Below, piece after piece: positions 1-64,000 of a stretch of DNA of 64,000 nt. The notes beneath the pieces are model-generated. The model saw only the letters and a program-made list of their open reading frames with translations, searched no databases and was not told the DNA's origin. Each line of letters begins with the position of its first letter. The first letter of the stretch is position 1. This DNA comes from a phage, in NCBI GenBank assembly GCA_024975835.1, contig GCA_024975835.1_4840.1. One strand, written 5' to 3'. The position numbers and the translations under genes were made by a program.

Positions 1-766
1 CCATGGTGAACTTCTCGTTGTTGACCTCAAGTCGAATACCATCCTGCCTCGTGCTGTCGGTAACGGTAAACTCAACAGTGTGATTCAGACAGGAGAACCC
101 CTGGAAGATCGTTATCGGGTGATCTACCGGGTGTGGGATGTTATCCCGTACGACAACTGGTTCAACGCCCAGCGCGTGGATACCCCGTATGAGCGCCGCT
201 TCGATATCATCCAGCAACTGTTTGATGAAGACGACGGTCTGGTTCAGGTTCAGGAAACCCGCGTTGTTCACTCATTTGCCGAAGCCGTCGACCACTTCAA
301 AGACGCGCTGGCTCGCAAAGAAGAAGGCACGATATGTAAGGCCGCCGACATGCCTTGGGAAGATGGTACTTCTTCTGAAGGTCTGAAGCTGAAGATGGAG
401 GTTGAGTGTGACCTTGAAATCGTGGGCTTCAACGAGGCTGACAAGAAGGGTAAACACGCCAAGACTTTTGGCTCACTGATTTGTAAAACTTCCGACAGCC
501 TGCTTGTTGTTGGCGTATCAGGGATCTCAGATGAGCTGAGACGCCATATGTGGGAGAACCAGGGCGACTACATTGGCAAGATCGCCGCAGTGCTCTCCAA
601 TGGCGTACAGGATAAGACAGATGATGCGATGAAGTCTTTGTTCCTACCTCGCCTTGTAGAAGTCCGCATTGACAAGAAAGTGGCCAACACACTGGATGAA
701 GTCTATGCGATACAGAAAGCGTACATTGAAAACATAGCATTCCTGTTGGAGAAGAGTAATGGGTGA
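1..766 (+). CDS. ATP-dependent DNA ligase, C-terminal part (5' end upstream of window)
   Basis: Frame open from window start; track lists it from an internal Met at 80. Ligase-like motifs EGTICK and LKLK, and a C-terminal region resembling T4 gp30 (DLEIVG, YIGKI, FLPRLVEVRIDK). Confidence 0.8.
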   Translation, partial: HGELLVVDLKSNTILPRAVGNGKLNSVIQTGEPLEDRYRVIYRVWDVIPYDNWFNAQRVDTPYERRFDIIQQLFDEDDGLVQVQETRVVHSFAEAVDHFKDALARKEEGTICKAADMPWEDGTSSEGLKLKMEVECDLEIVGFNEADKKGKHAKTFGSLICKTSDSLLVVGVSGISDELRRHMWENQGDYIGKIAAVLSNGVQDKTDDAMKSLFLPRLVEVRIDKKVANTLDEVYAIQKAYIENIAFLLEKSNG

Positions 767-992
767 GTATATGAGTTTCTGGTGGGCGAAGTTCTTGGTT
801 GAACTTCAGATATCCGGCATTGTCTTCTTGATCGCCGTGATCCCAGTTGCCCGTTCGGCGTTCAAGCAATGGCGCTGCAAACACAGCACCTATCGTGAGA
901 ACCATGCTTGCCATGCTATCTGCACCCATTGCGGGAAGGATCTTGGGTTTGTGGGCACTGTTCGCAACATGAAGAATCACAAAGAGGTGTGA
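759..992 (+). CDS. hypothetical small Cys/His-rich protein
   Basis: 77-aa ORF abutting ligase stop; C-x-H-x-C-x2-C cluster suggests a zinc ribbon. Confidence 0.3.
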   Translation: MGEYMSFWWAKFLVELQISGIVFLIAVIPVARSAFKQWRCKHSTYRENHACHAICTHCGKDLGFVGTVRNMKNHKEV

Positions 993-996
993 TCTG

Positions 997-1254
997 ATGG
1001 ACGAGCTATTCGCATTGGTGATTGCATTAACGTTCTTGCTGTCCTTGATTATCAGCTCGCTTGTGATGCTGCTGGTGTGGATAGCTATTCCCGAGATCAA
1101 TAACCACAAGGCGCTTGTTGTCGTGATTATCCTAGGTCTGAGTGCTTCCCTTACTCTTCACTATTCCAAACAGGAGTATAATCCTAACAAATATTACAAG
1201 ACATTAGCGGAACGATATCATGATTTCAAAACTTCGAGAAGTCAAGGAAAATAA
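997..1254 (+). CDS. hypothetical small membrane protein
   Basis: 85-aa ORF with a long hydrophobic N-terminal stretch. Confidence 0.35.
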   Translation: MDELFALVIALTFLLSLIISSLVMLLVWIAIPEINNHKALVVVIILGLSASLTLHYSKQEYNPNKYYKTLAERYHDFKTSRSQGK

Positions 1255-1561
1255 TGACTCTCTGTTCCTATTGAAATTCTTGAAGATGATGGGGATGAAC
1301 CAGAGCGCATTGACAAGGGTGCTGTCTTGCTCTAACGTGGTGAACCATTGGGCTATGGGGTATCGAAAGATTCCTGTTTCCTTCAAGCGGTTCATGCTGG
1401 TGTTGCGGTTTATTCACGAACTAGACCTCATGCCAGAGTTGATGAAATACATCAAACACCATGAATCTCAGGGCTGGGGGTCTTCTGATATCAAGCAGAC
1501 CAACTGGCTGAAACTAAACGATGTAGACACTGGGCGAAATAAGAGGAAGCGCAAATGCTGA
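1220..1561 (+). CDS. hypothetical protein
   Basis: 113-aa ORF in co-directional array; start uncertain (overlaps previous ORF). Confidence 0.3.
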   Translation: MISKLREVKENNDSLFLLKFLKMMGMNQSALTRVLSCSNVVNHWAMGYRKIPVSFKRFMLVLRFIHELDLMPELMKYIKHHESQGWGSSDIKQTNWLKLNDVDTGRNKRKRKC

Positions 1562-2214
1562 CAGAGTGGCAAAAGATGGAGTATGAACGGGCGTTCAACG
1601 TTTACTGTGTCTTCATGGCGATCAAACTACACTTCACCACTAAGGACTTCGATTACAGCTTGTATGGACCGATGAATTACAAGTTCGAGACGTTCTTGGC
1701 GAAGGAGGCTGTGTGCAAACAGTTTGCTCGCCTTGCCCGTCGGTTCGAGTCATCACAGGGTGAAGTGGTAGAGAACTACATCATCGCCAACTTCATCAAA
1801 TCACCCAAGACCTGGGTGACGACATTGCTTACACGCCAGGCTCAGGCCAATTATGATGAATACCGTAAGCTGTACGAGAACTTTACATATAACTTCCTTG
1901 AGGAGTTCGAGCGGGAGATGATCCCTGCCATAAGGGAGCGCAACTGCACCTTCATTGAGTACATCAAGGGGACGGGTACAGGTCATCCACCGTTGCTGAC
2001 AGACATCATCATCAAGAAGTTCCCGATTTGGTTCCTTGTCGGTCTGAACAAGATCGTTGGTTTCATTCATCTATACGATACGATTCTGCGTGATGACATC
2101 TACTGGAACTCAGAGGCGTTCTTGCTCAGGAAGACGAATGCTGTGGTTCCGGATGAGGATACCACATATTCAAAACAGAGACTCCGTGAGCTAATACAAG
2201 CCCACGGAATCTGA
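1555..2214 (+). CDS. hypothetical protein, possible gp59-like helicase-loading protein
   Basis: 219-aa ORF; spacing of aromatic and charged residues loosely resembles T4 gp59. Weak, by-eye only. Confidence 0.35.
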   Translation: MLTEWQKMEYERAFNVYCVFMAIKLHFTTKDFDYSLYGPMNYKFETFLAKEAVCKQFARLARRFESSQGEVVENYIIANFIKSPKTWVTTLLTRQAQANYDEYRKLYENFTYNFLEEFEREMIPAIRERNCTFIEYIKGTGTGHPPLLTDIIIKKFPIWFLVGLNKIVGFIHLYDTILRDDIYWNSEAFLLRKTNAVVPDEDTTYSKQRLRELIQAHGI

Positions 2215-4161
2215 TTACCATTCCCACAGGATGCGGGAATTATCTGTTTTGTTCTCAGGCTCAAGATATGAGCTGTTGAAGTTATTGGTCGTGTTGATCC
2301 TCTTAGAAGCATCCACATTCTGCTGTACTGGCATCACGACGCTGGCTGGAGGCGGTGAATAGCCGCCTTGTACTTGCTCAATATTAGACAGCGCCCTCCC
2401 TTGTGATGGCATGGCCCCGCCCAGAGTACCACCCCCGATAGAACCATACGCAGCTTTCAGCTGAGAGGTGCGGTCATTAGTCATATTCTTGTCATCCGAA
2501 GACGCACCAGAAGGTATTGGAGTCAGCGTTTGTGGATCGATGTTCGGTTGTGCTGGCGTCTGTGGCTGCTGGGTCTCTGTCACATTAGGAGATGGATTCT
2601 CATCAGTGTCAATCAGCATAGACTGGCGAGCCTCATCCATCTTCTGCTTCGCAGCCTGTCCACCCAGAGCGTCAGGGATGATGCTGACGAACTTGTCAAC
2701 GATATCGAACATCGCATTGGTGATTGTGTTCAGCATGTTGAAGAAAGGTTTCTTCACATTTTCGGCAAATCCCTTCTTGATTTCGTCAATAACCTTGTTG
2801 GCCACACCCATGCCCTCGTCGATCACACTACTGATACCCCCTGTGATCCAGTCTACCAGCTTTATCAACTCGGACTGTAGGTTGTCTGCTAACTTGCCAG
2901 GGATATCCGTAAGAGACGTGTCTCTCCCGATCCCTGCAAACAAGTCGTTGCTAATCCAGTCGATAATACCATTCAGCCAACGAGCGGGAGCCTCAGTGAT
3001 CATGAGGGTGTATTTGCGCAGGGTTTCACCCGCCTCGGTATCAAAGCCAAAGATCTTGGACACCCAGTCAAATAGATCACCAAATCCACCAACCAGTTCT
3101 GATATCCCCGCCCGTACTCGGTCAACTATCGTGACAGCACCTTTACCCAGGATCTCCTTCGCATCAATGAAGCCTTTACCGAAGTCCCAGATCATAGACA
3201 GGAGAGCCAGTGGGCCGACTTTCAGGAACTTGAACACCTTCCCAAATGGACCCAGAAGTTTGGTGATACCTTCTCCCAGCTTGGAGAACATACCGAGGAA
3301 AGCCCCGACAACGCCACCGATGATCTTGAACGGCTTGAGCAAGAATCCCTTCAGTGCATTCAGACCGAGCATAGCAGCCACAGCAGCCCCGATACCGGAG
3401 GAATCGTCTTTCTGGTCATCGTCTTTGGGTATAACAGAACCCGCCTGAGGATGACCACCTGTTTCTTTGTCGGTTTCCCCACGGCGCATCTCGTCCTTCT
3501 CACGCCACTTCTGGTCTTCATCAAAGATGCGTGTCAACACTCCAACGATATGACCACCCGTGCGCCCAATCTTGTTTTCAATACTAGACAGGCGAGTAAG
3601 GGTGTCATCGGAGTTCTTTTTCAGTTCAGCAACATCGTCACGAACTTCGATCATCACTCCGTCGATCATGTTCAAGAATGATCCTACGCGGACCAGAGAC
3701 ACGCTCTGCTCGTCCATGCGCTTGAGGGTGTCATCATTGGCAGACTTCAGCTGGTCTGAGATCAGGTTAAGATACTCCAGGGACGTGTCATCTGTTGGCA
3801 TACGGGTGATCTCACCGAGGCGGTCAATCTTGCCTGCGATATTCTCCAGTTCCCGATTGCCTTCGTTACCCACATCGACAGTATCTTTCATCCATACGCT
3901 GAAGTCGCGGGTGAAGATCGGAGACATGCGAGCGAATCCCATGACGATCTCATTGACCGTCGGGATACGGATTTCAAATGGCTTGGACTCGGCCTTGGTG
4001 CCCTGTTTGGTGGCAGATTCCAGCTTGGCCAGATTCTTGTTCATCCGGTCAAGCTGTTTGTTGGTTTCATTCTGAGCGCGGAGTTGTTTGCGCTGCATCA
4101 TCTCCGCCTTGATCTTGTCTAGAACTTTGACAACATCGTTGTTCGTTGCTTCCTGTGCCAT
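2215..4161 (-). CDS. tape-measure-like or internal tail protein
   Basis: 648 aa; coiled-coil-prone N-terminal half, long Gly-rich hydrophobic segment, Pro/Gln-rich C-terminus. Last gene of a minus-strand late operon. Confidence 0.5.
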   Translation of the reverse strand: MAQEATNNDVVKVLDKIKAEMMQRKQLRAQNETNKQLDRMNKNLAKLESATKQGTKAESKPFEIRIPTVNEIVMGFARMSPIFTRDFSVWMKDTVDVGNEGNRELENIAGKIDRLGEITRMPTDDTSLEYLNLISDQLKSANDDTLKRMDEQSVSLVRVGSFLNMIDGVMIEVRDDVAELKKNSDDTLTRLSSIENKIGRTGGHIVGVLTRIFDEDQKWREKDEMRRGETDKETGGHPQAGSVIPKDDDQKDDSSGIGAAVAAMLGLNALKGFLLKPFKIIGGVVGAFLGMFSKLGEGITKLLGPFGKVFKFLKVGPLALLSMIWDFGKGFIDAKEILGKGAVTIVDRVRAGISELVGGFGDLFDWVSKIFGFDTEAGETLRKYTLMITEAPARWLNGIIDWISNDLFAGIGRDTSLTDIPGKLADNLQSELIKLVDWITGGISSVIDEGMGVANKVIDEIKKGFAENVKKPFFNMLNTITNAMFDIVDKFVSIIPDALGGQAAKQKMDEARQSMLIDTDENPSPNVTETQQPQTPAQPNIDPQTLTPIPSGASSDDKNMTNDRTSQLKAAYGSIGGGTLGGAMPSQGRALSNIEQVQGGYSPPPASVVMPVQQNVDASKRINTTNNFNSSYLEPENKTDNSRILWEW

Positions 4162-4172
4162 GGGTCACCTCG

Positions 4173-5561
4173 TTAAACCTTCTGTGCTTGGCCTTTCTCA
4201 ATCGCCTGAGGAGTAGTGGTGGAAGCAGTTGTCTGATTGGTCTGAGGTGGAAGCACCTGCTCCAGCAAACTGTCCTTGGCAATCTCAGCGATGCACTGAT
4301 AATCTTTGGTCAGGCGGGAAATCTTGTGACGCACTTTGGTCACGATATAGTGGCCTGTCGATAGCTTACTTAACTCTGCCAGGTTTTCGTTCTTCTTAGG
4401 ACGGTTGGACTGGTCTTCGACGTAGAACACCTGACCGACGTTCAGGCGGTTATCACCAACGAGCAACACGCGCATCACAGTGCTGGCAAGACTGAAGTTG
4501 ATAACACGACGAGCATAATCAATCTGCTCCGCTCCATCCGGCTGGGCTTCAATGTAACGGACGTTCTGACGATTGAATTCATCTGAGAACATCGGGAACG
4601 GATCAAGGTGAGCCGTCTCTGCAAACCACTCAGTATAGATGCGCTGTGTTGGGGTGACTGTCTTGGTCTCAAAGTCGTAGACGCGCTCGTTCACCGCCAG
4701 GACATCGCGGTAGTTTGCCATGAACTGGTCACGCGCCAGCTTCTTCTCTGCCTTGATGATCGTGCGCATAAAGCGCTCAGAGTTGAAGTTGTTATCCTGC
4801 ATGAGCGGCGCGTCCTGAGGATCACGGAACAACTTGTTCTGCTGAGCTAGTTCCTGCTTCTCTTCTGCTGTCAATGACTGGCTACCCTGGTTGAACAACG
4901 TCGTCAGGCTCTTGAAGTGATAGCCATTGAAGTCTTCATAGAACACGAATGGCATGAACAATTCGTCATAAGAACGGCTCGCCATATAATCAATAGATCG
5001 CAGCACAGGCCAGAGCGGGGTGGCGAACCGCTCTTGAATTCCATACGACGGGTCGATGTCTTCGAACTTGGTGCGCGACTCCAACTGATTGAAGATCACC
5101 TTTGCCATGTCAGAATACGAACCGTCAAGACCGAGGGAGCATCGGATCATGCTGTCCTTGTAGGCATCGGTAGTCACCATGTGCAACCAGAATGCTTTCT
5201 TGGACGAGCTGTTGGACTCATCAGCTACGCGCCCAACACGCGCCACGCGCAGGGAGAGAGTGGTGTATTCCGAGGCCGCCGGACTCTTGAATGACACCAC
5301 AACTTCTTCACCACCCAAGATAGGCATTGTGTCAAGAATGTCCCACCCTTCTTTTATCAAGACATTGGCTGTAAGTGATGGAGATGACTTCCCTTCAAGA
5401 CCCAGATCCTGGAAGACGTTGAACTCCTCAAACAACGCCGTCAGGTCATATGGCGTTGGTGTTCCACCCTGGGGCGTATGAGGGAGGATCGCCATATACT
5501 TCAGGTCAAATGTTGTTGACGGTGTTACAATACCGTCTTGGGTCTCTCTGTTTTCGATCAT
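4173..5561 (-). CDS. putative virion structural protein (baseplate or tail)
   Basis: 462-aa ORF tightly packed between structural-type neighbours on the same strand; no diagnostic motif. Confidence 0.4.
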   Translation of the reverse strand: MIENRETQDGIVTPSTTFDLKYMAILPHTPQGGTPTPYDLTALFEEFNVFQDLGLEGKSSPSLTANVLIKEGWDILDTMPILGGEEVVVSFKSPAASEYTTLSLRVARVGRVADESNSSSKKAFWLHMVTTDAYKDSMIRCSLGLDGSYSDMAKVIFNQLESRTKFEDIDPSYGIQERFATPLWPVLRSIDYMASRSYDELFMPFVFYEDFNGYHFKSLTTLFNQGSQSLTAEEKQELAQQNKLFRDPQDAPLMQDNNFNSERFMRTIIKAEKKLARDQFMANYRDVLAVNERVYDFETKTVTPTQRIYTEWFAETAHLDPFPMFSDEFNRQNVRYIEAQPDGAEQIDYARRVINFSLASTVMRVLLVGDNRLNVGQVFYVEDQSNRPKKNENLAELSKLSTGHYIVTKVRHKISRLTKDYQCIAEIAKDSLLEQVLPPQTNQTTASTTTPQAIEKGQAQKV

Positions 5562-6112
5562 TTCGCCAACTCCTGCTCCAGCTGATTGACAAACGAAGAC
5601 ACATAATCTGGGTCGAGTACTCGGATGTTCCGTTTGGCTTCGTTCTTACTGATTGCATCATCATGGTATGAAACTGCCGTCAGACCATAGTTAGCAATTA
5701 TGGACGGCTCATCTAGGTCTAGGTTATATGCAAATTTGATAGCACGGGCGTCGGTCACATTGTTGAACTGGTCGACATAATAGGCTGTATCCCACATACC
5801 ATCGATGCCGTAATCTGCAGTCAGTTCTTCAATAATACGGCGTTCCGGTTTCGGCCAGTCCTTATTGATGTCCATGATGCCGTTTATCAGACAAGGTATC
5901 CAAAACAACTCGAAGGATCCGTAAACGCGTTCTGCGAAAGACCTTGGGGTTTCCCCCTCTTGGATCGTATACGGCAGCAGAAGCCCTTCGATGTCCTTAA
6001 TTTTCTGTAAGATCATCACCCGGCGCGTTAAGTTCTGTAACAACACCTGATCATTCTCTTGGACATCTTGCAATTGATGCCAAACAAGTGGAAACTTCTC
6101 AAAATATTTCAT
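5558..6112 (-). CDS. putative virion structural protein
   Basis: 184-aa ORF overlapping the downstream gene by 4 nt (operon coupling). Confidence 0.4.
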   Translation of the reverse strand: MKYFEKFPLVWHQLQDVQENDQVLLQNLTRRVMILQKIKDIEGLLLPYTIQEGETPRSFAERVYGSFELFWIPCLINGIMDINKDWPKPERRIIEELTADYGIDGMWDTAYYVDQFNNVTDARAIKFAYNLDLDEPSIIANYGLTAVSYHDDAISKNEAKRNIRVLDPDYVSSFVNQLEQELAK

Positions 6113-6123
6113 GGCATCCTCTC

Positions 6124-7092
6124 TTAGAAGCTATCGCCTTCGGTTTCAAAGCGCCCTTTATGTAGAGGCTCCAGTTCAATGAAGGTCATGTCAACCTGCG
6201 TGGACACGATACCATCATCTTTGTGAACCGCATATGAACTGTCCGGCGTCTCGTTGACGAACATGTTGGAAAGTACACAAGTGGAGATGCGGTGCAGCCA
6301 CTGGTTACGCTCCCCATTGACCATGAACGTAATGTCGAATGTTGAAGGATGCAAGTAAAACGCGCTGGAATTCTTGTTGTACTTGTACTCTGGGTACATA
6401 TGCATCTTGAACATGCGGATGATCTCACGGACCATCTTGGCTTCCTTCTGAGATCGCGGCGTGAATTTGAATGTAAATGGAATCTCACGGTTGCGAACAC
6501 CCTGGAAGATCATCTCCACGTATGGGTTGGTCATGGTGCCTGTGAACAACTCAAGGGTGTCATGGGCGTTAATGCTCGGCAGGAATGGAATAGCCTCCGA
6601 CGCAGATTGGATAGCCTTGGTGGCAGCGAATCGCCCCATCTCCTTCCCGACGTTGAGCGCATCACCCAGTTTAAACTGAGTCATGTCTTGGGCGGCGCGG
6701 GAAAGGAACTGTGCCCCCATACCAGCCAGCCCCAGCTCACTACCATTCCAGCCAACACCATAGTTGGTTGTAATGGACTCAGGCATACAAAGTACGATAG
6801 ACTCGTTTGAACGAACGTGACGCGCCCATGCATATTTGGTGATGGAACCAGACTTGGACCCATAGACCACAGGAGTATTCCCCAGAGGGTTCTGTATTGG
6901 GTTCTCGATAGTCTGAGTAGCCGTATTGCCATAAGATGAACCGGAGATGCGGTTGATGTTGAATAGGACATAGTGTCCCAAGGTCTTACCCCCAGTGACG
7001 TCTAGGGGATAAGACAATTGCTTCTGAGCCTGGGACAATCCCTTCGTGTTCAGAACCTTGATCTTATCGATTGTCTTCTTGAAGTCGGACAT
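6124..7092 (-). CDS. putative virion structural protein, first gene of late operon
   Basis: 322-aa ORF; CTAAATA motif on the minus strand 35 nt upstream of its start. Confidence 0.45.
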   Translation of the reverse strand: MSDFKKTIDKIKVLNTKGLSQAQKQLSYPLDVTGGKTLGHYVLFNINRISGSSYGNTATQTIENPIQNPLGNTPVVYGSKSGSITKYAWARHVRSNESIVLCMPESITTNYGVGWNGSELGLAGMGAQFLSRAAQDMTQFKLGDALNVGKEMGRFAATKAIQSASEAIPFLPSINAHDTLELFTGTMTNPYVEMIFQGVRNREIPFTFKFTPRSQKEAKMVREIIRMFKMHMYPEYKYNKNSSAFYLHPSTFDITFMVNGERNQWLHRISTCVLSNMFVNETPDSSYAVHKDDGIVSTQVDMTFIELEPLHKGRFETEGDSF

Positions 7093-7126
7093 GGTCTCAG
7101 CCCTTAAATAGATAGAGTGTTATGAC

Positions 7127-7133
7127 TATTTAG
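7127..7133 (-). promoter_or_regulatory. late-promoter-like CTAAATA motif
   Basis: Minus-strand CTAAATA 35 nt upstream of the ATG at 7092; same motif and spacing recur before other structural genes. Confidence 0.35.
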
Positions 7134-7142
7134 GACTAGATT

Positions 7143-7880
7143 ATGAGATACTTCGTCTACCAGATAACCAATCTTCTAAACGGTAAGATATATGTTGGTG
7201 CCCACAAAGGCGAACCGGATGATGGCTATATGGGTTCTGGTGTTATGATAACCAGAGCAATCAAGAAACATGGAGTTGAAAACTTCAGAAAGGATATTTT
7301 ATTGGAGTGTGAAACTCAGGAACAAATGTACCTAGAAGAATCCAGAATAGTAACCAAAGATTTTATAGAAAGGGAAGATACATACAATTTGACGCTGGGT
7401 GGATGTGGATCCTTCGACCACATCAATTCAGACCCAGAGGCTAGAAAGCAGGCGTCTACCAAAGCTCTGAACACATTACTCTCTAAACCAAAAGAAGAAC
7501 TGGAAAGAATTTATCGTTCAAGAGCGCTAAACGGTTCTAGAAATTTTTGGTTTGGGAAAGATCGTTCGGGAGAAAATAACCCAAGATTTGGTTGTGTTGT
7601 AGACCAGCAAACCAGGGACAAAATAAGAAATTCAAATAAGCGACTTGTTGAATTGGGGTTGGTAGATTACTCTAATTGCAAAGGGGCTGTGACGAAAGAA
7701 GGGCGCGAGAGAATATCCGAGGCCAATTCCCGAGAATTCAAATTCATCAACCCAGAAGGGCAGTTGGTGACAATTGTCAACCTGGCAAAATTTTGTAAAG
7801 AAAACGGTTTGAGCGAAGGCTCCATGGGCCACGTAAACAAGGGTCGCAATTTACAGCATAAAGGTTGGAGGAAAGCATAA
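7143..7880 (+). CDS. GIY-YIG homing endonuclease (free-standing, Seg-like)
   Basis: N-terminus YFVYQITNLLNGKIYVGAHKG...YMGSG matches the GIY-YIG signature; basic C-terminal region fits a DNA-binding domain. Confidence 0.85.
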   Translation: MRYFVYQITNLLNGKIYVGAHKGEPDDGYMGSGVMITRAIKKHGVENFRKDILLECETQEQMYLEESRIVTKDFIEREDTYNLTLGGCGSFDHINSDPEARKQASTKALNTLLSKPKEELERIYRSRALNGSRNFWFGKDRSGENNPRFGCVVDQQTRDKIRNSNKRLVELGLVDYSNCKGAVTKEGRERISEANSREFKFINPEGQLVTIVNLAKFCKENGLSEGSMGHVNKGRNLQHKGWRKA

Positions 7881-8494
7881 TGGCGCAATATCTTCAAGGG
7901 AAATATGTTCCTGTCAATCCTAAAAAGTACAAAGGCAACCCAAACAAAATCGTATTTCGATCTTCTTTGGAACTTGTGGCTTTCAAGTTTTGTGATACTA
8001 ATCCTGCGATCATTTTCTGGGAAAACGAGGAGACCGTAATCCCTTACATTTCCCCAGTAGACGGGCGCACCCATCGTTACTTCATGGACCTCAAGGTCTG
8101 GACGCGCCGTGAAGGGCAAGAGGAACTACAGGTCACCCTCATTGAGATCAAGCCCAAAGACCAGATCAAGCAGCCGAAGAAGACTCCGAACATGAAGGAG
8201 TCGACATTCAACAATGCGATGCGAACCTGGTTGGTCAACTCTGCCAAGTGGCAGGCCACCCGCGAACTGTGTGCCAAGAAGAACTGGAAGTTCATTATCT
8301 GGACCGAAGAGCATCTTGTTCCAGGTGAAGATCCGGATGTTCGTAAACAGTTTGAGCTGAAGTCGAAGAAGAAACGGGATATGGAGATGCAAGATCGCCG
8401 ACATGCCGAACGTGTCAGGGTGCTGAAGGAACAGATGCGGAAGGAGATTAAACCCGCCCCAACGGAGCGGGATGATGGACTGCTATTACCTTAA
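7880..8494 (+). CDS. hypothetical protein with PD-(D/E)XK-like motif
   Basis: Start chosen at ATG 7880 (GGAGG upstream, TAATG overlap with endonuclease stop); MDLK...IEIKPK resembles a D...E-x-K nuclease core; Lys/Arg-rich C-terminus. Confidence 0.45.
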   Translation: MAQYLQGKYVPVNPKKYKGNPNKIVFRSSLELVAFKFCDTNPAIIFWENEETVIPYISPVDGRTHRYFMDLKVWTRREGQEELQVTLIEIKPKDQIKQPKKTPNMKESTFNNAMRTWLVNSAKWQATRELCAKKNWKFIIWTEEHLVPGEDPDVRKQFELKSKKKRDMEMQDRRHAERVRVLKEQMRKEIKPAPTERDDGLLLP

Positions 8495-8703
8495 CTTCTC
8501 TTGTGGCCAGGGGCGTAACAGGTATGCCTGTCGCGCCCGATTTTCCAACCATCAGCCCGAGCCTGCCTGACACACTCACCCCAAGTCTCACCAGTGTATT
8601 GTTTGAACCCGCACTTGGGATGATGTTCTTCCCAAGCCCAACTGCATGATTTGCAGTCTGAACATTCACAATATAGATCTATGGTGTAGCCTGAAGCGAT
8701 CAT
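8491..8703 (-). CDS. hypothetical small Cys-rich protein
   Basis: 70 aa with 8 Cys (CECSDCKSC...C...C). Confidence 0.4.
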   Translation of the reverse strand: MIASGYTIDLYCECSDCKSCSWAWEEHHPKCGFKQYTGETWGECVRQARADGWKIGRDRHTCYAPGHKRS

Positions 8704-8705
8704 GA

Positions 8706-9113
8706 TCAGTCGTCCAGGTGGTCGTAGATCTTCTGACGGAACGCATTACCACCAGCACAACCCTTGGCCAGCAGGTGGGTGCCGCCCGTACCGATCACGC
8801 TGATTGTTGAGAAGCCCAGGATGCGACCTGTGATGGACTGATCAACCTTCACTGTCTCCACCTTACCGATGCGCAACTCATCAGCATCACGACGGATGAA
8901 ACCACGTTTGACGATGACACGCTTATTAGTCACAGCGAATTCAGTTGTCAATACATTTAAAATTGTTGGTATCAGAAATAACAAGCTGAATCCAAATGTT
9001 GGGATAAACGTTAAAATAACCAGAACGTAAATCCAAAAACCGCTCCACCAGGTCGGGCGGGTGAAGGCAATAACGTGCTCGTCTTTGCCGAGCATACGAT
9101 CTACATAACGCAT
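8706..9113 (-). CDS. membrane protein with bacterial PH-like domain
   Basis: 135 aa; two hydrophobic helices followed by a soluble domain resembling YdbS/YdbT-type bPH proteins. Confidence 0.45.
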   Translation of the reverse strand: MRYVDRMLGKDEHVIAFTRPTWWSGFWIYVLVILTFIPTFGFSLLFLIPTILNVLTTEFAVTNKRVIVKRGFIRRDADELRIGKVETVKVDQSITGRILGFSTISVIGTGGTHLLAKGCAGGNAFRQKIYDHLDD

Positions 9114-9123
9114 GATAAATTCC

Positions 9124-9633
9124 TTATTTGTCAGGGTTCACTAAAACAGGGGTGGATACCAGTTCGCCGTTCTTCACAGAATGCTGGGCTACAACAAACT
9201 GATCGACCATGCGATATACTTCAATTCCAGCAGCCAGCATGTCAATAATGCCGTCTATGATACGATATGGTCGGTCATAGAACACTTTAGCGATCTTGCC
9301 ACTGCCGATAATACGACGGGTGCACTCTGGGCATGGACTATGAGTGACAAACATCACCAGGCCACAACAGTCTTCGGTGTGCTGGGGGAGTTTGCTCAGA
9401 GCATTCTCCTCGGCGTGGATAACACCCACCGATACCAGTTGACCGTCTACTTCCTTCTCACAGACATTAGGAGCGCCAGGAGCAGTCCCGTTCCAACCGA
9501 TAGACAGGGGCTGGTCAACACGCGGGTCAACGATAACACAGCCGACCTTCAGGCGTTGTGCATAGCTGGACAGAGCGTATGCATGAGCCGAGCGCATATG
9601 CGCAAATAACATACGGGGTTTGATAGCCATCAC
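9124..9633 (-). CDS. cd: deoxycytidylate (dCMP) deaminase
   Basis: Zinc-binding deaminase motifs HAEENAL and PCPEC with typical spacing; size as T4 Cd. Confidence 0.85.
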   Translation of the reverse strand: MMAIKPRMLFAHMRSAHAYALSSYAQRLKVGCVIVDPRVDQPLSIGWNGTAPGAPNVCEKEVDGQLVSVGVIHAEENALSKLPQHTEDCCGLVMFVTHSPCPECTRRIIGSGKIAKVFYDRPYRIIDGIIDMLAAGIEVYRMVDQFVVAQHSVKNGELVSTPVLVNPDK

Positions 9634-9944
9634 ATCACCAGTTTCTTTTCAAGGAGGAAGATCATGTCGTCTTGGTCTGCACGACCAAAGATCTGACCCA
9701 TGGCGACCATCTGGTGGACTTCCCTGGCAATGATTTCTTTGCCAGGAGTAACTTCATCCAGGTCCATGATAGTGCTGACGCGGTCTACCATGCGCGGCGG
9801 GTGATTAATGTATCGCTGCAGGTACTTCTCACGAGTGGCGATCAAATTGTTCAACTCGGACAGCTCTGTCTCTTCTTCTGAAAAGCGCTTTTCCTTCGCC
9901 TGCAGTTCAGCCAGGCGCTCATACATTTCTTTTAATGGGGTCAT
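9630..9944 (-). CDS. hypothetical protein
   Basis: 104-aa ORF, 4-nt overlap with downstream gene. Confidence 0.45.
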   Translation of the reverse strand: MTPLKEMYERLAELQAKEKRFSEEETELSELNNLIATREKYLQRYINHPPRMVDRVSTIMDLDEVTPGKEIIAREVHQMVAMGQIFGRADQDDMIFLLEKKLVM

Positions 9945-10013
9945 TTCCGGTTCCTCTTAATAAACGAAGGGAAGTATATACTCCCCCTTCTTCAATAACC
10001 GCTGAATCTTTAT

Positions 10014-10343
10014 TCAGAGATAAGATTTACCGAGTTCGGTCAGGCGATAGAACGTCACCTCAGTGTTCGGCCAGTTCACGTAAGAACCGTCATGAACCAT
10101 TGAGCCAGCTGGTTCGATCAACCCCTTGGCGAGCAGGGAAGCCCCAGTGCGGGGGTTGCCTTTGACGGAGGTGAAACCACCAGCGTTCGGGCATACCTGG
10201 AACGTCCAGACGGTGTTGCCCTTGTCATTGGTCCAGGATTTGGGATGAAAGTACCATTCACCATAACGGTAATGACCTTTCTCAAAGTTCAACATTCCTA
10301 AAAGGACGCAGAGTTGATGTCCTGTGATGCGCGGCTTTTTCAT
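10014..10343 (-). CDS. hypothetical protein
   Basis: Start moved to internal Met (MKKPRIT) that overlaps the upstream stop by 4 nt; track lists 10014..10394. Confidence 0.4.
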   Translation of the reverse strand: MKKPRITGHQLCVLLGMLNFEKGHYRYGEWYFHPKSWTNDKGNTVWTFQVCPNAGGFTSVKGNPRTGASLLAKGLIEPAGSMVHDGSYVNWPNTEVTFYRLTELGKSYL

Positions 10344-10657
10344 GACAATACTCCTTTCAGAGCTAAAACGGAAAGCACACCAATAATCAACCATGTCGGG
10401 ATAATTGGCTTGCAGTTCATGTGGGTTTCTCCACCTTCGATGTTCGGGCTTCCTTGTATAAGAACGTGTTCACAGGAAGCTCTGAACGTCATTACACAGC
10501 CCATCAACACAATTGGCCTGATATAATAACCCGTTTTAGTTTGCTTCACGATACATGGAGAGGAGAAGCGCAGATATGGATCCCCTTTCCGGTAGCCTGT
10601 GATTGTGACCTTCTGCACTTCAGAAGGCACTTTTTGGCCAGGAAAATAAATTTTCAT
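10340..10657 (-). CDS. hypothetical protein with C-terminal transmembrane helix
   Basis: 105-aa ORF; hydrophobic C-terminus. Confidence 0.4.
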
Positions 10658-11214
10658 ATTTCAATCCCCAGATTGGTGTATAACAACTCAGACAGGGTTA
10701 CAGGACGCTTGAATTGTTCCCAGCTGCAGTTCAGGTATTCGCGCTCTTCACGCATTTCACCGTGAAGATGGCCATGGATATTATACACCCAGCGGTCTAA
10801 TTGATAAGGAACGTGAGTGGTCAGCACACGACCAACCGGAGTATCACGCTCATACATCGCACCAAAGGAGCTAATCCATCCCTCTTGATACAGCTGCATC
10901 AACATCTTGAATTTGTCATGGTTGCCTTGCGCCACCCTGATGATAAAGTTCGGTCGCCAGTCATCAGGGACGGGGCGGCGCTTGAACTCATCAATATTCC
11001 GCTTGGCACCCTCGCGCATCAGGCGAATGAACCCCTCAGCCCCGATGAAGCAGATGTCCCCAGCCAGTTCAAGGACGTCTCGGGACTTCAGCCCCTGAAA
11101 GATACTGTCGATAACTGCAGCATCATGTGCCTCTTGGGTATCGAACCCACGGGGCTTGAAGATCTTCTTGTGTCCGAGGTGAGTGTCGCCCAGATACTTT
11201 ACAATTCCTGCCAT
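10654..11214 (-). CDS. metallophosphoesterase (calcineurin-like phosphatase)
   Basis: GDTHLG, GNHD and GHLH motifs; start set at MAGIV (ATG overlaps upstream stop as TAATG). Confidence 0.7.
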
Positions 11215-11642
11215 TATGGTCTCCTCAACCATTCTAAAATCGGTACGTTCACAAACCCTTTATGCCAGCGATGGGGTTTATGGCCTCTGTTGTGTTCGAG
11301 CAAACACGTATCCGGTGGGACACTGAAGTGGATGCCTTCGATGTCGTAGTAATGCCCATCAATCAGAGTATACACATGACCTTCGGTCTGACTGTAATGG
11401 ATCTCTGCTTGGGGATACACGTGCTTCAGAAGTAGAGCAACCTGGTAACACTTCCCGTTCTTCCCCACGTACTCGACATCCACCTGTTGTGGAAACACAT
11501 CTTTGATAAGGTTTATCAATCTCGTGATGTCATTTACGACAACCGAACGTTTCATATCACCTCTCCCGAGGATTCGTTGGTGAACCAATGATACTCTATC
11601 CCGGATATAGAAAAGCCCCTCACGGGGCTTGATCGTCTTCAT
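11214..11642 (-). CDS. hypothetical protein
   Basis: 142-aa ORF in operon context. Confidence 0.45.
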
Positions 11643-11922
11643 CAGGGAATATACGCCATCGACCTATTCCATACCACTCACCGATAGAGTTCCATGTCCT
11701 TTCCCCAGGCCAGCCACCGACCGAGTAGTAATGCGCCACCAGCCGCCAGTAAGGAAGAGAGGCCGTGTTCACGCCGCCGTCGGCCTTTAGGCAGGCCAAG
11801 TACCAATTCGTGAGACTGAACGCCTGAAATAACGGATGAAGGAACATGAAGTACAGGTAGCCCAATATGGCTGTGAATACCCCAGCTGTTACGATCACAC
11901 CGATGACAGTGAATACAATCAT
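11620..11922 (-). CDS. hypothetical small membrane protein
   Basis: 100-aa ORF with a hydrophobic N-terminal helix. Confidence 0.4.
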   Translation of the reverse strand: MIVFTVIGVIVTAGVFTAILGYLYFMFLHPLFQAFSLTNWYLACLKADGGVNTASLPYWRLVAHYYSVGGWPGERTWNSIGEWYGIGRWRIFPDEDDQAP

Positions 11923-12551
11923 CCCACAACCTCCAGACCCATCAGATCTTCCATGGTCTTCTGAATACGCAGCCAGTCAAGCGCAGCGTCATAACGAGGG
12001 TCATGATAGACCATACCTTCCAGTTCCCACGCCTTGATACCAGCATACCGATCCTGCTGTCCAACACCCTTCAGCCAACTCACGATGTCGAAGGTGTGGT
12101 GGTAGTCCCAAGGCTCGTTGGAGTCCTGCTTACATGTCACCTCAATGATGTGCTGAGCCTTGCGCAGATCAAACAGGTTGCGATCACACCAGTCGACCGA
12201 GCGCGGGTCTACCCCAAGACGATGACAACCCTTGCGGATTTCATCGGCCAATTGGAAGATAGAGATGTCATCTTCCTTGGGGTACAGACTGACTGCGCGA
12301 GCCGCATCACACGGGTTACGTTTACCCGCCCCCAACCACCATTCTACCGTCCCAGCGTCCTTCACGCGACCAAGTTCGAGCTGCTCTTTGACATTCAGCT
12401 TAATGAACGTCGTGCGCTCCTCAACCAGCTGCTGAAGAGTATAACGCTTGGTCAAGTCAGCGATGGTATGTGCCCAAGACAGCATGACTGCATCATCCCA
12501 GCGCCCCAGGGTTTCGCTGTCGGCCACAGCCAAAAAATTTGATTTATACAT
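11919..12551 (-). CDS. DEDDh 3'-5' exonuclease (DexA-like)
   Basis: Exo I-like LAVADSETLG and Exo III-like YHDPRYDAALD motifs. Confidence 0.6.
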   Translation of the reverse strand: MYKSNFLAVADSETLGRWDDAVMLSWAHTIADLTKRYTLQQLVEERTTFIKLNVKEQLELGRVKDAGTVEWWLGAGKRNPCDAARAVSLYPKEDDISIFQLADEIRKGCHRLGVDPRSVDWCDRNLFDLRKAQHIIEVTCKQDSNEPWDYHHTFDIVSWLKGVGQQDRYAGIKAWELEGMVYHDPRYDAALDWLRIQKTMEDLMGLEVVG

Positions 12552-12795
12552 GTTTATTCTCCCAACACTTTATTTTGGCTTTTACTGTATAATAATTTTC
12601 ATCAATGAACTTTTTGTTGACGCGCTTAATTTCTATCTCTGGGCAAAGTAACCCTATAGTTTCCCTCAAAATCTGGCTCACCCTGGCCTGTGAAATACAA
12701 TAAATTTCTGATACTTCTTTCGAACTAGTTCCAGACATGACAAGTTTTAGAATATTGACCTTTTTATAAAATTCTTGATCAAACGCACATATCAT
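12544..12795 (-). CDS. small helix-turn-helix protein
   Basis: 83 aa; central segment resembles a sigma-region-4/LuxR-type HTH. Confidence 0.4.
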   Translation of the reverse strand: MICAFDQEFYKKVNILKLVMSGTSSKEVSEIYCISQARVSQILRETIGLLCPEIEIKRVNKKFIDENYYTVKAKIKCWENKHV

Positions 12796-12798
12796 TAT

Positions 12799-13413
12799 TC
12801 ACCCCTCCTCGTCGATGATTTCTTGCTCATCTTCGACAATCATGATACCTTCTGCGTCCAGATGAGAAAGTTCCATCAGATCATTATCGAATCCGTCTCC
12901 TTCCCTGATATAGAAGACTGGGACGACACGACGGCGGGTCTCTTCATACACGCTTTCAGAGATTCGATTGATATGGCGTACTACACTGTAGAGGTTCAGG
13001 CCACCAATACCACAGCCGATAGCAGGCAGGCCGACATAGACAGTTTCGTCTTTAGTTGCTTCCACAATTTCATGCACCTGCTCAAACAGGGTCTGAACAG
13101 AACTGATGACAGACGGCATGCGAGCGTTCGGGCCTGGATAAAACTGAGTGTAGAGGTTCGCGCCCCAAACGCCCTTGCTGTGGTCAAATGCATAGGACAT
13201 ACCACCCAGGCGTTGCTCTGGACCACGAGGGTCGTTCGCATCGACTTCGCGCAGCGCTGGGAAGTTGTTGCCGATGTGCAGGGCAATACCCGCGCCCATG
13301 GTAGACCAACAGTTGGCACCGTGGGCAAAGATGTCGATCAGATTGAAGCTACAGGCGGCTTTCAGTAAATCGCCGCCATTGATTACATAGGTTGTCATGC
13401 GTACTGTCTCCAT
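12799..13413 (-). CDS. macro-domain protein (ADP-ribose binding or hydrolase)
   Basis: HGANC...GAGIALHIG...GIGGL pattern typical of macro domains; acidic C-terminal tail. Confidence 0.7.
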   Translation of the reverse strand: METVRMTTYVINGGDLLKAACSFNLIDIFAHGANCWSTMGAGIALHIGNNFPALREVDANDPRGPEQRLGGMSYAFDHSKGVWGANLYTQFYPGPNARMPSVISSVQTLFEQVHEIVEATKDETVYVGLPAIGCGIGGLNLYSVVRHINRISESVYEETRRRVVPVFYIREGDGFDNDLMELSHLDAEGIMIVEDEQEIIDEEG

Positions 13414-13637
13414 TCAATAATGCTGTTGTCAACACATGACACCTGGATGATGCCTGTGCGGTGGTGATAATCAGTCATCTGCATGATAAAGTTGTTCCCA
13501 TTGCGGATAATGGTGTTGACAACGATACCCTTGGCAGCAAGGCGTATTACAATGGCAGTGCAAAGACGGTCCATGTAACCGGACACAGAACCTGGTTCGA
13601 AGCATCGCTCGAACAGGTTTTCAAATTCTGGGCTCAT
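13395..13637 (-). CDS. hypothetical protein
   Basis: 80-aa ORF. Confidence 0.4.
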   Translation of the reverse strand: MSPEFENLFERCFEPGSVSGYMDRLCTAIVIRLAAKGIVVNTIIRNGNNFIMQMTDYHHRTGIIQVSCVDNSIIEWRQYA

Positions 13638-13687
13638 TTGATGTTACCAAACAAGAGGTCGAGGCGGTAATAATACCGCCTTTTTCT

Positions 13688-14098
13688 TCAATAGAGGTCT
13701 TCGGAAAAGAGTTCGCGGAAAGGGGTTGTCTTCAGGCGCACCTGATTGATCTGTCCAGCTTCACGGGCTACGATGCACGCCTCTTCACGAGTGAGGAAGT
13801 TGCCCTGGTTGTCGATGAATCCCTGTTCGCGGGTATGGGTGGATTTAATGACGCCTGCTTCTTTCAGGATCTTGAGCTGGCTGTTCATGAATCGGCTGTG
13901 GTGACGGTCGGCAACGACGATCACGTCACCATATTTGTTGGCGGCAGCGACCACACGGCGCTCCCAGGCACCTTCGGCAGGAAGTTCACGAGTGTACAAT
14001 GGAATCATCGTATCGCCGATGTCATCCCCTTTCACCTGTGAGAACAACTTGCCTTCAGTGCCCGTTGGGAGTTCACGAAAATATCCCAGTAATTTCAT
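13688..14098 (-). CDS. hypothetical protein
   Basis: 136-aa ORF; no confident motif. Confidence 0.45.
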   Translation of the reverse strand: MKLLGYFRELPTGTEGKLFSQVKGDDIGDTMIPLYTRELPAEGAWERRVVAAANKYGDVIVVADRHHSRFMNSQLKILKEAGVIKSTHTREQGFIDNQGNFLTREEACIVAREAGQINQVRLKTTPFRELFSEDLY

Positions 14099-14157
14099 AA
14101 TCTATTCAATCCAAATTTCAGGTTCATGGATGTCGACCATACCCACTGTCTGGTTCT

Positions 14158-14379
14158 TCAGATCGTGGAAACAGTCGCCGAGGAATTGTATTTGCCGTCG
14201 GTCAGGAACAGATGGCAACGTGATGCTGGATCAGATGCATTCACCAGCAGGCTCGGTGTGAACGTAGGCTCAATAACATTGTTGTTCCACGACCACATCG
14301 GACCTTGGGTTTCGCCCTTAATGTGATATAGATGAAGCATATCACACCTAGGACAATGAAAATACAAGGAATCATCCAT
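14158..14379 (-). CDS. hypothetical zinc-ribbon protein
   Basis: 73 aa with CPRC...C...H arrangement. Confidence 0.35.
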   Translation of the reverse strand: MDDSLYFHCPRCDMLHLYHIKGETQGPMWSWNNNVIEPTFTPSLLVNASDPASRCHLFLTDGKYNSSATVSTI

Positions 14380-14414
14380 AGACAGAAGTTTAGGGCTCAG
14401 AAGCTATGTTATGA

Positions 14415-14702
14415 TCAACCATCTACAGTGGCTTCAGGATCGTAGGGGCGCAGTTCACCAACCAGTTTCGGAAAGAGTGCAAGCCCGAACAGGTTGAAAG
14501 AACGCATAGTGCCGACCATTGCAACATCTTCCCCTTCCTCGATATCTTTCATGGCGCACATTGGGTAATATTCATCGACCTCTGGGTCTTCCGTCTCACC
14601 ATAGAGACCAAACGCTACCTCTTCTTTGATAAAGCGAGGAACCAAGAAATCAAATAGGATAATGATGAATACCACAGGTGCTGCAGAACGGAGATAGAAC
14701 AT
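14415..14702 (-). CDS. hypothetical protein
   Basis: 95-aa ORF with hydrophobic N-terminus. Confidence 0.4.
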   Translation of the reverse strand: MFYLRSAAPVVFIIILFDFLVPRFIKEEVAFGLYGETEDPEVDEYYPMCAMKDIEEGEDVAMVGTMRSFNLFGLALFPKLVGELRPYDPEATVDG

Positions 14703-14743
14703 AGCACAACCCTCCAGGTGAGGAGGGGCGAACCCCTCCGATG

Positions 14744-16075
14744 TTATAGGCCAAGAGCCTTTTCAAGGTCATCAAGGTCTTCAGTGTAAAGATCGATGTC
14801 CTCTTTCTTACTTAATTCCTTGTGCTGTGCTTCAAGGTTCTCAATCTGCTTGAGTAGGCGCTCACGGGCATCCAGAGTAATAGACGACAGAGGCATCTTG
14901 AACAACTCGTCAAGATCACCACCAAAGTCCGGGTAGTCCTGCATGAACAGAGACTTCAGCACGTCAATCTTTTGGCGGAGATCAACACGCGTCGCCCATT
15001 CAATGAACACCGCCCGGTCACCCAGCTTGCGGATCCTGTCTGCCATGTCCTTCAACAGATACTGGCGACGGTCTTCATACCGTGACAGGCGATAATTGAA
15101 GAACGGCAGCAGCATATCCCGCCAACCAGAATAACGATGAATGACACCGTCTTCATCCCATGCCGTCCAAACAGGCTTGTTGGCTGAATACAACTTGAAC
15201 ATCTGCTCAACCTGCTCGTCACTTAGCTTAGAGAGTTCGCCGCGCTTAAACACAACCGTGATATCCCAGCCGTCTTCGGTCGTGTCGTTGGCGTACTCGG
15301 TGAGGATACCAGCCTTGTACAGAGGCAGCAACACCTTGGTCTCATAGGTTTTGGCAAACCAACCCACTGGGACTTCGGTGATATGCAGGGTGGTGGCATT
15401 GACGCGACGGAAGATACCGCGACTGTATGCTCTTCCTTCCTCAGTATAGCCTGTCTCTCCTTTGAAGCCGTTCCAGTACGGTTTTAAGTCTTTCGGGTCT
15501 TCGCCACGGAGAAGCGCTCTCAGGGCATTCAGCACGGACTTAACGCAATGACACGGGGTGTCGGTGGAATATCCGGTGCCGATACCATTGATCCCATTCA
15601 CCAGGAACATGGGCAGGATGGGCAGAAAGAACTTCGGCTCTAGCCTTTCTTCACCAAGGTAGTTGTATTCCAAGATACCCTCATCCTCCTTGCGGAAGAT
15701 CTTGCGGATAACATCAGACACAGCCACCGAAATGTAACGTGCTGACGACGCGTCGCGCCCCATGATAGAACCAAACTGGCCATCGCGGTCAAAGTACGGG
15801 ATGTTGTTCGTGCCTGGGAACCCCTGAGCCATGTTCACGATAGTGCCGCTCATGTTCTCACCACCAGACTTGTAGTTGGTGCGAGCGGCGGCGAACATAC
15901 CAAGGCGGTCAACAATCTCCTCCTTGTTGTACTCAAGAGCAGCGAAAAGGATCTTGCGCTGGCTTGGCTTGAGGCTGTCAATCAGCTGAGGGATTTGACG
16001 GATGCTGTTGACCACAGAAAACTGCTTATGGTCAGTGTTGACAAAGTCCGTTACAGTAATGCTCTTAGCAACCAT
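14744..16075 (-). CDS. DNA topoisomerase II medium subunit (GyrA-like, T4 gp52-like)
   Basis: GyrA-type N-terminal region (LKPSQRKILFA, YxxxxTxVxxxxGxP pattern); start placed at MVAKS with GAGG 9 nt upstream. Confidence 0.8.
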   Translation of the reverse strand: MVAKSITVTDFVNTDHKQFSVVNSIRQIPQLIDSLKPSQRKILFAALEYNKEEIVDRLGMFAAARTNYKSGGENMSGTIVNMAQGFPGTNNIPYFDRDGQFGSIMGRDASSARYISVAVSDVIRKIFRKEDEGILEYNYLGEERLEPKFFLPILPMFLVNGINGIGTGYSTDTPCHCVKSVLNALRALLRGEDPKDLKPYWNGFKGETGYTEEGRAYSRGIFRRVNATTLHITEVPVGWFAKTYETKVLLPLYKAGILTEYANDTTEDGWDITVVFKRGELSKLSDEQVEQMFKLYSANKPVWTAWDEDGVIHRYSGWRDMLLPFFNYRLSRYEDRRQYLLKDMADRIRKLGDRAVFIEWATRVDLRQKIDVLKSLFMQDYPDFGGDLDELFKMPLSSITLDARERLLKQIENLEAQHKELSKKEDIDLYTEDLDDLEKALGL

Positions 16076-16076
16076 C

Positions 16077-17987
16077 TTATTCATCCTCAGTTTCAAACAG
16101 GCAAACATCGCTAAACCAGGTTTTACGGTAATCGGCAGCCTCATCACCGAAGCCATTCTTCAGTGACTGTTGGTAGCCATCGTCCAGCGTGACCGTCGTA
16201 GTATACGCATCTAGGTTGTTTAGAATACGTTTGAAGTCTTCAGTGCTGTTACCACCAAGACCTTTCAGATATTTCTTCTTCGTGATCTTCTTGGCATCAG
16301 GCGTCTTCAGGAACTCCTCATACTCGGCGTTGTTCATGAACTCATGCATCACCTTACCACACCACACACGCATGTAAGGGGTGCGCAGGAGCTTCAGCCT
16401 GCCCTGACGGACATACTCCGGCCAGTAGGTGCAATACAGGGTGATCAACAACCCACGGATGTGGATGCCGTCATCGTCCGCATCGGTAGCCACAACAGTC
16501 TGTGGGTAACGGGTGATATCAAGGGGCTGGCCTGGCACTGCGCCGCCATGGATCGTACACAGGTTCTTGAACTCTTCATTGTTCATCACCTTTGAGCGCG
16601 GGGCGTTCAGGCAGTTGATGAACTTACCACGAAGCGGGAACAACCCGATCTTCTTGGTGTCGCGGGCGTTCAGGATAGGATTGGAGGCACTATCACCCTC
16701 TGTCAGCAACAGGGAGCATCCGCTGCGGTCACCACGGGCGGTCGCCGGGTAATACTTCTCAATCTCACGATAATCCCGCTTGCTGATGTCCTTCTTGGCC
16801 TTTTCAAACTCAGCATCATCCTGCTCATTGCGCAGGGAAGCCAGTTCTTTGCTCAGACCAGCCGTAACGAACTCAAGCGCCTTGCGGATCAGTTTATCAC
16901 TGGGCTTGTACGACGTACCGAACTGGCTGACAGGAGTGGTCATGCGCTCCTTGGTCTGGCTGTCAAAGCGCGGGTTGTTGATGTCGGCAGCGATGAACAA
17001 GGACATGTGGTTCTTGATCATTGCTGGCTTCAGTTCGGTCTTGAACTTCTTCACCAGCTGGGGACGAATCGCTGCCACGATCTGGTCAGCAACATAATCA
17101 ACGTGAGGACCACCGATGTGGGTGGCAATAGAGTTCACGTATGATGCGTGCATGAACGTACCGGATGAAGGGGCTACAGCAACAGACCAATCCCCGGTTT
17201 CGTCAACAGCCGAACCAGCATGGAAGTAATCAACGAAGTGGCCAAAGCGGTCAATCCGGATTTGCTTCCCGTTGAGAACAATCTTCAGGCGCGGGTTACA
17301 CGCAGCCACTTCAAACGCGCGGCGATAGATCATCAGCAGGTTGTTCTGGTCAAGTCCTTTGACGCCCAGACGAGCATAGTCAGGGATCCAGGCGATGGAT
17401 GTGCCAGGACTGTTCACGTTGCTGATGACTGGGTTAGATTTCTTGCTCATGTTGTCTTCAAACGTCTGAGTATAAGACTTCTTGCCGTCATTAGTCGTGA
17501 CGCGGAACCATTTGGAGAACACGTTGACGAGGGACGCCCCTTCGCCATTCTGACCACCGGACTTCTGGTTGTTGTACTCTTCGTCTTCGTCGTTGAAGTT
17601 CGATCCCGCATATAGAGAGCCGAACAACATTTCAGGAAGCCACTCGTTGGTGACGCCATGCTTGACCACAGGGATACCCCCGTTGTCAGCAACGATGATT
17701 TGACCGTTCATCGGGGAAACTGTGACGGTGATTTCCGTCAGGGATTTGCCCTCAGGGGTCTTGCTGTGGTCAACACAGTTGGTGATGATTTCATCAAACT
17801 GTTTGATCAGTGCGGGGGAGTACTCAAAGTTGTCACGGAAGATGACTTTATCCTTAGTTGGGTCATACACCCACACCGTCCCCACAGACGAACGAATACT
17901 ACCCAGATGACGCTCTGGGCGGAGTAGGATATGCTCAACGTGAGTGAGCTTCTTGTACTTGCGTTCAATATCAATTTTGTTGGACAT
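16077..17987 (-). CDS. DNA topoisomerase II large subunit (GyrB-like ATPase, fused gp39/gp60 type)
   Basis: GHKL ATPase motifs (ITNCVDH, ADNGGIP) and TOPRIM-like region (LTEGDSA); 636 aa. Confidence 0.85.
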   Translation of the reverse strand: MSNKIDIERKYKKLTHVEHILLRPERHLGSIRSSVGTVWVYDPTKDKVIFRDNFEYSPALIKQFDEIITNCVDHSKTPEGKSLTEITVTVSPMNGQIIVADNGGIPVVKHGVTNEWLPEMLFGSLYAGSNFNDEDEEYNNQKSGGQNGEGASLVNVFSKWFRVTTNDGKKSYTQTFEDNMSKKSNPVISNVNSPGTSIAWIPDYARLGVKGLDQNNLLMIYRRAFEVAACNPRLKIVLNGKQIRIDRFGHFVDYFHAGSAVDETGDWSVAVAPSSGTFMHASYVNSIATHIGGPHVDYVADQIVAAIRPQLVKKFKTELKPAMIKNHMSLFIAADINNPRFDSQTKERMTTPVSQFGTSYKPSDKLIRKALEFVTAGLSKELASLRNEQDDAEFEKAKKDISKRDYREIEKYYPATARGDRSGCSLLLTEGDSASNPILNARDTKKIGLFPLRGKFINCLNAPRSKVMNNEEFKNLCTIHGGAVPGQPLDITRYPQTVVATDADDDGIHIRGLLITLYCTYWPEYVRQGRLKLLRTPYMRVWCGKVMHEFMNNAEYEEFLKTPDAKKITKKKYLKGLGGNSTEDFKRILNNLDAYTTTVTLDDGYQQSLKNGFGDEAADYRKTWFSDVCLFETEDE

Positions 17988-18036
17988 CGGCCTATCCCGT
18001 CAATGGTAAACACACAAGATTATGTATGGGGTCGGC

Positions 18037-18618
18037 TTATAGACCAAATTTGCTACGCCACTTTTCAACCTTGTGTTCAATAGCGTGCTCCACTTTAATG
18101 CGAGTGGCCATCAAAGAGGATCCATGGATCGCCCCTTCCCCACACCCCATGCGCGCAACATGCTTGATTAGGTCATTGACGAGTTGATCCAATCTGTCTT
18201 GACTGCGATAAGGCTGGTTGCACAACCGGATAATCCGGCCATGATAATGATGGATAAGATTCAGATGCTTTTGAGGATCACGATCAATCAGACGGAACCA
18301 GTCTTCTTCCAACAGATTAGAAGAAATATCGTTCACTGTCGCCATGTGGTTGATGACAGAGTCGATCATTTCGGCCTTGTTCATAGAGCCGCGCATTTGG
18401 ACGTCGTCATAATCCATGACGTACAGAAGGTCAATAGCAGAGATAATGACATCAGCAACTTCGCCATTCAACGGCTCAGAAGATACTATGCCATGAAACA
18501 CATCAGACAGTTCACAGATCTCTTCACCTAGTTTGTTCAGAACAAACACAGGCGAGCGGTCTGGGGTATGAGCAGTGCAGTCATAAGAAGCGTCGACGAT
18601 AGTGTGTAGAAATTTCAT
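18037..18618 (-). CDS. hypothetical protein, possible all-alpha NTP pyrophosphohydrolase (MazG-like)
   Basis: NKLGEEICELSDVF...EVADVIISAIDLLY resembles the EExxE...D metal-binding helices of MazG/dCTPase-type enzymes; tentative. Confidence 0.4.
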   Translation of the reverse strand: MKFLHTIVDASYDCTAHTPDRSPVFVLNKLGEEICELSDVFHGIVSSEPLNGEVADVIISAIDLLYVMDYDDVQMRGSMNKAEMIDSVINHMATVNDISSNLLEEDWFRLIDRDPQKHLNLIHHYHGRIIRLCNQPYRSQDRLDQLVNDLIKHVARMGCGEGAIHGSSLMATRIKVEHAIEHKVEKWRSKFGL

Positions 18619-19118
18619 TTCAAAGTTCCTTGTATGCGGAGACGATTAATGTGGGCAATGATATAGTCCATAGAGTTTTGAAAACTGTATTTCCCGTTCT
18701 GAACGTATGCATGGATCAGGGGTAGGCGACTGTACGCCAATCTGATCTTCAGACGTTCAGGCATTGTCTGGAGTTTCATACTAGTTGCAAATAGGATATC
18801 GCGCTTGAATTCTTCGGTAGACGGGTCCAGGACAATGACGCGGGAAGCCGCCAATCCCTGTCCATATTGCTTGGCCTCATAACCGTCGAGCAGGCGCAGG
18901 TTGTCATCCCTATACTTCAGCCAATACCAGTACCCCTCCATGGAGTTAAACACACCATGTTCATGGGTAGTCATTGGATGATGGGTAAAATGCGAGAGGA
19001 AGCGCCCGAGTTCCGTCTGGCTCCGGCTGTAGATGTTGAAGTGATTCTTACCCTCTGTTGCAGGGGTCATCTTGTTCTGTGGAACGCTCATTAACATCAT
19101 CATGATGTAGTTTCTCAA
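18615..19118 (-). CDS. hypothetical protein
   Basis: 167-aa ORF; start uncertain (several N-terminal Met). Confidence 0.45.
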   Translation of the reverse strand: MRNYIMMMLMSVPQNKMTPATEGKNHFNIYSRSQTELGRFLSHFTHHPMTTHEHGVFNSMEGYWYWLKYRDDNLRLLDGYEAKQYGQGLAASRVIVLDPSTEEFKRDILFATSMKLQTMPERLKIRLAYSRLPLIHAYVQNGKYSFQNSMDYIIAHINRLRIQGTLK

Positions 19119-19145
19119 ATCAAAGTATTGCTGTGTGTAGCCAGT

Positions 19146-19343
19146 TTATTTCTTCACACACCCCAAATAGGAGCAGAGTAAACCGACAACAGAAAATATA
19201 ATGGCAAGAAGGTAACGAGTCACCTGCATTTGTGGTGTTGTAAGCAGGCCGATAACGCTTTCGAGCGCCAGGAACAAACACACCCCAGCGATTACACCGA
19301 ATTTGAACGAATTACGTTCTCTGTTAATTCTGAACTTGTACAT
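19146..19343 (-). CDS. hypothetical small membrane protein
   Basis: 65 aa, two hydrophobic helices. Confidence 0.35.
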   Translation of the reverse strand: MYKFRINRERNSFKFGVIAGVCLFLALESVIGLLTTPQMQVTRYLLAIIFSVVGLLCSYLGCVKK

Positions 19344-19392
19344 TGCGCACCTCCTGTTAGGGAAATAGGGGAGTTTCCTCCCCTGTAACTAT

Positions 19393-19893
19393 CTAGCCCA
19401 GAAACACTACTAAAGTCAAATTAGTGAGGGCGCTGCGGCCTTCCCGCAGCATTTCATGCGCAGATGCAAGGCGCTTGGGGTCATGCAACGTATCAGAGAA
19501 CACGATGATGTTTGCTTTATCGATGCCCGTGCCCATGTAATGGGAGATGGTTGTCGTGTGCTGTTTCTTGTCTACATCGGGCAATGATACATCCGCGCCT
19601 GCTCGGGAGCGGAAGAAAGAATCGCGTTCACTAACGCTATGGAAGACACCCATGATGTTGAGGTTGTTCTCTGTCTGGAAATCATAGGACAGAATCTTCT
19701 TCAGCGCGGCGGTGTGCCCAGTCTGGCGCAGCATGCGATAGTACAGTATGTTTCCAGGACAGGTGGGGTCCGTCACACCTCCCCTCGATTGGCGATCTTT
19801 CTGGATTTCATACGCATCCAGGATAAGTTGTTGGACCATTTCAATATGGGCAGTCAGGGAGATTTCGACTTTACGTTTGACCATGGATTTCAT
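19393..19893 (-). CDS. hypothetical protein
   Basis: 166-aa ORF. Confidence 0.45.
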   Translation of the reverse strand: MKSMVKRKVEISLTAHIEMVQQLILDAYEIQKDRQSRGGVTDPTCPGNILYYRMLRQTGHTAALKKILSYDFQTENNLNIMGVFHSVSERDSFFRSRAGADVSLPDVDKKQHTTTISHYMGTGIDKANIIVFSDTLHDPKRLASAHEMLREGRSALTNLTLVVFLG

Positions 19894-19960
19894 TTGGTGT
19901 ATCCTCAGTTAGGTTCCGCTCATGGGGAACGGGTCCATTATACACCAAATGCTGGAAATG

Positions 19961-19984
19961 AAAAAGAGGCCGGAGCCTCTTTTG
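19961..19984 (-). terminator. intrinsic terminator hairpin (bidirectional)
   Basis: AGAGGCCGGAGCCTCT stem-loop flanked by an A-run and a T-run. Confidence 0.6.
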
Positions 19985-20011
19985 TTAACCCATGATCATC
20001 GCGTTCATGGC

Positions 20012-20269
20012 TCATTCCTCTTCATATTTGCCTGTCCTGAAGTTCCACTTTCGCGCATTCTTCAGGTCGAGGTCTTTGAAGATGTTTCCAAAGATCTTTT
20101 GGAAGGAGGTCTGCTCTTGTTCTTCCTCAAGATCCTTGGGCTTCTTGACAGGCTCTTTCACCATACCGCCTTCGGGTTTCCCCACATCGGCGGTCGTGGT
20201 TCCAGGGGCTGCTGAGTCTTCAAGGAAGTCCTGGAAGCCTTTCATGATTAGACCGCAGCCATTTCGCAA
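20012..20269 (-). CDS. hypothetical acidic/basic protein
   Basis: 85-aa ORF immediately upstream of the terminator. Confidence 0.4.
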   Translation of the reverse strand: MRNGCGLIMKGFQDFLEDSAAPGTTTADVGKPEGGMVKEPVKKPKDLEEEQEQTSFQKIFGNIFKDLDLKNARKWNFRTGKYEEE

Positions 20270-21069
20270 CGAGTAGAGGTCACAGAGTGGCCGTCAGCGT
20301 CTTCAACAACACACCAGTACTCACCCTCGTTTTCGGCAGCAACTGCAGTGATAACCAGGCTCGCAGTTGCAGCAGTGGGGTTAGTGCCAGCATCGATCAC
20401 CTCACCTTCACCACCAGGGACATCAGAGAAGTACCAAGTATGTGTGTATGGGGTAGTGCCGCCTGTAGCAGCGATGGTGAAGGTTGCGGATTCACCTGTT
20501 GTTACATCCTGAGAAGCAGCCAGATCGGTAGACAGAGACAGAGCGCCAGCCACTGTGATGACGGTAGAGTCAGTGTGGTCACCTTCGATGGTCACGCCAT
20601 AAACTGTTACCGAGCCAGGGGCCAGCAGCTTGAATTTACCACCACCGATGTGCACAGCTTTGGTCAGATCGCCAGAGTACCAGTTGACACCCTGGTAGGT
20701 CGCGTTCTCCGGAGCGACGACCGCCTTCAGTTCAACAACCTGACCGACTTCACCATTAGCAGTTTCAGGGGTGATGGTCAGGCCAGTGGTCAGCACAGCG
20801 CTTGGGTCGTGGATTTCATAAGACAGCTGGAAGCCAACGGGCTTGGTTGGATCCACTTTGGTGACGCCATCGGCCTGCAAATTGCTCTTGGTCAGCAGTG
20901 CATCCAGACCTTTACACTCAGTCAGGATCTCGTCTGGGTCTTGGTTAAGACTGGTCTTTTCCCAACCCCGAGCAGTACCTGTTACAGTGTGAAGACGCTC
21001 AGTTTCCGGTTTGTTGCGAACAACTTCCGGTGCTACTAATACAGTGATCGTTGGCATGGTTTCCTCCAC
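20248..21069 (-). CDS. Ig-like domain protein (possible Hoc-like capsid decoration or adhesin)
   Basis: Thr/Val-rich beta-strand repeats and C-terminal GEYWCVVEDADG, typical of Ig-like (I-set/Big) domains. Confidence 0.6.
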   Translation of the reverse strand: MEETMPTITVLVAPEVVRNKPETERLHTVTGTARGWEKTSLNQDPDEILTECKGLDALLTKSNLQADGVTKVDPTKPVGFQLSYEIHDPSAVLTTGLTITPETANGEVGQVVELKAVVAPENATYQGVNWYSGDLTKAVHIGGGKFKLLAPGSVTVYGVTIEGDHTDSTVITVAGALSLSTDLAASQDVTTGESATFTIAATGGTTPYTHTWYFSDVPGGEGEVIDAGTNPTAATASLVITAVAAENEGEYWCVVEDADGHSVTSTRCEMAAV

Positions 21070-21428
21070 TCATCCAAATCGTTGTTCAGAGCCATCATCA
21101 GCTCATTATCTGGTTCGTATGAACCGGAACATAAATCATCGCGCCATACGCCTAATGTCAACAAAGCAGCCTTGAGGCGTGGCAACTGGGGCTTATCCAC
21201 CTTCAAAACGAGCATACGGCAAGCGGCCTCTGTTTCGAACGTATTGAAGACAGTAATCAATTGATTGAGAATCAACCGAGGACTCTTACCAGGGACAAAT
21301 CTCTTCAATGATTGATTAATTAGCGAAATCCGCTGAATGTCTACCAGCAGTTCATCCCACGAGACAGAATCTACAATATAATGCCTCAGTGCATAATCCA
21401 TCAAGTTGCTTTCGTCAACGATAGGCAT
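21036..21428 (-). CDS. hypothetical protein
   Basis: 130-aa ORF. Confidence 0.45.
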   Translation of the reverse strand: MPIVDESNLMDYALRHYIVDSVSWDELLVDIQRISLINQSLKRFVPGKSPRLILNQLITVFNTFETEAACRMLVLKVDKPQLPRLKAALLTLGVWRDDLCSGSYEPDNELMMALNNDLDEWRKPCQRSLY

Positions 21429-21457
21429 ATTGAATAAGTTCAGCTGTTGTCATCGGC

Positions 21458-21883
21458 TTATTTAATCTGCAATTTTTCGATCAGCTTCGCAATCAGCTGA
21501 ATGCGATCTTCTTCTGTGATACCCAGCGGCGCAGCCAACAACTTGAGATCGTCAACCCCCAACAGGTTCAGAGTCTCGACTGTGATGTTGGTTTCAATCA
21601 CAGCCCCGGTTTCAAACGGCTTGCCGAACTTGTCGCGACCATAACGCTTGAGGGTCGCAGCCAGCCCTGGAAGCTCCTGGAGGAGTTCTTTGGTGCCGTC
21701 TTGGTATTCGCACACCCAACCGTACCCGCCAGCGTAGACGACGCCTCCGTCTCCCCCTGGAGGGATGTTATCGATGGCGCGTTGTAGGTAGGTAGGCAAC
21801 ACACCTTCCTCCTTCGCCTGGATGTCATCGACTGGGGCTTCGGTTTTAATTTCAACTTTCTTGACTTCAGGTTTCTTCGCCAT
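21458..21883 (-). CDS. hypothetical protein
   Basis: 141-aa ORF. Confidence 0.45.
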   Translation of the reverse strand: MAKKPEVKKVEIKTEAPVDDIQAKEEGVLPTYLQRAIDNIPPGGDGGVVYAGGYGWVCEYQDGTKELLQELPGLAATLKRYGRDKFGKPFETGAVIETNITVETLNLLGVDDLKLLAAPLGITEEDRIQLIAKLIEKLQIK

Positions 21884-22054
21884 GTTTGGTTCTCCTATAG
21901 ACTGTTACGTATTTACCACAGCAATTGCAGCAGTATACGTGCATCGCGTATCCTTCGTCTGTGAAGTCGAAACCACCACAGCGACAGAACAATTTCACGA
22001 ACTGTTGGTCATGAACTTCACGGGGAGGGAATTGTTTGTGGGGGTATTCCCTGG

Positions 22055-22080
22055 TCTCGCCTTCGAACTGAAAGGAGGCC
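22055..22080 (-). terminator. putative terminator hairpin downstream of rIIB-like gene
   Basis: AGGAGGCCGGAGCCTCCT stem-loop; U-tract on minus strand is weak. Confidence 0.45.
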
Positions 22081-22107
22081 GGAGCCTCCTTGATGGATGG
22101 GGTTTAG

Positions 22108-23673
22108 TTACTTGTACAGACCTGTCACGTCAATAGACTTGTGCTGGCGGTTGTACTCAGCAGTGTAGTCATCCAACACCAGATATTCACAGCATCGGAT
22201 CTTGCTGGAGCCATAGTCGTTGGTAATAGACACGATGTCTTTTGGGTTCAGCTTACAGCGAACAACGCGCTGGCCAACAGAACCGAAGCACTGTTTCAGA
22301 TAGGCCAGGGAGCAAACGTGCAAACCGTATGAACACAGGTCAGAGTTGTTGTCGTTCACGAATGAGCGAGCCATCCGCACGATAGTGCCTGGGGCGTTGC
22401 TGATCGTGTTGCTGTGCTTGTCCATGTAGTTGCCGCGCACCGATTTGTAGAGGATGATGTCACCATCGTCGTCAATTTCGATGTCAGAGTACGCCATGAA
22501 CTCATAGATGCGCCCAGACTGAACCAGAGAAGCAGACGGGTTCTGGAACATTTTGTCCATAAACTTCGCCATGCGGTCCAGGTTGTGAAAGTCACCCTTC
22601 AGCATCAGCGCCAGTACACGCTTGGCGATGGATGTGCCTGTGATGTCATGGCCAGACCAGCGGACACGGTTGTCAGACACGTCTACCAGTCCAGCAGCGT
22701 ACTTCGCGATCGCTTCACGAGGGCGCATCAGCGAGTATGCCAGCTTCACGTCTTTGTCTTTGATCGCCTGTACGATGCGGTCATAGGCCGGGTGTGAAGT
22801 GGTGATCGTTTCCGGCTTGCCGTCAATCGCGATAACAACGCTGTCAGGAAGAATCAGGATCTGGTGTTCGTTCAGGAACACGTCCAGGTCTTTCGCGCCG
22901 AAGTCCTGTTTGGTTTTCTTGTTATCAGCCGCTTCTTCAACTTCTTTGATAACAACAGCGAATTCCACAGAAGACAGAGCCAGGCGCAGAGTGCGGCCGA
23001 GGATGGCATCGAAGTAACCAACACGGCGACGGGCATCCAAGGATCCACGGATAGGATAGGTTTCCCCGTCAACCACAACGCTGATTTCAACGTTGCTCGG
23101 AACTTTGTCAGCGCCTTCTGTCAGCGCCACAGAAATTTCTGCCATCTTACCGACAGCTTCAACACCGAAAGCGCGACTATCACCTTCCACAGGAGTCAGT
23201 TCGGATTTTTCAAAGAGAGCCCCTTTGAAATTGCCGTCATTGGTGAGACACAGATACTTGTTATAGTTTGGTAAATATGCCCCAACATACCATTCTGAGC
23301 CATCTTTGTCTTTGGCCGTGCCGCCCGGTTGGACCTCGAATACTTCCTGCTCTTCCGGCTTGATAGGAGAGATCACAGTTACCTTGTTTTCCTCCTCGGT
23401 AATGCGGACCAACAGAGCGCGAGCAATGGTCTTGGCGGACACACCGTACACCTTGGCCAAGAATGCATTGCTGACATTACCTGCCGCCGAATCCCTTTGG
23501 ATATTGGCGATCTGATCTGTTGTCAGGGATTTCAGCGAAGTAGGGTCAACACCAATTTCCGTGTCGGAAACACGTTGTACAGTCGAGCGGGGTATGCCCA
23601 ACAGAGTAGCAATTGCGCTCTGGCTTTTGCCTTCCTTCAAATACTTCAGGATCTTTTCGTCAATCTTGTTCAT
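22108..23673 (-). CDS. rIIB: rIIB-like protein
   Basis: Large ORF directly downstream of the rIIA-like gene, as in T4-type genomes; N-terminal HTH-like segment (KSQSAIATLLGIPRSTVQRV). Start set at MNKIDE; track lists 23760. Confidence 0.5.
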   Translation of the reverse strand: MNKIDEKILKYLKEGKSQSAIATLLGIPRSTVQRVSDTEIGVDPTSLKSLTTDQIANIQRDSAAGNVSNAFLAKVYGVSAKTIARALLVRITEEENKVTVISPIKPEEQEVFEVQPGGTAKDKDGSEWYVGAYLPNYNKYLCLTNDGNFKGALFEKSELTPVEGDSRAFGVEAVGKMAEISVALTEGADKVPSNVEISVVVDGETYPIRGSLDARRRVGYFDAILGRTLRLALSSVEFAVVIKEVEEAADNKKTKQDFGAKDLDVFLNEHQILILPDSVVIAIDGKPETITTSHPAYDRIVQAIKDKDVKLAYSLMRPREAIAKYAAGLVDVSDNRVRWSGHDITGTSIAKRVLALMLKGDFHNLDRMAKFMDKMFQNPSASLVQSGRIYEFMAYSDIEIDDDGDIILYKSVRGNYMDKHSNTISNAPGTIVRMARSFVNDNNSDLCSYGLHVCSLAYLKQCFGSVGQRVVRCKLNPKDIVSITNDYGSSKIRCCEYLVLDDYTAEYNRQHKSIDVTGLYK

Positions 23674-23704
23674 CTTGTAGTTCCCACGTTGGTTAACAGG
23701 ACTA

Positions 23705-26461
23705 TTATGCCCTGATAATGGAATTTGAAATAACGTCCAAGTAATCCGAAGATTTTTCAATCGGGTTCAGGGCGCTTGGTTTGTAATTCTCTTTCAAGAA
23801 CCGGACAACACGATGACGCTCGATGGTCAATCGGTTTTCCCGCCTTGCTTTCAATGACGGAGTCCTCGATATATCAAACGGTGTAAATCCATGAAACCGC
23901 AACACATCCGAAGCGCATTCAAAGATCTGTAGCATCTGATGTTCTGAACGGAAGATCTTTTCGTCACGCTCGTTGGCGTACAAATTCACGTTAAGAGAAT
24001 GTATTGTGTCCTGGAAATGGCTAAATCGACGCTTGTCATTGATTGAAACCGGGGCTTTCGCCAGGCTTTGGTAATGACGTACAGTCTGCTCATCCAAGAT
24101 ATCGTCCACAACTTTCATTAACTTGTTGTAACGGCTGACCAATTTGCCATAACGATCGTCTTCAACATCACCAAACGCCTGATGAACCAGATGGCTCCCG
24201 TATTTTAATCGATCCGCCCCAAGGCGCATGCGGCGGTATGATTCCAGTATGCGCTTGGCGCTATCGCGCTCCATCATAGGCTTCACGTTTTCCAACATGA
24301 TCTTCAGGATTTCATCGATCGGTATGAAGACCTCTGGGAACTTCTTCATCATTGGCACGGATTTACGACGAGCCAAGAAGATTCGGTTGTGAACGTTCAA
24401 CATATCGCTGATGTACACTGGCTTGCCTTCATCGTCGACACTGACTGCGTGCTCATACAGAGATTTACGAATACCCCGCGCCGCCGCAGTCGTCAACGTT
24501 CTGTCCATCACCTGATGGATACACGCATGGCCAGACACCTCAATATAGACGATGCGCTCGCCCTTGTTGATGATATCTGAGATCTGGTCGCCCGTTAGTT
24601 CTTCATACTGGTATATGTCGAAGTTGCTGCGCGTGAACGGAAACAGGCCAGGGTCTTTGGTGACCGGGGGCGTGACATACGACAGTTCGTTCATGAACTT
24701 GACTTCAGCAGGCTCCAACACCGCACTCAGCCAATCGACGAACTTGTCGGCGAAGCACAGATAATCAACCGTCGTTTCTTCTTTACCAATCCAAGTTTCA
24801 AAGAAATCATAGAGAGCCTGAGAATTCTTGAACGCAGGGTTGTCCTTAGATTGGTTGCGCTTGGTGACATAGGATGTGTTCGGCTTGGCCACGATGACTA
24901 TCGTCCCTGTATCTTTCAGCTGCTTGATCTTCAGGTTACGAGCACGAACACTATCTTCGATCACCACAGTAACATGCTGGCCGCGATCAATCCACTTCTG
25001 GATTTCTGAAATGGTCAAATTACTGGACTCACCCCAGTCATAGAAGATCTCCATAGAGAACGGCGATGACAGCTCATTGAACGGCGCGGTATGGTCATAA
25101 TCGCGATCTATCTCAACAGGCAGCGGGTAACGGTAATATGAATCATGAAAGCGCTTGTCTGCCGGGTATTCCTTTTCAACCATCTTGCGGAACCCACTGC
25201 CGAACATTTCACTCAGTTTTACCTTCTCCATATACAGGGCAAGAGGACCACGCTTACACGCCAGCTCCAGGTCACGCATCTTTTCTGTCAAGATTGCATT
25301 GGCGGTGCCCTTAAACTCCTCAGAGAGCGTCTCACGCGTGAATTCGTCATATGAAAGGTCTTCACGCGACGGTGGTACGTTCAGCGAGCCAAGTTCGAAG
25401 AACGTATAGGACGATGGAAACTTGCTCATGATGGAAGCAGTGTCCGGGTCCAGCTGGTCCAGGTCAATCGGGTACGACACGCCACCCATTACAGCATAAT
25501 GGGTGTTCCCCTGACCTTTCGGCTGGATGTACGTGTTGTTGACCTTGAAATCATAACTGATATCTTCCCAGCTGAAGCGGTATGAAGCGTTCTCAACAAT
25601 TGGACGTTGTTCAGGGCGCATAACACGACCAAGGCGAACCAGTTCATCAGAGAATGCGGAGAAGCGAGCGTTCTTCACCGGGATCTTCACCGTCATGCCG
25701 TTGAACTCATCGGTGTCTTCCGGCTTAGGATCACGGGTTTCAAGATCTTTGGTGATCAGGTCAACAGTCGGGATGCGCTTGGCATTCAGGTACATCAGGA
25801 AGCGATGGAGTTTACCGTCCATGCGGCTTTCCACAGTGAACGAATCCGATACCGCAAATGGTGATTTGGAGCCAAGACCGAATGCCCCAATCTGATCATC
25901 ATCTTCTTCCTTCGTACTGTGGAAGAGAGTGGTATACAACCCAGGCGTACGAATGATTTCACCATCTTCGCGACGGAACACTAGACCACCATTATAGAAC
26001 GCAGGCACGCCGATGACCTCAGCTGAGTCAGGGATCTCATCTTCCTTGACCACCATGTTGCCTTCCAGCAACACTTCATCTTCCTGCGCTGGGATAGGCT
26101 CGCCAATGATCTTCTCAAGTGGCAGACCGATGCCGTAATCACGGATTTCCAGCCATGGCTCAAAGTCATCAGGTAGATGCACAACAACCTGCTTACCCTT
26201 CGGTGCAAGGTATTTGCTATGGCGGGCAGGAGGCGGAGTGAGAGGCGCGTAGTGGGACGCCATCACACGGTGCATACGATCACGCATGCCATGGGAGTCG
26301 ATGGCGTTACAGACGGTTTCGCGCAGGGCTGCAGCCTCTTTGTAACGATACAATGATGAGAACAGAGTCTCAAACATCTTATCGTTCATCTTCACGTTGA
26401 ACGCCTGCCCCTGAATGGAAGACGACGAGCGGATAAAGTGCTCGGACTTGCGCATTTTCAT
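23705..26461 (-). CDS. rIIA: rIIA-like protein with N-terminal GHKL-type ATPase domain
   Basis: 918 aa; N-terminal LYRYKEAAALRETVCNAIDSHG resembles the ATP-lid of GHKL ATPases found in T4 rIIA. Confidence 0.65.
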   Translation of the reverse strand: MKMRKSEHFIRSSSSIQGQAFNVKMNDKMFETLFSSLYRYKEAAALRETVCNAIDSHGMRDRMHRVMASHYAPLTPPPARHSKYLAPKGKQVVVHLPDDFEPWLEIRDYGIGLPLEKIIGEPIPAQEDEVLLEGNMVVKEDEIPDSAEVIGVPAFYNGGLVFRREDGEIIRTPGLYTTLFHSTKEEDDDQIGAFGLGSKSPFAVSDSFTVESRMDGKLHRFLMYLNAKRIPTVDLITKDLETRDPKPEDTDEFNGMTVKIPVKNARFSAFSDELVRLGRVMRPEQRPIVENASYRFSWEDISYDFKVNNTYIQPKGQGNTHYAVMGGVSYPIDLDQLDPDTASIMSKFPSSYTFFELGSLNVPPSREDLSYDEFTRETLSEEFKGTANAILTEKMRDLELACKRGPLALYMEKVKLSEMFGSGFRKMVEKEYPADKRFHDSYYRYPLPVEIDRDYDHTAPFNELSSPFSMEIFYDWGESSNLTISEIQKWIDRGQHVTVVIEDSVRARNLKIKQLKDTGTIVIVAKPNTSYVTKRNQSKDNPAFKNSQALYDFFETWIGKEETTVDYLCFADKFVDWLSAVLEPAEVKFMNELSYVTPPVTKDPGLFPFTRSNFDIYQYEELTGDQISDIINKGERIVYIEVSGHACIHQVMDRTLTTAAARGIRKSLYEHAVSVDDEGKPVYISDMLNVHNRIFLARRKSVPMMKKFPEVFIPIDEILKIMLENVKPMMERDSAKRILESYRRMRLGADRLKYGSHLVHQAFGDVEDDRYGKLVSRYNKLMKVVDDILDEQTVRHYQSLAKAPVSINDKRRFSHFQDTIHSLNVNLYANERDEKIFRSEHQMLQIFECASDVLRFHGFTPFDISRTPSLKARRENRLTIERHRVVRFLKENYKPSALNPIEKSSDYLDVISNSIIRA

Positions 26462-26535
26462 AGTATAGAAATCCTATCAATGTCAAAGGGGAACATATTG
26501 GTTGAGTGGGTATAATACGGTGGGCGTCTTCAATT

Positions 26536-26563
26536 GAAAAAGCCCTCAGCTGAGGGCTTTGTT
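26536..26563 (-). terminator. intrinsic terminator (bidirectional hairpin)
   Basis: AGCCCTCAGCTGAGGGCT palindrome flanked by AAAAA and TTTGTT. Confidence 0.6.
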
Positions 26564-26567
26564 CAGA

Positions 26568-26915
26568 TCAATCTTCAGTGGCAAATTGTGCCTGGAAGTT
26601 GAATGTCGGTCGGGTGGCACCAGGCTCAAGGGTTTCCTCAAGATAGCCCACGACCGTGCGGGTGACTGACACAGTCTCTTTGCGCGGTTTGACTGGAGTG
26701 GCCAGTGCGATGATAGATGCCTTCTCTTCTTCAGTGCGGGTATAATCCACGTTGAAATGATAACGGCTACCGAACGCTGCCACTTCCACTTTGGTGATCT
26801 GTAGATCTTTCAGTTCAGTGCTGTTCAGGGTTCCCACGTTCAACTGTGAGCGCAGATGCTCAACAATGTTGGAGTACACATACTGTGGGGTGATCAGCTG
26901 TTCAATAGAACTCAT
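26568..26915 (-). CDS. hypothetical protein
   Basis: 115-aa ORF. Confidence 0.45.
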   Translation of the reverse strand: MSSIEQLITPQYVYSNIVEHLRSQLNVGTLNSTELKDLQITKVEVAAFGSRYHFNVDYTRTEEEKASIIALATPVKPRKETVSVTRTVVGYLEETLEPGATRPTFNFQAQFATED

Positions 26916-27056
26916 AACATATCCTCTACTTTTTGGGTTCGGTTTTACTTAATCGAGCGACCTCTGCTCGAAGGAAGATTATCTCGTCGGTCATCAAACA
27001 TCACCCATGATCTGCCTAACTTAGGATTGCCAACGGACAAATCCTTCAGGCGCTCC

Positions 27057-27257
27057 TCACTTACGTTTGCGCTTGTTCTTTCCATGAGTCTTCGCCTTCT
27101 TCTTGCGGGTTACAGACGGGCGACCATGTCCCGGTTCGCCGGGTGTGCCACCCTGAGTGTAACGACGCCCCCACATGTCATCACCACGATGCGCGGCGAC
27201 GATTTCCATTTCTGACAGCGCTAGCATAGCAGCAACAGCCGCAGATGATTTCTTCAT
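27057..27257 (-). CDS. hypothetical small basic protein
   Basis: 66 aa with Lys/Arg-rich C-terminus; could be spurious. Confidence 0.3.
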   Translation of the reverse strand: MKKSSAAVAAMLALSEMEIVAAHRGDDMWGRRYTQGGTPGEPGHGRPSVTRKKKAKTHGKNKRKRK

Positions 27258-27709
27258 TTCGTTTCCCCCTTGGCAGCATAGGACAGTGCCTTGACGATCA
27301 TTACAGCCAGATCGATCGGCGAGTAGGTGCTGTTCAGATCTTCTCGAACACTCTGCTCTATTTCTTCATCAGACTGGACTACAGGACAGTTCTTTCCCTG
27401 GCGACGGCGTTCTGTGTTGATCATATCACGCAGGAGCAGATCGGTGAAGGAGTACTCATCAAAGTTTTCCAGATAATTCTGAATCCCAGTGGATACAGGG
27501 GTTGGCTCCGGTTCCTGTTCTCCAGGATCTTTCAGGGCAGCAACAGTGGCATCAATATCCCACAGAGGGTTCAGCAGTAACAGAAGATTAACTGTTTCTC
27601 CTGACTCTGAAGTCGGGTTATTTCCCAGCACCTTGTACAGATTCTTCAGGGTGCTGTCGAAGGTCAGAACGGTCTGCGCCAGTTCTTCATAAGTTGGTTT
27701 GGTAGTCAT
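27254..27709 (-). CDS. hypothetical protein
   Basis: Start moved to MTTKP (GGAG upstream); the track's first Met lies inside the terminator hairpin. Confidence 0.45.
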   Translation of the reverse strand: MTTKPTYEELAQTVLTFDSTLKNLYKVLGNNPTSESGETVNLLLLLNPLWDIDATVAALKDPGEQEPEPTPVSTGIQNYLENFDEYSFTDLLLRDMINTERRRQGKNCPVVQSDEEIEQSVREDLNSTYSPIDLAVMIVKALSYAAKGETK

Positions 27710-27772
27710 CAGCGTTTGCTCCGGCGTTTGTTCTTCATCTTTCTTGGCTTGTCTGTCATGTTCCTGTCCACG

Positions 27773-27812
27773 AAAAAGGGGATAGAGCAATAATACCCTA
27801 TCCCCTTTTATT
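27773..27812 (-). terminator. intrinsic terminator hairpin
   Basis: GGGGATAG / CTATCCCC stem with 12-nt loop, A-run and T-run flanks. Confidence 0.6.
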
Positions 27813-27821
27813 GAAGAACGA

Positions 27822-28235
27822 TTAGTCTTCAGATTCTACTTTGCCGCCTCGTAGATCCCGAACTGGTTTACCGTCCGGTGCCATCACATAAATGGTGTTG
27901 ATTGTCTCAAACCAAGACAGCTGGTCAACACCCTCGGTGTATGGGGTCACCGGAACAGAAGTCTTGACCTCTTTGCCTTTCGTGTTCGGATGTTCAACCA
28001 CATCCAAGAACGCACATTTCCCGCTCGGAAGGATCACACCATCAGTAAACAGCACGATCTTCTTGCGAGGGTTGCTGGCCTCACCCAGGCACACCACCAG
28101 ATGATGGATCATCTCGGGGCGGTCAATCAACATGTCGTCTTTGATAATCCCTTGCTTGATAGCAGAGATCACCACCTCATCCAACAGAGCCTGCTGTTGG
28201 TCCAGTGTCAGGGATTCAGTGAGTTTCACGCTCAT
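27822..28235 (-). CDS. hypothetical protein
   Basis: 137-aa ORF. Confidence 0.45.
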   Translation of the reverse strand: MSVKLTESLTLDQQQALLDEVVISAIKQGIIKDDMLIDRPEMIHHLVVCLGEASNPRKKIVLFTDGVILPSGKCAFLDVVEHPNTKGKEVKTSVPVTPYTEGVDQLSWFETINTIYVMAPDGKPVRDLRGGKVESED

Positions 28236-28239
28236 GACA

Positions 28240-28809
28240 TCAGCCTTTGAAGTTAATCGGTTTCTGAATACCAGCGTCGAACGCGGCCTGGGTACGGGTA
28301 TCGCTCACCACCTGGCAGGTCTTGTCAAGGTCGATACGCGGGTAGCCGAACATGCCAGCAATCAACGAACCAGGGAACTGAGCCAGCTTGGTTTCGTATA
28401 TTGTGCAGATATCCAGCTTCTTGGTCTGGCTGATGCGGAATTCATCACGCCCAGAACTGATCACCACCTGGATCTCTTTGTACAGGCTGGAATCGAACTG
28501 AATATTCTGCTCCTGGATCCACTGCATGACGGCCTTGGAACCATCAGCACCATAACGCCCTTCGAACGTGCCTTTGATCACTTCCTTCAAGCCGTCTTTA
28601 TACATGTCAGGAATCTGCGCCGTCTCCTGAACTTTGAGCGTGTAGTTGCTCAGGTAGTTCTCGGAGTCTTTGTTGAACTTCTTGACCTGCTGCTCAGTGC
28701 GGTTGAAGTCGTTGAAGTAGCTGATGACTGTACCGATGCCGAGAATCACTACACCCAGAAAAGCCAAACCAACTATCCAACCTGTTGCAATACCCTTAGA
28801 TTGAGACAT
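28240..28809 (-). CDS. membrane-anchored protein (LemA-like topology, tentative)
   Basis: 189 aa; single N-terminal TM helix followed by a soluble domain. Confidence 0.5.
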   Translation of the reverse strand: MSQSKGIATGWIVGLAFLGVVILGIGTVISYFNDFNRTEQQVKKFNKDSENYLSNYTLKVQETAQIPDMYKDGLKEVIKGTFEGRYGADGSKAVMQWIQEQNIQFDSSLYKEIQVVISSGRDEFRISQTKKLDICTIYETKLAQFPGSLIAGMFGYPRIDLDKTCQVVSDTRTQAAFDAGIQKPINFKG

Positions 28810-28827
28810 TCTTACTTCCTCTTTTGA

Positions 28828-29943
28828 TTAAAAATTAAACGGATAACGACGACGGCCACCATTGTACTCCATTCGCTGTAATATGAAAATTGCGGTGAAT
28901 GGTAAGCAGCCCAGCAGAACAACAACCACAACTTCCCAGGTCTTGAGTTCCCGCCACTTCAGGTACTCCATTTCCTTCATCTCAACGCGGTTGTAGCCTT
29001 TGGTGATGTTAGCGACAACATCAGCCATGACACCGACACCCATGTCGTGGCCTGTGAGAGCCATGCCATTGCGAGAATGGAGTTCACGGTTGTGCATACC
29101 ATCAGCGAACGAAGTGCTCTTACCCCAGTTGATCTTCAGGTCTTTGTTGATGTCGGTCACGACGATAACGTCGTTCTTTTTACCACCATCCCAAGCATAG
29201 ACCAAGCCCTGGAAGTATTCAACTGGCTGCCCGGAAGTCACAACCCAGACGATGTTCACCTGCTTGGCTGCGCCCAGCTTCTTCAGGGCATCATTCAGAT
29301 AATCGTTCCAGTATGTGGTCGGTAACGCCAGGCCGGACACGTTCAGCACACGAGTGACGCGATAGTAGTCATAGACTTCGGGATACTTCGGAATCTTGTC
29401 TTTGAAGCGCTCAGCAAACTGCTGGTCTGAACGAGAGAACAGAGAGTCTTTGTTGCCCAGCACATAATTCATATATGAATGTTCACGTGCCGCAGGTTCC
29501 CCGATTTTAACTTGTGTCCAACGCGGAGGCTCTGTAGTACCCTGACGATCAATACGGTCAATGCTCAGATCGCCGACGGTTGTTAATACATCCCAATCAA
29601 CGTCATAAGAGTGCTCATAGCATGTGCTGCAATGACGCGTTTGTGTACAAGATCGGTTATTTCCTGAACCTGTACAAGATGTTGTGTAATAGCACATACA
29701 TTCATATGAATGCTCACAGCTCACCTTATTGCGCTCCTTGCCAGTGACGTATCCGTTCAGGATCTCAACGTCCCCTGAACTGCCGAGGGAGAACGCAGCA
29801 TAAGCCCCGACCTGAATCAGACAGGACAGCACCACCACAATCGCCGTCGCTATCAGGGTCTCTTTCGGCTCATGGGTCTTGCGGTGGTAGGTCACAAACA
29901 GGATAGCCAGTACCAATGGCACACCAAACAGGAGGTAGATCAT
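28828..29943 (-). CDS. Cys-rich integral membrane protein
   Basis: 371 aa; N- and C-terminal TM helices; 9-Cys cluster (CEHSYECMCYYTTSCTG...CTQTRHCSTC). Confidence 0.5.
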   Translation of the reverse strand: MIYLLFGVPLVLAILFVTYHRKTHEPKETLIATAIVVVLSCLIQVGAYAAFSLGSSGDVEILNGYVTGKERNKVSCEHSYECMCYYTTSCTGSGNNRSCTQTRHCSTCYEHSYDVDWDVLTTVGDLSIDRIDRQGTTEPPRWTQVKIGEPAAREHSYMNYVLGNKDSLFSRSDQQFAERFKDKIPKYPEVYDYYRVTRVLNVSGLALPTTYWNDYLNDALKKLGAAKQVNIVWVVTSGQPVEYFQGLVYAWDGGKKNDVIVVTDINKDLKINWGKSTSFADGMHNRELHSRNGMALTGHDMGVGVMADVVANITKGYNRVEMKEMEYLKWRELKTWEVVVVVLLGCLPFTAIFILQRMEYNGGRRRYPFNF

Positions 29944-30326
29944 TTGGATTCACCGACGAGCTGTGCCTTGGTCATCCCAAGGAGTTGATCTTTATGCTCA
30001 GGATTGGCACCGTTCTTTAACAACAAATCCCAACGCTCTTCATGGTACTGTGGAGTTATTGCATCGTCAAAAGAAACATGGTGGCGATGCATAATTGTTG
30101 CAACGGTGTGAAGAACGATTGCTGTTGCTCTTTTTAAAGCACGTGTATCCGTGATGTGGTCTTCGTATTCGATTCCCAACAAATCGAGTTCTTTTCGGAT
30201 ATATGCTATAGACAAATTACCTTCAGAATGCAACGCGACGATAGTGGCTTTCTTAGGGTGGAGTGTACCATCCGTTTCTTTCATGAACAGATCGTACAGG
30301 TACTGTTTGTATTCGGACTGTGTCAT
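29940..30326 (-). CDS. hypothetical protein
   Basis: 128-aa ORF. Confidence 0.45.
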   Translation of the reverse strand: MTQSEYKQYLYDLFMKETDGTLHPKKATIVALHSEGNLSIAYIRKELDLLGIEYEDHITDTRALKRATAIVLHTVATIMHRHHVSFDDAITPQYHEERWDLLLKNGANPEHKDQLLGMTKAQLVGESK

Positions 30327-30535
30327 TTAGATTCTCCCATGACGATAACAGGAGCGCCATTACGGAAACAACTATATTCTGCAGGAAGACCTTCGCGAAC
30401 CTTCTGGGCGAACGCTTCAGAAACAACCAAACGACCAACCAGAGGTTCTTTTTGTTTTGGGGTGGACTCAAAGTAATCACCAAAAGTCGCTTCCATATCG
30501 AGCGCAGACATGTCTTCAATTCGTTGCATTGCCAT
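30323..30535 (-). CDS. hypothetical protein
   Basis: 70-aa ORF. Confidence 0.4.
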   Translation of the reverse strand: MAMQRIEDMSALDMEATFGDYFESTPKQKEPLVGRLVVSEAFAQKVREGLPAEYSCFRNGAPVIVMGESK

Positions 30536-30546
30536 GATATAGGACC

Positions 30547-30738
30547 TCAGTATAATTTCGTATAAACTTGTTTAACGCCAATATCGGCAGGAGCTGTGCT
30601 CTGCTGCATATTATAGAATGCCAAATCTGCTTGTTCTTTGTTTTCAAAATCAACTACAACTGTGTGTACTGATATTGCTTCACCCTGTCCATAAGCATAA
30701 CAACGGCTGGTGACCAATATTTTGTATTGAGGTGTCAT
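30547..30738 (-). CDS. hypothetical protein
   Basis: 63-aa ORF. Confidence 0.35.
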   Translation of the reverse strand: MTPQYKILVTSRCYAYGQGEAISVHTVVVDFENKEQADLAFYNMQQSTAPADIGVKQVYTKLY

Positions 30739-30751
30739 AAATCAATCCTTG

Positions 30752-30797
30752 CAAAAAGAAAGGGGAACGGGCTAATATTAACCCATTCCCCTTTATT
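30752..30797 (-). terminator. intrinsic terminator hairpin
   Basis: GGGGAACGGG...CCCATTCCCC stem-loop flanked by A-rich and T-rich runs. Confidence 0.55.
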
Positions 30798-30819
30798 GAA
30801 GAACGCAATCCGCAGTCAG

Positions 30820-30988
30820 ATTACTTTTTCTTCAGCTCTTCCAGCTTGGCTTCGATTTGTTCCAGGATGTCCTTACCCTTCTGAACAATCACTTCACCGT
30901 CTTGCGCGTGTTTACGGAAGACCAGAGCACCAGCTACGAAACCGACAACAACGCCAGGAAGCGCGTACACCAACAGATCTTGTAACAT
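30820..30988 (-). CDS. hypothetical small membrane protein (56 aa, not in ORF track)
   Basis: MLQDLLVYALPGVVVGFVAGALVF...; below the 60-aa track cut-off; ends just before the terminator. Confidence 0.3.
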
Positions 30989-31024
30989 GATAATATCCTC
31001 ACTTTATAGGCGAGGATATTTATA

Positions 31025-32263
31025 TCAGCGTTTCAAGAGTGTCATGAGGTTGACGCTATGTTTGCGCGGCTGCTTGTCCTCAACCTTGCGCACAGGCATC
31101 TTCAGGTTCGTACATACCTCGGATGGTTCCCAGCGCGTACCCTTTTGCAGGTGCCAGATGTGCAGAGGAACGCCAGTCTCAAAGAACACAGGCATCTTCC
31201 ACTTCTGGACGCCTGGAACGTGCCCTGCAGGAGCCTTTTCACACAACAGGGTATCTGGCAGCCAGAGCGAACGGGCTTCCCAGAGCGCTGCGCAGGAGTA
31301 TTCAGGCCAGACGCGTTCCATGTAGTCTATCTCATCCCAGGTACGCTCTGCGTCCCACCCGATGTAACGGGTATTCTTCAGTCGGAAGAACTTCTTCAGC
31401 CAGCATGCACCGGAGGTTTCAAAGTTCAGACGGTTGATGAACGTCAGGTGCCCGAACTCAGCCACACAATCCTGGAACGCCTGCTCAAGGTCGGCCTCAA
31501 GGATGTCACACTCTTCATCCGTGATAGGACAACCGTTGATCTTTTTCTTCCCGTGTTTAGTCACCCAATCGTCACGGTTGGACAAGAACGCCGCGCCATT
31601 ACGGTTGGACTCGCTTCCATCACGATCACGCAGCATGAAGCCAGGGACGTCAATGGTGTATTCGTTCCCGAAGACCATGTTCAGGGCTTCCAGGAAGTTC
31701 CAGGCGCTCAGGCGACCGAAGTATTTCCAGGACATCGCCGTGTCCCACAGCTGGGTGAATTGTTCTGTCTTATCGATGCACACCAACATCCCACGGAAAG
31801 CGTCATATTGAGTACGGCCAGCCAGCCAGTCAATATAGGACTGAACACACGGAATCATCTTGGACTTGCGGTAGCGACAGTCGGTATCGAATCGCATGCG
31901 TTCAAAGTTCAGGTTATACCAATCAGAGAAGCGCTGCATCTCTTCCTTAGACTGAGGCGGCACAGGGAACTCACTGTAGATTGTCCACGGTCCGACAGCG
32001 TTATAGCAACAACCCCACAGGAATGCCATCCAGATCTTGCGCTCGACTTTCTGTTCGAGGCTGATGCCTTCAGTGACTTCGATCGCATAGTCCATCAGAC
32101 GCATCTGCTGGTTGTGCTCTTCTGTGTAGGACAGCGCCTCCACCCAAGCCTTGAGCAGGTACATGCGATTCTCAGGCTTGCGATAATCAACAGCCAGGTC
32201 AATCGGGTACTTCCATTCAGCCGGAGGCGTATAGCCCGTCGGCATTTTAGATAAATGATGCAT
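31025..32263 (-). CDS. large hypothetical protein, candidate DNA base-modification enzyme
   Basis: 412 aa, Trp/Cys-rich; sits in the kinase-phosphatase-polymerase neighbourhood. Function assigned by context only. Confidence 0.55.
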   Translation of the reverse strand: MHHLSKMPTGYTPPAEWKYPIDLAVDYRKPENRMYLLKAWVEALSYTEEHNQQMRLMDYAIEVTEGISLEQKVERKIWMAFLWGCCYNAVGPWTIYSEFPVPPQSKEEMQRFSDWYNLNFERMRFDTDCRYRKSKMIPCVQSYIDWLAGRTQYDAFRGMLVCIDKTEQFTQLWDTAMSWKYFGRLSAWNFLEALNMVFGNEYTIDVPGFMLRDRDGSESNRNGAAFLSNRDDWVTKHGKKKINGCPITDEECDILEADLEQAFQDCVAEFGHLTFINRLNFETSGACWLKKFFRLKNTRYIGWDAERTWDEIDYMERVWPEYSCAALWEARSLWLPDTLLCEKAPAGHVPGVQKWKMPVFFETGVPLHIWHLQKGTRWEPSEVCTNLKMPVRKVEDKQPRKHSVNLMTLLKR

Positions 32264-32603
32264 CTTTCGCTTCCTCTTCAGGAGCCAACTGAATGTCTTC
32301 TGGTTTCACAAACCCCATCGGACGTTCCCACATATCGATGAAGCGGCGGTCGGCGGTCACAAACCAAAGACGGGCTGCAGTGTGGGTCTTACCCGAGATG
32401 AACATCTGGGCATTCGTCTGGGTACGGAACGGAGCCGCCTGCAACCACTTACCGAAGTCTTTGGACGACGGATTGGCATTCAACTGGAACTGAGGGATGA
32501 CGCAGTTCTTTTCAGGAATCAGGCGCACGGCAGTAATGTGCTTGGCGTTTCCGGTGTAGTCGATCGCAACAGCCACAGCATCGCGAGGGATTTGAATTTT
32601 CAT
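32247..32603 (-). CDS. hypothetical protein
   Basis: 118-aa ORF. Confidence 0.45.
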   Translation of the reverse strand: MKIQIPRDAVAVAIDYTGNAKHITAVRLIPEKNCVIPQFQLNANPSSKDFGKWLQAAPFRTQTNAQMFISGKTHTAARLWFVTADRRFIDMWERPMGFVKPEDIQLAPEEEAKDASFI

Positions 32604-32803
32604 TTTGGTTCCTTGAATATTTTATAGCCAGCAGCGCCGATAGCCATAATCGCGCCGATACAATACAACATGGTCAGGTTCATCTTTTCTGAGGTTGTTA
32701 AGTCCAGAGGGGTGAAATGATAGGCTAGGGCAGTACACATTGAAACGGCTGCCATAACCAGACCAATGAACAACAGATAATTAGACAACCGTTTCATGAT
32801 CAC
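32600..32803 (-). CDS. hypothetical small membrane protein
   Basis: 67 aa, two hydrophobic helices. Confidence 0.4.
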   Translation of the reverse strand: MIMKRLSNYLLFIGLVMAAVSMCTALAYHFTPLDLTTSEKMNLTMLYCIGAIMAIGAAGYKIFKEPK

Positions 32804-33717
32804 CCCTTCTTCATCAGGTCAAGGAGAGAGCGCGACGCTGCCTTCGTTGCTTCTGGCTGGGCGCTCGCCTTGGTTTTAGTTTTGGATGCCTTCTGCGGCT
32901 TCTCAGGGACTCTGTGCGCCAAAGGATCCTGGCCGCCGATTTCACGAGTCATCGGATTGGTTTCACAGTAGGCGTAGAAGTCTTTGGTGTCCATGTTAAC
33001 TTCACGCAGTTCGGACCGTATCTGATGACAAATCGCATTACCCACAACCCACAGCGGGGCGTCGAACGGTAGTACCGCCAACTCGGACTGCTGTTTGGTC
33101 GTGAACTCCTGGGTGTTGGCGTCCGGTGATTTATACAGGATATCCTGTCCGCTGTAATCATCAACAGCCACAGTGAAGCCCAGCGCCAGCATTTCGGCCT
33201 TCGACTTCTCAAACTCCTTGTAGTAAGATTCGTTGCGCGACCAGCCGGAGTTCCCTGCTTCTTTACCAGATCGACCACGGATACGAGCATCGTACTGATA
33301 GCGGTCGGGGTACGCAAAGTACAGCAGCGCCAATGATTCAATCGGATAGTTCTTGAACATCCATTCAGGACGCCATTTGTCCGATAGCATGAGGGGTTCA
33401 CCCTCGCACACCAGAGTGTATCCCTGAACCAACCAGCACTTGATTAGATCACGAGCAATATCGCCTGAGCCTGTAGCAGCATGGATTGCATCCATTGAAG
33501 TCCAGGAAGCCAGGCCGGATTTGTTAGACACGGTGTACTGTCCAACGAAGATTAACTTCAGCTCTCCGAACTTCAAGCCAAACGGGCGAGTCTTGTCACC
33601 AACGGTGTAGGTCAGTTCGGTAGGCTCCAGCTTAGTGCGCAGCCATTCGATGAACTGGACCACTCTCGTACCCTTGCCCGTGGCCGAGGTGCCTTTCACT
33701 ACGATAATTTTTGCCAT
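32800..33717 (-). CDS. P-loop kinase (polynucleotide-kinase-like; candidate 5-hmdU DNA kinase)
   Basis: Walker A VVKGTSATGKGT at N-terminus; Lys/Thr/Ala-rich basic C-terminal tail. Confidence 0.6.
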   Translation of the reverse strand: MAKIIVVKGTSATGKGTRVVQFIEWLRTKLEPTELTYTVGDKTRPFGLKFGELKLIFVGQYTVSNKSGLASWTSMDAIHAATGSGDIARDLIKCWLVQGYTLVCEGEPLMLSDKWRPEWMFKNYPIESLALLYFAYPDRYQYDARIRGRSGKEAGNSGWSRNESYYKEFEKSKAEMLALGFTVAVDDYSGQDILYKSPDANTQEFTTKQQSELAVLPFDAPLWVVGNAICHQIRSELREVNMDTKDFYAYCETNPMTREIGGQDPLAHRVPEKPQKASKTKTKASAQPEATKAASRSLLDLMKKG

Positions 33718-34022
33718 TACACAGCATCCTCAATACGCCAGCTCACGCCGCCCAGCCAAGGTGCCCAGAACACAGCAACCTGTGGGCGGCCATTCTCTTC
33801 AAACTTCACTTTATACTGGTCGTCGAAGTTATAGAAGATTTCATCCGCTTCAGAGCGCTGGCCGATCTTCACCAGTACATCATGAAGAGCCTTGGCTGCA
33901 CCGATAGGAGTCGGAGTCTCCTGCTGACGAATGAAGTTGTTCACATGGTTAATCACGCCATCCATGTCGCTATCACCGAAACGCTCGTCGGGGATTTCCC
34001 CGAACTTGGATTGTTCTTGCAC
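33717..34022 (-). CDS. hypothetical protein
   Basis: 101-aa ORF. Confidence 0.45.
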   Translation of the reverse strand: MQEQSKFGEIPDERFGDSDMDGVINHVNNFIRQQETPTPIGAAKALHDVLVKIGQRSEADEIFYNFDDQYKVKFEENGRPQVAVFWAPWLGGVSWRIEDAV

Positions 34023-34031
34023 GATGTCCTC

Positions 34032-34811
34032 CTATCGGACGTATTGATAATGACTAATCAGGCGGTTCACCACTTCGACAATATTGCGGTTCAGGAAGTC
34101 GAAGTGATTCTGGCCTTCTACTGGTTTAATATAAAGCATGTCTTCCGAATTCGAAAGATCCAGTTTTTCATAATTGCCCTGAGGAACAAAGATGACAAAG
34201 ATGTTGTTCAGGCCACACGGCTCGACATACTTCGGATTGTCATCAATCAGGACATCGCCAGCCAGCAGATGCTTTTCGTCGGTGCTGACAAACCCGTTGA
34301 AGATACCAGGGAACTTGTCATAGACAAACTGACGCTTGCTGCGCTCGTGTTCCGGCTCGCACTTCGACACCGCGATGAATTCCACATTGTCGAAATCTTC
34401 AAGCAAGATATCCTTCAGATTTACCAGGAACTCGTAAGCGCCGGGGAGCGGGTTCATCTTGGCGTACAGGTCAGGGCGACGCCACCAATCCATAGGATCG
34501 TTACCGCTTGGCACACGTTGTTTGTGCATCCCCAATTGGACTTCATGGTATAGCCACGCCGGATGCGCACGTTCACGCATCAGAATAGCCAGGTCGCCAG
34601 CATGGGACATATAACACTCTTTGGTGATCGGCTGGAACTGGTATGACTTATGTTCCCCCGTAGCGATAGCAGCGGCGGCGATGTTCTCTTCGTTGAACCA
34701 CTGCACCCAAGGGGAGAGGCTGTCGACCAACGTCAGGTCAACATCCACGAGGACGCGATACAGGCCACCGACCTTTGATTTCATATCATAGATACAAACC
34801 AGGTTGTTCAT
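34032..34811 (-). CDS. HAD-superfamily phosphatase (putative nucleotidase)
   Basis: DxDxT motif I (LVDVDLTLVDS) near N-terminus. Confidence 0.55.
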   Translation of the reverse strand: MNNLVCIYDMKSKVGGLYRVLVDVDLTLVDSLSPWVQWFNEENIAAAAIATGEHKSYQFQPITKECYMSHAGDLAILMRERAHPAWLYHEVQLGMHKQRVPSGNDPMDWWRRPDLYAKMNPLPGAYEFLVNLKDILLEDFDNVEFIAVSKCEPEHERSKRQFVYDKFPGIFNGFVSTDEKHLLAGDVLIDDNPKYVEPCGLNNIFVIFVPQGNYEKLDLSNSEDMLYIKPVEGQNHFDFLNRNIVEVVNRLISHYQYVR

Positions 34812-35158
34812 TTGTCTTCCTCAACTTTATCGTAGCCTGTAGCAACACACTGTTCTTCGGTACAATCTGCATACAGAACGACGGAGGCCTGCTTCACGTA
34901 GGTGATGCAGTGGTAAGTTTCGTCTTCCTGGATGGAATCGTCATAGTTGCAGACAGTTTGGAGCGGACCCGGAGTAGTGTTGTCCAGTGCTGCATGTGCC
35001 TTAATGGTGTCTTCCATCTTGGACACGGCCTGCTCATTGGTGAACGTCGGCGCGTCAAGGTCTACAGTAGACGCAACGTCCAGAAGGGTGGAACACGCAG
35101 TGGTAGAGAAAGCCAGAGCACACACCAGAAGAATCTTATTGAGTTTCATTTCAATCAC
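34808..35158 (-). CDS. secreted or lipoprotein-like small protein
   Basis: 116 aa; N-terminal signal peptide with Cys near predicted cleavage site (LVCALAFSTTAC); acidic mature part. Confidence 0.5.
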   Translation of the reverse strand: MIEMKLNKILLVCALAFSTTACSTLLDVASTVDLDAPTFTNEQAVSKMEDTIKAHAALDNTTPGPLQTVCNYDDSIQEDETYHCITYVKQASVVLYADCTEEQCVATGYDKVEEDK

Positions 35159-35179
35159 CTGTTTGTCAAAGGGTTAACA

Positions 35180-35197
35180 GGGGGAATTATATCCCCC
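35180..35197. other. GC-rich hairpin between polymerase gene and downstream gene
   Basis: GGGGGAATTATATCCCCC; T-tract only on the plus side. Confidence 0.4.
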
Positions 35198-35211
35198 TTT
35201 GGTTTATTGAA

Positions 35212-38211
35212 TCAACCTTTCTTCTTTTGCATCATGGCAAGAAGGTTCACACGGCGCTTGTGTGACCAGCCGACCACGTCGAGGATAGACTGAATCGGAT
35301 CAATGAAGGACTTCTCAAAGGCCGCCTGATAATCCACCCATTTGCCCAGACCAAGCTCCTCAGGGAAGAACTCAGGATATGCGAAGTAATTCTGGCCGAA
35401 TGGGTTGCCTGGCTTCAACAACACCATCTGTACCTTATCACCCGACTCGATCATCGGCAGGCCGAGATCTTCGTTCTTCTCAACCAGACGGTTGTAACCC
35501 ACACAAGCCTTTGCAGCAAAATGAGCACCAGAGATGAACGATCCGTCAGCAGCCACACACTTCTCTATGTCGGACACGCCTGACGCCTTGGCGATATCGT
35601 CTACAGAGAGTTTCATGTACTCCTCTTTGTACTGGGAGATGAGCGCCTGTACTTCCTCTTCGGTGCCGAGTAGGATCTTCTCATAGCACTTGACAAGGCG
35701 CTCACGACACCATTCCGGCGTGGTGGACTTGCGGGCTTCCAGACCTTTGAACTTGATCTTCGGCTTCTCGTACTTGATACCCTCACTGTCGTACACGGCC
35801 ATGGCATACATCTTCTTGGCTCGCCAGACAGCGGCTGACGCAATGACCTCACGCTCCCACACCATGCGCTGTTCAAATCCGTTCATGGTGTTACATAGAA
35901 GCTGTGCCCACTCATTGGTCTTCGGCTGGTAGTTGTCTTTGATCCATTGGTCGATATTATCAACCATAGCATGATGGTCAGTAACATCAGGCCACAACTG
36001 CTTGACAAGACGCTCAATGCAGATGTAGTTGGAGTCGGTATCCCCTGCGATGACGAAGTCCTGACCTGTTGTACCACACAGCTTGTTCAGATAGTCATCA
36101 GTGTAACGCTTGTTCCACTTGTTGATCAGCTGACCGGATGTGGTGATGGCTTCGGCAATGTTGAGGTTGAAGTACTCTTTGAACCAGACGTTTGAGATCG
36201 CGCCATAACCTGCGTTCATCAAGATCTTCAGACCTTGCTGAAGGGTATCTTGAGCAACGCCCAGATCTTCCCACTTCTTCATCACTTCGGTCAGTGCATC
36301 AAGATCAACGTTCTTGTGCTCTTCATACCACTCTGGGTCATAGTAGCGAGACTTCATGGCAGACTCAAGATGGAAGTCGCCCTTCGACATCTCTTTACAC
36401 CAGCCAGCCCACTGCTCATACTTCAGACCCTTGGCCTTCTCTACTTTACGGTCGCTGTAGATACCACGCATGATTTCAGACAGGAACGACATCTTCTCGT
36501 TGCTGAAGAACTGAACGTTCGGCGTGAAGGACACGTTGTAGAGGCGCAGGGTTTCAAAGTGGAACTCACCCAGGGCAACCAACTCATCAACAACCTGCAG
36601 GCGTTCGTCAACCGCACGCAACAGCTTGTCGTGAAGGGCTTTCATCAACCGACGTTTGTGCATCGGCGTTGCCATGTTATTCATCTGAGCAGCCAGCTCT
36701 TCACACATAGCCTCAATAATCTCGCGGCGCTGGTGTTTGTCGCCAACGATAGTCTCTGGACCGAGGTTGTACTGCTGAATGATGTGAGGATACAGGGAGT
36801 TCAAATCTTCCGAGAAGACCCAGAAGTAGATTCCTGGTGTCACATCCATGACGTATGCACCCTCAAAGTCGGTCGGACCATCGTATACACGCTGGATCTT
36901 AGGCACTATCCCCTTCTCGTACAGGCGATAGTAGCACATGGCCAGCCACGGAGCCACAGTGCCCAGACCGTCTTCATAGTTGGACTTGGTGCGGTAGGCC
37001 AGGACGAACATCAGCTGGAGCAGGCGCAGCTTCTGTTCAAGTCGCCATACCAGCTTAACGTCTTTGATACCATATCGGGTGTGTTTGCAGTAGTCGTTGA
37101 AGTACAGATCAAAGAGCGACTTGCTCTCACTGTAGTCCATCTTCTTCTCACCCAGCTCACAATACGCAATCCAGTCAAGAGAGTAGCGTTCACGGGTGGT
37201 GTACGTGTGTTTCTTGTAGATCTGCATATAATCGAGCATAGGGCAACCCACGAACTGATACGTCGTGATATCGCCCTTCTTATCGCGAATGATACGCTTC
37301 TTAATGATACCCCAAGGACTGAGGCGCGACGTTTCAGCCTCTCCCAGAACCTGATTCATGCGCTCAACAAGATAAGGGCTATCAAACGTCTCAATGTTCC
37401 AGCCAGTCCATCCGTCGAACTGACGCTCCGACCAGAAGTCCAGGAAAGAGCGCAGCAGGTCTTGTTCGGTGGTGAACTCCTGATAAACAACCTCCAGGCC
37501 GCCGATCTCTTTGTCTTCTGCGTCATAGGTGAATTTGTTACGATCTTTGGCGCACGGCATACCCCAGACCATGAACTTGTTGGTCGCCATATCCTGAAGC
37601 TGGATCAGGGTAATGGGGAACGCCGCATTCATGTCTTGGGTGATCTTGCCGTTGCTGTCAATGATAGGGAACTGATCAGTGACGTTGTTGCTGATGAAAG
37701 AACCAGGGAAGTGCTCACGGACAAAATCATGGTTGGCCAGCACTTGTTTATGGAAGCGGCGAATGCGCGCCTCATTCCCTTTGAACGTCTGCTGCTCAAT
37801 GGTTGGGTGAGGGAATGGACCTTTGGTCATCTTTCCGTCTTTCCACCCGGCGGAGAACACTTCGATATCGAGGTTAGCAATATGGATGTTGGAATAATCC
37901 GGCTCAATCTTTCCAGGAAAGCTATGGGCGATGAACTGGTATGCATAATCGGTCTGCCCGTAAATGGCAGCACCCTGGACTTCCTTGTACTCTTCAAGAT
38001 AGTTGTCAGCGTCACGCATGGAAGGGAACTGCTTGGCTACCAGGGGTTCATTGAGAAGGCCAACCTTTTCAACATTTGAATAGTCAGCCGTGGGTAAATA
38101 GAGAGTGGGTTCGAATTTCTTTTTCAACAGACGGCGATTACCCATGTCATCTGCAATTCGAATCAACAGGTCATTGCCCCTGCGGGCAACGTTCGTATAG
38201 AAAACGGTCAT
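35212..38211 (-). CDS. family-B DNA polymerase (T4 gp43-like)
   Basis: N-terminal FPSMRDA, Exo I NLDIEV, WTGWNIETFDSPYL, and polymerase motif C IAGDTDS; 999 aa, uninterrupted. Confidence 0.9.
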   Translation of the reverse strand: MTVFYTNVARRGNDLLIRIADDMGNRRLLKKKFEPTLYLPTADYSNVEKVGLLNEPLVAKQFPSMRDADNYLEEYKEVQGAAIYGQTDYAYQFIAHSFPGKIEPDYSNIHIANLDIEVFSAGWKDGKMTKGPFPHPTIEQQTFKGNEARIRRFHKQVLANHDFVREHFPGSFISNNVTDQFPIIDSNGKITQDMNAAFPITLIQLQDMATNKFMVWGMPCAKDRNKFTYDAEDKEIGGLEVVYQEFTTEQDLLRSFLDFWSERQFDGWTGWNIETFDSPYLVERMNQVLGEAETSRLSPWGIIKKRIIRDKKGDITTYQFVGCPMLDYMQIYKKHTYTTRERYSLDWIAYCELGEKKMDYSESKSLFDLYFNDYCKHTRYGIKDVKLVWRLEQKLRLLQLMFVLAYRTKSNYEDGLGTVAPWLAMCYYRLYEKGIVPKIQRVYDGPTDFEGAYVMDVTPGIYFWVFSEDLNSLYPHIIQQYNLGPETIVGDKHQRREIIEAMCEELAAQMNNMATPMHKRRLMKALHDKLLRAVDERLQVVDELVALGEFHFETLRLYNVSFTPNVQFFSNEKMSFLSEIMRGIYSDRKVEKAKGLKYEQWAGWCKEMSKGDFHLESAMKSRYYDPEWYEEHKNVDLDALTEVMKKWEDLGVAQDTLQQGLKILMNAGYGAISNVWFKEYFNLNIAEAITTSGQLINKWNKRYTDDYLNKLCGTTGQDFVIAGDTDSNYICIERLVKQLWPDVTDHHAMVDNIDQWIKDNYQPKTNEWAQLLCNTMNGFEQRMVWEREVIASAAVWRAKKMYAMAVYDSEGIKYEKPKIKFKGLEARKSTTPEWCRERLVKCYEKILLGTEEEVQALISQYKEEYMKLSVDDIAKASGVSDIEKCVAADGSFISGAHFAAKACVGYNRLVEKNEDLGLPMIESGDKVQMVLLKPGNPFGQNYFAYPEFFPEELGLGKWVDYQAAFEKSFIDPIQSILDVVGWSHKRRVNLLAMMQKKKG

Positions 38212-38290
38212 GTAATTCTCCAGGTTATCCGTGCCGTTAGCACGTGGGCATATTTAACCATAGAGCCATTCATTGACCAAGGAGTTTAAT

Positions 38291-38863
38291 ATGGCAATCC
38301 CCCTCGTTGGTATGATCCCAGGGGCGCTCAAGCAACTCTGGAACCTCGGGACTGATTTGATCCAATATAAGCGGGAAGTTGTACAGGCCAAACACGACGT
38401 CAAGCTGGAGGCCATCAAGTCCTCCTCAGATTGGGAGCTGTCTAAGATCACCGAAGTCGGCGGATCTTGGAAAGATGAATTCTGGACTATCGTGTTGGCC
38501 ATACCCGCCATCCTCGTCATGACTGCTCCGGTTGTGGAACTGATTCTGTTCCCTGGTGAGTATCATAAAGGGGATTTCATCAAAGCAGTAATCGGTGGCC
38601 TTCAGGCACTAGATACCGCACCTGAATGGTATACCTATTCGTTATTGACAGCAATTAGTGCATCATTCGGTATCAAAGGCTACAACCACTACAAAAGCAA
38701 CAGGCGAAAAGCCCAAGCTATGGATGCTCTCAAGCAATTTGGGGTTCGGGTCGTACAGAAAGATCCCACTGTTGTTACTCAGTCGGGTGCTCCCGATCTT
38801 GAGTCTGCTCCCCCAGCTGGGTCTACTGCGACCTCTGGTGCGTGGCCTGATCTGAAGAAATAA
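38291..38863 (+). CDS. hypothetical integral membrane protein
   Basis: Start at MAIPLVG preceded by AAGGAG; about three hydrophobic helices. Confidence 0.5.
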   Translation: MAIPLVGMIPGALKQLWNLGTDLIQYKREVVQAKHDVKLEAIKSSSDWELSKITEVGGSWKDEFWTIVLAIPAILVMTAPVVELILFPGEYHKGDFIKAVIGGLQALDTAPEWYTYSLLTAISASFGIKGYNHYKSNRRKAQAMDALKQFGVRVVQKDPTVVTQSGAPDLESAPPAGSTATSGAWPDLKK

Positions 38864-38869
38864 GTTCAA

Positions 38870-38894
38870 GGGGAGGAAACTCCCCTTTCTTTTG
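38870..38894 (+). terminator. intrinsic terminator
   Basis: GGGGAG-GAAA-CTCCCC hairpin followed by TTTCTTTT. Confidence 0.7.
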
Positions 38895-38905
38895 GTGTTT
38901 AGGGA

Positions 38906-39118
38906 ATGAATGTGGTAAACAAGAGATTGCTCGTCACCCAAGGCGGGGCGACGATAGTGCGCGGAAGGATCTATGAACAAACACAGCTGGGTGATCACAA
39001 GACGCGCCTGACTGTTAAGGCTCCAGATGGTGGTTGGCCGACAAAGGTAATTGTCCCTGACGGTCTCATAGAACGAGGGTCGGCGGTGTATAAAGGAGCA
39101 GAGTTCAAAATTTATTAA
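38906..39118 (+). CDS. hypothetical protein
   Basis: 70-aa ORF. Confidence 0.4.
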   Translation: MNVVNKRLLVTQGGATIVRGRIYEQTQLGDHKTRLTVKAPDGGWPTKVIVPDGLIERGSAVYKGAEFKIY

Positions 39119-39136
39119 AATATTTATTGAATAAAG

Positions 39137-39164
39137 TTTACTTCTTCAATAACTGGCGTATACT
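39137..39164 (+). promoter_or_regulatory. sigma70-like promoter candidate
   Basis: TTTACT, 16-nt spacer, TATACT; about 50 nt upstream of the 39214 start. Confidence 0.3.
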
Positions 39165-39213
39165 TCTAATTGTAGTACGAACAAACAACAATCTGAAGAG
39201 AAGGAAATACATC

Positions 39214-39771
39214 ATGGCAATCGAAATTATCGCTCAATCCAAATCTGGTAAAACTGTAATGTACGGCACTGAAGAAGGCCGCGCAATCACCACTCTGGGC
39301 ACAATTGACGGTTCCAACCCAGTGAAAGGCGGTCGCTACCTGGTTGAATACGGTTCACACCTGCTGATGGTAAGCAAAGTCGATGGTCGTGAAATCATGA
39401 TTCCCCGCAAAGAGTACTTCGACTCGCGCATTGAAGCCATGAACTTCTTCCTTTTCCAGGAACGTCACGAACTGTTCGTTGAAGCGAAAGACGCAGGCCT
39501 GGACGATGCGACTGCCGAACTGATTGCCGAAGGTAAAATGTCCCTCGAAGAAGCTCTGGGTGACATGGATTGCGATGCTGAAGCCCATTACATCGAATAT
39601 TCCGCTTATCAGAATGAATGCGAAGACGATCCTGAAGATGACGGCTTCGACCCTGACCTTCACGGTGGCGAGGATGACAATACTCCTTCCCTGGAAGTGA
39701 TCATGGCAGGCGGCCAGGCCGCTTGGGAGTGGCAGAACGAAAAGAACGCCTGGCTGGATTCCCACCTTTAA
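39214..39771 (+). CDS. hypothetical highly acidic protein
   Basis: Start at MAIEII (GAAGGAAA upstream); C-terminal half very Asp/Glu-rich. Confidence 0.5.
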   Translation: MAIEIIAQSKSGKTVMYGTEEGRAITTLGTIDGSNPVKGGRYLVEYGSHLLMVSKVDGREIMIPRKEYFDSRIEAMNFFLFQERHELFVEAKDAGLDDATAELIAEGKMSLEEALGDMDCDAEAHYIEYSAYQNECEDDPEDDGFDPDLHGGEDDNTPSLEVIMAGGQAAWEWQNEKNAWLDSHL

Positions 39772-39789
39772 TGTGAAGAAATAAAGAAA

Positions 39790-39812
39790 GGGGCTTAACG
39801 CCCCTTTTCTTA
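39790..39812. terminator. bidirectional intrinsic terminator
   Basis: GGGGC-TTAAC-GCCCC hairpin between convergent genes, A-run before and T-run after. Confidence 0.65.
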
Positions 39813-40268
39813 TTCTTCCCAGAAGTCTTCGTCGTCCCCGACAGCAGCCAGTTCCGTGTCCAGTTCTTCATCGGTAAACGGTGGCAGCACCCCGTTCTGA
39901 ATCAGATAATCCATCTCATCATCTTCCAGCTGCAGGTCGGTGGCAATATACAGCGCTCCGCTGCCCTCTTCGTCCGTCTCGATACTGTACGAAGTGTATG
40001 GCACCCCATTCACTGTAATGATGATAGACGTTGGATCCTTGGGATCTACGTGCGCCTCGAACGGCACGCCATCAATCGGTGCGTCTTCCAGGAAGGTGGC
40101 AAGTGCTACGGCGGCGCGGACAACATCAGTGCCTTCAACGCCTGCATAGATCTCTTCCGCGCCTGTCTCTTCACGATCAAACAGCTCAATCGTGATACCG
40201 TCTTGAACACCAGTCCATACAGGGATGTCATTAGTGTATTCTGATTCAAACAATTTGGAGGTTGGCAT
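39810..40268 (-). CDS. hypothetical highly acidic protein
   Basis: 152 aa, Asp/Glu-rich throughout. Confidence 0.45.
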   Translation of the reverse strand: MPTSKLFESEYTNDIPVWTGVQDGITIELFDREETGAEEIYAGVEGTDVVRAAVALATFLEDAPIDGVPFEAHVDPKDPTSIIITVNGVPYTSYSIETDEEGSGALYIATDLQLEDDEMDYLIQNGVLPPFTDEELDTELAAVGDDEDFWEE

Positions 40269-40300
40269 GTTAGGTTCCTCAGTGGGTTAGCCATATGGGG

Positions 40301-40307
40301 TATTTAG
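40301..40307 (-). promoter_or_regulatory. late-promoter-like CTAAATA motif
   Basis: Minus-strand CCTAAATACCCCATATGG 33 nt upstream of the ATG at 40268. Confidence 0.35.
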
Positions 40308-40399
40308 GCTTCCCGCTTGGCGATGCCTGGTTTGTACAGGACGCCTCTCGGAATATTGGAGGAAGGTTTTCATAGATACCCCACACTGGTTGTATGGGG

Positions 40400-40406
40400 T
40401 ATTTAG
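40400..40406 (-). promoter_or_regulatory. second copy of CTAAATACCCC motif
   Basis: Direct repeat of the element at 40301, about 100 nt further upstream. Confidence 0.3.
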
Positions 40407-40412
40407 GATGGA

Positions 40413-41606
40413 TCAGGAAGGGGTGAAGTCGTTCACAGGAACTGTTTCAGGGATAGCCAGCTCAGGGCATGCTGCCTTCATTGGCTCAATGTACGGCTTA
40501 CTACCCACAATCCAGAACAGAGTGTTCTCATTGAGCAACTCTGGCTTGTTCTGCTGGATCCAGGTCATGACCTTGCCTTCATAGCGAGGATGCAACTCAA
40601 TATCGCCCCACTGATATTCCATCAGGTCATTATAACGAACCCAATTAGTGGTATGAAGATCCCAATGGTGTACCTCAAAGCGAGGAAGCACGACCTCTGG
40701 CTCTTCCTTCTGCCTGATACCACTTAGGAGGCCAGCCAGCGAAACGCTCTTAGAGGCATGCTGAAGCTCCTTCTTGCCGTGTACATAGTCTGGGTTGTCG
40801 TGATAGCGACGGGTAAAGTCGACAATGTGCGGCAGATTGGCATGTTTGCCGATGATGCGCAGGCGGCTCTCGATAAAGTCAAGGCGGTTAGGACCGATGC
40901 CGATTAGATACACACGCTTCAGATTAGGCTTCGGATGCATTGCCAGCCCGGTCAGGATGCTTGTGCAAGAGTTGCACGATCCGGCTGGGATGATCAGGTC
41001 AGTAATGTGATCAGGAATGTTGGCAACCTGCTCGCCACCCAACATATGGAACCCAGCAATGCGCTCAGGGGAGTGGGCTGTATGGTCGAGGGTGATACCA
41101 TACTCCAGATAATACGCCTTTGGATTCTGTTGTTCGATCAACTTCTTACAGCGCGGCTGGATGGTGCTGTTGTAACCCGAGCCGACGAAGTTGAACTCAC
41201 TACCAAACCAGGCTGACATTGCCACCATTTCATGGTTCATACAGGTGGTGGGTTTGGTCGCGCCGAGCACAGTAGTTGTCTTGCCGCCGAAGTGCCGAGA
41301 GACTGCTGTCGCCATAGGGGACTGCGGACTACCAACGACAGTACCATGGATGATGTCAGGGGAGCCTCCGGCCTTGAGGTGCTCAACCATCAACCAGATG
41401 GCCTGGCGGAGTTTGCTGCCATTGATGCCCTGCTTGGCGTTGGCATAGTTAGACAGCGGCGCAAAATAATCTTCACGCTTGAACCAGACCTGCTGGTTGG
41501 TTTCGGGATTGACGACAAGTTCGCACGGGGTGTGCTTGTAGAGATAGTCTTCCCAGTGAACCAGATTGCGGTCGAGGGAAAGGGTATCGAAAATGGTCTT
41601 GTTCAT
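40413..41606 (-). CDS. PLP-dependent enzyme (fold type II, ACC-deaminase / Trp-synthase-beta-like)
   Basis: NGSKLRQ lysine motif and Gly-rich loops typical of fold-type-II PLP enzymes; start at MNKTIFD with AGGAG upstream. Confidence 0.6.
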   Translation of the reverse strand: MNKTIFDTLSLDRNLVHWEDYLYKHTPCELVVNPETNQQVWFKREDYFAPLSNYANAKQGINGSKLRQAIWLMVEHLKAGGSPDIIHGTVVGSPQSPMATAVSRHFGGKTTTVLGATKPTTCMNHEMVAMSAWFGSEFNFVGSGYNSTIQPRCKKLIEQQNPKAYYLEYGITLDHTAHSPERIAGFHMLGGEQVANIPDHITDLIIPAGSCNSCTSILTGLAMHPKPNLKRVYLIGIGPNRLDFIESRLRIIGKHANLPHIVDFTRRYHDNPDYVHGKKELQHASKSVSLAGLLSGIRQKEEPEVVLPRFEVHHWDLHTTNWVRYNDLMEYQWGDIELHPRYEGKVMTWIQQNKPELLNENTLFWIVGSKPYIEPMKAACPELAIPETVPVNDFTPS

Positions 41607-41676
41607 TCTATTTTCTCCTGTAGACATTGGTTTATCATAGTGTATCTACAGGAGTATAGAAAAGGAGAATCTCGGC

Positions 41677-42336
41677 TTATTTCTTGAATAAACGAAGGAA
41701 CTTCATCATGTTTTCCATGAAAGTCGGCTTCTTGACCTTTTGTTTTACCGGAGCGCCCTGATCATTCAGAACACGACTGGCCGGAGGAGTAGGTGGTGTC
41801 GGTGCTTTCGTTTCACAGGCCGGAACGATGTTCACGTCATGATGAGAAGACTCAGCTGTAGTGTTAACAACATTGTTCTCCTGGACGACAGGCTTAACGA
41901 GATTCTTTTCATACTCGCGAGCAATCGCCTGGTACTTCCGATTCTCCGCGTCAAAGTCCATAGAAACGACTTTACGACGGCGGCGCGTCGCGCTCTCATC
42001 ACCATAGAAATCGTATCCGTTCTTGACCAGCCAGTGTACAGCTTGGACAAATGAATGGAAGATCATGAACGGCTGGCCATTACCCTCTTCAGCAGCGGTG
42101 ATGCCGGAGTAGCCCATGAGCACAACCTGACCCTTTACGTCGAGGTCAAAAGATGTACATTCACCGTGCTGGTTCAGATCACGCGGAGCCAGCTGGGAAT
42201 CACGATGGATATAATTCGGCGACAAAAACTCATTCAGAGTTCGTTTGTTGCCTTTGTATTCAAACAGGCGAATACAGATGGGAGTCGTCAGTTCATGCCA
42301 TTCGGCATCGTTGACCCAGATAGAAACATTACGCAT
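41677..42336 (-). CDS. hypothetical protein
   Basis: 219-aa ORF; Pro/Thr-rich basic C-terminal tail. Confidence 0.45.
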   Translation of the reverse strand: MRNVSIWVNDAEWHELTTPICIRLFEYKGNKRTLNEFLSPNYIHRDSQLAPRDLNQHGECTSFDLDVKGQVVLMGYSGITAAEEGNGQPFMIFHSFVQAVHWLVKNGYDFYGDESATRRRRKVVSMDFDAENRKYQAIAREYEKNLVKPVVQENNVVNTTAESSHHDVNIVPACETKAPTPPTPPASRVLNDQGAPVKQKVKKPTFMENMMKFLRLFKK

Positions 42337-42428
42337 CGGTGTATCCTCAAATCAATGGATAGGGGTTTAACGGTTAAATTTTAAACCATTCTATCTCATT
42401 GAACAAATACAGAATGGGAAGGATGGAC

Positions 42429-42456
42429 AAAAGAAAGCCGGATAAGGATATCCGGC
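42429..42456 (-). terminator. intrinsic terminator downstream of tRNA cluster
   Basis: GCCGGATA-AGG-TATCCGGC hairpin followed on the minus strand by TTTCTTTT. Confidence 0.6.
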
Positions 42457-42675
42457 TATACCACATCGATGGGATGGGTTGAAAAGACTACACGCTTGCA
42501 CTGGTACTGCCTTATGGGAGAGCGCGTCAGGAGTCGAACCTGAAGTCGTCGACGTAGAGAAAGCTATTTGCATTTCACTATCCTCGCCGCGATTTTCTTA
42601 ACTTCCTAAACACCCCGATTACGAGAGAGTCGACATGCACATCTTCTAACTCTTCAGGAAGTCACGCCCGTAATT

Positions 42676-42764
42676 TGGCGGAAGGTGAAGGATTCGAACC
42701 TTCGGGGGCTAAAAGCCCCACTCGATTAGCAATCGAGTCCCTTAAACCTCTCGGGCAACCTTCC
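42676..42764 (-). tRNA. tRNA-Ser (anticodon GCT)
   Basis: Folded by hand: 7-bp acceptor GGAAGGT/ACCTTCC, anticodon stem CTCGA/TCGAG with loop TTGCTAA, long variable arm, T-loop GGTTCGAATCC, encoded CCA. Confidence 0.8.
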
Positions 42765-42984
42765 AATTTGGACGGGCTTCGCACCCGATTGAGCATTTGA
42801 TCTACCGTAGCCCAACTCCCCGCGCTTCTCAGCGCCGATTGGTTAACTGGCGACCAGTGCCTTCTGGTTCGATCTCCTGGAACTTTACAGGCTTTGCGCC
42901 AGACCATTTCTGGAAGTTGGGGCATCGTTTCCGATGTGGAGTCACCCCATTTTATACACAGCTGGCTGCAACGCTTACTGTGTT

Positions 42985-43068
42985 TGGTGTGAGTGGATGG
43001 ATTCGAACCACCGCGCTGTTACGGGGAGATTTACAGTCTCCTGCATTCGACCGCTCTGCCACACTCAC
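42985..43068 (-). tRNA. tRNA-Tyr (anticodon GTA)
   Basis: Acceptor GTGAGTG/CACTCAC, anticodon loop CTGTAAA, long variable arm, T-loop TTCGAAT, encoded CCA. Confidence 0.8.
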
Positions 43069-43325
43069 ATTTGGTCTGCCGCTGCGTGCTGGGCCACGCT
43101 CGAGGACATCGGCCATCCTTCCTCAGCTAATCCACGCAGCGGTAGATTTGTATCAGAGTGTCCGGTGTAGCAACCCGTGAGGTGCGCACTACTGTAGCCT
43201 CTACACTCTGAATTTGGTGGGTGTTACTATCGTCGTCTTCGGATTCCGTTCGGCTATTGGACAGAGGCTTGGAGCTTGTCGGTCGCGTACTTTATGCCTA
43301 TTCACTTTCGTTCACACCCATTGTC

Positions 43326-43401
43326 TGGCGACGATGGCAGGACTTGAACCTGCGACATATGGATTAACAGTCCACCGTTCTACCGACTGAACTACATCGT
43401 C
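43326..43401 (-). tRNA. tRNA-Asn (anticodon GTT)
   Basis: 76 nt; acceptor GACGATG/CATCGTC, D-stem GTTC/GAAC, anticodon loop CTGTTAA, T-arm GCAGGTTCAAGTCCTGC, encoded CCA. Confidence 0.85.
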
Positions 43402-43562
43402 TTGCAAATCACTATACCATATAAAGTTTATTGAACAAACATTTATTTTACAACAAACTGTATTGGCGGGGTCTGAGGCTTTTCACCTCACCTGCTGGGT
43501 TTGGCCGCCCAGCCGTTCTCTATGAGGATTCACTGTCCGGACAGCTATCCATTAAACTATCG

Positions 43563-43639
43563 CCCCTCAATATGGTGATCCTGATTGGGTTTGAACCAAT
43601 GACCAATGAATTATGAGTTCACTGCTCTAACCGACTGAG
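43563..43639 (-). tRNA. tRNA-Met (anticodon CAT; Met or Ile2 not distinguishable)
   Basis: 77 nt; acceptor GGTCCTG/CAGGATC, D-arm GCTCAGTCGGTTAGAGC, anticodon loop CTCATAA, T-loop GGTTCAAACCC, encoded CCA. Confidence 0.8.
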
Positions 43640-45033
43640 CTACAGGACCAAATTATTGTGTGACCAACCAAGGACTGTCAACCCTTTATCCCGTTTGTGC
43701 ATGATCAGTTCATACAGGCCTCTTTGTGCTGCCTCACGGCATGCGCTTCTGTTGGTCATTGGCTTACACTGTGGCCTCACAACAGGCGTTTATTTTTCCA
43801 GGGCTTTCCACTTACAAGTCTTAACCAGACCGGGATACGGGCTTGTAAGATCGGGTTGGACACAACTTTGAGGACACTGACGACGTATACGAGTCACCCA
43901 TAACAGATATTCGGATGCCAGTGTCCTCAAAGTTGCAACCAATGTCGCAACTCGCAGCTTCCATACAGAAGCAACTTGTCCTCTAACGCTCGGACCAAAC
44001 GAGGCTGGCTGGTTGATTCAGAGCCGCTGGTTGCTCCAGCAAGCATGGGTTGATAGCCCGGCAACATAGAATCACCCAAAGATGAAGAACATTCATGACT
44101 CACATCACACCACGAATGGCCTGAAAGAGAATCGAACTCTTTAAATGCTCTTCATTTTGTGAACTTGAGAATACTACGCCTGTCTCGGGTTTCCCCTTAG
44201 TTCGGCCTCCCAGTCCTCGCCGCGCCGGGTAGCTAACCCTGATGGCTCGTCTGCTACTGAGTTCTTCTTGGTGCCCACCAGTGTCCGGAATGTGTAGGCA
44301 TCGCAATCTGCAAGGCATGGTCTATTTCACCCAATGCTCTCTCAAGTTCACAAATCGAAGTGCCCTGACTCAACAGTATGGCCCAATATGCTGTTATCGT
44401 CCACCGGATTGGCCGCCCAATTTGTAGATCAACCTTTGGGTTTAAGATAAATTGTCAAGGCACTTCGATTTGTGTGCCCTTCACCTGCCAGGGATCAGGG
44501 CTGATGGCAAGACTTCGCTCACATCTTTCAAGATACTCGTGAGAATATCCTCAAAGATGTGGAGCCGTTTTAGGGAGTCGAACCCAAATGCTTGGCCAGC
44601 GCTGACCTTACATCCCATCTGACTTAGGCAACCCACCTCTGCTTACTCAGGAGCTTATCCCCTTTGGACAGTCAGATATAACGGCATTGTCGACGGGAGC
44701 TTATTAATCACACCCTCCCGTCTATTTTAGTGCGCCGAATTTGGTGATGAGGAATCGGAAGACCTCACTGACTTATAGGCTGTTACGCCGCCATCAGAAC
44801 TTCGGAATCATTAGCAGTTATTTGCTTGGTCAGTTTCTAAAAACCCGCAAAGTCACTCACAACGAAAACGAAAACCTGTTTGAGCACAAGACGCCATGTC
44901 CTGGGTTCACATCGAAGTGTTTGTCTAATGCCCAAACAGCTTTTCGTTCAGTGGGTTAACTATACTTTGTAACCCGTTATTGACAAAACCTTAAATTAAG
45001 TTGCGGTGTACTCAAGACCACCGCACTATTAAT

Positions 45034-45348
45034 CTACTTCAGCCAGCCCATGACTGCTTTGATGGTGTTGTCTGAATTAACTTCCACAGACTCAACCCAA
45101 ACAGCCTGACACGAGGCCGAGAAATTATACAGGGCATCGTAGTTCTCAAACTTCTTGTCCACCAGAGCGATGGCACGCTTCCGTCCTGAGATTTCTACCT
45201 TGGTTGAGTCTTCAGATTTCACCAGAGTGCATGAAACCCCATCCCAACCCAGTTGCTTCTGTAAATTCTCTAAATTGATCATAACTACCTCTTTGTCGAT
45301 ATTTGTTGGACATTTCCATTCGCGGACTATGTCAACACCCACCAACAT
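45034..45348 (-). CDS. hypothetical protein
   Basis: 104-aa ORF at the edge of the ORF-poor region. Confidence 0.35.
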   Translation of the reverse strand: MLVGVDIVREWKCPTNIDKEVVMINLENLQKQLGWDGVSCTLVKSEDSTKVEISGRKRAIALVDKKFENYDALYNFSASCQAVWVESVEVNSDNTIKAVMGWLK

Positions 45349-45998
45349 TTTGCCGGAACTTACGCATCCGGCCTCGCCTGTTGGTGCTCCTTCGAATCCG
45401 GGAAGATCAGTAGGAACTATGAATCAAGTTAATTCGACCAACAGGAACCTTGTTGCCCTTTGACGCAACATTATGAACCCTCTATGGAAGACTCATAATG
45501 TTGTCGGCGTGATGGAGATTAGCGCCCCCGACCTCCCCTTGTGTTGGTGTCGACTTGCCAACGGGGTGCTCTCTATTTCTGAGCTAATCACGCTGCAACA
45601 GGGAGTTTCGTTCTCCGACGGTCAAGTGCGTCCACTGACACCATGCAAGGTGGATATTGACTTATGAAGCCGGAGTCCTCGTCCTAGGACTGTGCTTGGC
45701 CTCAGCCTTTACACCGCTGGTCGCCCGACTCTTTACACCATAAAATTTACTATACTACAGCCAAGCTAATTTGAAAAGTCCTCTCCTCTTTGTGCTACAC
45801 TGCCCACAGCAGTGCGGACGAACCTTCACACAAAACCGGATGCGCCGAAGTGGGCGACTGTTTACCGGACTGATCGGGTAGACCCAGGAGAGAGCAGGTA
45901 ATCCCGATCAGGAGGATGAGGAGTAACATCATGTAAAACATAGTGTTCCCTCCCTTCCATGCAACTAACTTTACTGCAATTATTTATTGAATAAAGCG

Positions 45999-46568
45999 TT
46001 ATTTTAACACTTCTAACTTCACAATACGACGCAGAAGGTAAACATATTCGCCAGCAGCTTCATGCGTCATATAATGGGTAGAAGGTGTGGAATGAGTGTT
46101 CTGGGTTTCTTTTAATCCAACGCGTTCAGCCCAACCATTAATAGAGTTCCCATAGAAACCGATAATCGCGCCAAAATAAATACGCCCGCTTTCTGGCTCT
46201 AAAACGTAGTTGACAGTGAAGCAAATGTCAGAACGAATAGACTCCAGTTTCATACCAACACGACCTTCAGAGAATTCGTTACGAACATATAAATGACGGA
46301 AGCGATCGCGCCGTGCTTGTGATGATTCTTCCAATTCTTGTCGAAGTGAAGAAGTTATGTCAATATTAAATGAAAATGTTGGATTTCGTAAATCAGAACG
46401 GGCCAACTCTAACGCAGATTCAATAACGCGACGGAAATTGATACTTTTACCTGTCAGGCGTTTCACTTCATCGGTGATTTTTTCAAAAGGGATTTTCGTG
46501 GCGCGTTCCCCTTCGTATTTTGCTAACAAAGGAACAATGTGTTTCATGATTGCTGTGTTAATGTGCAT
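45999..46568 (-). CDS. hypothetical protein
   Basis: 189-aa ORF flanked by AT-rich intergenic DNA. Confidence 0.45.
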   Translation of the reverse strand: MHINTAIMKHIVPLLAKYEGERATKIPFEKITDEVKRLTGKSINFRRVIESALELARSDLRNPTFSFNIDITSSLRQELEESSQARRDRFRHLYVRNEFSEGRVGMKLESIRSDICFTVNYVLEPESGRIYFGAIIGFYGNSINGWAERVGLKETQNTHSTPSTHYMTHEAAGEYVYLLRRIVKLEVLK

Positions 46569-46886
46569 TCCGGAGCCTCACTGGATTGATTAAATGTCTC
46601 CGTTATTATATTGGGAGTATGTTTATTGAATATAAACACAGGAATGACCAATAAAATAATGACAGTGATTATTAATAGGTAAAAACTACTTTTCTACAAC
46701 ATCAAGAAACTGTATCCTAACGCAGTGCCCTTCGAGTTGTGAGTGTTAACGAACAACGAGAAGCAGCCTCCATGGCTGTGGAATGGTGCTGCCCGCATAG
46801 GGCGGTGTTACGAGCGAGGGCGTTAGCCCCCTCGCGAGTTATATTCGAATAAATTAAACGCGCGCGAGCGTTTTGATTCCCGTTGG

Positions 46887-46893
46887 CTAAATA
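46887..46893 (+). promoter_or_regulatory. late-promoter-like CTAAATA motif
   Basis: CTAAATA 41 nt upstream of the ATG at 46934. Confidence 0.35.
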
Positions 46894-46933
46894 TCTTCAA
46901 CACCATATTCAAACTCAGGTGATGGAGATTATC

Positions 46934-48712
46934 ATGGCCACGCAAACAGTCCCTTCACTCGATGTCAGGGCTTTCGAGTATCTTATCAAGAAGCGTATGA
47001 AAGCTGATCCAACTTTCAAGGATTATGACTTTGAAGGTTCTGGTCTCAGTGCAATCGTGCGTATCTTGGCCTCGGATGCCAACTCTATCGGGTTCATGCA
47101 GAACATGCTGAATGGCGAAAGCCATCTTCACTCTGCTCAACAGCGTTCTAATGTCGGTCTTGCGGCCGGGTTCTTGTCGTACACCCCTCATAACTACCAG
47201 GCGGCGTACCTGTATGCAAACGTCACAGTCACTCCATATGACGCCAGCACGGCTCCGGACACGATTATAATGGATCGCCGCGCGATGTTCATTGGGGCGA
47301 AGGATGGCAAATCCTACAACTTCACGGTTGAACAACCTGTGAGTGCCTCTCTTGTAGACGGCTCTTACAAGTTCGAGAACATCAAACTCATACAGGGTAA
47401 CTGGCTGTACAAGTCCTATGACGTGGAAGGCAGCGCGATTTCTACCTATGTGATCCCATCTTCTTCCGTGGACATCGACCATATGGTAGTGCAGGTACAG
47501 GAATCTGAGACATCTGACGTGCGGTCTACCTTCTCACGGTATGTCAGCCCGTTCGATTTGAGCCAGTATGCGCAACTCTACTTCGTTGAGCTGGGGTTGG
47601 ACGGAATGTACACGTTCGAATTCGGTGATGGGTACATCTGCAAGCGAGTAGAAGACGGCAATGTTGTGTACCTCCAGTATCTGGAGACAGCTGGTGCGGA
47701 CGGCAATGACATCACTGCCTTGTCCTCCGCGTCTTCCATCGGGGGATTCAACCTTGTAGATGTTGAGCTGGTGTCAGAACGTTCTTCCGGCGGTGCGGAC
47801 CCAGAGAGCATTGAGGACATCAAGCGCCTTGCTCCGCTGGCTTATCAGGCAGAGGGTGCGGCGGTAGCCGAAGTCGATTATGCTGTGTTGACCGAGCGTC
47901 TGTTCTCCAACGTCTCCCGCGCCAAAGCATATGGCGGAGACACGCTCTCTCCGCCCGACTCCGGATACGTTTACATTGCTGTGGTGCCTTCTGTTGGTGA
48001 GACGCTCTCGGACGCCGAGAAGGCAGATATCGTGGCGACGTTGGACAAGTACAATGTGGGTACGATCACACCCAAGATTGTCGACGCTGAACTGACTTAT
48101 GTTGATGTCACCACCCGCGTGTTCTGGGATCCGACTTCCACGTCCTATACCGAAGAGCAGTTGAAGACAGTCGTGAAGAACGGTGTTGTCAACTGGGGCT
48201 TGGGGAACCTAGAAGGATTCGACGAACTGTTCGATAAAGAGCAGTTACAGTCGGCCATCACCGACATGGACAGATCGATAGTGTCAAACATCACTTCTGT
48301 GAAGTATAAGCGCCATTTCAAGCCAGACTATGGGGTACTGGACAGCTTCACATTCGATTTTGGGCGCTCGATTGCGTCTGGTTCTGTGCGTATCAGTGGG
48401 TTTAAGCCGCTTCCGGCCGAGGTCGAATTCACTTACTACATACGCGACGTCAGTGGTGTCCTGAATATGTACAAGGTGAGTACAACAGACACGACCAAGG
48501 AATATCTGGTACAAGCTGTTGGAACGGTTGATTATGTGAATGGCGTTGTTGAACTCCAGCGTATCATAGTATCCAACTACAACACTGAGGGTGTGACAAT
48601 AATTGTGTCTCCAGACGGTCTTGACCAGAACATTCAGGCCACACAGAATCAGGTGCTCCGCATCGGTGCTGTAACTGTGGAGCCGGAGGTGCGTTATGTC
48701 CAAAGATCTTAA
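46934..48712 (+). CDS. baseplate wedge protein (Baseplate-J / T4 gp6-like, tentative)
   Basis: Start at MATQTV (GGAG 6 nt upstream); about 590 aa, first gene of the late plus-strand module. Confidence 0.5.
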   Translation: MATQTVPSLDVRAFEYLIKKRMKADPTFKDYDFEGSGLSAIVRILASDANSIGFMQNMLNGESHLHSAQQRSNVGLAAGFLSYTPHNYQAAYLYANVTVTPYDASTAPDTIIMDRRAMFIGAKDGKSYNFTVEQPVSASLVDGSYKFENIKLIQGNWLYKSYDVEGSAISTYVIPSSSVDIDHMVVQVQESETSDVRSTFSRYVSPFDLSQYAQLYFVELGLDGMYTFEFGDGYICKRVEDGNVVYLQYLETAGADGNDITALSSASSIGGFNLVDVELVSERSSGGADPESIEDIKRLAPLAYQAEGAAVAEVDYAVLTERLFSNVSRAKAYGGDTLSPPDSGYVYIAVVPSVGETLSDAEKADIVATLDKYNVGTITPKIVDAELTYVDVTTRVFWDPTSTSYTEEQLKTVVKNGVVNWGLGNLEGFDELFDKEQLQSAITDMDRSIVSNITSVKYKRHFKPDYGVLDSFTFDFGRSIASGSVRISGFKPLPAEVEFTYYIRDVSGVLNMYKVSTTDTTKEYLVQAVGTVDYVNGVVELQRIIVSNYNTEGVTIIVSPDGLDQNIQATQNQVLRIGAVTVEPEVRYVQRS

Positions 48713-49550
48713 TAACGGACACAATGGGGTGAAATATGAAACCCCATTGTTTTACCAGAATGAATTCCCAGTATTCATCGAGTTTATGGATACGTTCTTC
48801 AACTGGTTGTATCGACAGCAGGGATTCACCGAAGAGGAGATCTTGGCGTATCTGGCAGACACTGGTGGCTGGGTGAACCCAAATACGGATCAGTCTCCTA
48901 TTGAGCAGTTGATTGACATCAAGAAGCGCAAGACGCCAGGTACTGAGGCCAAAGACTTCTTGGAAGACAAGTTCCTGACGCGCACGTTTGAGAACATGAT
49001 GGCGCTAGACTTCGAAGATTTGCTGGACGTGGACGGTCGGCCATTAATCTCAATGGAAGACAAGAACGAACGCATCGACGATTGGTATGCTGATTTTGGA
49101 TTCCAGAGAACGGTTGATAAGTCCTTCCTGGAGTTCGGGAAGTTTGTGCCAGTTGGTTCGGACAGTTTGGTGACTTCAGACGGAGACACTCTCTCTGTAT
49201 ATGTCGAGGGAACTGAACGCCGGACACTGGACCATGTACGCTGGTTGAAGTTACTTAAACACATTTATCGCATTCGCGGGACGAAGAAAGCGATTGAATT
49301 GTTCTTCTGGATTTACTTTGGTTGCCCAGTGAGTGTGTATTATCCCAAGGAAGCAATTGGTGGCCTGGATGACAACTTTGAATGTGACGGCGCGACAGGA
49401 ATGCGTGACGATTACTACTATGATGAATTCACGTATGTGATAAGAGTTCCTGGCAACGTATCTGATTTTGAAGGTGTGTTTGATCGCGTCTTCCGTCAGC
49501 ATTTCCATCCTGCTGGGTTTACTGTATTCCTAGAAAGTTCAAGGAGTTAA
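48696..49550 (+). CDS. putative baseplate/tail structural protein
   Basis: 284-aa ORF translationally coupled to neighbours. Confidence 0.45.
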   Translation: MSKDLNNGHNGVKYETPLFYQNEFPVFIEFMDTFFNWLYRQQGFTEEEILAYLADTGGWVNPNTDQSPIEQLIDIKKRKTPGTEAKDFLEDKFLTRTFENMMALDFEDLLDVDGRPLISMEDKNERIDDWYADFGFQRTVDKSFLEFGKFVPVGSDSLVTSDGDTLSVYVEGTERRTLDHVRWLKLLKHIYRIRGTKKAIELFFWIYFGCPVSVYYPKEAIGGLDDNFECDGATGMRDDYYYDEFTYVIRVPGNVSDFEGVFDRVFRQHFHPAGFTVFLESSRS

Positions 49551-49552
49551 AA

Positions 49553-50743
49553 ATGGCCGATTTTCTGAGTCAATACACAGGTCAGCAGATTGATGCAATC
49601 CTTTCTTCTGTTGACGATAAAATAAGCAAGACTGATGTTGTCAACGATTTCGCTGTTGATGATCCGTTGTTCCCTCCTTCAGCTCATTTGACATACGAGC
49701 TGAAGCGTTCTGTGGATAATATCTACGACACACTGGAAAACAAAGTGATCCGCACCGACGGTGGTGAACAAACGATCAACGGGAGAAAGACTTTTGTTGC
49801 GTTGTTGACCGCCAACGGCGGCCTGACTGTTCCGGCTGGAAAGAAACTTTCTATCGCGGATGAGCCTACGATAGCGACAGATGGTGTTAACCTGAGCATG
49901 TTGAGAAAGCATGGTGTCAGTGAAGACACTACCCCACCTGGTTCTGGTTTGGCTGGGGAGTTGTTGGCATCCGGATATTACAAATTCAATTTGGATTTCA
50001 CCAAATTGTCTGCGTATATCGGATCAACGTTGCCGACTTCAATCCCAGTACAAACAGATTCTGGAGCGCGTTATTGGACAATGACTGCATTTTTTGATGC
50101 GTTGTTTGCAGATAACCGATTTAATGGATATGTGACAACGACAGCGTATGATGCAGATATGCTGAGTTTAGAGTCCCAGATTAATAACATCAACACATCG
50201 TTGAACGGGAAAGTCAACACATCGACTTACAACACTAAGATGGCGTCATTGGATTTGAGTATCTCCAATATCAATACGTCTCTGGGTAATAAAGTCGAGG
50301 TCAGCACGTACAACACGAAGATGACATCTCTGGATAACAGCATCAGTTCTCTTTCCAGTGATAAAGTTAATGTATCAACGTATAATGCCAAGATGACCTC
50401 TGTCGACAATAGTTTAGGGAACGCCGTTTATCGTACCAAAACGAATTTGTCTTCTTACACGGTTTCGGCTTCTGGGACGACGGCTCTTCCAGATTTTGAT
50501 TTGGTGAACCTTTGTCAAATACTGGTGACCGCGCAATGGGGAACAGGTAACGTTGTTGATACATATCGAGTAACCATAACTCGCGACGGAACTATCAAAT
50601 CGGAGTTGTTGGTTCAGAAAAGTACGAGCGGTACAGTGACGTTCACAGGTTCTGTGGTGGGTGGTAAATTGAGAATTTCCGTTGTTAATGCGAACACGAC
50701 GACTGCGTGCTACGTTGACTACAATCTAGTCGCTTCTTTCTAA
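49553..50743 (+). CDS. tail-fibre-like protein with tandem 23-aa repeats
   Basis: 396 aa; repeats of the type N(I/T)SL(N/G)xKVxxSTYNxKM(A/T)SLDxS in the central region. Confidence 0.5.
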   Translation: MADFLSQYTGQQIDAILSSVDDKISKTDVVNDFAVDDPLFPPSAHLTYELKRSVDNIYDTLENKVIRTDGGEQTINGRKTFVALLTANGGLTVPAGKKLSIADEPTIATDGVNLSMLRKHGVSEDTTPPGSGLAGELLASGYYKFNLDFTKLSAYIGSTLPTSIPVQTDSGARYWTMTAFFDALFADNRFNGYVTTTAYDADMLSLESQINNINTSLNGKVNTSTYNTKMASLDLSISNINTSLGNKVEVSTYNTKMTSLDNSISSLSSDKVNVSTYNAKMTSVDNSLGNAVYRTKTNLSSYTVSASGTTALPDFDLVNLCQILVTAQWGTGNVVDTYRVTITRDGTIKSELLVQKSTSGTVTFTGSVVGGKLRISVVNANTTTACYVDYNLVASF

Positions 50744-50751
50744 AGTGAAAA

Positions 50752-50758
50752 CTAAATA
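50752..50758 (+). promoter_or_regulatory. late-promoter-like CTAAATA motif
   Basis: ACTAAATACCCC 38 nt upstream of the ATG at 50796. Confidence 0.4.
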
Positions 50759-50795
50759 CCCCTAGATGAAACGAACACATTTAGGGGTATTTGAA

Positions 50796-53700
50796 ATGGC
50801 TAATAAACCAACACAGCCTGTTTTCCCTCTCGGTCTGGTGGCTGAAGAGCAGTCTACTTTGGCTGGTGTCGTCAACACGGGTACGATTGAGCATGGACCA
50901 GATGCTGTCCTGACTTTACCCGAGGGTAATGCCAGCGCAGGACTCCCGTCTTCCGTTCGCTACAATGCCGACTCCGACGAATTTGAGGGCTTCTATGAAA
51001 ATGGTGGATGGTTGCCGCTGGGTGGCGGTGGTATCCGCTGGGAAGTCCTTCCGCATGCCTCTACGGCAACGCTCACTGAAGGGCGAGGCTATCTCATTAA
51101 TAATACCACAGGGGCATCTACAGTGGTTCTCCCTTCCCCTACGCGTGTTGGGGATTCTGTTACTATTTGCGACGCTTATGGGAAATTTGCCACTTACCCA
51201 TTGACTGTGTCTCCTTCTGGAAATAATTTGTATGGCTCCACTGAAGACATGGCTATAACAACTGATAACGTATCAGCAACGTTCACTTGGTCTGGACCTG
51301 AACAAGGTTGGATTATTACATCCGGCGTCGGTCTTGGCCAAGGTCGTGTCTACAGTCGTGAAATCTTTACAAAAATTTTGGCGTCTGAGACAAGTTCTGT
51401 CACTCTCAATACTCCACCAACAATCGTGGACGTGTATGCTGATGGAAAACGTCTTGCGGAATCCAAATATTCACTAGATGGGAATGTAATCACTTTCAGT
51501 CCTTCTTTGCCAGCCAGCACAGAACTTCAGGTGATTGAATATACTCCTATTCAATTGGGTATTGGGGATGGTTCTGGCTCTTCCACGATTACCTGGGTCT
51601 ATAATGGGGGTTCAGCGATTGGTGGTGAAACCGAAATCACGTTGGACGTCGTTGTTGATGATGTTCCGGCCATTGATATAAACGGAAGTCGCCAGTATAA
51701 AAATCTGGGGTTCACATTCGATCCATTAACCAGTAAAATCACTCTTGCGCAAGAACTGGAACCAGAGGATGAAGTTGTTGTAATTATCAATGGAACACCA
51801 AACATCTATAATCAAATTGATCATACTTTGCGGGAAGTTGCTCGCGCAACCAATGTTAAAGATACAGAGGTCGTTTATTTTAGTGTTGGTGCTGCGTTAA
51901 GTGGGTATAAAGTTATTTATGACAAGGAGACGCAAAGGGCTTATCCCTTGCCTGCTGATATTGCCCCTGGTACTACTGCTGTCAGTCTTAGTTCTTCCGC
52001 TGTACTTGTGCATTCAGCGGGTTCTGTAGACCTCGGGGAATTGGCTGTTACTCGTGAAGAGTACGTCACATTGTCCGGAACATTTGATACTGGTGTAACA
52101 GTTAATACCAAGAATGAACTGGTTGTTTTTACTGATGGTAAGTACCGTTGGGATGGGGTGTTGCCTAAAGAAGTTTCTGCTGGCTCAACTCCAGAGACTG
52201 CTGGTGGTGTAGGTGCGGGAAAATGGTTGAGTGTTGGTGATGTATCATTGAGAGCCGACTTACTGTCAGGTGGCATGACTGATTTAATTGGATTTCCTGG
52301 GTACAACAATCTTACAGCATTCTTGCATACCACTGTTCGTACAGTAGAAGAGTTCAGAAGTGACGGACTAACTGACGCACAGGTATTCCAAGCGGCAATC
52401 AATGCAGGTAACGTGCGTGTGCCAGCAGGTAGCGTTATTAACATCACAGGGAATATTGATATCACTATCCCAGCCAATCGTTTAATTGTTGTAGATGACG
52501 GAGGTATATTACGCTCTAACGGTCGTTTTACAGCTTACGGCGTAAACGATGTTCATTGGGTAATTAACGGACTAGTTGAAAGCACTGGCATGGTTGCGGC
52601 CCCGGCAAAATCTGGATGGCCCAATACAGCAGAAGGCACTCAAGCGGGAGATGAGCGTGGGTTTATTGAGTTTGGTGGTGTTGTATTCGCCGGTAACGAT
52701 GGGAAGAATTATTCTGTAACTGGTTCAGGGCACATTCAGGGTCCATGGTCTGGAACTCCTAACGTTTCAGATTTAGCCAATCAGTTAAATAAAAAGGGTA
52801 TTGCTGCGTGGAACTGCTCAGGATTCACTGTTGAAGGCGTTAGTATCGACGGCTTTGAAGGTGAGCAAGTGTATTGGTTTGCTCGCAACGCAGACAACAG
52901 AGACGCAATTTTCAATAGAGTAAAAAGTACCAATGCACGTTTTAACGCCCTGAACATGAACGTGTACAGCGCAACAAAAAATATTCGTGTGATCGATTGT
53001 TACACCAATAATTCGTACAACGGAATTGAATCATCTGCTGGTGATATCATTAACACAATCCATGACAATCCGGTTAACACAGGTATTCTGTTTGGTTCAG
53101 GTACTGGTGGTGGCAACCGATTAATTGAAGGCAATCAGGTGAACGAATGCCTCGGAACACCTTATTCACTACTTTATAATAAGGACTATGAAAGTCGTGG
53201 GTATGTACCTAACGTTACAGTGGTAAACAACACCGCAACAAACCCCGGCGTTCACTTCATCGCCATCTCAGGCATCACTGGATTCAAAGTCGCCAACAAT
53301 ACATGTTACGGGCTTAAAACAGGTAGATTTATTCAGGCCACCGTTTTACAAGGCGGTATTATAGAAAATAATACTAACTACAAACCATCACCAGGGACAG
53401 AGCACGTCTATCGTGGCGAATGTTATAGCGTAGAAGAGCATAATAACGCGCGTGTACTTTTAGGCGGTTCGTATGTTACTGCCGCCGCGTCAGACCACGC
53501 CATAACCGGGGGGAATTCAAGCGCTATAACGACATTCGGCAATCGTGAAAACTTCAAGGATTTACGTGCTGACAGTCCAGCAATCGGAACTGGCGCAGAA
53601 CTTAGATACTCTGTTGATATAGGCGCCGCATTTACTCCTGTATCGTTAAGTATGCAACTGACCACATATGGGGGTTCAGGCGCTCAAGCTGACTGGTCTA

Positions 53701-54275
53701 TCAATAACCTAAAGATAAATCCTAATGATGTACTTGGGCAGTCATGGGTGTCTCGACATACAGGACATTGGGAACCTGGGACTGATGGTATACAAAATTT
53801 CGGGTCACCAACGCGCCGTGTTAACAACAGCTATTTCACGGTAGCGCCTACTGTAACGTCTAATGAAATGGCTAAAACTGCGCTGTTAGATCTATCTGAA
53901 GCAGAACGTAACGCGGCATTAGAAATTAAAGATAACATTCGCAAGTATAAGCTATTAGATGCTATCGCTATTAAAGGGGAGGATGGTGCCCGTTGGCACT
54001 TCGGTGTGGGTGCACAAACGGTAGGCGATATAATGAGAAAACATGGACTTAATCCTGCTGACTATGGGTTTTGGTGTCACGATACATGGGAAGACCAATA
54101 CACGGATGTAATGAAAAAAATTTATACCGGAAATACCGTTGTAAATGAGGAAGGACTTTCAGTTCCTGAATACACATTAGAACCAACAGGTGAAAGGATG
54201 CTTGTTAGGACCGCCGGAGAAAACTACGGCATTCGTTATGATGAATTGTCTATGTTTATATTAAGTGCAATATAA
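50796..54275 (+). CDS. tailspike protein 1 (beta-helix depolymerase-like, C-terminal chaperone-like domain)
   Basis: Start at MANKPTQ (AGGGG upstream); conserved anchor module around residues 350-480; pectate-lyase-like repeats in the middle; C-terminal GARWHFG...GIRYDE domain shared with tailspike 2. Confidence 0.65.
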   Translation: MANKPTQPVFPLGLVAEEQSTLAGVVNTGTIEHGPDAVLTLPEGNASAGLPSSVRYNADSDEFEGFYENGGWLPLGGGGIRWEVLPHASTATLTEGRGYLINNTTGASTVVLPSPTRVGDSVTICDAYGKFATYPLTVSPSGNNLYGSTEDMAITTDNVSATFTWSGPEQGWIITSGVGLGQGRVYSREIFTKILASETSSVTLNTPPTIVDVYADGKRLAESKYSLDGNVITFSPSLPASTELQVIEYTPIQLGIGDGSGSSTITWVYNGGSAIGGETEITLDVVVDDVPAIDINGSRQYKNLGFTFDPLTSKITLAQELEPEDEVVVIINGTPNIYNQIDHTLREVARATNVKDTEVVYFSVGAALSGYKVIYDKETQRAYPLPADIAPGTTAVSLSSSAVLVHSAGSVDLGELAVTREEYVTLSGTFDTGVTVNTKNELVVFTDGKYRWDGVLPKEVSAGSTPETAGGVGAGKWLSVGDVSLRADLLSGGMTDLIGFPGYNNLTAFLHTTVRTVEEFRSDGLTDAQVFQAAINAGNVRVPAGSVINITGNIDITIPANRLIVVDDGGILRSNGRFTAYGVNDVHWVINGLVESTGMVAAPAKSGWPNTAEGTQAGDERGFIEFGGVVFAGNDGKNYSVTGSGHIQGPWSGTPNVSDLANQLNKKGIAAWNCSGFTVEGVSIDGFEGEQVYWFARNADNRDAIFNRVKSTNARFNALNMNVYSATKNIRVIDCYTNNSYNGIESSAGDIINTIHDNPVNTGILFGSGTGGGNRLIEGNQVNECLGTPYSLLYNKDYESRGYVPNVTVVNNTATNPGVHFIAISGITGFKVANNTCYGLKTGRFIQATVLQGGIIENNTNYKPSPGTEHVYRGECYSVEEHNNARVLLGGSYVTAAASDHAITGGNSSAITTFGNRENFKDLRADSPAIGTGAELRYSVDIGAAFTPVSLSMQLTTYGGSGAQADWSINNLKINPNDVLGQSWVSRHTGHWEPGTDGIQNFGSPTRRVNNSYFTVAPTVTSNEMAKTALLDLSEAERNAALEIKDNIRKYKLLDAIAIKGEDGARWHFGVGAQTVGDIMRKHGLNPADYGFWCHDTWEDQYTDVMKKIYTGNTVVNEEGLSVPEYTLEPTGERMLVRTAGENYGIRYDELSMFILSAI

Positions 54276-54281
54276 CAAAAA

Positions 54282-54306
54282 CCCCGCTTTGGCGGGGTTC
54301 TTATTA
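54282..54306 (+). terminator. intrinsic terminator
   Basis: CCCCGC-TTTG-GCGGGG hairpin followed by TTCTTATTAT. Confidence 0.7.
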
Positions 54307-54310
54307 TACC

Positions 54311-54374
54311 TTTGTTCATAAATTTATTAGTTCAGACTAAATACCCTATATTGGCAAATCCTTTATGGGGTATT
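54311..54374 (+). repeat. 64-bp direct repeat, copy 1 (promoter/leader cassette)
   Basis: Identical except one base to 56971..57034; contains CTAAATACCC and the RBS/start context of tailspike 2. Confidence 0.7.
54337..54343 (+). promoter_or_regulatory. late-promoter-like CTAAATA motif
   Basis: 35 nt upstream of the ATG at 54378. Confidence 0.4.
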
Positions 54375-54377
54375 ATC

Positions 54378-56696
54378 ATGATTTCTCAATTCAATCAACC
54401 ACGCGGCTCCGCTTCCATAGAAGTTAACAAACAATCTATCGCTCGAAATTTCGGTGTCAAAGAAGACGAAGTCGTTTATTTCACTGCTGGTATTGATCTC
54501 AGTGGATTTAAAGTAATTTATGATGAGACCACCCAACGGGCTTATTCTCTCCCTTCCGGTATTGTTTCAGGGACAACTGCAATTAGTCTGGACGAACGAG
54601 CTATCCTCACTCATTCCGCTGGTTCTGTTGATCTAGGGGAACTTGCCGTAGCCAGAGAAGAATATGTAACCTTACCTGGTTCATTTGATACCGGTGTAAC
54701 CGTCAATGCTAAGAATGAATTGGTTGTCTTTACCGACGGCAAGTACCGTTGGGATGGGGAGATTCCCAAAATAGTACCTGTCAACACAACCCCTAAAGAT
54801 ACTGGGGGTGTTGGTCTAGGGGCATGGTTAAGAGTCGGCGATGCATCTTTGCGTTCTGAAGTTTACTCAAATATGGCTTGGGTTTCTCCTGAAATGTACG
54901 GTGCACTTGAAACGGAATCTGATGCGGATACTCAAGCTGTTATAGATGCGTTTATTACCGCGAAGACAATGGGGCTGGCTGTGAAGCTGTCCAGAATATA
55001 TAAGTGTGATCAAAACATATCAGTAGCTAATTTTTACGGAGATATTTTTGGCGTAAGTATGGCCACATGCGGAATAAAATTTGCTGCTGGATATGGTCTT
55101 ATCATTGATAACTCTGGGACCACAGTAGTACGCAAACCTGTAGGTCTTTGTAATTTCACCATTAAAGCCACTGGTAAACGACAAGGCACTGCTCTAGAGT
55201 TTCTAGGTACTGGTGGAATAGCTTATGCACGACAACTTATTGTAAGAGATTTAGATGTATCAAATGATGCTGGAACCCCTACCTCTTTTGATGTAGTATT
55301 CAAGTTAAACCGTGCAGGTCAATGTGTATTTGATGGGGTGAATGTCGCTGGCGGTGGCACAAGCGACCCCAACGCTCGCATGGGCAAAATATTCGACCTG
55401 TACTCAACAAAGAATATCAATGTTGTCAACGGTTCTTATCAGAACTTCGACACCTTCATGTACGCGCATGACGATACCGAAGGTGTTGTGGTTTTCGGTA
55501 ACCACATCATCGCAGGTCGTCGTGGTGTTGTCTCAGAAAACAATGTTGGCAACTTGTTCCAGGTAACGAACAACCACTTCAACACATCGTTGAGTGCTGT
55601 AGAGTTGGGCGATCTGTCTAACAACGGTGGGAACCATAGCATAATCACCGACAACTTCTGTATGGTATGGAATGGGATTCCTGAAGATGATACTACGCCA
55701 TATATCGGGTTCAAGTCCTGTGCCATGTACGGAACCTATAGTGATAATGAGGTGCTTCTGTCTGGTTTCACTAAAGACGTTACTCACACCTTGTTTACTT
55801 CTAATGCCACAGGGACCAGAACGGCACAATACAATATAGTAAGCAACCCAAGAGTTAATAATTGTACCAGAGGCATTCATATGCTGGCTGGCACCCAATC
55901 GAACCATGTGAGCAACGTCCAGCGCGTAGGCGTAACACTGGCAAATGCCATCATAGATGAAGGGGCAAACAACAGGTCATGGATGTTTGATGTAGATAAT
56001 AATGCATTTATGACCAGAAACATAAAATTGTGCACTCCAGGTTCAGCCGTTGCGCAGCAAATTCGTTTTTACTCCGCTACTGATGCAAATACACCAAGCG
56101 CCATTCTCCGAGTATCTGGAGGCGTTGCCGGTGTTGGCGGGGATGGGACGGCAGAGCTTACTGCTGGTACTACCGTCTTTAAAAACATTAGACCGTCAGC
56201 TGCAAACACTTATAGCTGCGGATCTAGCGGTGCACCGTGGTCTGGCGGGTTCACACAAACTGCATTCACCGTGACATCTGATGCTGATTACAAATCAGAT
56301 CCACTGCTGATGACTGATGATATTCTTGATGCAGCAGAAGAGGTACAACTTGTCCAGTATCAATATCTCGACAGGATTGAAGAAAAAGGAGCTGACGGTG
56401 CCCGCTGGCACTTCGGAGCCATTGCACAACGGTATGTAGAGGCATTTGAAAGACACGGGCTTGATGCTCATCGCTTTGGGTTCATCTGTTATGATGAATG
56501 GGGTGATGCTCCTGCTGTCATAGATGAAGATACTGGCGAAGTGATCACGCCAGCTATTGAGGCAGGATCAAGATACGGCATTCGTTATGAAGAAATGCTG
56601 GTAATGGAAGCAGCGCTGCAACGCAGAAACTATGCGCGGCTACTTGATAAATACGAAACACTTGAGGCTCGTATTAGCTCATTAGAGAATAAATAA
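54378..56696 (+). CDS. tailspike protein 2 (with C-terminal chaperone-like domain)
   Basis: Start at MISQFN; N-terminal anchor module nearly co-linear with that of tailspikes 1 and 4; C-terminal domain homologous to that of tailspike 1. Confidence 0.6.
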   Translation: MISQFNQPRGSASIEVNKQSIARNFGVKEDEVVYFTAGIDLSGFKVIYDETTQRAYSLPSGIVSGTTAISLDERAILTHSAGSVDLGELAVAREEYVTLPGSFDTGVTVNAKNELVVFTDGKYRWDGEIPKIVPVNTTPKDTGGVGLGAWLRVGDASLRSEVYSNMAWVSPEMYGALETESDADTQAVIDAFITAKTMGLAVKLSRIYKCDQNISVANFYGDIFGVSMATCGIKFAAGYGLIIDNSGTTVVRKPVGLCNFTIKATGKRQGTALEFLGTGGIAYARQLIVRDLDVSNDAGTPTSFDVVFKLNRAGQCVFDGVNVAGGGTSDPNARMGKIFDLYSTKNINVVNGSYQNFDTFMYAHDDTEGVVVFGNHIIAGRRGVVSENNVGNLFQVTNNHFNTSLSAVELGDLSNNGGNHSIITDNFCMVWNGIPEDDTTPYIGFKSCAMYGTYSDNEVLLSGFTKDVTHTLFTSNATGTRTAQYNIVSNPRVNNCTRGIHMLAGTQSNHVSNVQRVGVTLANAIIDEGANNRSWMFDVDNNAFMTRNIKLCTPGSAVAQQIRFYSATDANTPSAILRVSGGVAGVGGDGTAELTAGTTVFKNIRPSAANTYSCGSSGAPWSGGFTQTAFTVTSDADYKSDPLLMTDDILDAAEEVQLVQYQYLDRIEEKGADGARWHFGAIAQRYVEAFERHGLDAHRFGFICYDEWGDAPAVIDEDTGEVITPAIEAGSRYGIRYEEMLVMEAALQRRNYARLLDKYETLEARISSLENK

Positions 56697-56784
56697 AAAT
56701 CCTACTCTCCTGAGAGTACTATGTATATGCATTCGTTATTTACGGTTGTAAACTATAGTAATTACATTAACAATCCAATAGGTA

Positions 56785-56810
56785 AGCCCCAGCATATGGG
56801 CTTTTTGTTG
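56785..56810 (+). terminator. putative intrinsic terminator
   Basis: AGCCC-CAGCATAT-GGGCT hairpin followed by TTTTGTTG. Confidence 0.55.
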
Positions 56811-56941
56811 TACCCCAAACAATCCTTTATGTAGACTGTTTTAGTCAATTACGACTTAACTAACCTGAGAAAGTCCCTATGGGAAATGAACCAGATAACG
56901 TAACTCTAGCGAGAGACTGAGAAACATTTCGAAAACCAAAA

Positions 56942-56966
56942 CCCCGCTTCGGTGGGGTTTCTCTTA
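56942..56966 (+). terminator. intrinsic terminator (second, in tandem)
   Basis: CCCCGC-TTCG-GTGGGG hairpin followed by TTTCTCTT; near-copy of the 54282 terminator. Confidence 0.65.
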
Positions 56967-56970
56967 TACA

Positions 56971-57034
56971 TTTGTTCATAAATTTATTAGTTCAGACTAA
57001 ATACCCCATATTGGCAAATCCTTTATGGGGTATT
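56971..57034 (+). repeat. 64-bp direct repeat, copy 2 (promoter/leader cassette)
   Basis: 63 of 64 identical to 54311..54374. Confidence 0.7.
56997..57003 (+). promoter_or_regulatory. late-promoter-like CTAAATA motif
   Basis: 37 nt upstream of the ATG at 57040. Confidence 0.4.
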
Positions 57035-57039
57035 TTCAA

Positions 57040-59103
57040 ATGACCAGAAACGTCGAGAGCATCTTTGGAGCGGTCGTAACAGCTCCACACCAGATTCCAT
57101 ACACTTACACAGCAACTGGCGGAGAGAAGTTTATCTCCCTCCCTTTCTACCCTGTCACTGGAGTAGTCACAGTCAACGGTAGTATGCAAGTTCCGTTAGA
57201 CAACTTCGAGATAGACGGGAATACGTTAAACCTTGGGCGCGCATTATCCAAAGGCGATGTTGTGTTCTGTCTGTTTGATAAGATTCTTTCGCCAGAAGAT
57301 TATAAAACCGGGATTCGAATCTATAAGTTTCAGGCTGTAGGAGGTGAAACTGAGTTCACTCCTGATTTCACATCTTATGGAGTCCAATCTCTTTATATCG
57401 GTGGTGAGTACAAAACACCCGAAATTGAATATTCCTATAACAGCACGACAGGGAAAGTGTCTTTGCAAACTGCACTGACTGCAGGCGTTTGGGTTGTGGC
57501 TGAAATGTCTGCTAAACAACCGAATATCGGTCCGTTGTTTGACCGAAGTATTCAAGAAATCGCTCGTGCAGCTAACGTAAAAGACTCTGAAGTAATCCTT
57601 AGTACAGATAGTACCCAGTTCCTGAATGACAAGAAGATTGTTTATTCTGTTAGTGAACAGAAGGCTTATGGGTTACCAGTATTACCTACTAACGTATTCA
57701 TTCAGTCTGTGGATAATGGCAAGTTAACTTACTCCCCAGGTAACATTGCTGTAGACCTGGTTCCTGTTCCTGGCTCTGCTGAGTCACTTACTGCTTCGGA
57801 TGTTCCAACTACTTCTGGGGATTCCGTACAGGATGGGTTAGATAGTATTGATGTATTTATTGATACTGACTCATATAAGAGAGTTGGGGATATTCGCGGT
57901 TATACAACCACGCAGGATGTAACTCCTGTTAACGCAATTATTGCAGCAAATCAAGATGTTGGTATTATTCGGCTACCTAAGGGTAACTGGACTGGTAACT
58001 TTGCTCTGCTAAATAAAACTAGTTTAGATGGCACTTCACTTGCTACTACAACGTTAACTGTTCCAATTAATACAGCAGGTATTAAACCCTCCGGTACTGA
58101 TGTACGTGGTATTAACATTAGTAACATTGCTATGCAGGTGGTGGGTGCTGTGTCTGGTGGGGCACCAATTGGTACAGGTATTGGTCTGGATATGACTGGC
58201 TGTACTAAGATGGTTAACTGTACTATTTCTAATATCTATAGTGATTTCTTTGATATTGGTTTCAAAGCTGGCCCTGCTGATTTCTCTAACGTTTACAATA
58301 ACATTCGCTGTAATAACAACCGTATTGGTTTTGATATTTCTAGTAACGGGCAGATTATTGAGAATACCTGGAACAGCCCATATGCTGCTAACTGGACCCA
58401 GATTGGTATGAAGATTAGTGGTGTTGGTGGTCAGGTAATCAATGCACCAAACTTTGGGCATAATGGCACCGCTGGCGCTTACTTCATGCACATTGACACC
58501 AACTCCCGTGGAGTGATTATTAATGGTGCTAACTTCGAAATGGATGCTGTAGGTGGTAAACTTTCTGCTGGTAGCCAAGCAGTAATTGTAGCTTCTGACT
58601 CAGCAGTTACTTTTAATGCCCCTGTATTCAATAAGGTTGGTGCTGCTGGCCCTAATACCTATCTTTTTCGTATCCGTGGTACATGTGTAGTACATATTAA
58701 CAATCCGCAGATTTACAATGATGATGGGATTGTTGGACACTTACGTATTGAAGATACTGCTACTGTATATCTGAATGACCCTAAAGGCGTTATTACGGTA
58801 ATTTCTGTGGCAGCAGGTGCTAAGTTGATTCGTGTACATGAAAAACTGGCTAATGCACCTAGTTATACGGCTGTTCAATCAGTTCAGTCTGGTACAGTTG
58901 TAAACGTTGGTTTCTATCCTACGTATGCTATAGGTGTACCGGATTTCCATGCCAGCGCACTACCAGCTACATTTAAGTATGCCGTTACCTTTGATACGTA
59001 TAACTCTACCCATGGAACTATGGTAGCTAGGGTTTACGATACTACTACCGGGTTGTATGTTACTTCAGTATCTGTTCCCACATTCATTCAAGCATGGCGT
59101 TAG
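57040..59103 (+). CDS. tailspike protein 3
   Basis: Start at MTRNVES (track's upstream Met lies inside the repeat); shorter, divergent anchor region (IQEIARAANVKDSEV); Gly/Asn-rich beta-helix-like body. Confidence 0.6.
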   Translation: MTRNVESIFGAVVTAPHQIPYTYTATGGEKFISLPFYPVTGVVTVNGSMQVPLDNFEIDGNTLNLGRALSKGDVVFCLFDKILSPEDYKTGIRIYKFQAVGGETEFTPDFTSYGVQSLYIGGEYKTPEIEYSYNSTTGKVSLQTALTAGVWVVAEMSAKQPNIGPLFDRSIQEIARAANVKDSEVILSTDSTQFLNDKKIVYSVSEQKAYGLPVLPTNVFIQSVDNGKLTYSPGNIAVDLVPVPGSAESLTASDVPTTSGDSVQDGLDSIDVFIDTDSYKRVGDIRGYTTTQDVTPVNAIIAANQDVGIIRLPKGNWTGNFALLNKTSLDGTSLATTTLTVPINTAGIKPSGTDVRGINISNIAMQVVGAVSGGAPIGTGIGLDMTGCTKMVNCTISNIYSDFFDIGFKAGPADFSNVYNNIRCNNNRIGFDISSNGQIIENTWNSPYAANWTQIGMKISGVGGQVINAPNFGHNGTAGAYFMHIDTNSRGVIINGANFEMDAVGGKLSAGSQAVIVASDSAVTFNAPVFNKVGAAGPNTYLFRIRGTCVVHINNPQIYNDDGIVGHLRIEDTATVYLNDPKGVITVISVAAGAKLIRVHEKLANAPSYTAVQSVQSGTVVNVGFYPTYAIGVPDFHASALPATFKYAVTFDTYNSTHGTMVARVYDTTTGLYVTSVSVPTFIQAWR

Positions 59104-59109
59104 TAACTG

Positions 59110-59140
59110 CCCCCCCCTTCTCTCCTGGGAGGGGGGTTTC
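59110..59140 (+). terminator. putative terminator hairpin
   Basis: CCCCCCC...GGGGGG stem followed by TTTCC; loop unusually long. Confidence 0.5.
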
Positions 59141-59162
59141 CTAGAAAAACAAAGAGGTTTAT

Positions 59163-61241
59163 ATGAACGAAATGTTCTCACAAGGTGGTAAGGGTTCAAC
59201 TGGAATCTTAACCAACAAACAAGCAGTAGCTCGTCACTTTGGGGTTAAACAATCTGAGGTTGTTTACTTCTCAGTGGGTGCTGTACTAAGCGGTTATAAA
59301 GTTATCTATGACAAAGTGTCACAGCGTGCTTATTCCTTACCTGCCGACATTGGTTCAGGGGTTACTGCTGTAAGCCTTAGTCCTGCTGGGGTATTAGTTC
59401 ACTCTGACGGTAATGTTGACTTGGGTGCACTAGCCGTTACCCGCGAAGAGTATGTAACCCTACCTGGCTCATTTACTACAGGCGTTACTGTTAATAGTAA
59501 AAATGAACTTGTTGTGAGTGTTGGTGTTAAATACCGTTGGGATGGTTCTCTACCTAAAGTAGTTCCTCCTGATTCTACTCCATTAAGCACTGGGGGAGTT
59601 GGCCCAGGGGCATGGATAGTAGAAGGTGTTGCTGGGTTGGAGCAACGTTTGGCTTCCTGGGAAGGTTCATCCATTATTGACTCTGGTAATCTGTCCCTTT
59701 ACAAAAAGAGTGGTGTATTTGGTGATGGTGGGGAAGTAACTGATAAGCAACAGGTTATTAAGCATACAGATGGATTTTGGTACAAGTATACTGGAACCCT
59801 GCCCGTTAGCTATGGCTCTGCCCCAGACTCTTCCTGGACTAATGTTGGTAAGTTAACCGGGTTTAATGAACACTCACCTGAGAACTTTGGGGCAATCCCG
59901 AACGATGCCAGCTTTGACTGTCTACCTGCTATAAAATTAGCTATAGCTACAGGCACATTAAACCTGGATGGTAATTCTACCTACCACGTAACTGATGAGG
60001 TTATCATACCCTCACATCTACGTGGGAATTTGAATGGGGCAACAATCAAAGCAATCGGTCCTACCTGGCCTGTATTAAAATCTGTTGTTCGTGTTAGTAA
60101 ATTTCCTATTGGAACCCCAACCGTTGATGTAGCTAATACTGAGAACCAGGTACGAGGGCTACGTTTAATTGGTAGTTTGAACATAGACTGTGCAGATATT
60201 GCATCGTATGGTTTTTACGCACGACTAATGTGTGCAGAATCCGAGATGGGTAGTATCTATTCTTACAATGCTAATAAGTATGGCATTGTAATGTTCGCTT
60301 GCTGGTATTTTCAGATGGGCGTGCTTCATGCAAACAATTGTGCAAGGGGGATGGCTTTAGGTTACTCAACAGAAGGGGAGCAGGGCGATACTTACGTAAA
60401 CGCAACATACTTCCCACACATTAGTGCATGGGGTACTGATAAGTCTACGGGGCTAGGCTATGACCCAATCACCGACGATGCAAGTAAGTACACAATAGGT
60501 GCTGGTATTATTCTAGGCCGTGGTTTGTCCACTAGTGTTGGTGTGCTGTGCTCTGAGAATACATCCGGTGCTGGTGTGGTAACAATGGACCCTGCTGCGT
60601 GGGATATTGGAGTTATGTACTGTGAGGGCAACAGTAAAGACTTCACTCAGGAGGGTGAGCCGAAGGTATCATTGTTGTCATCTAAGGCTAACAGCGAGAG
60701 TCATACACTTACCATCTCTACACTTCACCTATCTGCTGGTTGTGGCATTTTAACCAGAAGTAAACAAGAACGGGTGTTGATCAGAAGTCTTTACCGTTTT
60801 GATAATTCAAAAACCTTCCACTCTTACTGCACAGAAGATACAATAGAGATTGGTAGTAGCAACTACTATGTACTTAATGGTCATAATTACAATGCACCTG
60901 CTGCACTTATTAAAGAACCTCTCAATGTGGATTTTGTGCGATCAGGGCTGACCTTGAGTGAGTGGACACCTACCGTTATTGGTTACTTTCCTGGCAGCAC
61001 GTCAGAACAACAGCTTTATGTTAAGCTGCCTGTAAGCCCTAGTGGGCTAGATCTACAGATTGCTAGTGAAGATGGTACAGAATACATCACTGTAACTGGC
61101 ACAGATTTTAAAGCCTCTTTAACCAAGAAAAGGCTGCCCAGTAAGGTGTATGAGATAAAGATTGGGTCTGTCTCAACAGTAGCTGTTACTGATTGCTCCA
61201 TTTTAATCAGAAGTAAAAAAGGAGATTGGTACTACTGGTAA
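59163..61241 (+). CDS. tailspike protein 4
   Basis: N-terminal module (VARHFGVKQSEVVYFSVGAVLSGYKVIYDK...KYRWDGSLPK) highly similar to tailspikes 1 and 2; distinct C-terminal body. Confidence 0.6.
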   Translation: MNEMFSQGGKGSTGILTNKQAVARHFGVKQSEVVYFSVGAVLSGYKVIYDKVSQRAYSLPADIGSGVTAVSLSPAGVLVHSDGNVDLGALAVTREEYVTLPGSFTTGVTVNSKNELVVSVGVKYRWDGSLPKVVPPDSTPLSTGGVGPGAWIVEGVAGLEQRLASWEGSSIIDSGNLSLYKKSGVFGDGGEVTDKQQVIKHTDGFWYKYTGTLPVSYGSAPDSSWTNVGKLTGFNEHSPENFGAIPNDASFDCLPAIKLAIATGTLNLDGNSTYHVTDEVIIPSHLRGNLNGATIKAIGPTWPVLKSVVRVSKFPIGTPTVDVANTENQVRGLRLIGSLNIDCADIASYGFYARLMCAESEMGSIYSYNANKYGIVMFACWYFQMGVLHANNCARGMALGYSTEGEQGDTYVNATYFPHISAWGTDKSTGLGYDPITDDASKYTIGAGIILGRGLSTSVGVLCSENTSGAGVVTMDPAAWDIGVMYCEGNSKDFTQEGEPKVSLLSSKANSESHTLTISTLHLSAGCGILTRSKQERVLIRSLYRFDNSKTFHSYCTEDTIEIGSSNYYVLNGHNYNAPAALIKEPLNVDFVRSGLTLSEWTPTVIGYFPGSTSEQQLYVKLPVSPSGLDLQIASEDGTEYITVTGTDFKASLTKKRLPSKVYEIKIGSVSTVAVTDCSILIRSKKGDWYYW

Positions 61242-61252
61242 TAGATAGGAAA

Positions 61253-61280
61253 AGCCCCCAGAATTGGGGGCTTATTTCTT
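61253..61280 (+). terminator. intrinsic terminator
   Basis: AGCCCCCA-GAAT-TGGGGGCT hairpin followed by TATTTCTTTC. Confidence 0.7.
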
Positions 61281-61303
61281 TCTATTCCTCGGTTGGTTGT
61301 ATA

Positions 61304-61310
61304 CTAAATA
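61304..61310 (+). promoter_or_regulatory. late-promoter-like CTAAATA motif
   Basis: 35 nt upstream of the ATG at 61345. Confidence 0.4.
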
Positions 61311-61344
61311 TCTCTATAATGGCACCTATCGATGGAGCATCAAA

Positions 61345-64000
61345 ATGCAAGAAATGAACCTCAACCGCCGCCCATATTGGGATGACTGGAATCCAGAGAA
61401 GCGTTTTTCGCGCATCCTATTCCGTCCGGCACCTATCAAAGTTCAGACGCGTGAACTGAACCAGATGCAGACCATCTTCCAGGATCAACTGGAGAAACTT
61501 GGCAACCATCTGTTCAAAGACGGTTCAATGGTTATCCCCGGCGGCCTAACGATCACCAACACTGCTGTGTCCATGAAGTTCACTCTGGCTGGTGGTAGTG
61601 AGTTCACTGATCTGGAAGGTATCTCCGAACTCTATGTTCTGGGCAAGGACAACAATGCGAAAGCACGCGTCCTGTCCTTGGAACGTTATCCGGCTGAGCC
61701 AGATACAATGTATGCCATCTTAGAGATGACTGAGAGTGGTAGTTCAGACGGTTTCGAAGCTGGCGACAATCTATACTTCAACACCTATGACGTGAACGAT
61801 AACTTCATCCGTGTCGGCTATGGTGTGGCCGATACTGTTGGTGGTTCGATTGTCGCTCGCATGACAAAGGGTGTTTATTTCGTTCGTGGTATGTTCCTGG
61901 ATGTTGAACCAACCACTTTGATCGTAGACAACGCATCGAACTCTACATCTCACCGCATTGGCTTCAAAGTTACAGAAACAATCGTGACTGAAGCAGAAGA
62001 TGAAAGTCTGTTCTCCAATGCTCAGGGTACTCCGAACTCTAAAGCCCCTGGTGCGCATCGCCTGCGCGTCGACCTCGTGTTGTCTCGCTACGGTTATGAT
62101 GAAGAAGTGGCCGACTTCGTTGAACTGGCGAAGGTGAAAGACGGTCGCATTCAGTCCATGGTCACCCAGTCAACGTACAACATCCTCGAAGACGCCATGG
62201 CTCAGCGTACCTATGAGACTAATGGTGACTACAACGTCTCTACTCACCAGATCGACCTGCGCGAACATCTGAAACAGAACAACAACGGCGGCGTTTACAC
62301 TCCGGCTGAAGGTGGTGATGAAAGCAAATTCGTGGCGGTTATGAAGCCAGGGATATCCTACGTTCGTGGTCGTCGTATCGAAAACCTCGGCGAAGAGCTG
62401 GTCATAATTGAAAAAGCCCGTGACACTGATATCCTGAACAACAACCCTGTGGCTGTTTCGACTGGCAACTATCTGGTGTCCAAGAACTCCAAAGGGGTTC
62501 CGGTTGTCTCCCGCACAATCCGCTACAAGTTCCTGAACGCATCTAGCGATGTGCAGGCCACCGCCCTGCTGATTTCGGCAGAGCGCTCCGGTACTGAATT
62601 CCGTCTGTATATGCGCGACCTGGTTGTGACTGGAGACATGGGTACGGTGACCAAAGTCGCTTATGAAGAAAGCGGTACAACGATGTTCTCTTGCGAACTG
62701 GAGTCCAATCAGTTCAGTCAGAGTTCGGCGATTGACCTGATCTTCCCTCTTCCTGTATTTGGTGTGAAGACCCTAGCACCTACAGGCACCATCGACATCA
62801 ACTACACTGTCCTGCGGTCAAACAAGATCACGTTGAACGCCGCTGGTGCAGGCTCAATCTCTGCTCCTCTGGGTTACAGCTTCAGCCCTGAGTTTTCACT
62901 GTACTCCGCAGCGAAAGCAGATGGCACTGCAGCTCAGTTTGATATCTCTTCGGGACTGTCCCTGGCTGGTACTCCGGTTGGTTCAGCACTGCAGATTTCC
63001 CTGGGCGCGGGGTACGCCAACCAGTCTATCAACCTGTTGGCATTGATGGTCCGCACCACAGCGACGATCAAGACCAAGACTGTTACCGAAGTCACCGAGA
63101 CTGTGACGTTTACTACGGCAGCCAGCGTACAACTTGGGAACCACGACGGATACAAGCTGGTCAGCGTGAAGAACGCAAATGGTGCTGACGTCACCTCGAA
63201 CTTCACTCTGGACGGCGGTCAGCGTGATGCTGCATACTACCTTTCTAACCTCGTATCGTCTACTGGATCCATCTCAGGCGTGTTCACAGTGGTGTACCAG
63301 TACTTCGCTCACAGTTCTGGTGATTTCTTCACAGCGGACTCCTATTCGTCCATCAACTACCCAGACATCCCGAACTATGTTTCATCCAGTTCTGGTACTG
63401 TGTATGGGTTGGCCGACAGCCTGGACTTCCGTCCTAAGATCACCAACGGAACGTCTGACACGGACATGGTTCGCCCGAACACCGCGATCATCCTAGATGC
63501 AGAGTACTATCTGCCTCGTATTGATGCCGTGTATCTGGCAGACAACGGCGTGTTCAACGTTGCTCGCGGTGTGAGTTCCAACAGCCTGGCTTCCCCTGCG
63601 ATCCCAGACAACGGCATGCGTCTGTACGAATTGATGATCCCACCATACACGGCCAACATTGACGACATCCAGATTCGCACTATCGACAACCGCCGCTACA
63701 CGATGCGCGATATCGGTAAACTGGAGACCCGTATCTCCAATGTCGAATATTACACCTCACTGTCTCAGCTGGAATCCTCGGCGATGGCGCAACAGGTGTT
63801 CGATCCAATTACTGGCAACCCGCGCTTCAAGAACGGTATCGCAGCAGACCCGTTCAAAGACTTCCGTCTGATCGACGATTTGTCTGCAGACTGGGTGGGT
63901 TCAATCGACACTGACAATGGTCGCCTGCGTCCGTTTGTTCAGCAGAACGCGATTGACCTGACGCCAGTCGGTTGGAACAACGTTCAGGATGGCATGGTTG
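61345..64000 (+). CDS. large virion structural protein (baseplate/tail-associated), 3' end beyond window
   Basis: I translated this frame codon by codon from ATG 61345 to position 63999: about 885 codons with no stop. Not in the ORF track because no stop falls inside the window. Confidence 0.6.
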   Translation, partial: MQEMNLNRRPYWDDWNPEKRFSRILFRPAPIKVQTRELNQMQTIFQDQLEKLGNHLFKDGSMVIPGGLTITNTAVSMKFTLAGGSEFTDLEGISELYVLGKDNNAKARVLSLERYPAEPDTMYAILEMTESGSSDGFEAGDNLYFNTYDVNDNFIRVGYGVADTVGGSIVARMTKGVYFVRGMFLDVEPTTLIVDNASNSTSHRIGFKVTETIVTEAEDESLFSNAQGTPNSKAPGAHRLRVDLVLSRYGYDEEVADFVELAKVKDGRIQSMVTQSTYNILEDAMAQRTYETNGDYNVSTHQIDLREHLKQNNNGGVYTPAEGGDESKFVAVMKPGISYVRGRRIENLGEELVIIEKARDTDILNNNPVAVSTGNYLVSKNSKGVPVVSRTIRYKFLNASSDVQATALLISAERSGTEFRLYMRDLVVTGDMGTVTKVAYEESGTTMFSCELESNQFSQSSAIDLIFPLPVFGVKTLAPTGTIDINYTVLRSNKITLNAAGAGSISAPLGYSFSPEFSLYSAAKADGTAAQFDISSGLSLAGTPVGSALQISLGAGYANQSINLLALMVRTTATIKTKTVTEVTETVTFTTAASVQLGNHDGYKLVSVKNANGADVTSNFTLDGGQRDAAYYLSNLVSSTGSISGVFTVVYQYFAHSSGDFFTADSYSSINYPDIPNYVSSSSGTVYGLADSLDFRPKITNGTSDTDMVRPNTAIILDAEYYLPRIDAVYLADNGVFNVARGVSSNSLASPAIPDNGMRLYELMIPPYTANIDDIQIRTIDNRRYTMRDIGKLETRISNVEYYTSLSQLESSAMAQQVFDPITGNPRFKNGIAADPFKDFRLIDDLSADWVGSIDTDNGRLRPFVQQNAIDLTPVGWNNVQDGMV

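Follow-up and report, generated by a model that had tools for sequence, protein, structure and literature searches.

A vriC (VrlC) gene cut by the window edge in an Agtrevirus-like phage, and its predicted product at the baseplate periphery

Does the long stretch without a stop codon at the right end of this phage DNA belong to a gene, and which part of the virion may its product form? The window, which is the whole stretch of 64,000 nucleotides that was analyzed, ends inside an open frame on the plus strand. This frame begins with an ATG at position 61345 and continues to the window end at position 64000 with 885 sense codons and one spare base, so that translation bore out the reading of the first-pass annotation, which had counted about 885 codons without a stop from this ATG onward. 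The closest in-frame stop codon on the 5' side is a TAG at position 61246, and each of the other five frames contains between 17 and 48 stops from 61345 to 64000. From the base composition of the window, the probability of an open frame of 885 codons arising by chance is about 6e-20. The frame was missing from the supplied list of open reading frames, as had been stated, because this list omits every frame that runs off an end.

The best candidate for the start codon is ATG 61345. A putative Shine-Dalgarno motif GGAG (61333..61336, plus strand), read from the sequence, is located 8 nt upstream of it, and annotation of the gene in the phages AV101, A221, SKML-39, and RC-2014 begins at this same ATG, which is invariant in the alignment. 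At the Shine-Dalgarno position, TGGAG is invariant in five phages. Other possible starts were rejected: TTG 61264 and TTG 61297 are in frame but lie inside or just past the terminator-like hairpin described below, 5' of the promoter box and without a Shine-Dalgarno motif, and the next in-frame ATG at position 61354 is 17 nt away from the Shine-Dalgarno motif.

Judged by its sequence, the frame 61345..64000 (plus strand) is the 5' 55% of the gene vriC (VrlC), codons 1 to 885 of an expected 1,612, and is cut by the window edge. The homology search that had been proposed for the 885 residues returned residues 1 to 885 of the VriC protein of Escherichia phage AV101 (WJJ54140.1) with 98% identity, which means 15 substitutions in 885 residues in an alignment that is gapless through the very last codon of the window. 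Identities on the amino acid level were 98% for A221 (UTQ72553.1), 96% for SKML-39 (AFU64346.1), 95% for Dickeya phage RC-2014 (AHZ60190.1), and about 84% for the orthologues of the genera Kuttervirus (aagejoakim, QIO02607.1) and Taipeivirus, and the alignments are gapless among the enterobacterial orthologues. All six enterobacterial orthologues that were fetched (AV101, A221, SKML-39, RC-2014, aagejoakim, and KP6F1) have a length of 4,839 nt, so that this exact gene length is common to Agtrevirus, Limestonevirus, Kuttervirus, and Taipeivirus, while the orthologue of Ralstonia phage RSP15 comprises 4,848 nt with about 38% identity. The stop codon of the gene should be located about 2,183 nt past the window end, near position 66183 in window numbering. 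The source of the DNA is an Agtrevirus-like phage of the Ackermannviridae, in which vriC is a late-expressed virion gene. The gene is already known and annotated in dozens of GenBank records; altogether, the fragment matched 76 phage records on the DNA level and 1,043 on the protein level. The Ackermannviridae orthologues share the start codon, the upstream box, the ribosome-binding site, and the position directly after the tailspike cluster. Nothing substantive differs between them and the 55% of the gene inside the window; the upstream tailspike genes do differ.

Evaluation of the frame as a gene needs to consider that the stop codon of vriC lies outside the window, which would leave room for a chance open frame, a pseudogene, or a sequencing artefact that hides a frameshift. 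The small chance probability given above stands against this explanation, and so do the dN/dS values of 0.073 (AV101), 0.077 (A221), 0.052 (SKML-39), and 0.039 (RC-2014), together with zero indels across the 885 codons in comparison to these four orthologues, the conserved ribosome-binding site and start codon, and the AV101 alignment that reaches the window edge without a gap. A fragment that is not part of one functional gene is thus extremely improbable. Because the dN/dS values are between 0.04 and 0.08 and no gaps are present, the fragment is, as judged from these comparisons, a real gene under strong purifying selection.

The assignment to a protein family agreed with the orthologue comparisons. 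The fragment scored 164.4 bits (E of 4.3e-48, in three stretches) with the Pfam model DUF4815 (PF16075), for which the gathering threshold is a whole-protein score of 30 bits, and the full-length AV101 orthologue reached 206.5 bits. All 106 database homologues carried PF16075. A match to PHROG 358 was obtained with an E value of 2e-284. The large protein database that provided the diverse homologues for the alignment used in modelling returned no close relatives, with a best match of 32% identity, whereas relatives with 98% identity exist among the GenBank phages. VrlC proteins of T4-like cyanophages, of the rhizobiophages PhiM9 and PhiM12, and of myophages of Vibrio, Ralstonia, and Stenotrophomonas belong to the same family with 26 to 38% identity over most of the fragment. 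These DUF4815 proteins of other myophages comprise about 1,000 to 1,550 amino acids and vary in their C-terminal parts, hosts, and gene neighbourhoods. Their annotations name them virion or structural proteins, and an experimentally defined function was found for none of them.

The region upstream of vriC contains three candidate signals, of which the Shine-Dalgarno motif was described above. A terminator-like hairpin with a T-run follows tsp1 at positions 61252..61283 (plus strand), composed of AAGCCCCC-AGAA-TTGGGGGCTT with a 9-bp stem that includes 6 GC pairs. In the terminator scan, the stem was followed by ATTTCTTTCT, and the predicted folding energy was -19.5 kcal/mol (z = -3.1). In three other Agtrevirus-like phages, this site is also occupied by a hairpin, but its stem and loop are different and shorter. 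The hairpin is also where DNA homology with most relatives ends on the left side, since their megablast matches start at query position 69, which is position 61268 of the window. The frame had been described as starting directly after the terminator of "tailspike 4." The terminator-like hairpin is present, but the gene in front of it is the TSP1 gene and not that of TSP4.

Further downstream, a CTAAATA box at positions 61304..61310 (plus strand), in the degenerate form CTAAATATCTC, is a putative gp55-type late promoter. The first-pass annotation placed the start codon 35 nt after this motif, which is accurate, with 34 nt remaining between the box and the ATG. In the T4-like phage Aeh1, CTAAATA starting at position -12 has been identified as the putative motif of late promoters (PMC1524935), and the copy upstream of vriC may act as a late promoter. 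The heptamer occurs nine times on both strands of the window, compared to about 8 expected copies by a rough estimate with uniform base composition (128,000 positions x 4^-7), so that CTAAATA is not enriched in the window. What supports this copy is its conservation and not its frequency: ACTAAATA is invariant in five phages, including the Limestonevirus RC-2014 with its otherwise diverged intergenic DNA. A hairpin overlapping the promoter, as found at the tailspike genes, was not significant upstream of vriC (z of -0.73), and sigma-70 promoters were not in excess in the region, with 3 found and 5.8 expected.

The gene order in the window is a gp6-like wedge gene (46883), the gene for a 284-aa wedge protein, the gene for a 396-aa protein, the genes for TSP4, TSP3, TSP2, and TSP1, and vriC, which therefore flanks the tailspike cluster on the side opposite to the baseplate wedge genes. 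The same arrangement of vriC and the tailspike genes has been described in a review (PMC11721090) and in the AV101 paper. The gene upstream of vriC at 59163..61241 (plus strand), the last of the series tsp4-tsp3-tsp2-tsp1, matched Pfam Tail_spike_N (E of 6e-24), and its N terminus matched residues 1 to 171 of TSP1 of phage CBA120 (4oj5, E of 2e-72), while it was the gene at the start of the cluster, 50766-54275, that carried the TSP4 anchor (7rej, E of 8e-196). On these matches, the upstream gene is TSP1 in the standard naming, and "tailspike 4" was merely a label for its position. Beyond the window, two small genes followed by the neck genes gp13 and gp14 are located downstream of vriC in the orthologues, and these neighbours are conserved. 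The terminase and sheath genes are also 3' of vriC and outside the window. The gene vriC is the landmark of the field for finding the tailspike cluster (PMC8432352, PMC11721090) and is well suited to this use, being extremely conserved next to a hypervariable tailspike cassette.

To understand the function of VriC, the sequence can be compared with a protein of known structure. The tripod of Staphylococcus phage 812 is a peripheral baseplate complex solved by cryo-EM (PMC13433997), with the structures PDB 9EUJ, 9EUK, 9TIC, and others (EMBO J 2026, PMC13433997). A phmmer comparison with the 812 tripod protein gp119 yielded an E value of 2.5e-18 in three collinear segments, which connected residues 4-72 of the query to residues 3-70 of the 812 protein, residues 203-370 to residues 104-268, and the query after residue 711 to residues 393-511. 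The family profile matched the 812 tripod with an E value of 6.3e-82, and in the C-terminal part outside the window, residues 889-1307 of the AV101 protein aligned to residues 566-948 of the 812 protein (E of 1e-33). Both proteins share DUF4815 and are collinear from residue 4 to about residue 1307, and weakly to about residue 1592, of the 1,612-aa VriC. In addition, the genes of both proteins have wedge or arm genes and receptor-binding genes as neighbours, and both proteins are present in virions. That VriC is a collinear, full-length homologue of the 812 tripod protein can hardly be doubted on the basis of these alignments, and the same high confidence applies to the identity of the fragment as vriC combined with this homology. 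A protein equivalent to the tripod, gp106, forms trimeric pyramids on the baseplate of Listeria phage A511 (PMC9863714, PMC4621102).

The AF2 model of the fragment reached a pLDDT of 82.8 and contained 43% strand and 12% helix. Residues glycine, serine, and threonine together account for 24.6% of the fragment in comparison to 19.2% in ten other long open reading frames of the window, which roughly agrees with the earlier description as Gly/Thr/Ser-rich and beta-strand-like. The mapping of the domains on the 812 tripod rests on the aligned segments and the predicted helices, and all three VriC helices fall into aligned segments. The predicted helix 1 (residues 35-56; 61447..61512, plus strand), aligned to residues 3-70 of the 812 protein, is the proposed first "spine" helix, and its region holds the most conserved motif of the family, Q34/R36-E37-L38/Q40/Q42, with an invariant Q42 and nearly invariant Q34, R36, E37, L38, and Q40 in 67 homologues. 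It is followed by the beta-rich residues 73-202 (61561..61950, plus strand), modelled with strands throughout, which fall into a gap between the aligned segments and have little or no counterpart in the 812 tripod. Within the segment 203-370, which corresponds to residues 104-268 of the 812 protein, the predicted helix 2 (residues 280-293; 62182..62223, plus strand) is the candidate for the second spine helix. Residues 371-711 (62455..63477, plus strand) were modelled as several beta-sandwich-like domains with pLDDT values mostly between 80 and 95 and coincide with an alignment gap in comparison to residues 269-392 of the 812 protein. The predicted long helix 3 (residues 787-815; 63703..63789, plus strand), aligned to residues 393-511, is the proposed third spine helix; in its region, M787, I790, R796, and E801 are nearly invariant in the alignment of the homologues.

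The phi812 tripod chains were the only significant whole-chain Foldseek matches to the VriC model, with E values of 1.8e-26, 9e-20, and 5.5e-9, a probability of 1.00, and TM scores between 0.20 and 0.39. All other whole-chain matches were low-probability Ig-like S-layer or adhesin domains. The monomer model had a TM score of 0.39 to the post-contraction and of 0.20 to the pre-contraction tripod chain, a difference that has little weight. The two proteins also differ: the identity in the structural alignment is 13 to 15% with TM scores of 0.2 to 0.39, the domain arrangement is not the same, and VriC exceeds the 812 tripod protein by about 460 residues, of which about 130 fall on residues 73-202 and about 220 on residues 371-711. 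Another difference is that the tailspike cluster of the Ackermannviridae separates the wedge genes from vriC. [quoted passage not shown]

Two other functions of VriC have to be weighed against a role in the baseplate. In many records, the product is called "virulence-associated VriC/VrlC protein," which would mean that it is a bacterial-type virulence protein aimed at the host or a eukaryotic cell and has no part in virion construction. This name was presumably inherited from similarity to vrlC in the vrl region of Dichelobacter nodosus. Functional evidence for such an action was not found, while purified phage preparations contain the protein in abundance, with 311 spectra for VriC (gp140) of the Kuttervirus Sajous1 in the mass spectrometry of purified virions (PMC10892097) and an abundant VrlC in the PhiM12 proteome (cited in PMC4621102). 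Since the gene is also situated among late structural genes and its homologue is a baseplate protein in cryo-EM maps, virulence as the function of VriC is scarcely credible. The product name is misleading, and "baseplate tripod-like protein (DUF4815)" would be a better one.

Alternatively, VriC could be a host-recognising tail fibre or receptor-binding protein and thus a fifth adhesin beside the four tailspikes. The fragment lacked domains of tailspikes or fibres, including Tail_spike_N (TD) and the beta-helix catalytic domain of TSP1 to TSP4, and the VriC proteins of phages of E. coli, Salmonella, Klebsiella, and Dickeya are 84 to 95% identical while the tailspikes have been swapped. For these reasons, the term "baseplate component" fits VriC better than "tail fibre." The conservation of sequence and length in four genera with different hosts also argues for a conserved peripheral baseplate module and not for a host-range fibre, which makes the adhesin improbable, albeit less so than the virulence protein. 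The first-pass annotation had left the choice between a large baseplate and a tail-fibre component, which is supported by DUF4815 and the homology to the 812 tripod, with the baseplate as the better solution. Overall, a truncated vriC that encodes a protein of the baseplate periphery is very probably the best explanation for the locus.

How such a baseplate protein may function can be outlined from the 812 tripod, of which the trimers bind to triangular docking loops of the arm scaffold, reorient, and trigger the opening of the baseplate (PMC13433997). In this model, VriC would form trimers placed around the edge of the baseplate. Their N-terminal module, encoded inside the window and composed of three "spine" helices and a beta domain resembling TssK and the siphophage shoulder, would form a crevice in the trimer for docking on a loop that belongs to a wedge or arm protein, in the way the 812 tripod trimers dock on the arm-scaffold loops. 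The C-terminal half, encoded outside the window, would point toward the cell, and the trimers may be the "prong-like" structures under the baseplates of the Ackermannviridae; a review also proposes that VriC forms the prongs (PMC11721090). VriC is probably not a determinant of the host range since it hardly varies between phages with different hosts, in contrast to the adjacent tailspikes, which have been swapped. It may instead be a conserved structural or trigger module, or may bind to a conserved surface feature after removal of the O-antigen or capsule by the tailspikes. No structure or cryo-EM paper on an Ackermannviridae baseplate was found in the literature searched, and the location, stoichiometry, and trimeric state of VriC were therefore deduced from distant homologues with 13 to 15% identity. 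This combination of docking, prong, and trigger is given a little better than an even chance. The phage 812 structure of 2026 turns the unexplained prongs of the Ackermannviridae into a concrete, testable model.

Sequence searches did not reveal a clear docking partner: neither the 396-aa nor the 284-aa protein encoded upstream had a match in the PDB, including the arm proteins of phage 812, and the 284-aa protein also had none when used as a profile. The AF2 model of the 284-aa protein (48696-49550) was poor, with a pLDDT of 58 and three long low-confidence stretches (93-122, 141-176, and 218-244). In Foldseek, it matched baseplate chains from contractile systems, phi812 chain D among them, with probabilities of 0.77 to 1.0 and E values of 4e-3 to 3e-2, which is suggestive only as evidence for a docking partner. 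The authors of the 812 study speculate that a C-terminal LysM-like hook binds peptidoglycan (PMC13433997). Whether this mechanism can be carried over is uncertain: the hook and anchor were proposed for a Gram-positive cell wall and the hosts of the Ackermannviridae are Gram-negative. A Pfam LysM domain was not present in the AV101 orthologue at E <= 0.1, the LysM-like hook of phage 812 was not found in it by sequence, and the alignment of the AV101 protein with residues 1007-1130 of the 812 protein was not significant (domain E of 1.3).

A further-reaching proposal, possible but rather doubtful, is that VriC is the Gram-negative counterpart of the tripod and forms trimeric, switching "prongs" that are docked on the wedge and trigger contraction upon contact with a conserved receptor. 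The shoulder-like crevice would then dock on wedge loops of the TssG/gp7 class, possibly on the 284-aa product of 48696-49550, and VriC would bind to a conserved feature of the outer membrane or the LPS core after clearance of the O-antigen or capsule, leading to contraction of the sheath. If true, this would explain why VriC is nearly invariant across phages with different tailspikes and hosts, and it would unite TssK of the T6SS, the shoulders of siphophage receptor-binding proteins, and the myophage tripods in one docking principle. VriC as a conserved trigger or secondary adhesin may also matter for the engineering of therapeutic phages with a broad host range.

For annotation, the locus is a housekeeping point: a list of open reading frames that drops the frames touching an edge loses 2.66 kb of real coding sequence here, and the warning that 2.6 kb would stay unannotated when the supplied list alone is used was true. 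Six short open reading frames of 60 to 105 amino acids were listed within 61345-64000. They were annotated in none of the inspected records and are therefore probably spurious, and they should not be called genes. At the left edge of the window, the same list lets a truncated DNA ligase gene begin at a GTG that is not its true start.

The frame that starts at ATG 61345 on the plus strand and runs into the right end of the window contains codons 1 to 885 of vriC (also VrlC), a real and conserved late-region virion gene, the product of which is related by homology, over its length, to the tripod protein of the Staphylococcus phage 812 baseplate periphery (gp119, DUF4815). As the first-pass annotation had stated, this frame remained open up to the window end: translation of 61345-64000 gave 885 sense codons, 0 stops and 1 spare base. 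Upstream, the closest stop in this frame was TAG 61246; each of the remaining five frames across the region contained 17 to 48 stops, and the probability of an open run of 885 codons by chance was about 6e-20, as calculated from the base composition of the window. No ORF continuing from 61345 onward was listed because the ORF list excludes ORFs running off a window end, which agrees with the reason already suggested for its absence. Inside the region, six short ORFs of 60 to 105 aa were listed, which are probably spurious because they were annotated in none of the related records inspected. The same edge effect was visible at the left end of the window, where the frame 2-766 (+) had no stop over 254 codons counted from its first base, and its translation matched the C-terminal portion of an ATP-dependent DNA ligase (Pfam DNA_ligase_A_M, profile positions 78-204 of 204, E 3e-12); the entry “80..766, GTG start” for this ligase is a false start.

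ATG 61345 is well supported as the start codon of vriC. A Shine-Dalgarno sequence GGAG was located at 61333-61336 (+), 8 nt 5' of the ATG. Four relatives are annotated with this same start, and the ATG, TGGAG and ACTAAATA upstream of or at the start were invariant in an alignment of five phages. The next in-frame ATG at 61354, 17 nt from GGAG, was rejected, as were two upstream in-frame TTGs within or just past the terminator. This putative terminator, which had also been predicted to precede the ORF, was found as a terminator-like hairpin followed by a T-run at 61252-61283 (+; −19.5 kcal/mol, z = −3.1).

The window derives from an Agtrevirus-like phage in the subfamily Aglimvirinae of the Ackermannviridae. 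The DNA from 61268 to 64000 was 97-98% identical to that of the Escherichia phages RPN242, A221, YX22 and AV101, the Salmonella phage vB_CECAV_050 and the Enterobacter phage fGh-Ecl02, with 76 phage records in all matching at the DNA level. The homology search with the translated 885 residues, suggested at first pass, identified the product as VriC, with 98% identity in the region matching AV101 and membership in Pfam DUF4815 (E 4e-48) and PHROG 358, a family without assigned function. The AV101 counterpart comprises 4,839 nt and 1,612 aa (WJJ54140.1), and its GenBank product name, “virulence-associated VriC protein,” is misleading. Because the fragment equals residues 1-885 of this protein (870 of 885 identical, gapless), about 727 codons are located beyond the window and the stop is expected near 66183 in window numbering. 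The gene was exactly 4,839 nt long in Agtrevirus (AV101, A221, SKML-39), Limestonevirus (RC-2014), Kuttervirus (aagejoakim) and Taipeivirus (KP6F1), and 4,848 nt long in the distant Ralstonia phage RSP15. Changes were overwhelmingly synonymous, with a dN/dS of 0.04 to 0.08, and no hypervariable block was found when identity was scanned in blocks of 50 residues. A search of 5.8 billion proteins yielded no close relative of VriC (best match 32% identical), while GenBank phages contain relatives at 83-99% identity; this gap is specific to VriC because relatives of a neighboring 284-aa protein, 77-99% identical and from the same phage group, were present in the same set.

The sole sequence match of the VriC fragment in the PDB was a 1,152-aa “DUF4815 domain-containing protein / ORF65” (E 2.5e-18), present in the entries 9EUF, 9EUI, 9EUJ, 9EUK, 9TIC and others. 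The data-availability statement of the paper on the phage 812 baseplate (PMC13433997) gives several of these as tripod containing, and on the basis of homology and length we assign this chain to gp119, the tripod protein. The alignment was collinear in three segments, with residues 4-72, 203-370 and 712-832 of VriC corresponding to residues 3-70, 104-268 and 393-511 of the tripod protein, whereas VriC possesses additional beta-rich material at about 73-202 and 371-711. A profile from 67 family members matched the tripod protein with an E of 6.3e-82, and collinearity was kept in the C-terminal half, as represented by AV101 (residues 889-1307 on 566-948, E 1e-33). The AF2 model of the fragment was of good confidence (pLDDT 82.8, pTM 0.65) and contained 43% strand. 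Its three long helices, residues 35-56, 280-293 and 787-815, each fall within one tripod-aligned segment and may therefore correspond to the three “spine helices” of the tripod (PMC13433997). With Foldseek, the phi812 tripod chains alone were significant in the PDB, with E values of 1.8e-26, 9e-20 and 5.5e-9 and TM scores of 0.39, 0.36 and 0.20, respectively. The monomer model fitted the post-contraction chains (9eui_Q, TM 0.39; 9euj_G, TM 0.36) better than the pre-contraction chain 9euf_0 (TM 0.20), which may just reflect domain packing by AF2 in a truncated monomer. Of the earlier proposal of a large baseplate or tail-fiber component, the baseplate part is upheld by the tripod homology along the length of the protein, and a tail fiber is the less apt description.

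This gene is not new; it is an ordinary gene with existing annotation that the window edge truncates. In the Ackermannviridae field, vriC is used as a conserved landmark flanking the tailspike cluster (PMC8432352, PMC11721090), and it is drawn in the tsp-locus figure of the AV101 paper. The VriC orthologue of Kuttervirus Sajous1 was a top-five protein with 311 spectra in mass spectrometry of CsCl-purified phage (PMC10892097). Earlier work, as cited in the PhiM9 paper (PMC4621102), immunolocalized the A511 VrlC homologue to the baseplate and found VrlC to be abundant in the PhiM12 proteome. A 2024 review (PMC11721090) speculates that VriC forms the prong-like structures beneath the baseplate, on the grounds of its resemblance to baseplate proteins of the Listeria phage A511 and the Staphylococcus phage phi812. 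The interest of the present result is only mild, in that the 2026 phage 812 structure supplies a concrete model for the unexplained prongs of the Ackermannviridae.

Following this model, VriC would form trimers at the baseplate periphery. The window-encoded part, with the spine helices and the flanking beta domains, would provide a crevice that receives a loop from a wedge or arm protein, similar to phage 812, where triangular arm-scaffold docking loops of 28 and 40 residues fit into the tripod trimers (PMC13433997), and the C-terminal half would be oriented to the cell. The 284-aa protein encoded at 48696-49550 (+), directly after the gp6-like wedge gene, the end of which it overlaps by 17 nt, is a candidate for the protein with the docking loops that VriC trimers and/or the TSP4 anchor would use; this is a lead and not a result. 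It matches Pfam “Baseplate_wedge” (PF23786); its PHROG 3465 label, “head closure Hc2,” looks like a misannotation. Its AF2 model was poor (pLDDT 58), with long low-confidence stretches at 93-122, 141-176 and 218-244. The top Foldseek matches of this poor model were all baseplate chains of contractile systems, with E values of 4e-3 or weaker, including phiCD508, the diffocin triplex region, phi812 chain D, a Streptomyces CIS and the phages KP1, P1 and PhiTE. Sequence and profile searches against the PDB gave no support for this protein as the docking partner.

The CTAAATA motif noticed upstream of vriC was found at 61304-61310 (+), with 34 nt between box and ATG. For the T4-like phage Aeh1, CTAAATA has been described as the putative late-promoter motif, with its first base at −12 (PMC1524935). 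The bare motif was not enriched in the window (9 copies versus about 8 expected from a rough uniform-base estimate), nor were sigma-70-like sites in the region. Five copies had the extended form CTAAATACCC(C), all a few tens of nucleotides 5' of an ATG, and at four of these five ATGs a long ORF begins on the same strand. They were located upstream of the tailspike genes TSP4, TSP3 and TSP2 (50752-50795, 54337-54377 and 56997-57040, +) and before the long ORF 39810-40268 and an ATG at about 40258 (40406-40362 and 40307, −). The vriC box, a degenerate form CTAAATATCTC, was invariant in five phages, one of them with diverged flanking intergenic DNA; it is plausible as a putative late promoter. 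At four of the five extended boxes, ATACCCC past the box pairs with GGGGTAT abutting the start codon. On folding, these four gave stable hairpins (−12.9 to −21 kcal/mol, z −3.6 to −7.4) with a 5' arm that overlaps the promoter box itself; upstream of vriC, no box-overlapping hairpin was found (z −0.73). Given an Aeh1-like transcription start about 12 nt past the C, only read-through transcripts or DNA could form the complete hairpin.

The gene just upstream of vriC, 59163-61241, had been labeled tailspike 4, wrongly, since its N-terminal homology to CBA120 TSP1 identifies it as TSP1; the tailspike cluster begins with TSP4, which has the baseplate anchor domains. Most relatives share DNA homology with this region only from about 61268 onward, within the terminator, because the upstream tailspike genes are exchanged between phages. 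This position looks, from the alignments, like a recombination boundary between an exchangeable tailspike module and the conserved vriC. Between phages infecting E. coli, Salmonella, Klebsiella and Dickeya, VriC retained 84-95% identity while the tailspikes upstream were exchanged, which argues for a conserved structural or trigger element, or a binder of something conserved, and not for a host-range determinant. Three other Agtrevirus-like phages contained a shorter, different hairpin at the place of the terminator, AAAGCCCC-TTCG-GGGCTT, compared to AAGCCCCC-AGAA-TTGGGGGCTT in the window. Within the cluster, a 105-nt direct repeat with 91% identity (54274-54378 and 56934-57038, +) spans the intergenic promoter and hairpin regions 5' of TSP3 and TSP2. 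It thus brackets the entire TSP3 gene and is a plausible substrate for homologous recombination, leading to deletion or exchange of a tailspike cassette. The listed starts of TSP4 (ATG 50766) and TSP3 (TTG 54312, +) are probably too early: residue 1 of PDB 7rej (CBA120 TSP4-N) corresponds to residue 11 of the listed TSP4 ORF, which indicates ATG 50796, just past the hairpin, as the true start, and TTG 54312 is positioned 5' of the CTAAATACCC box of TSP3 itself.
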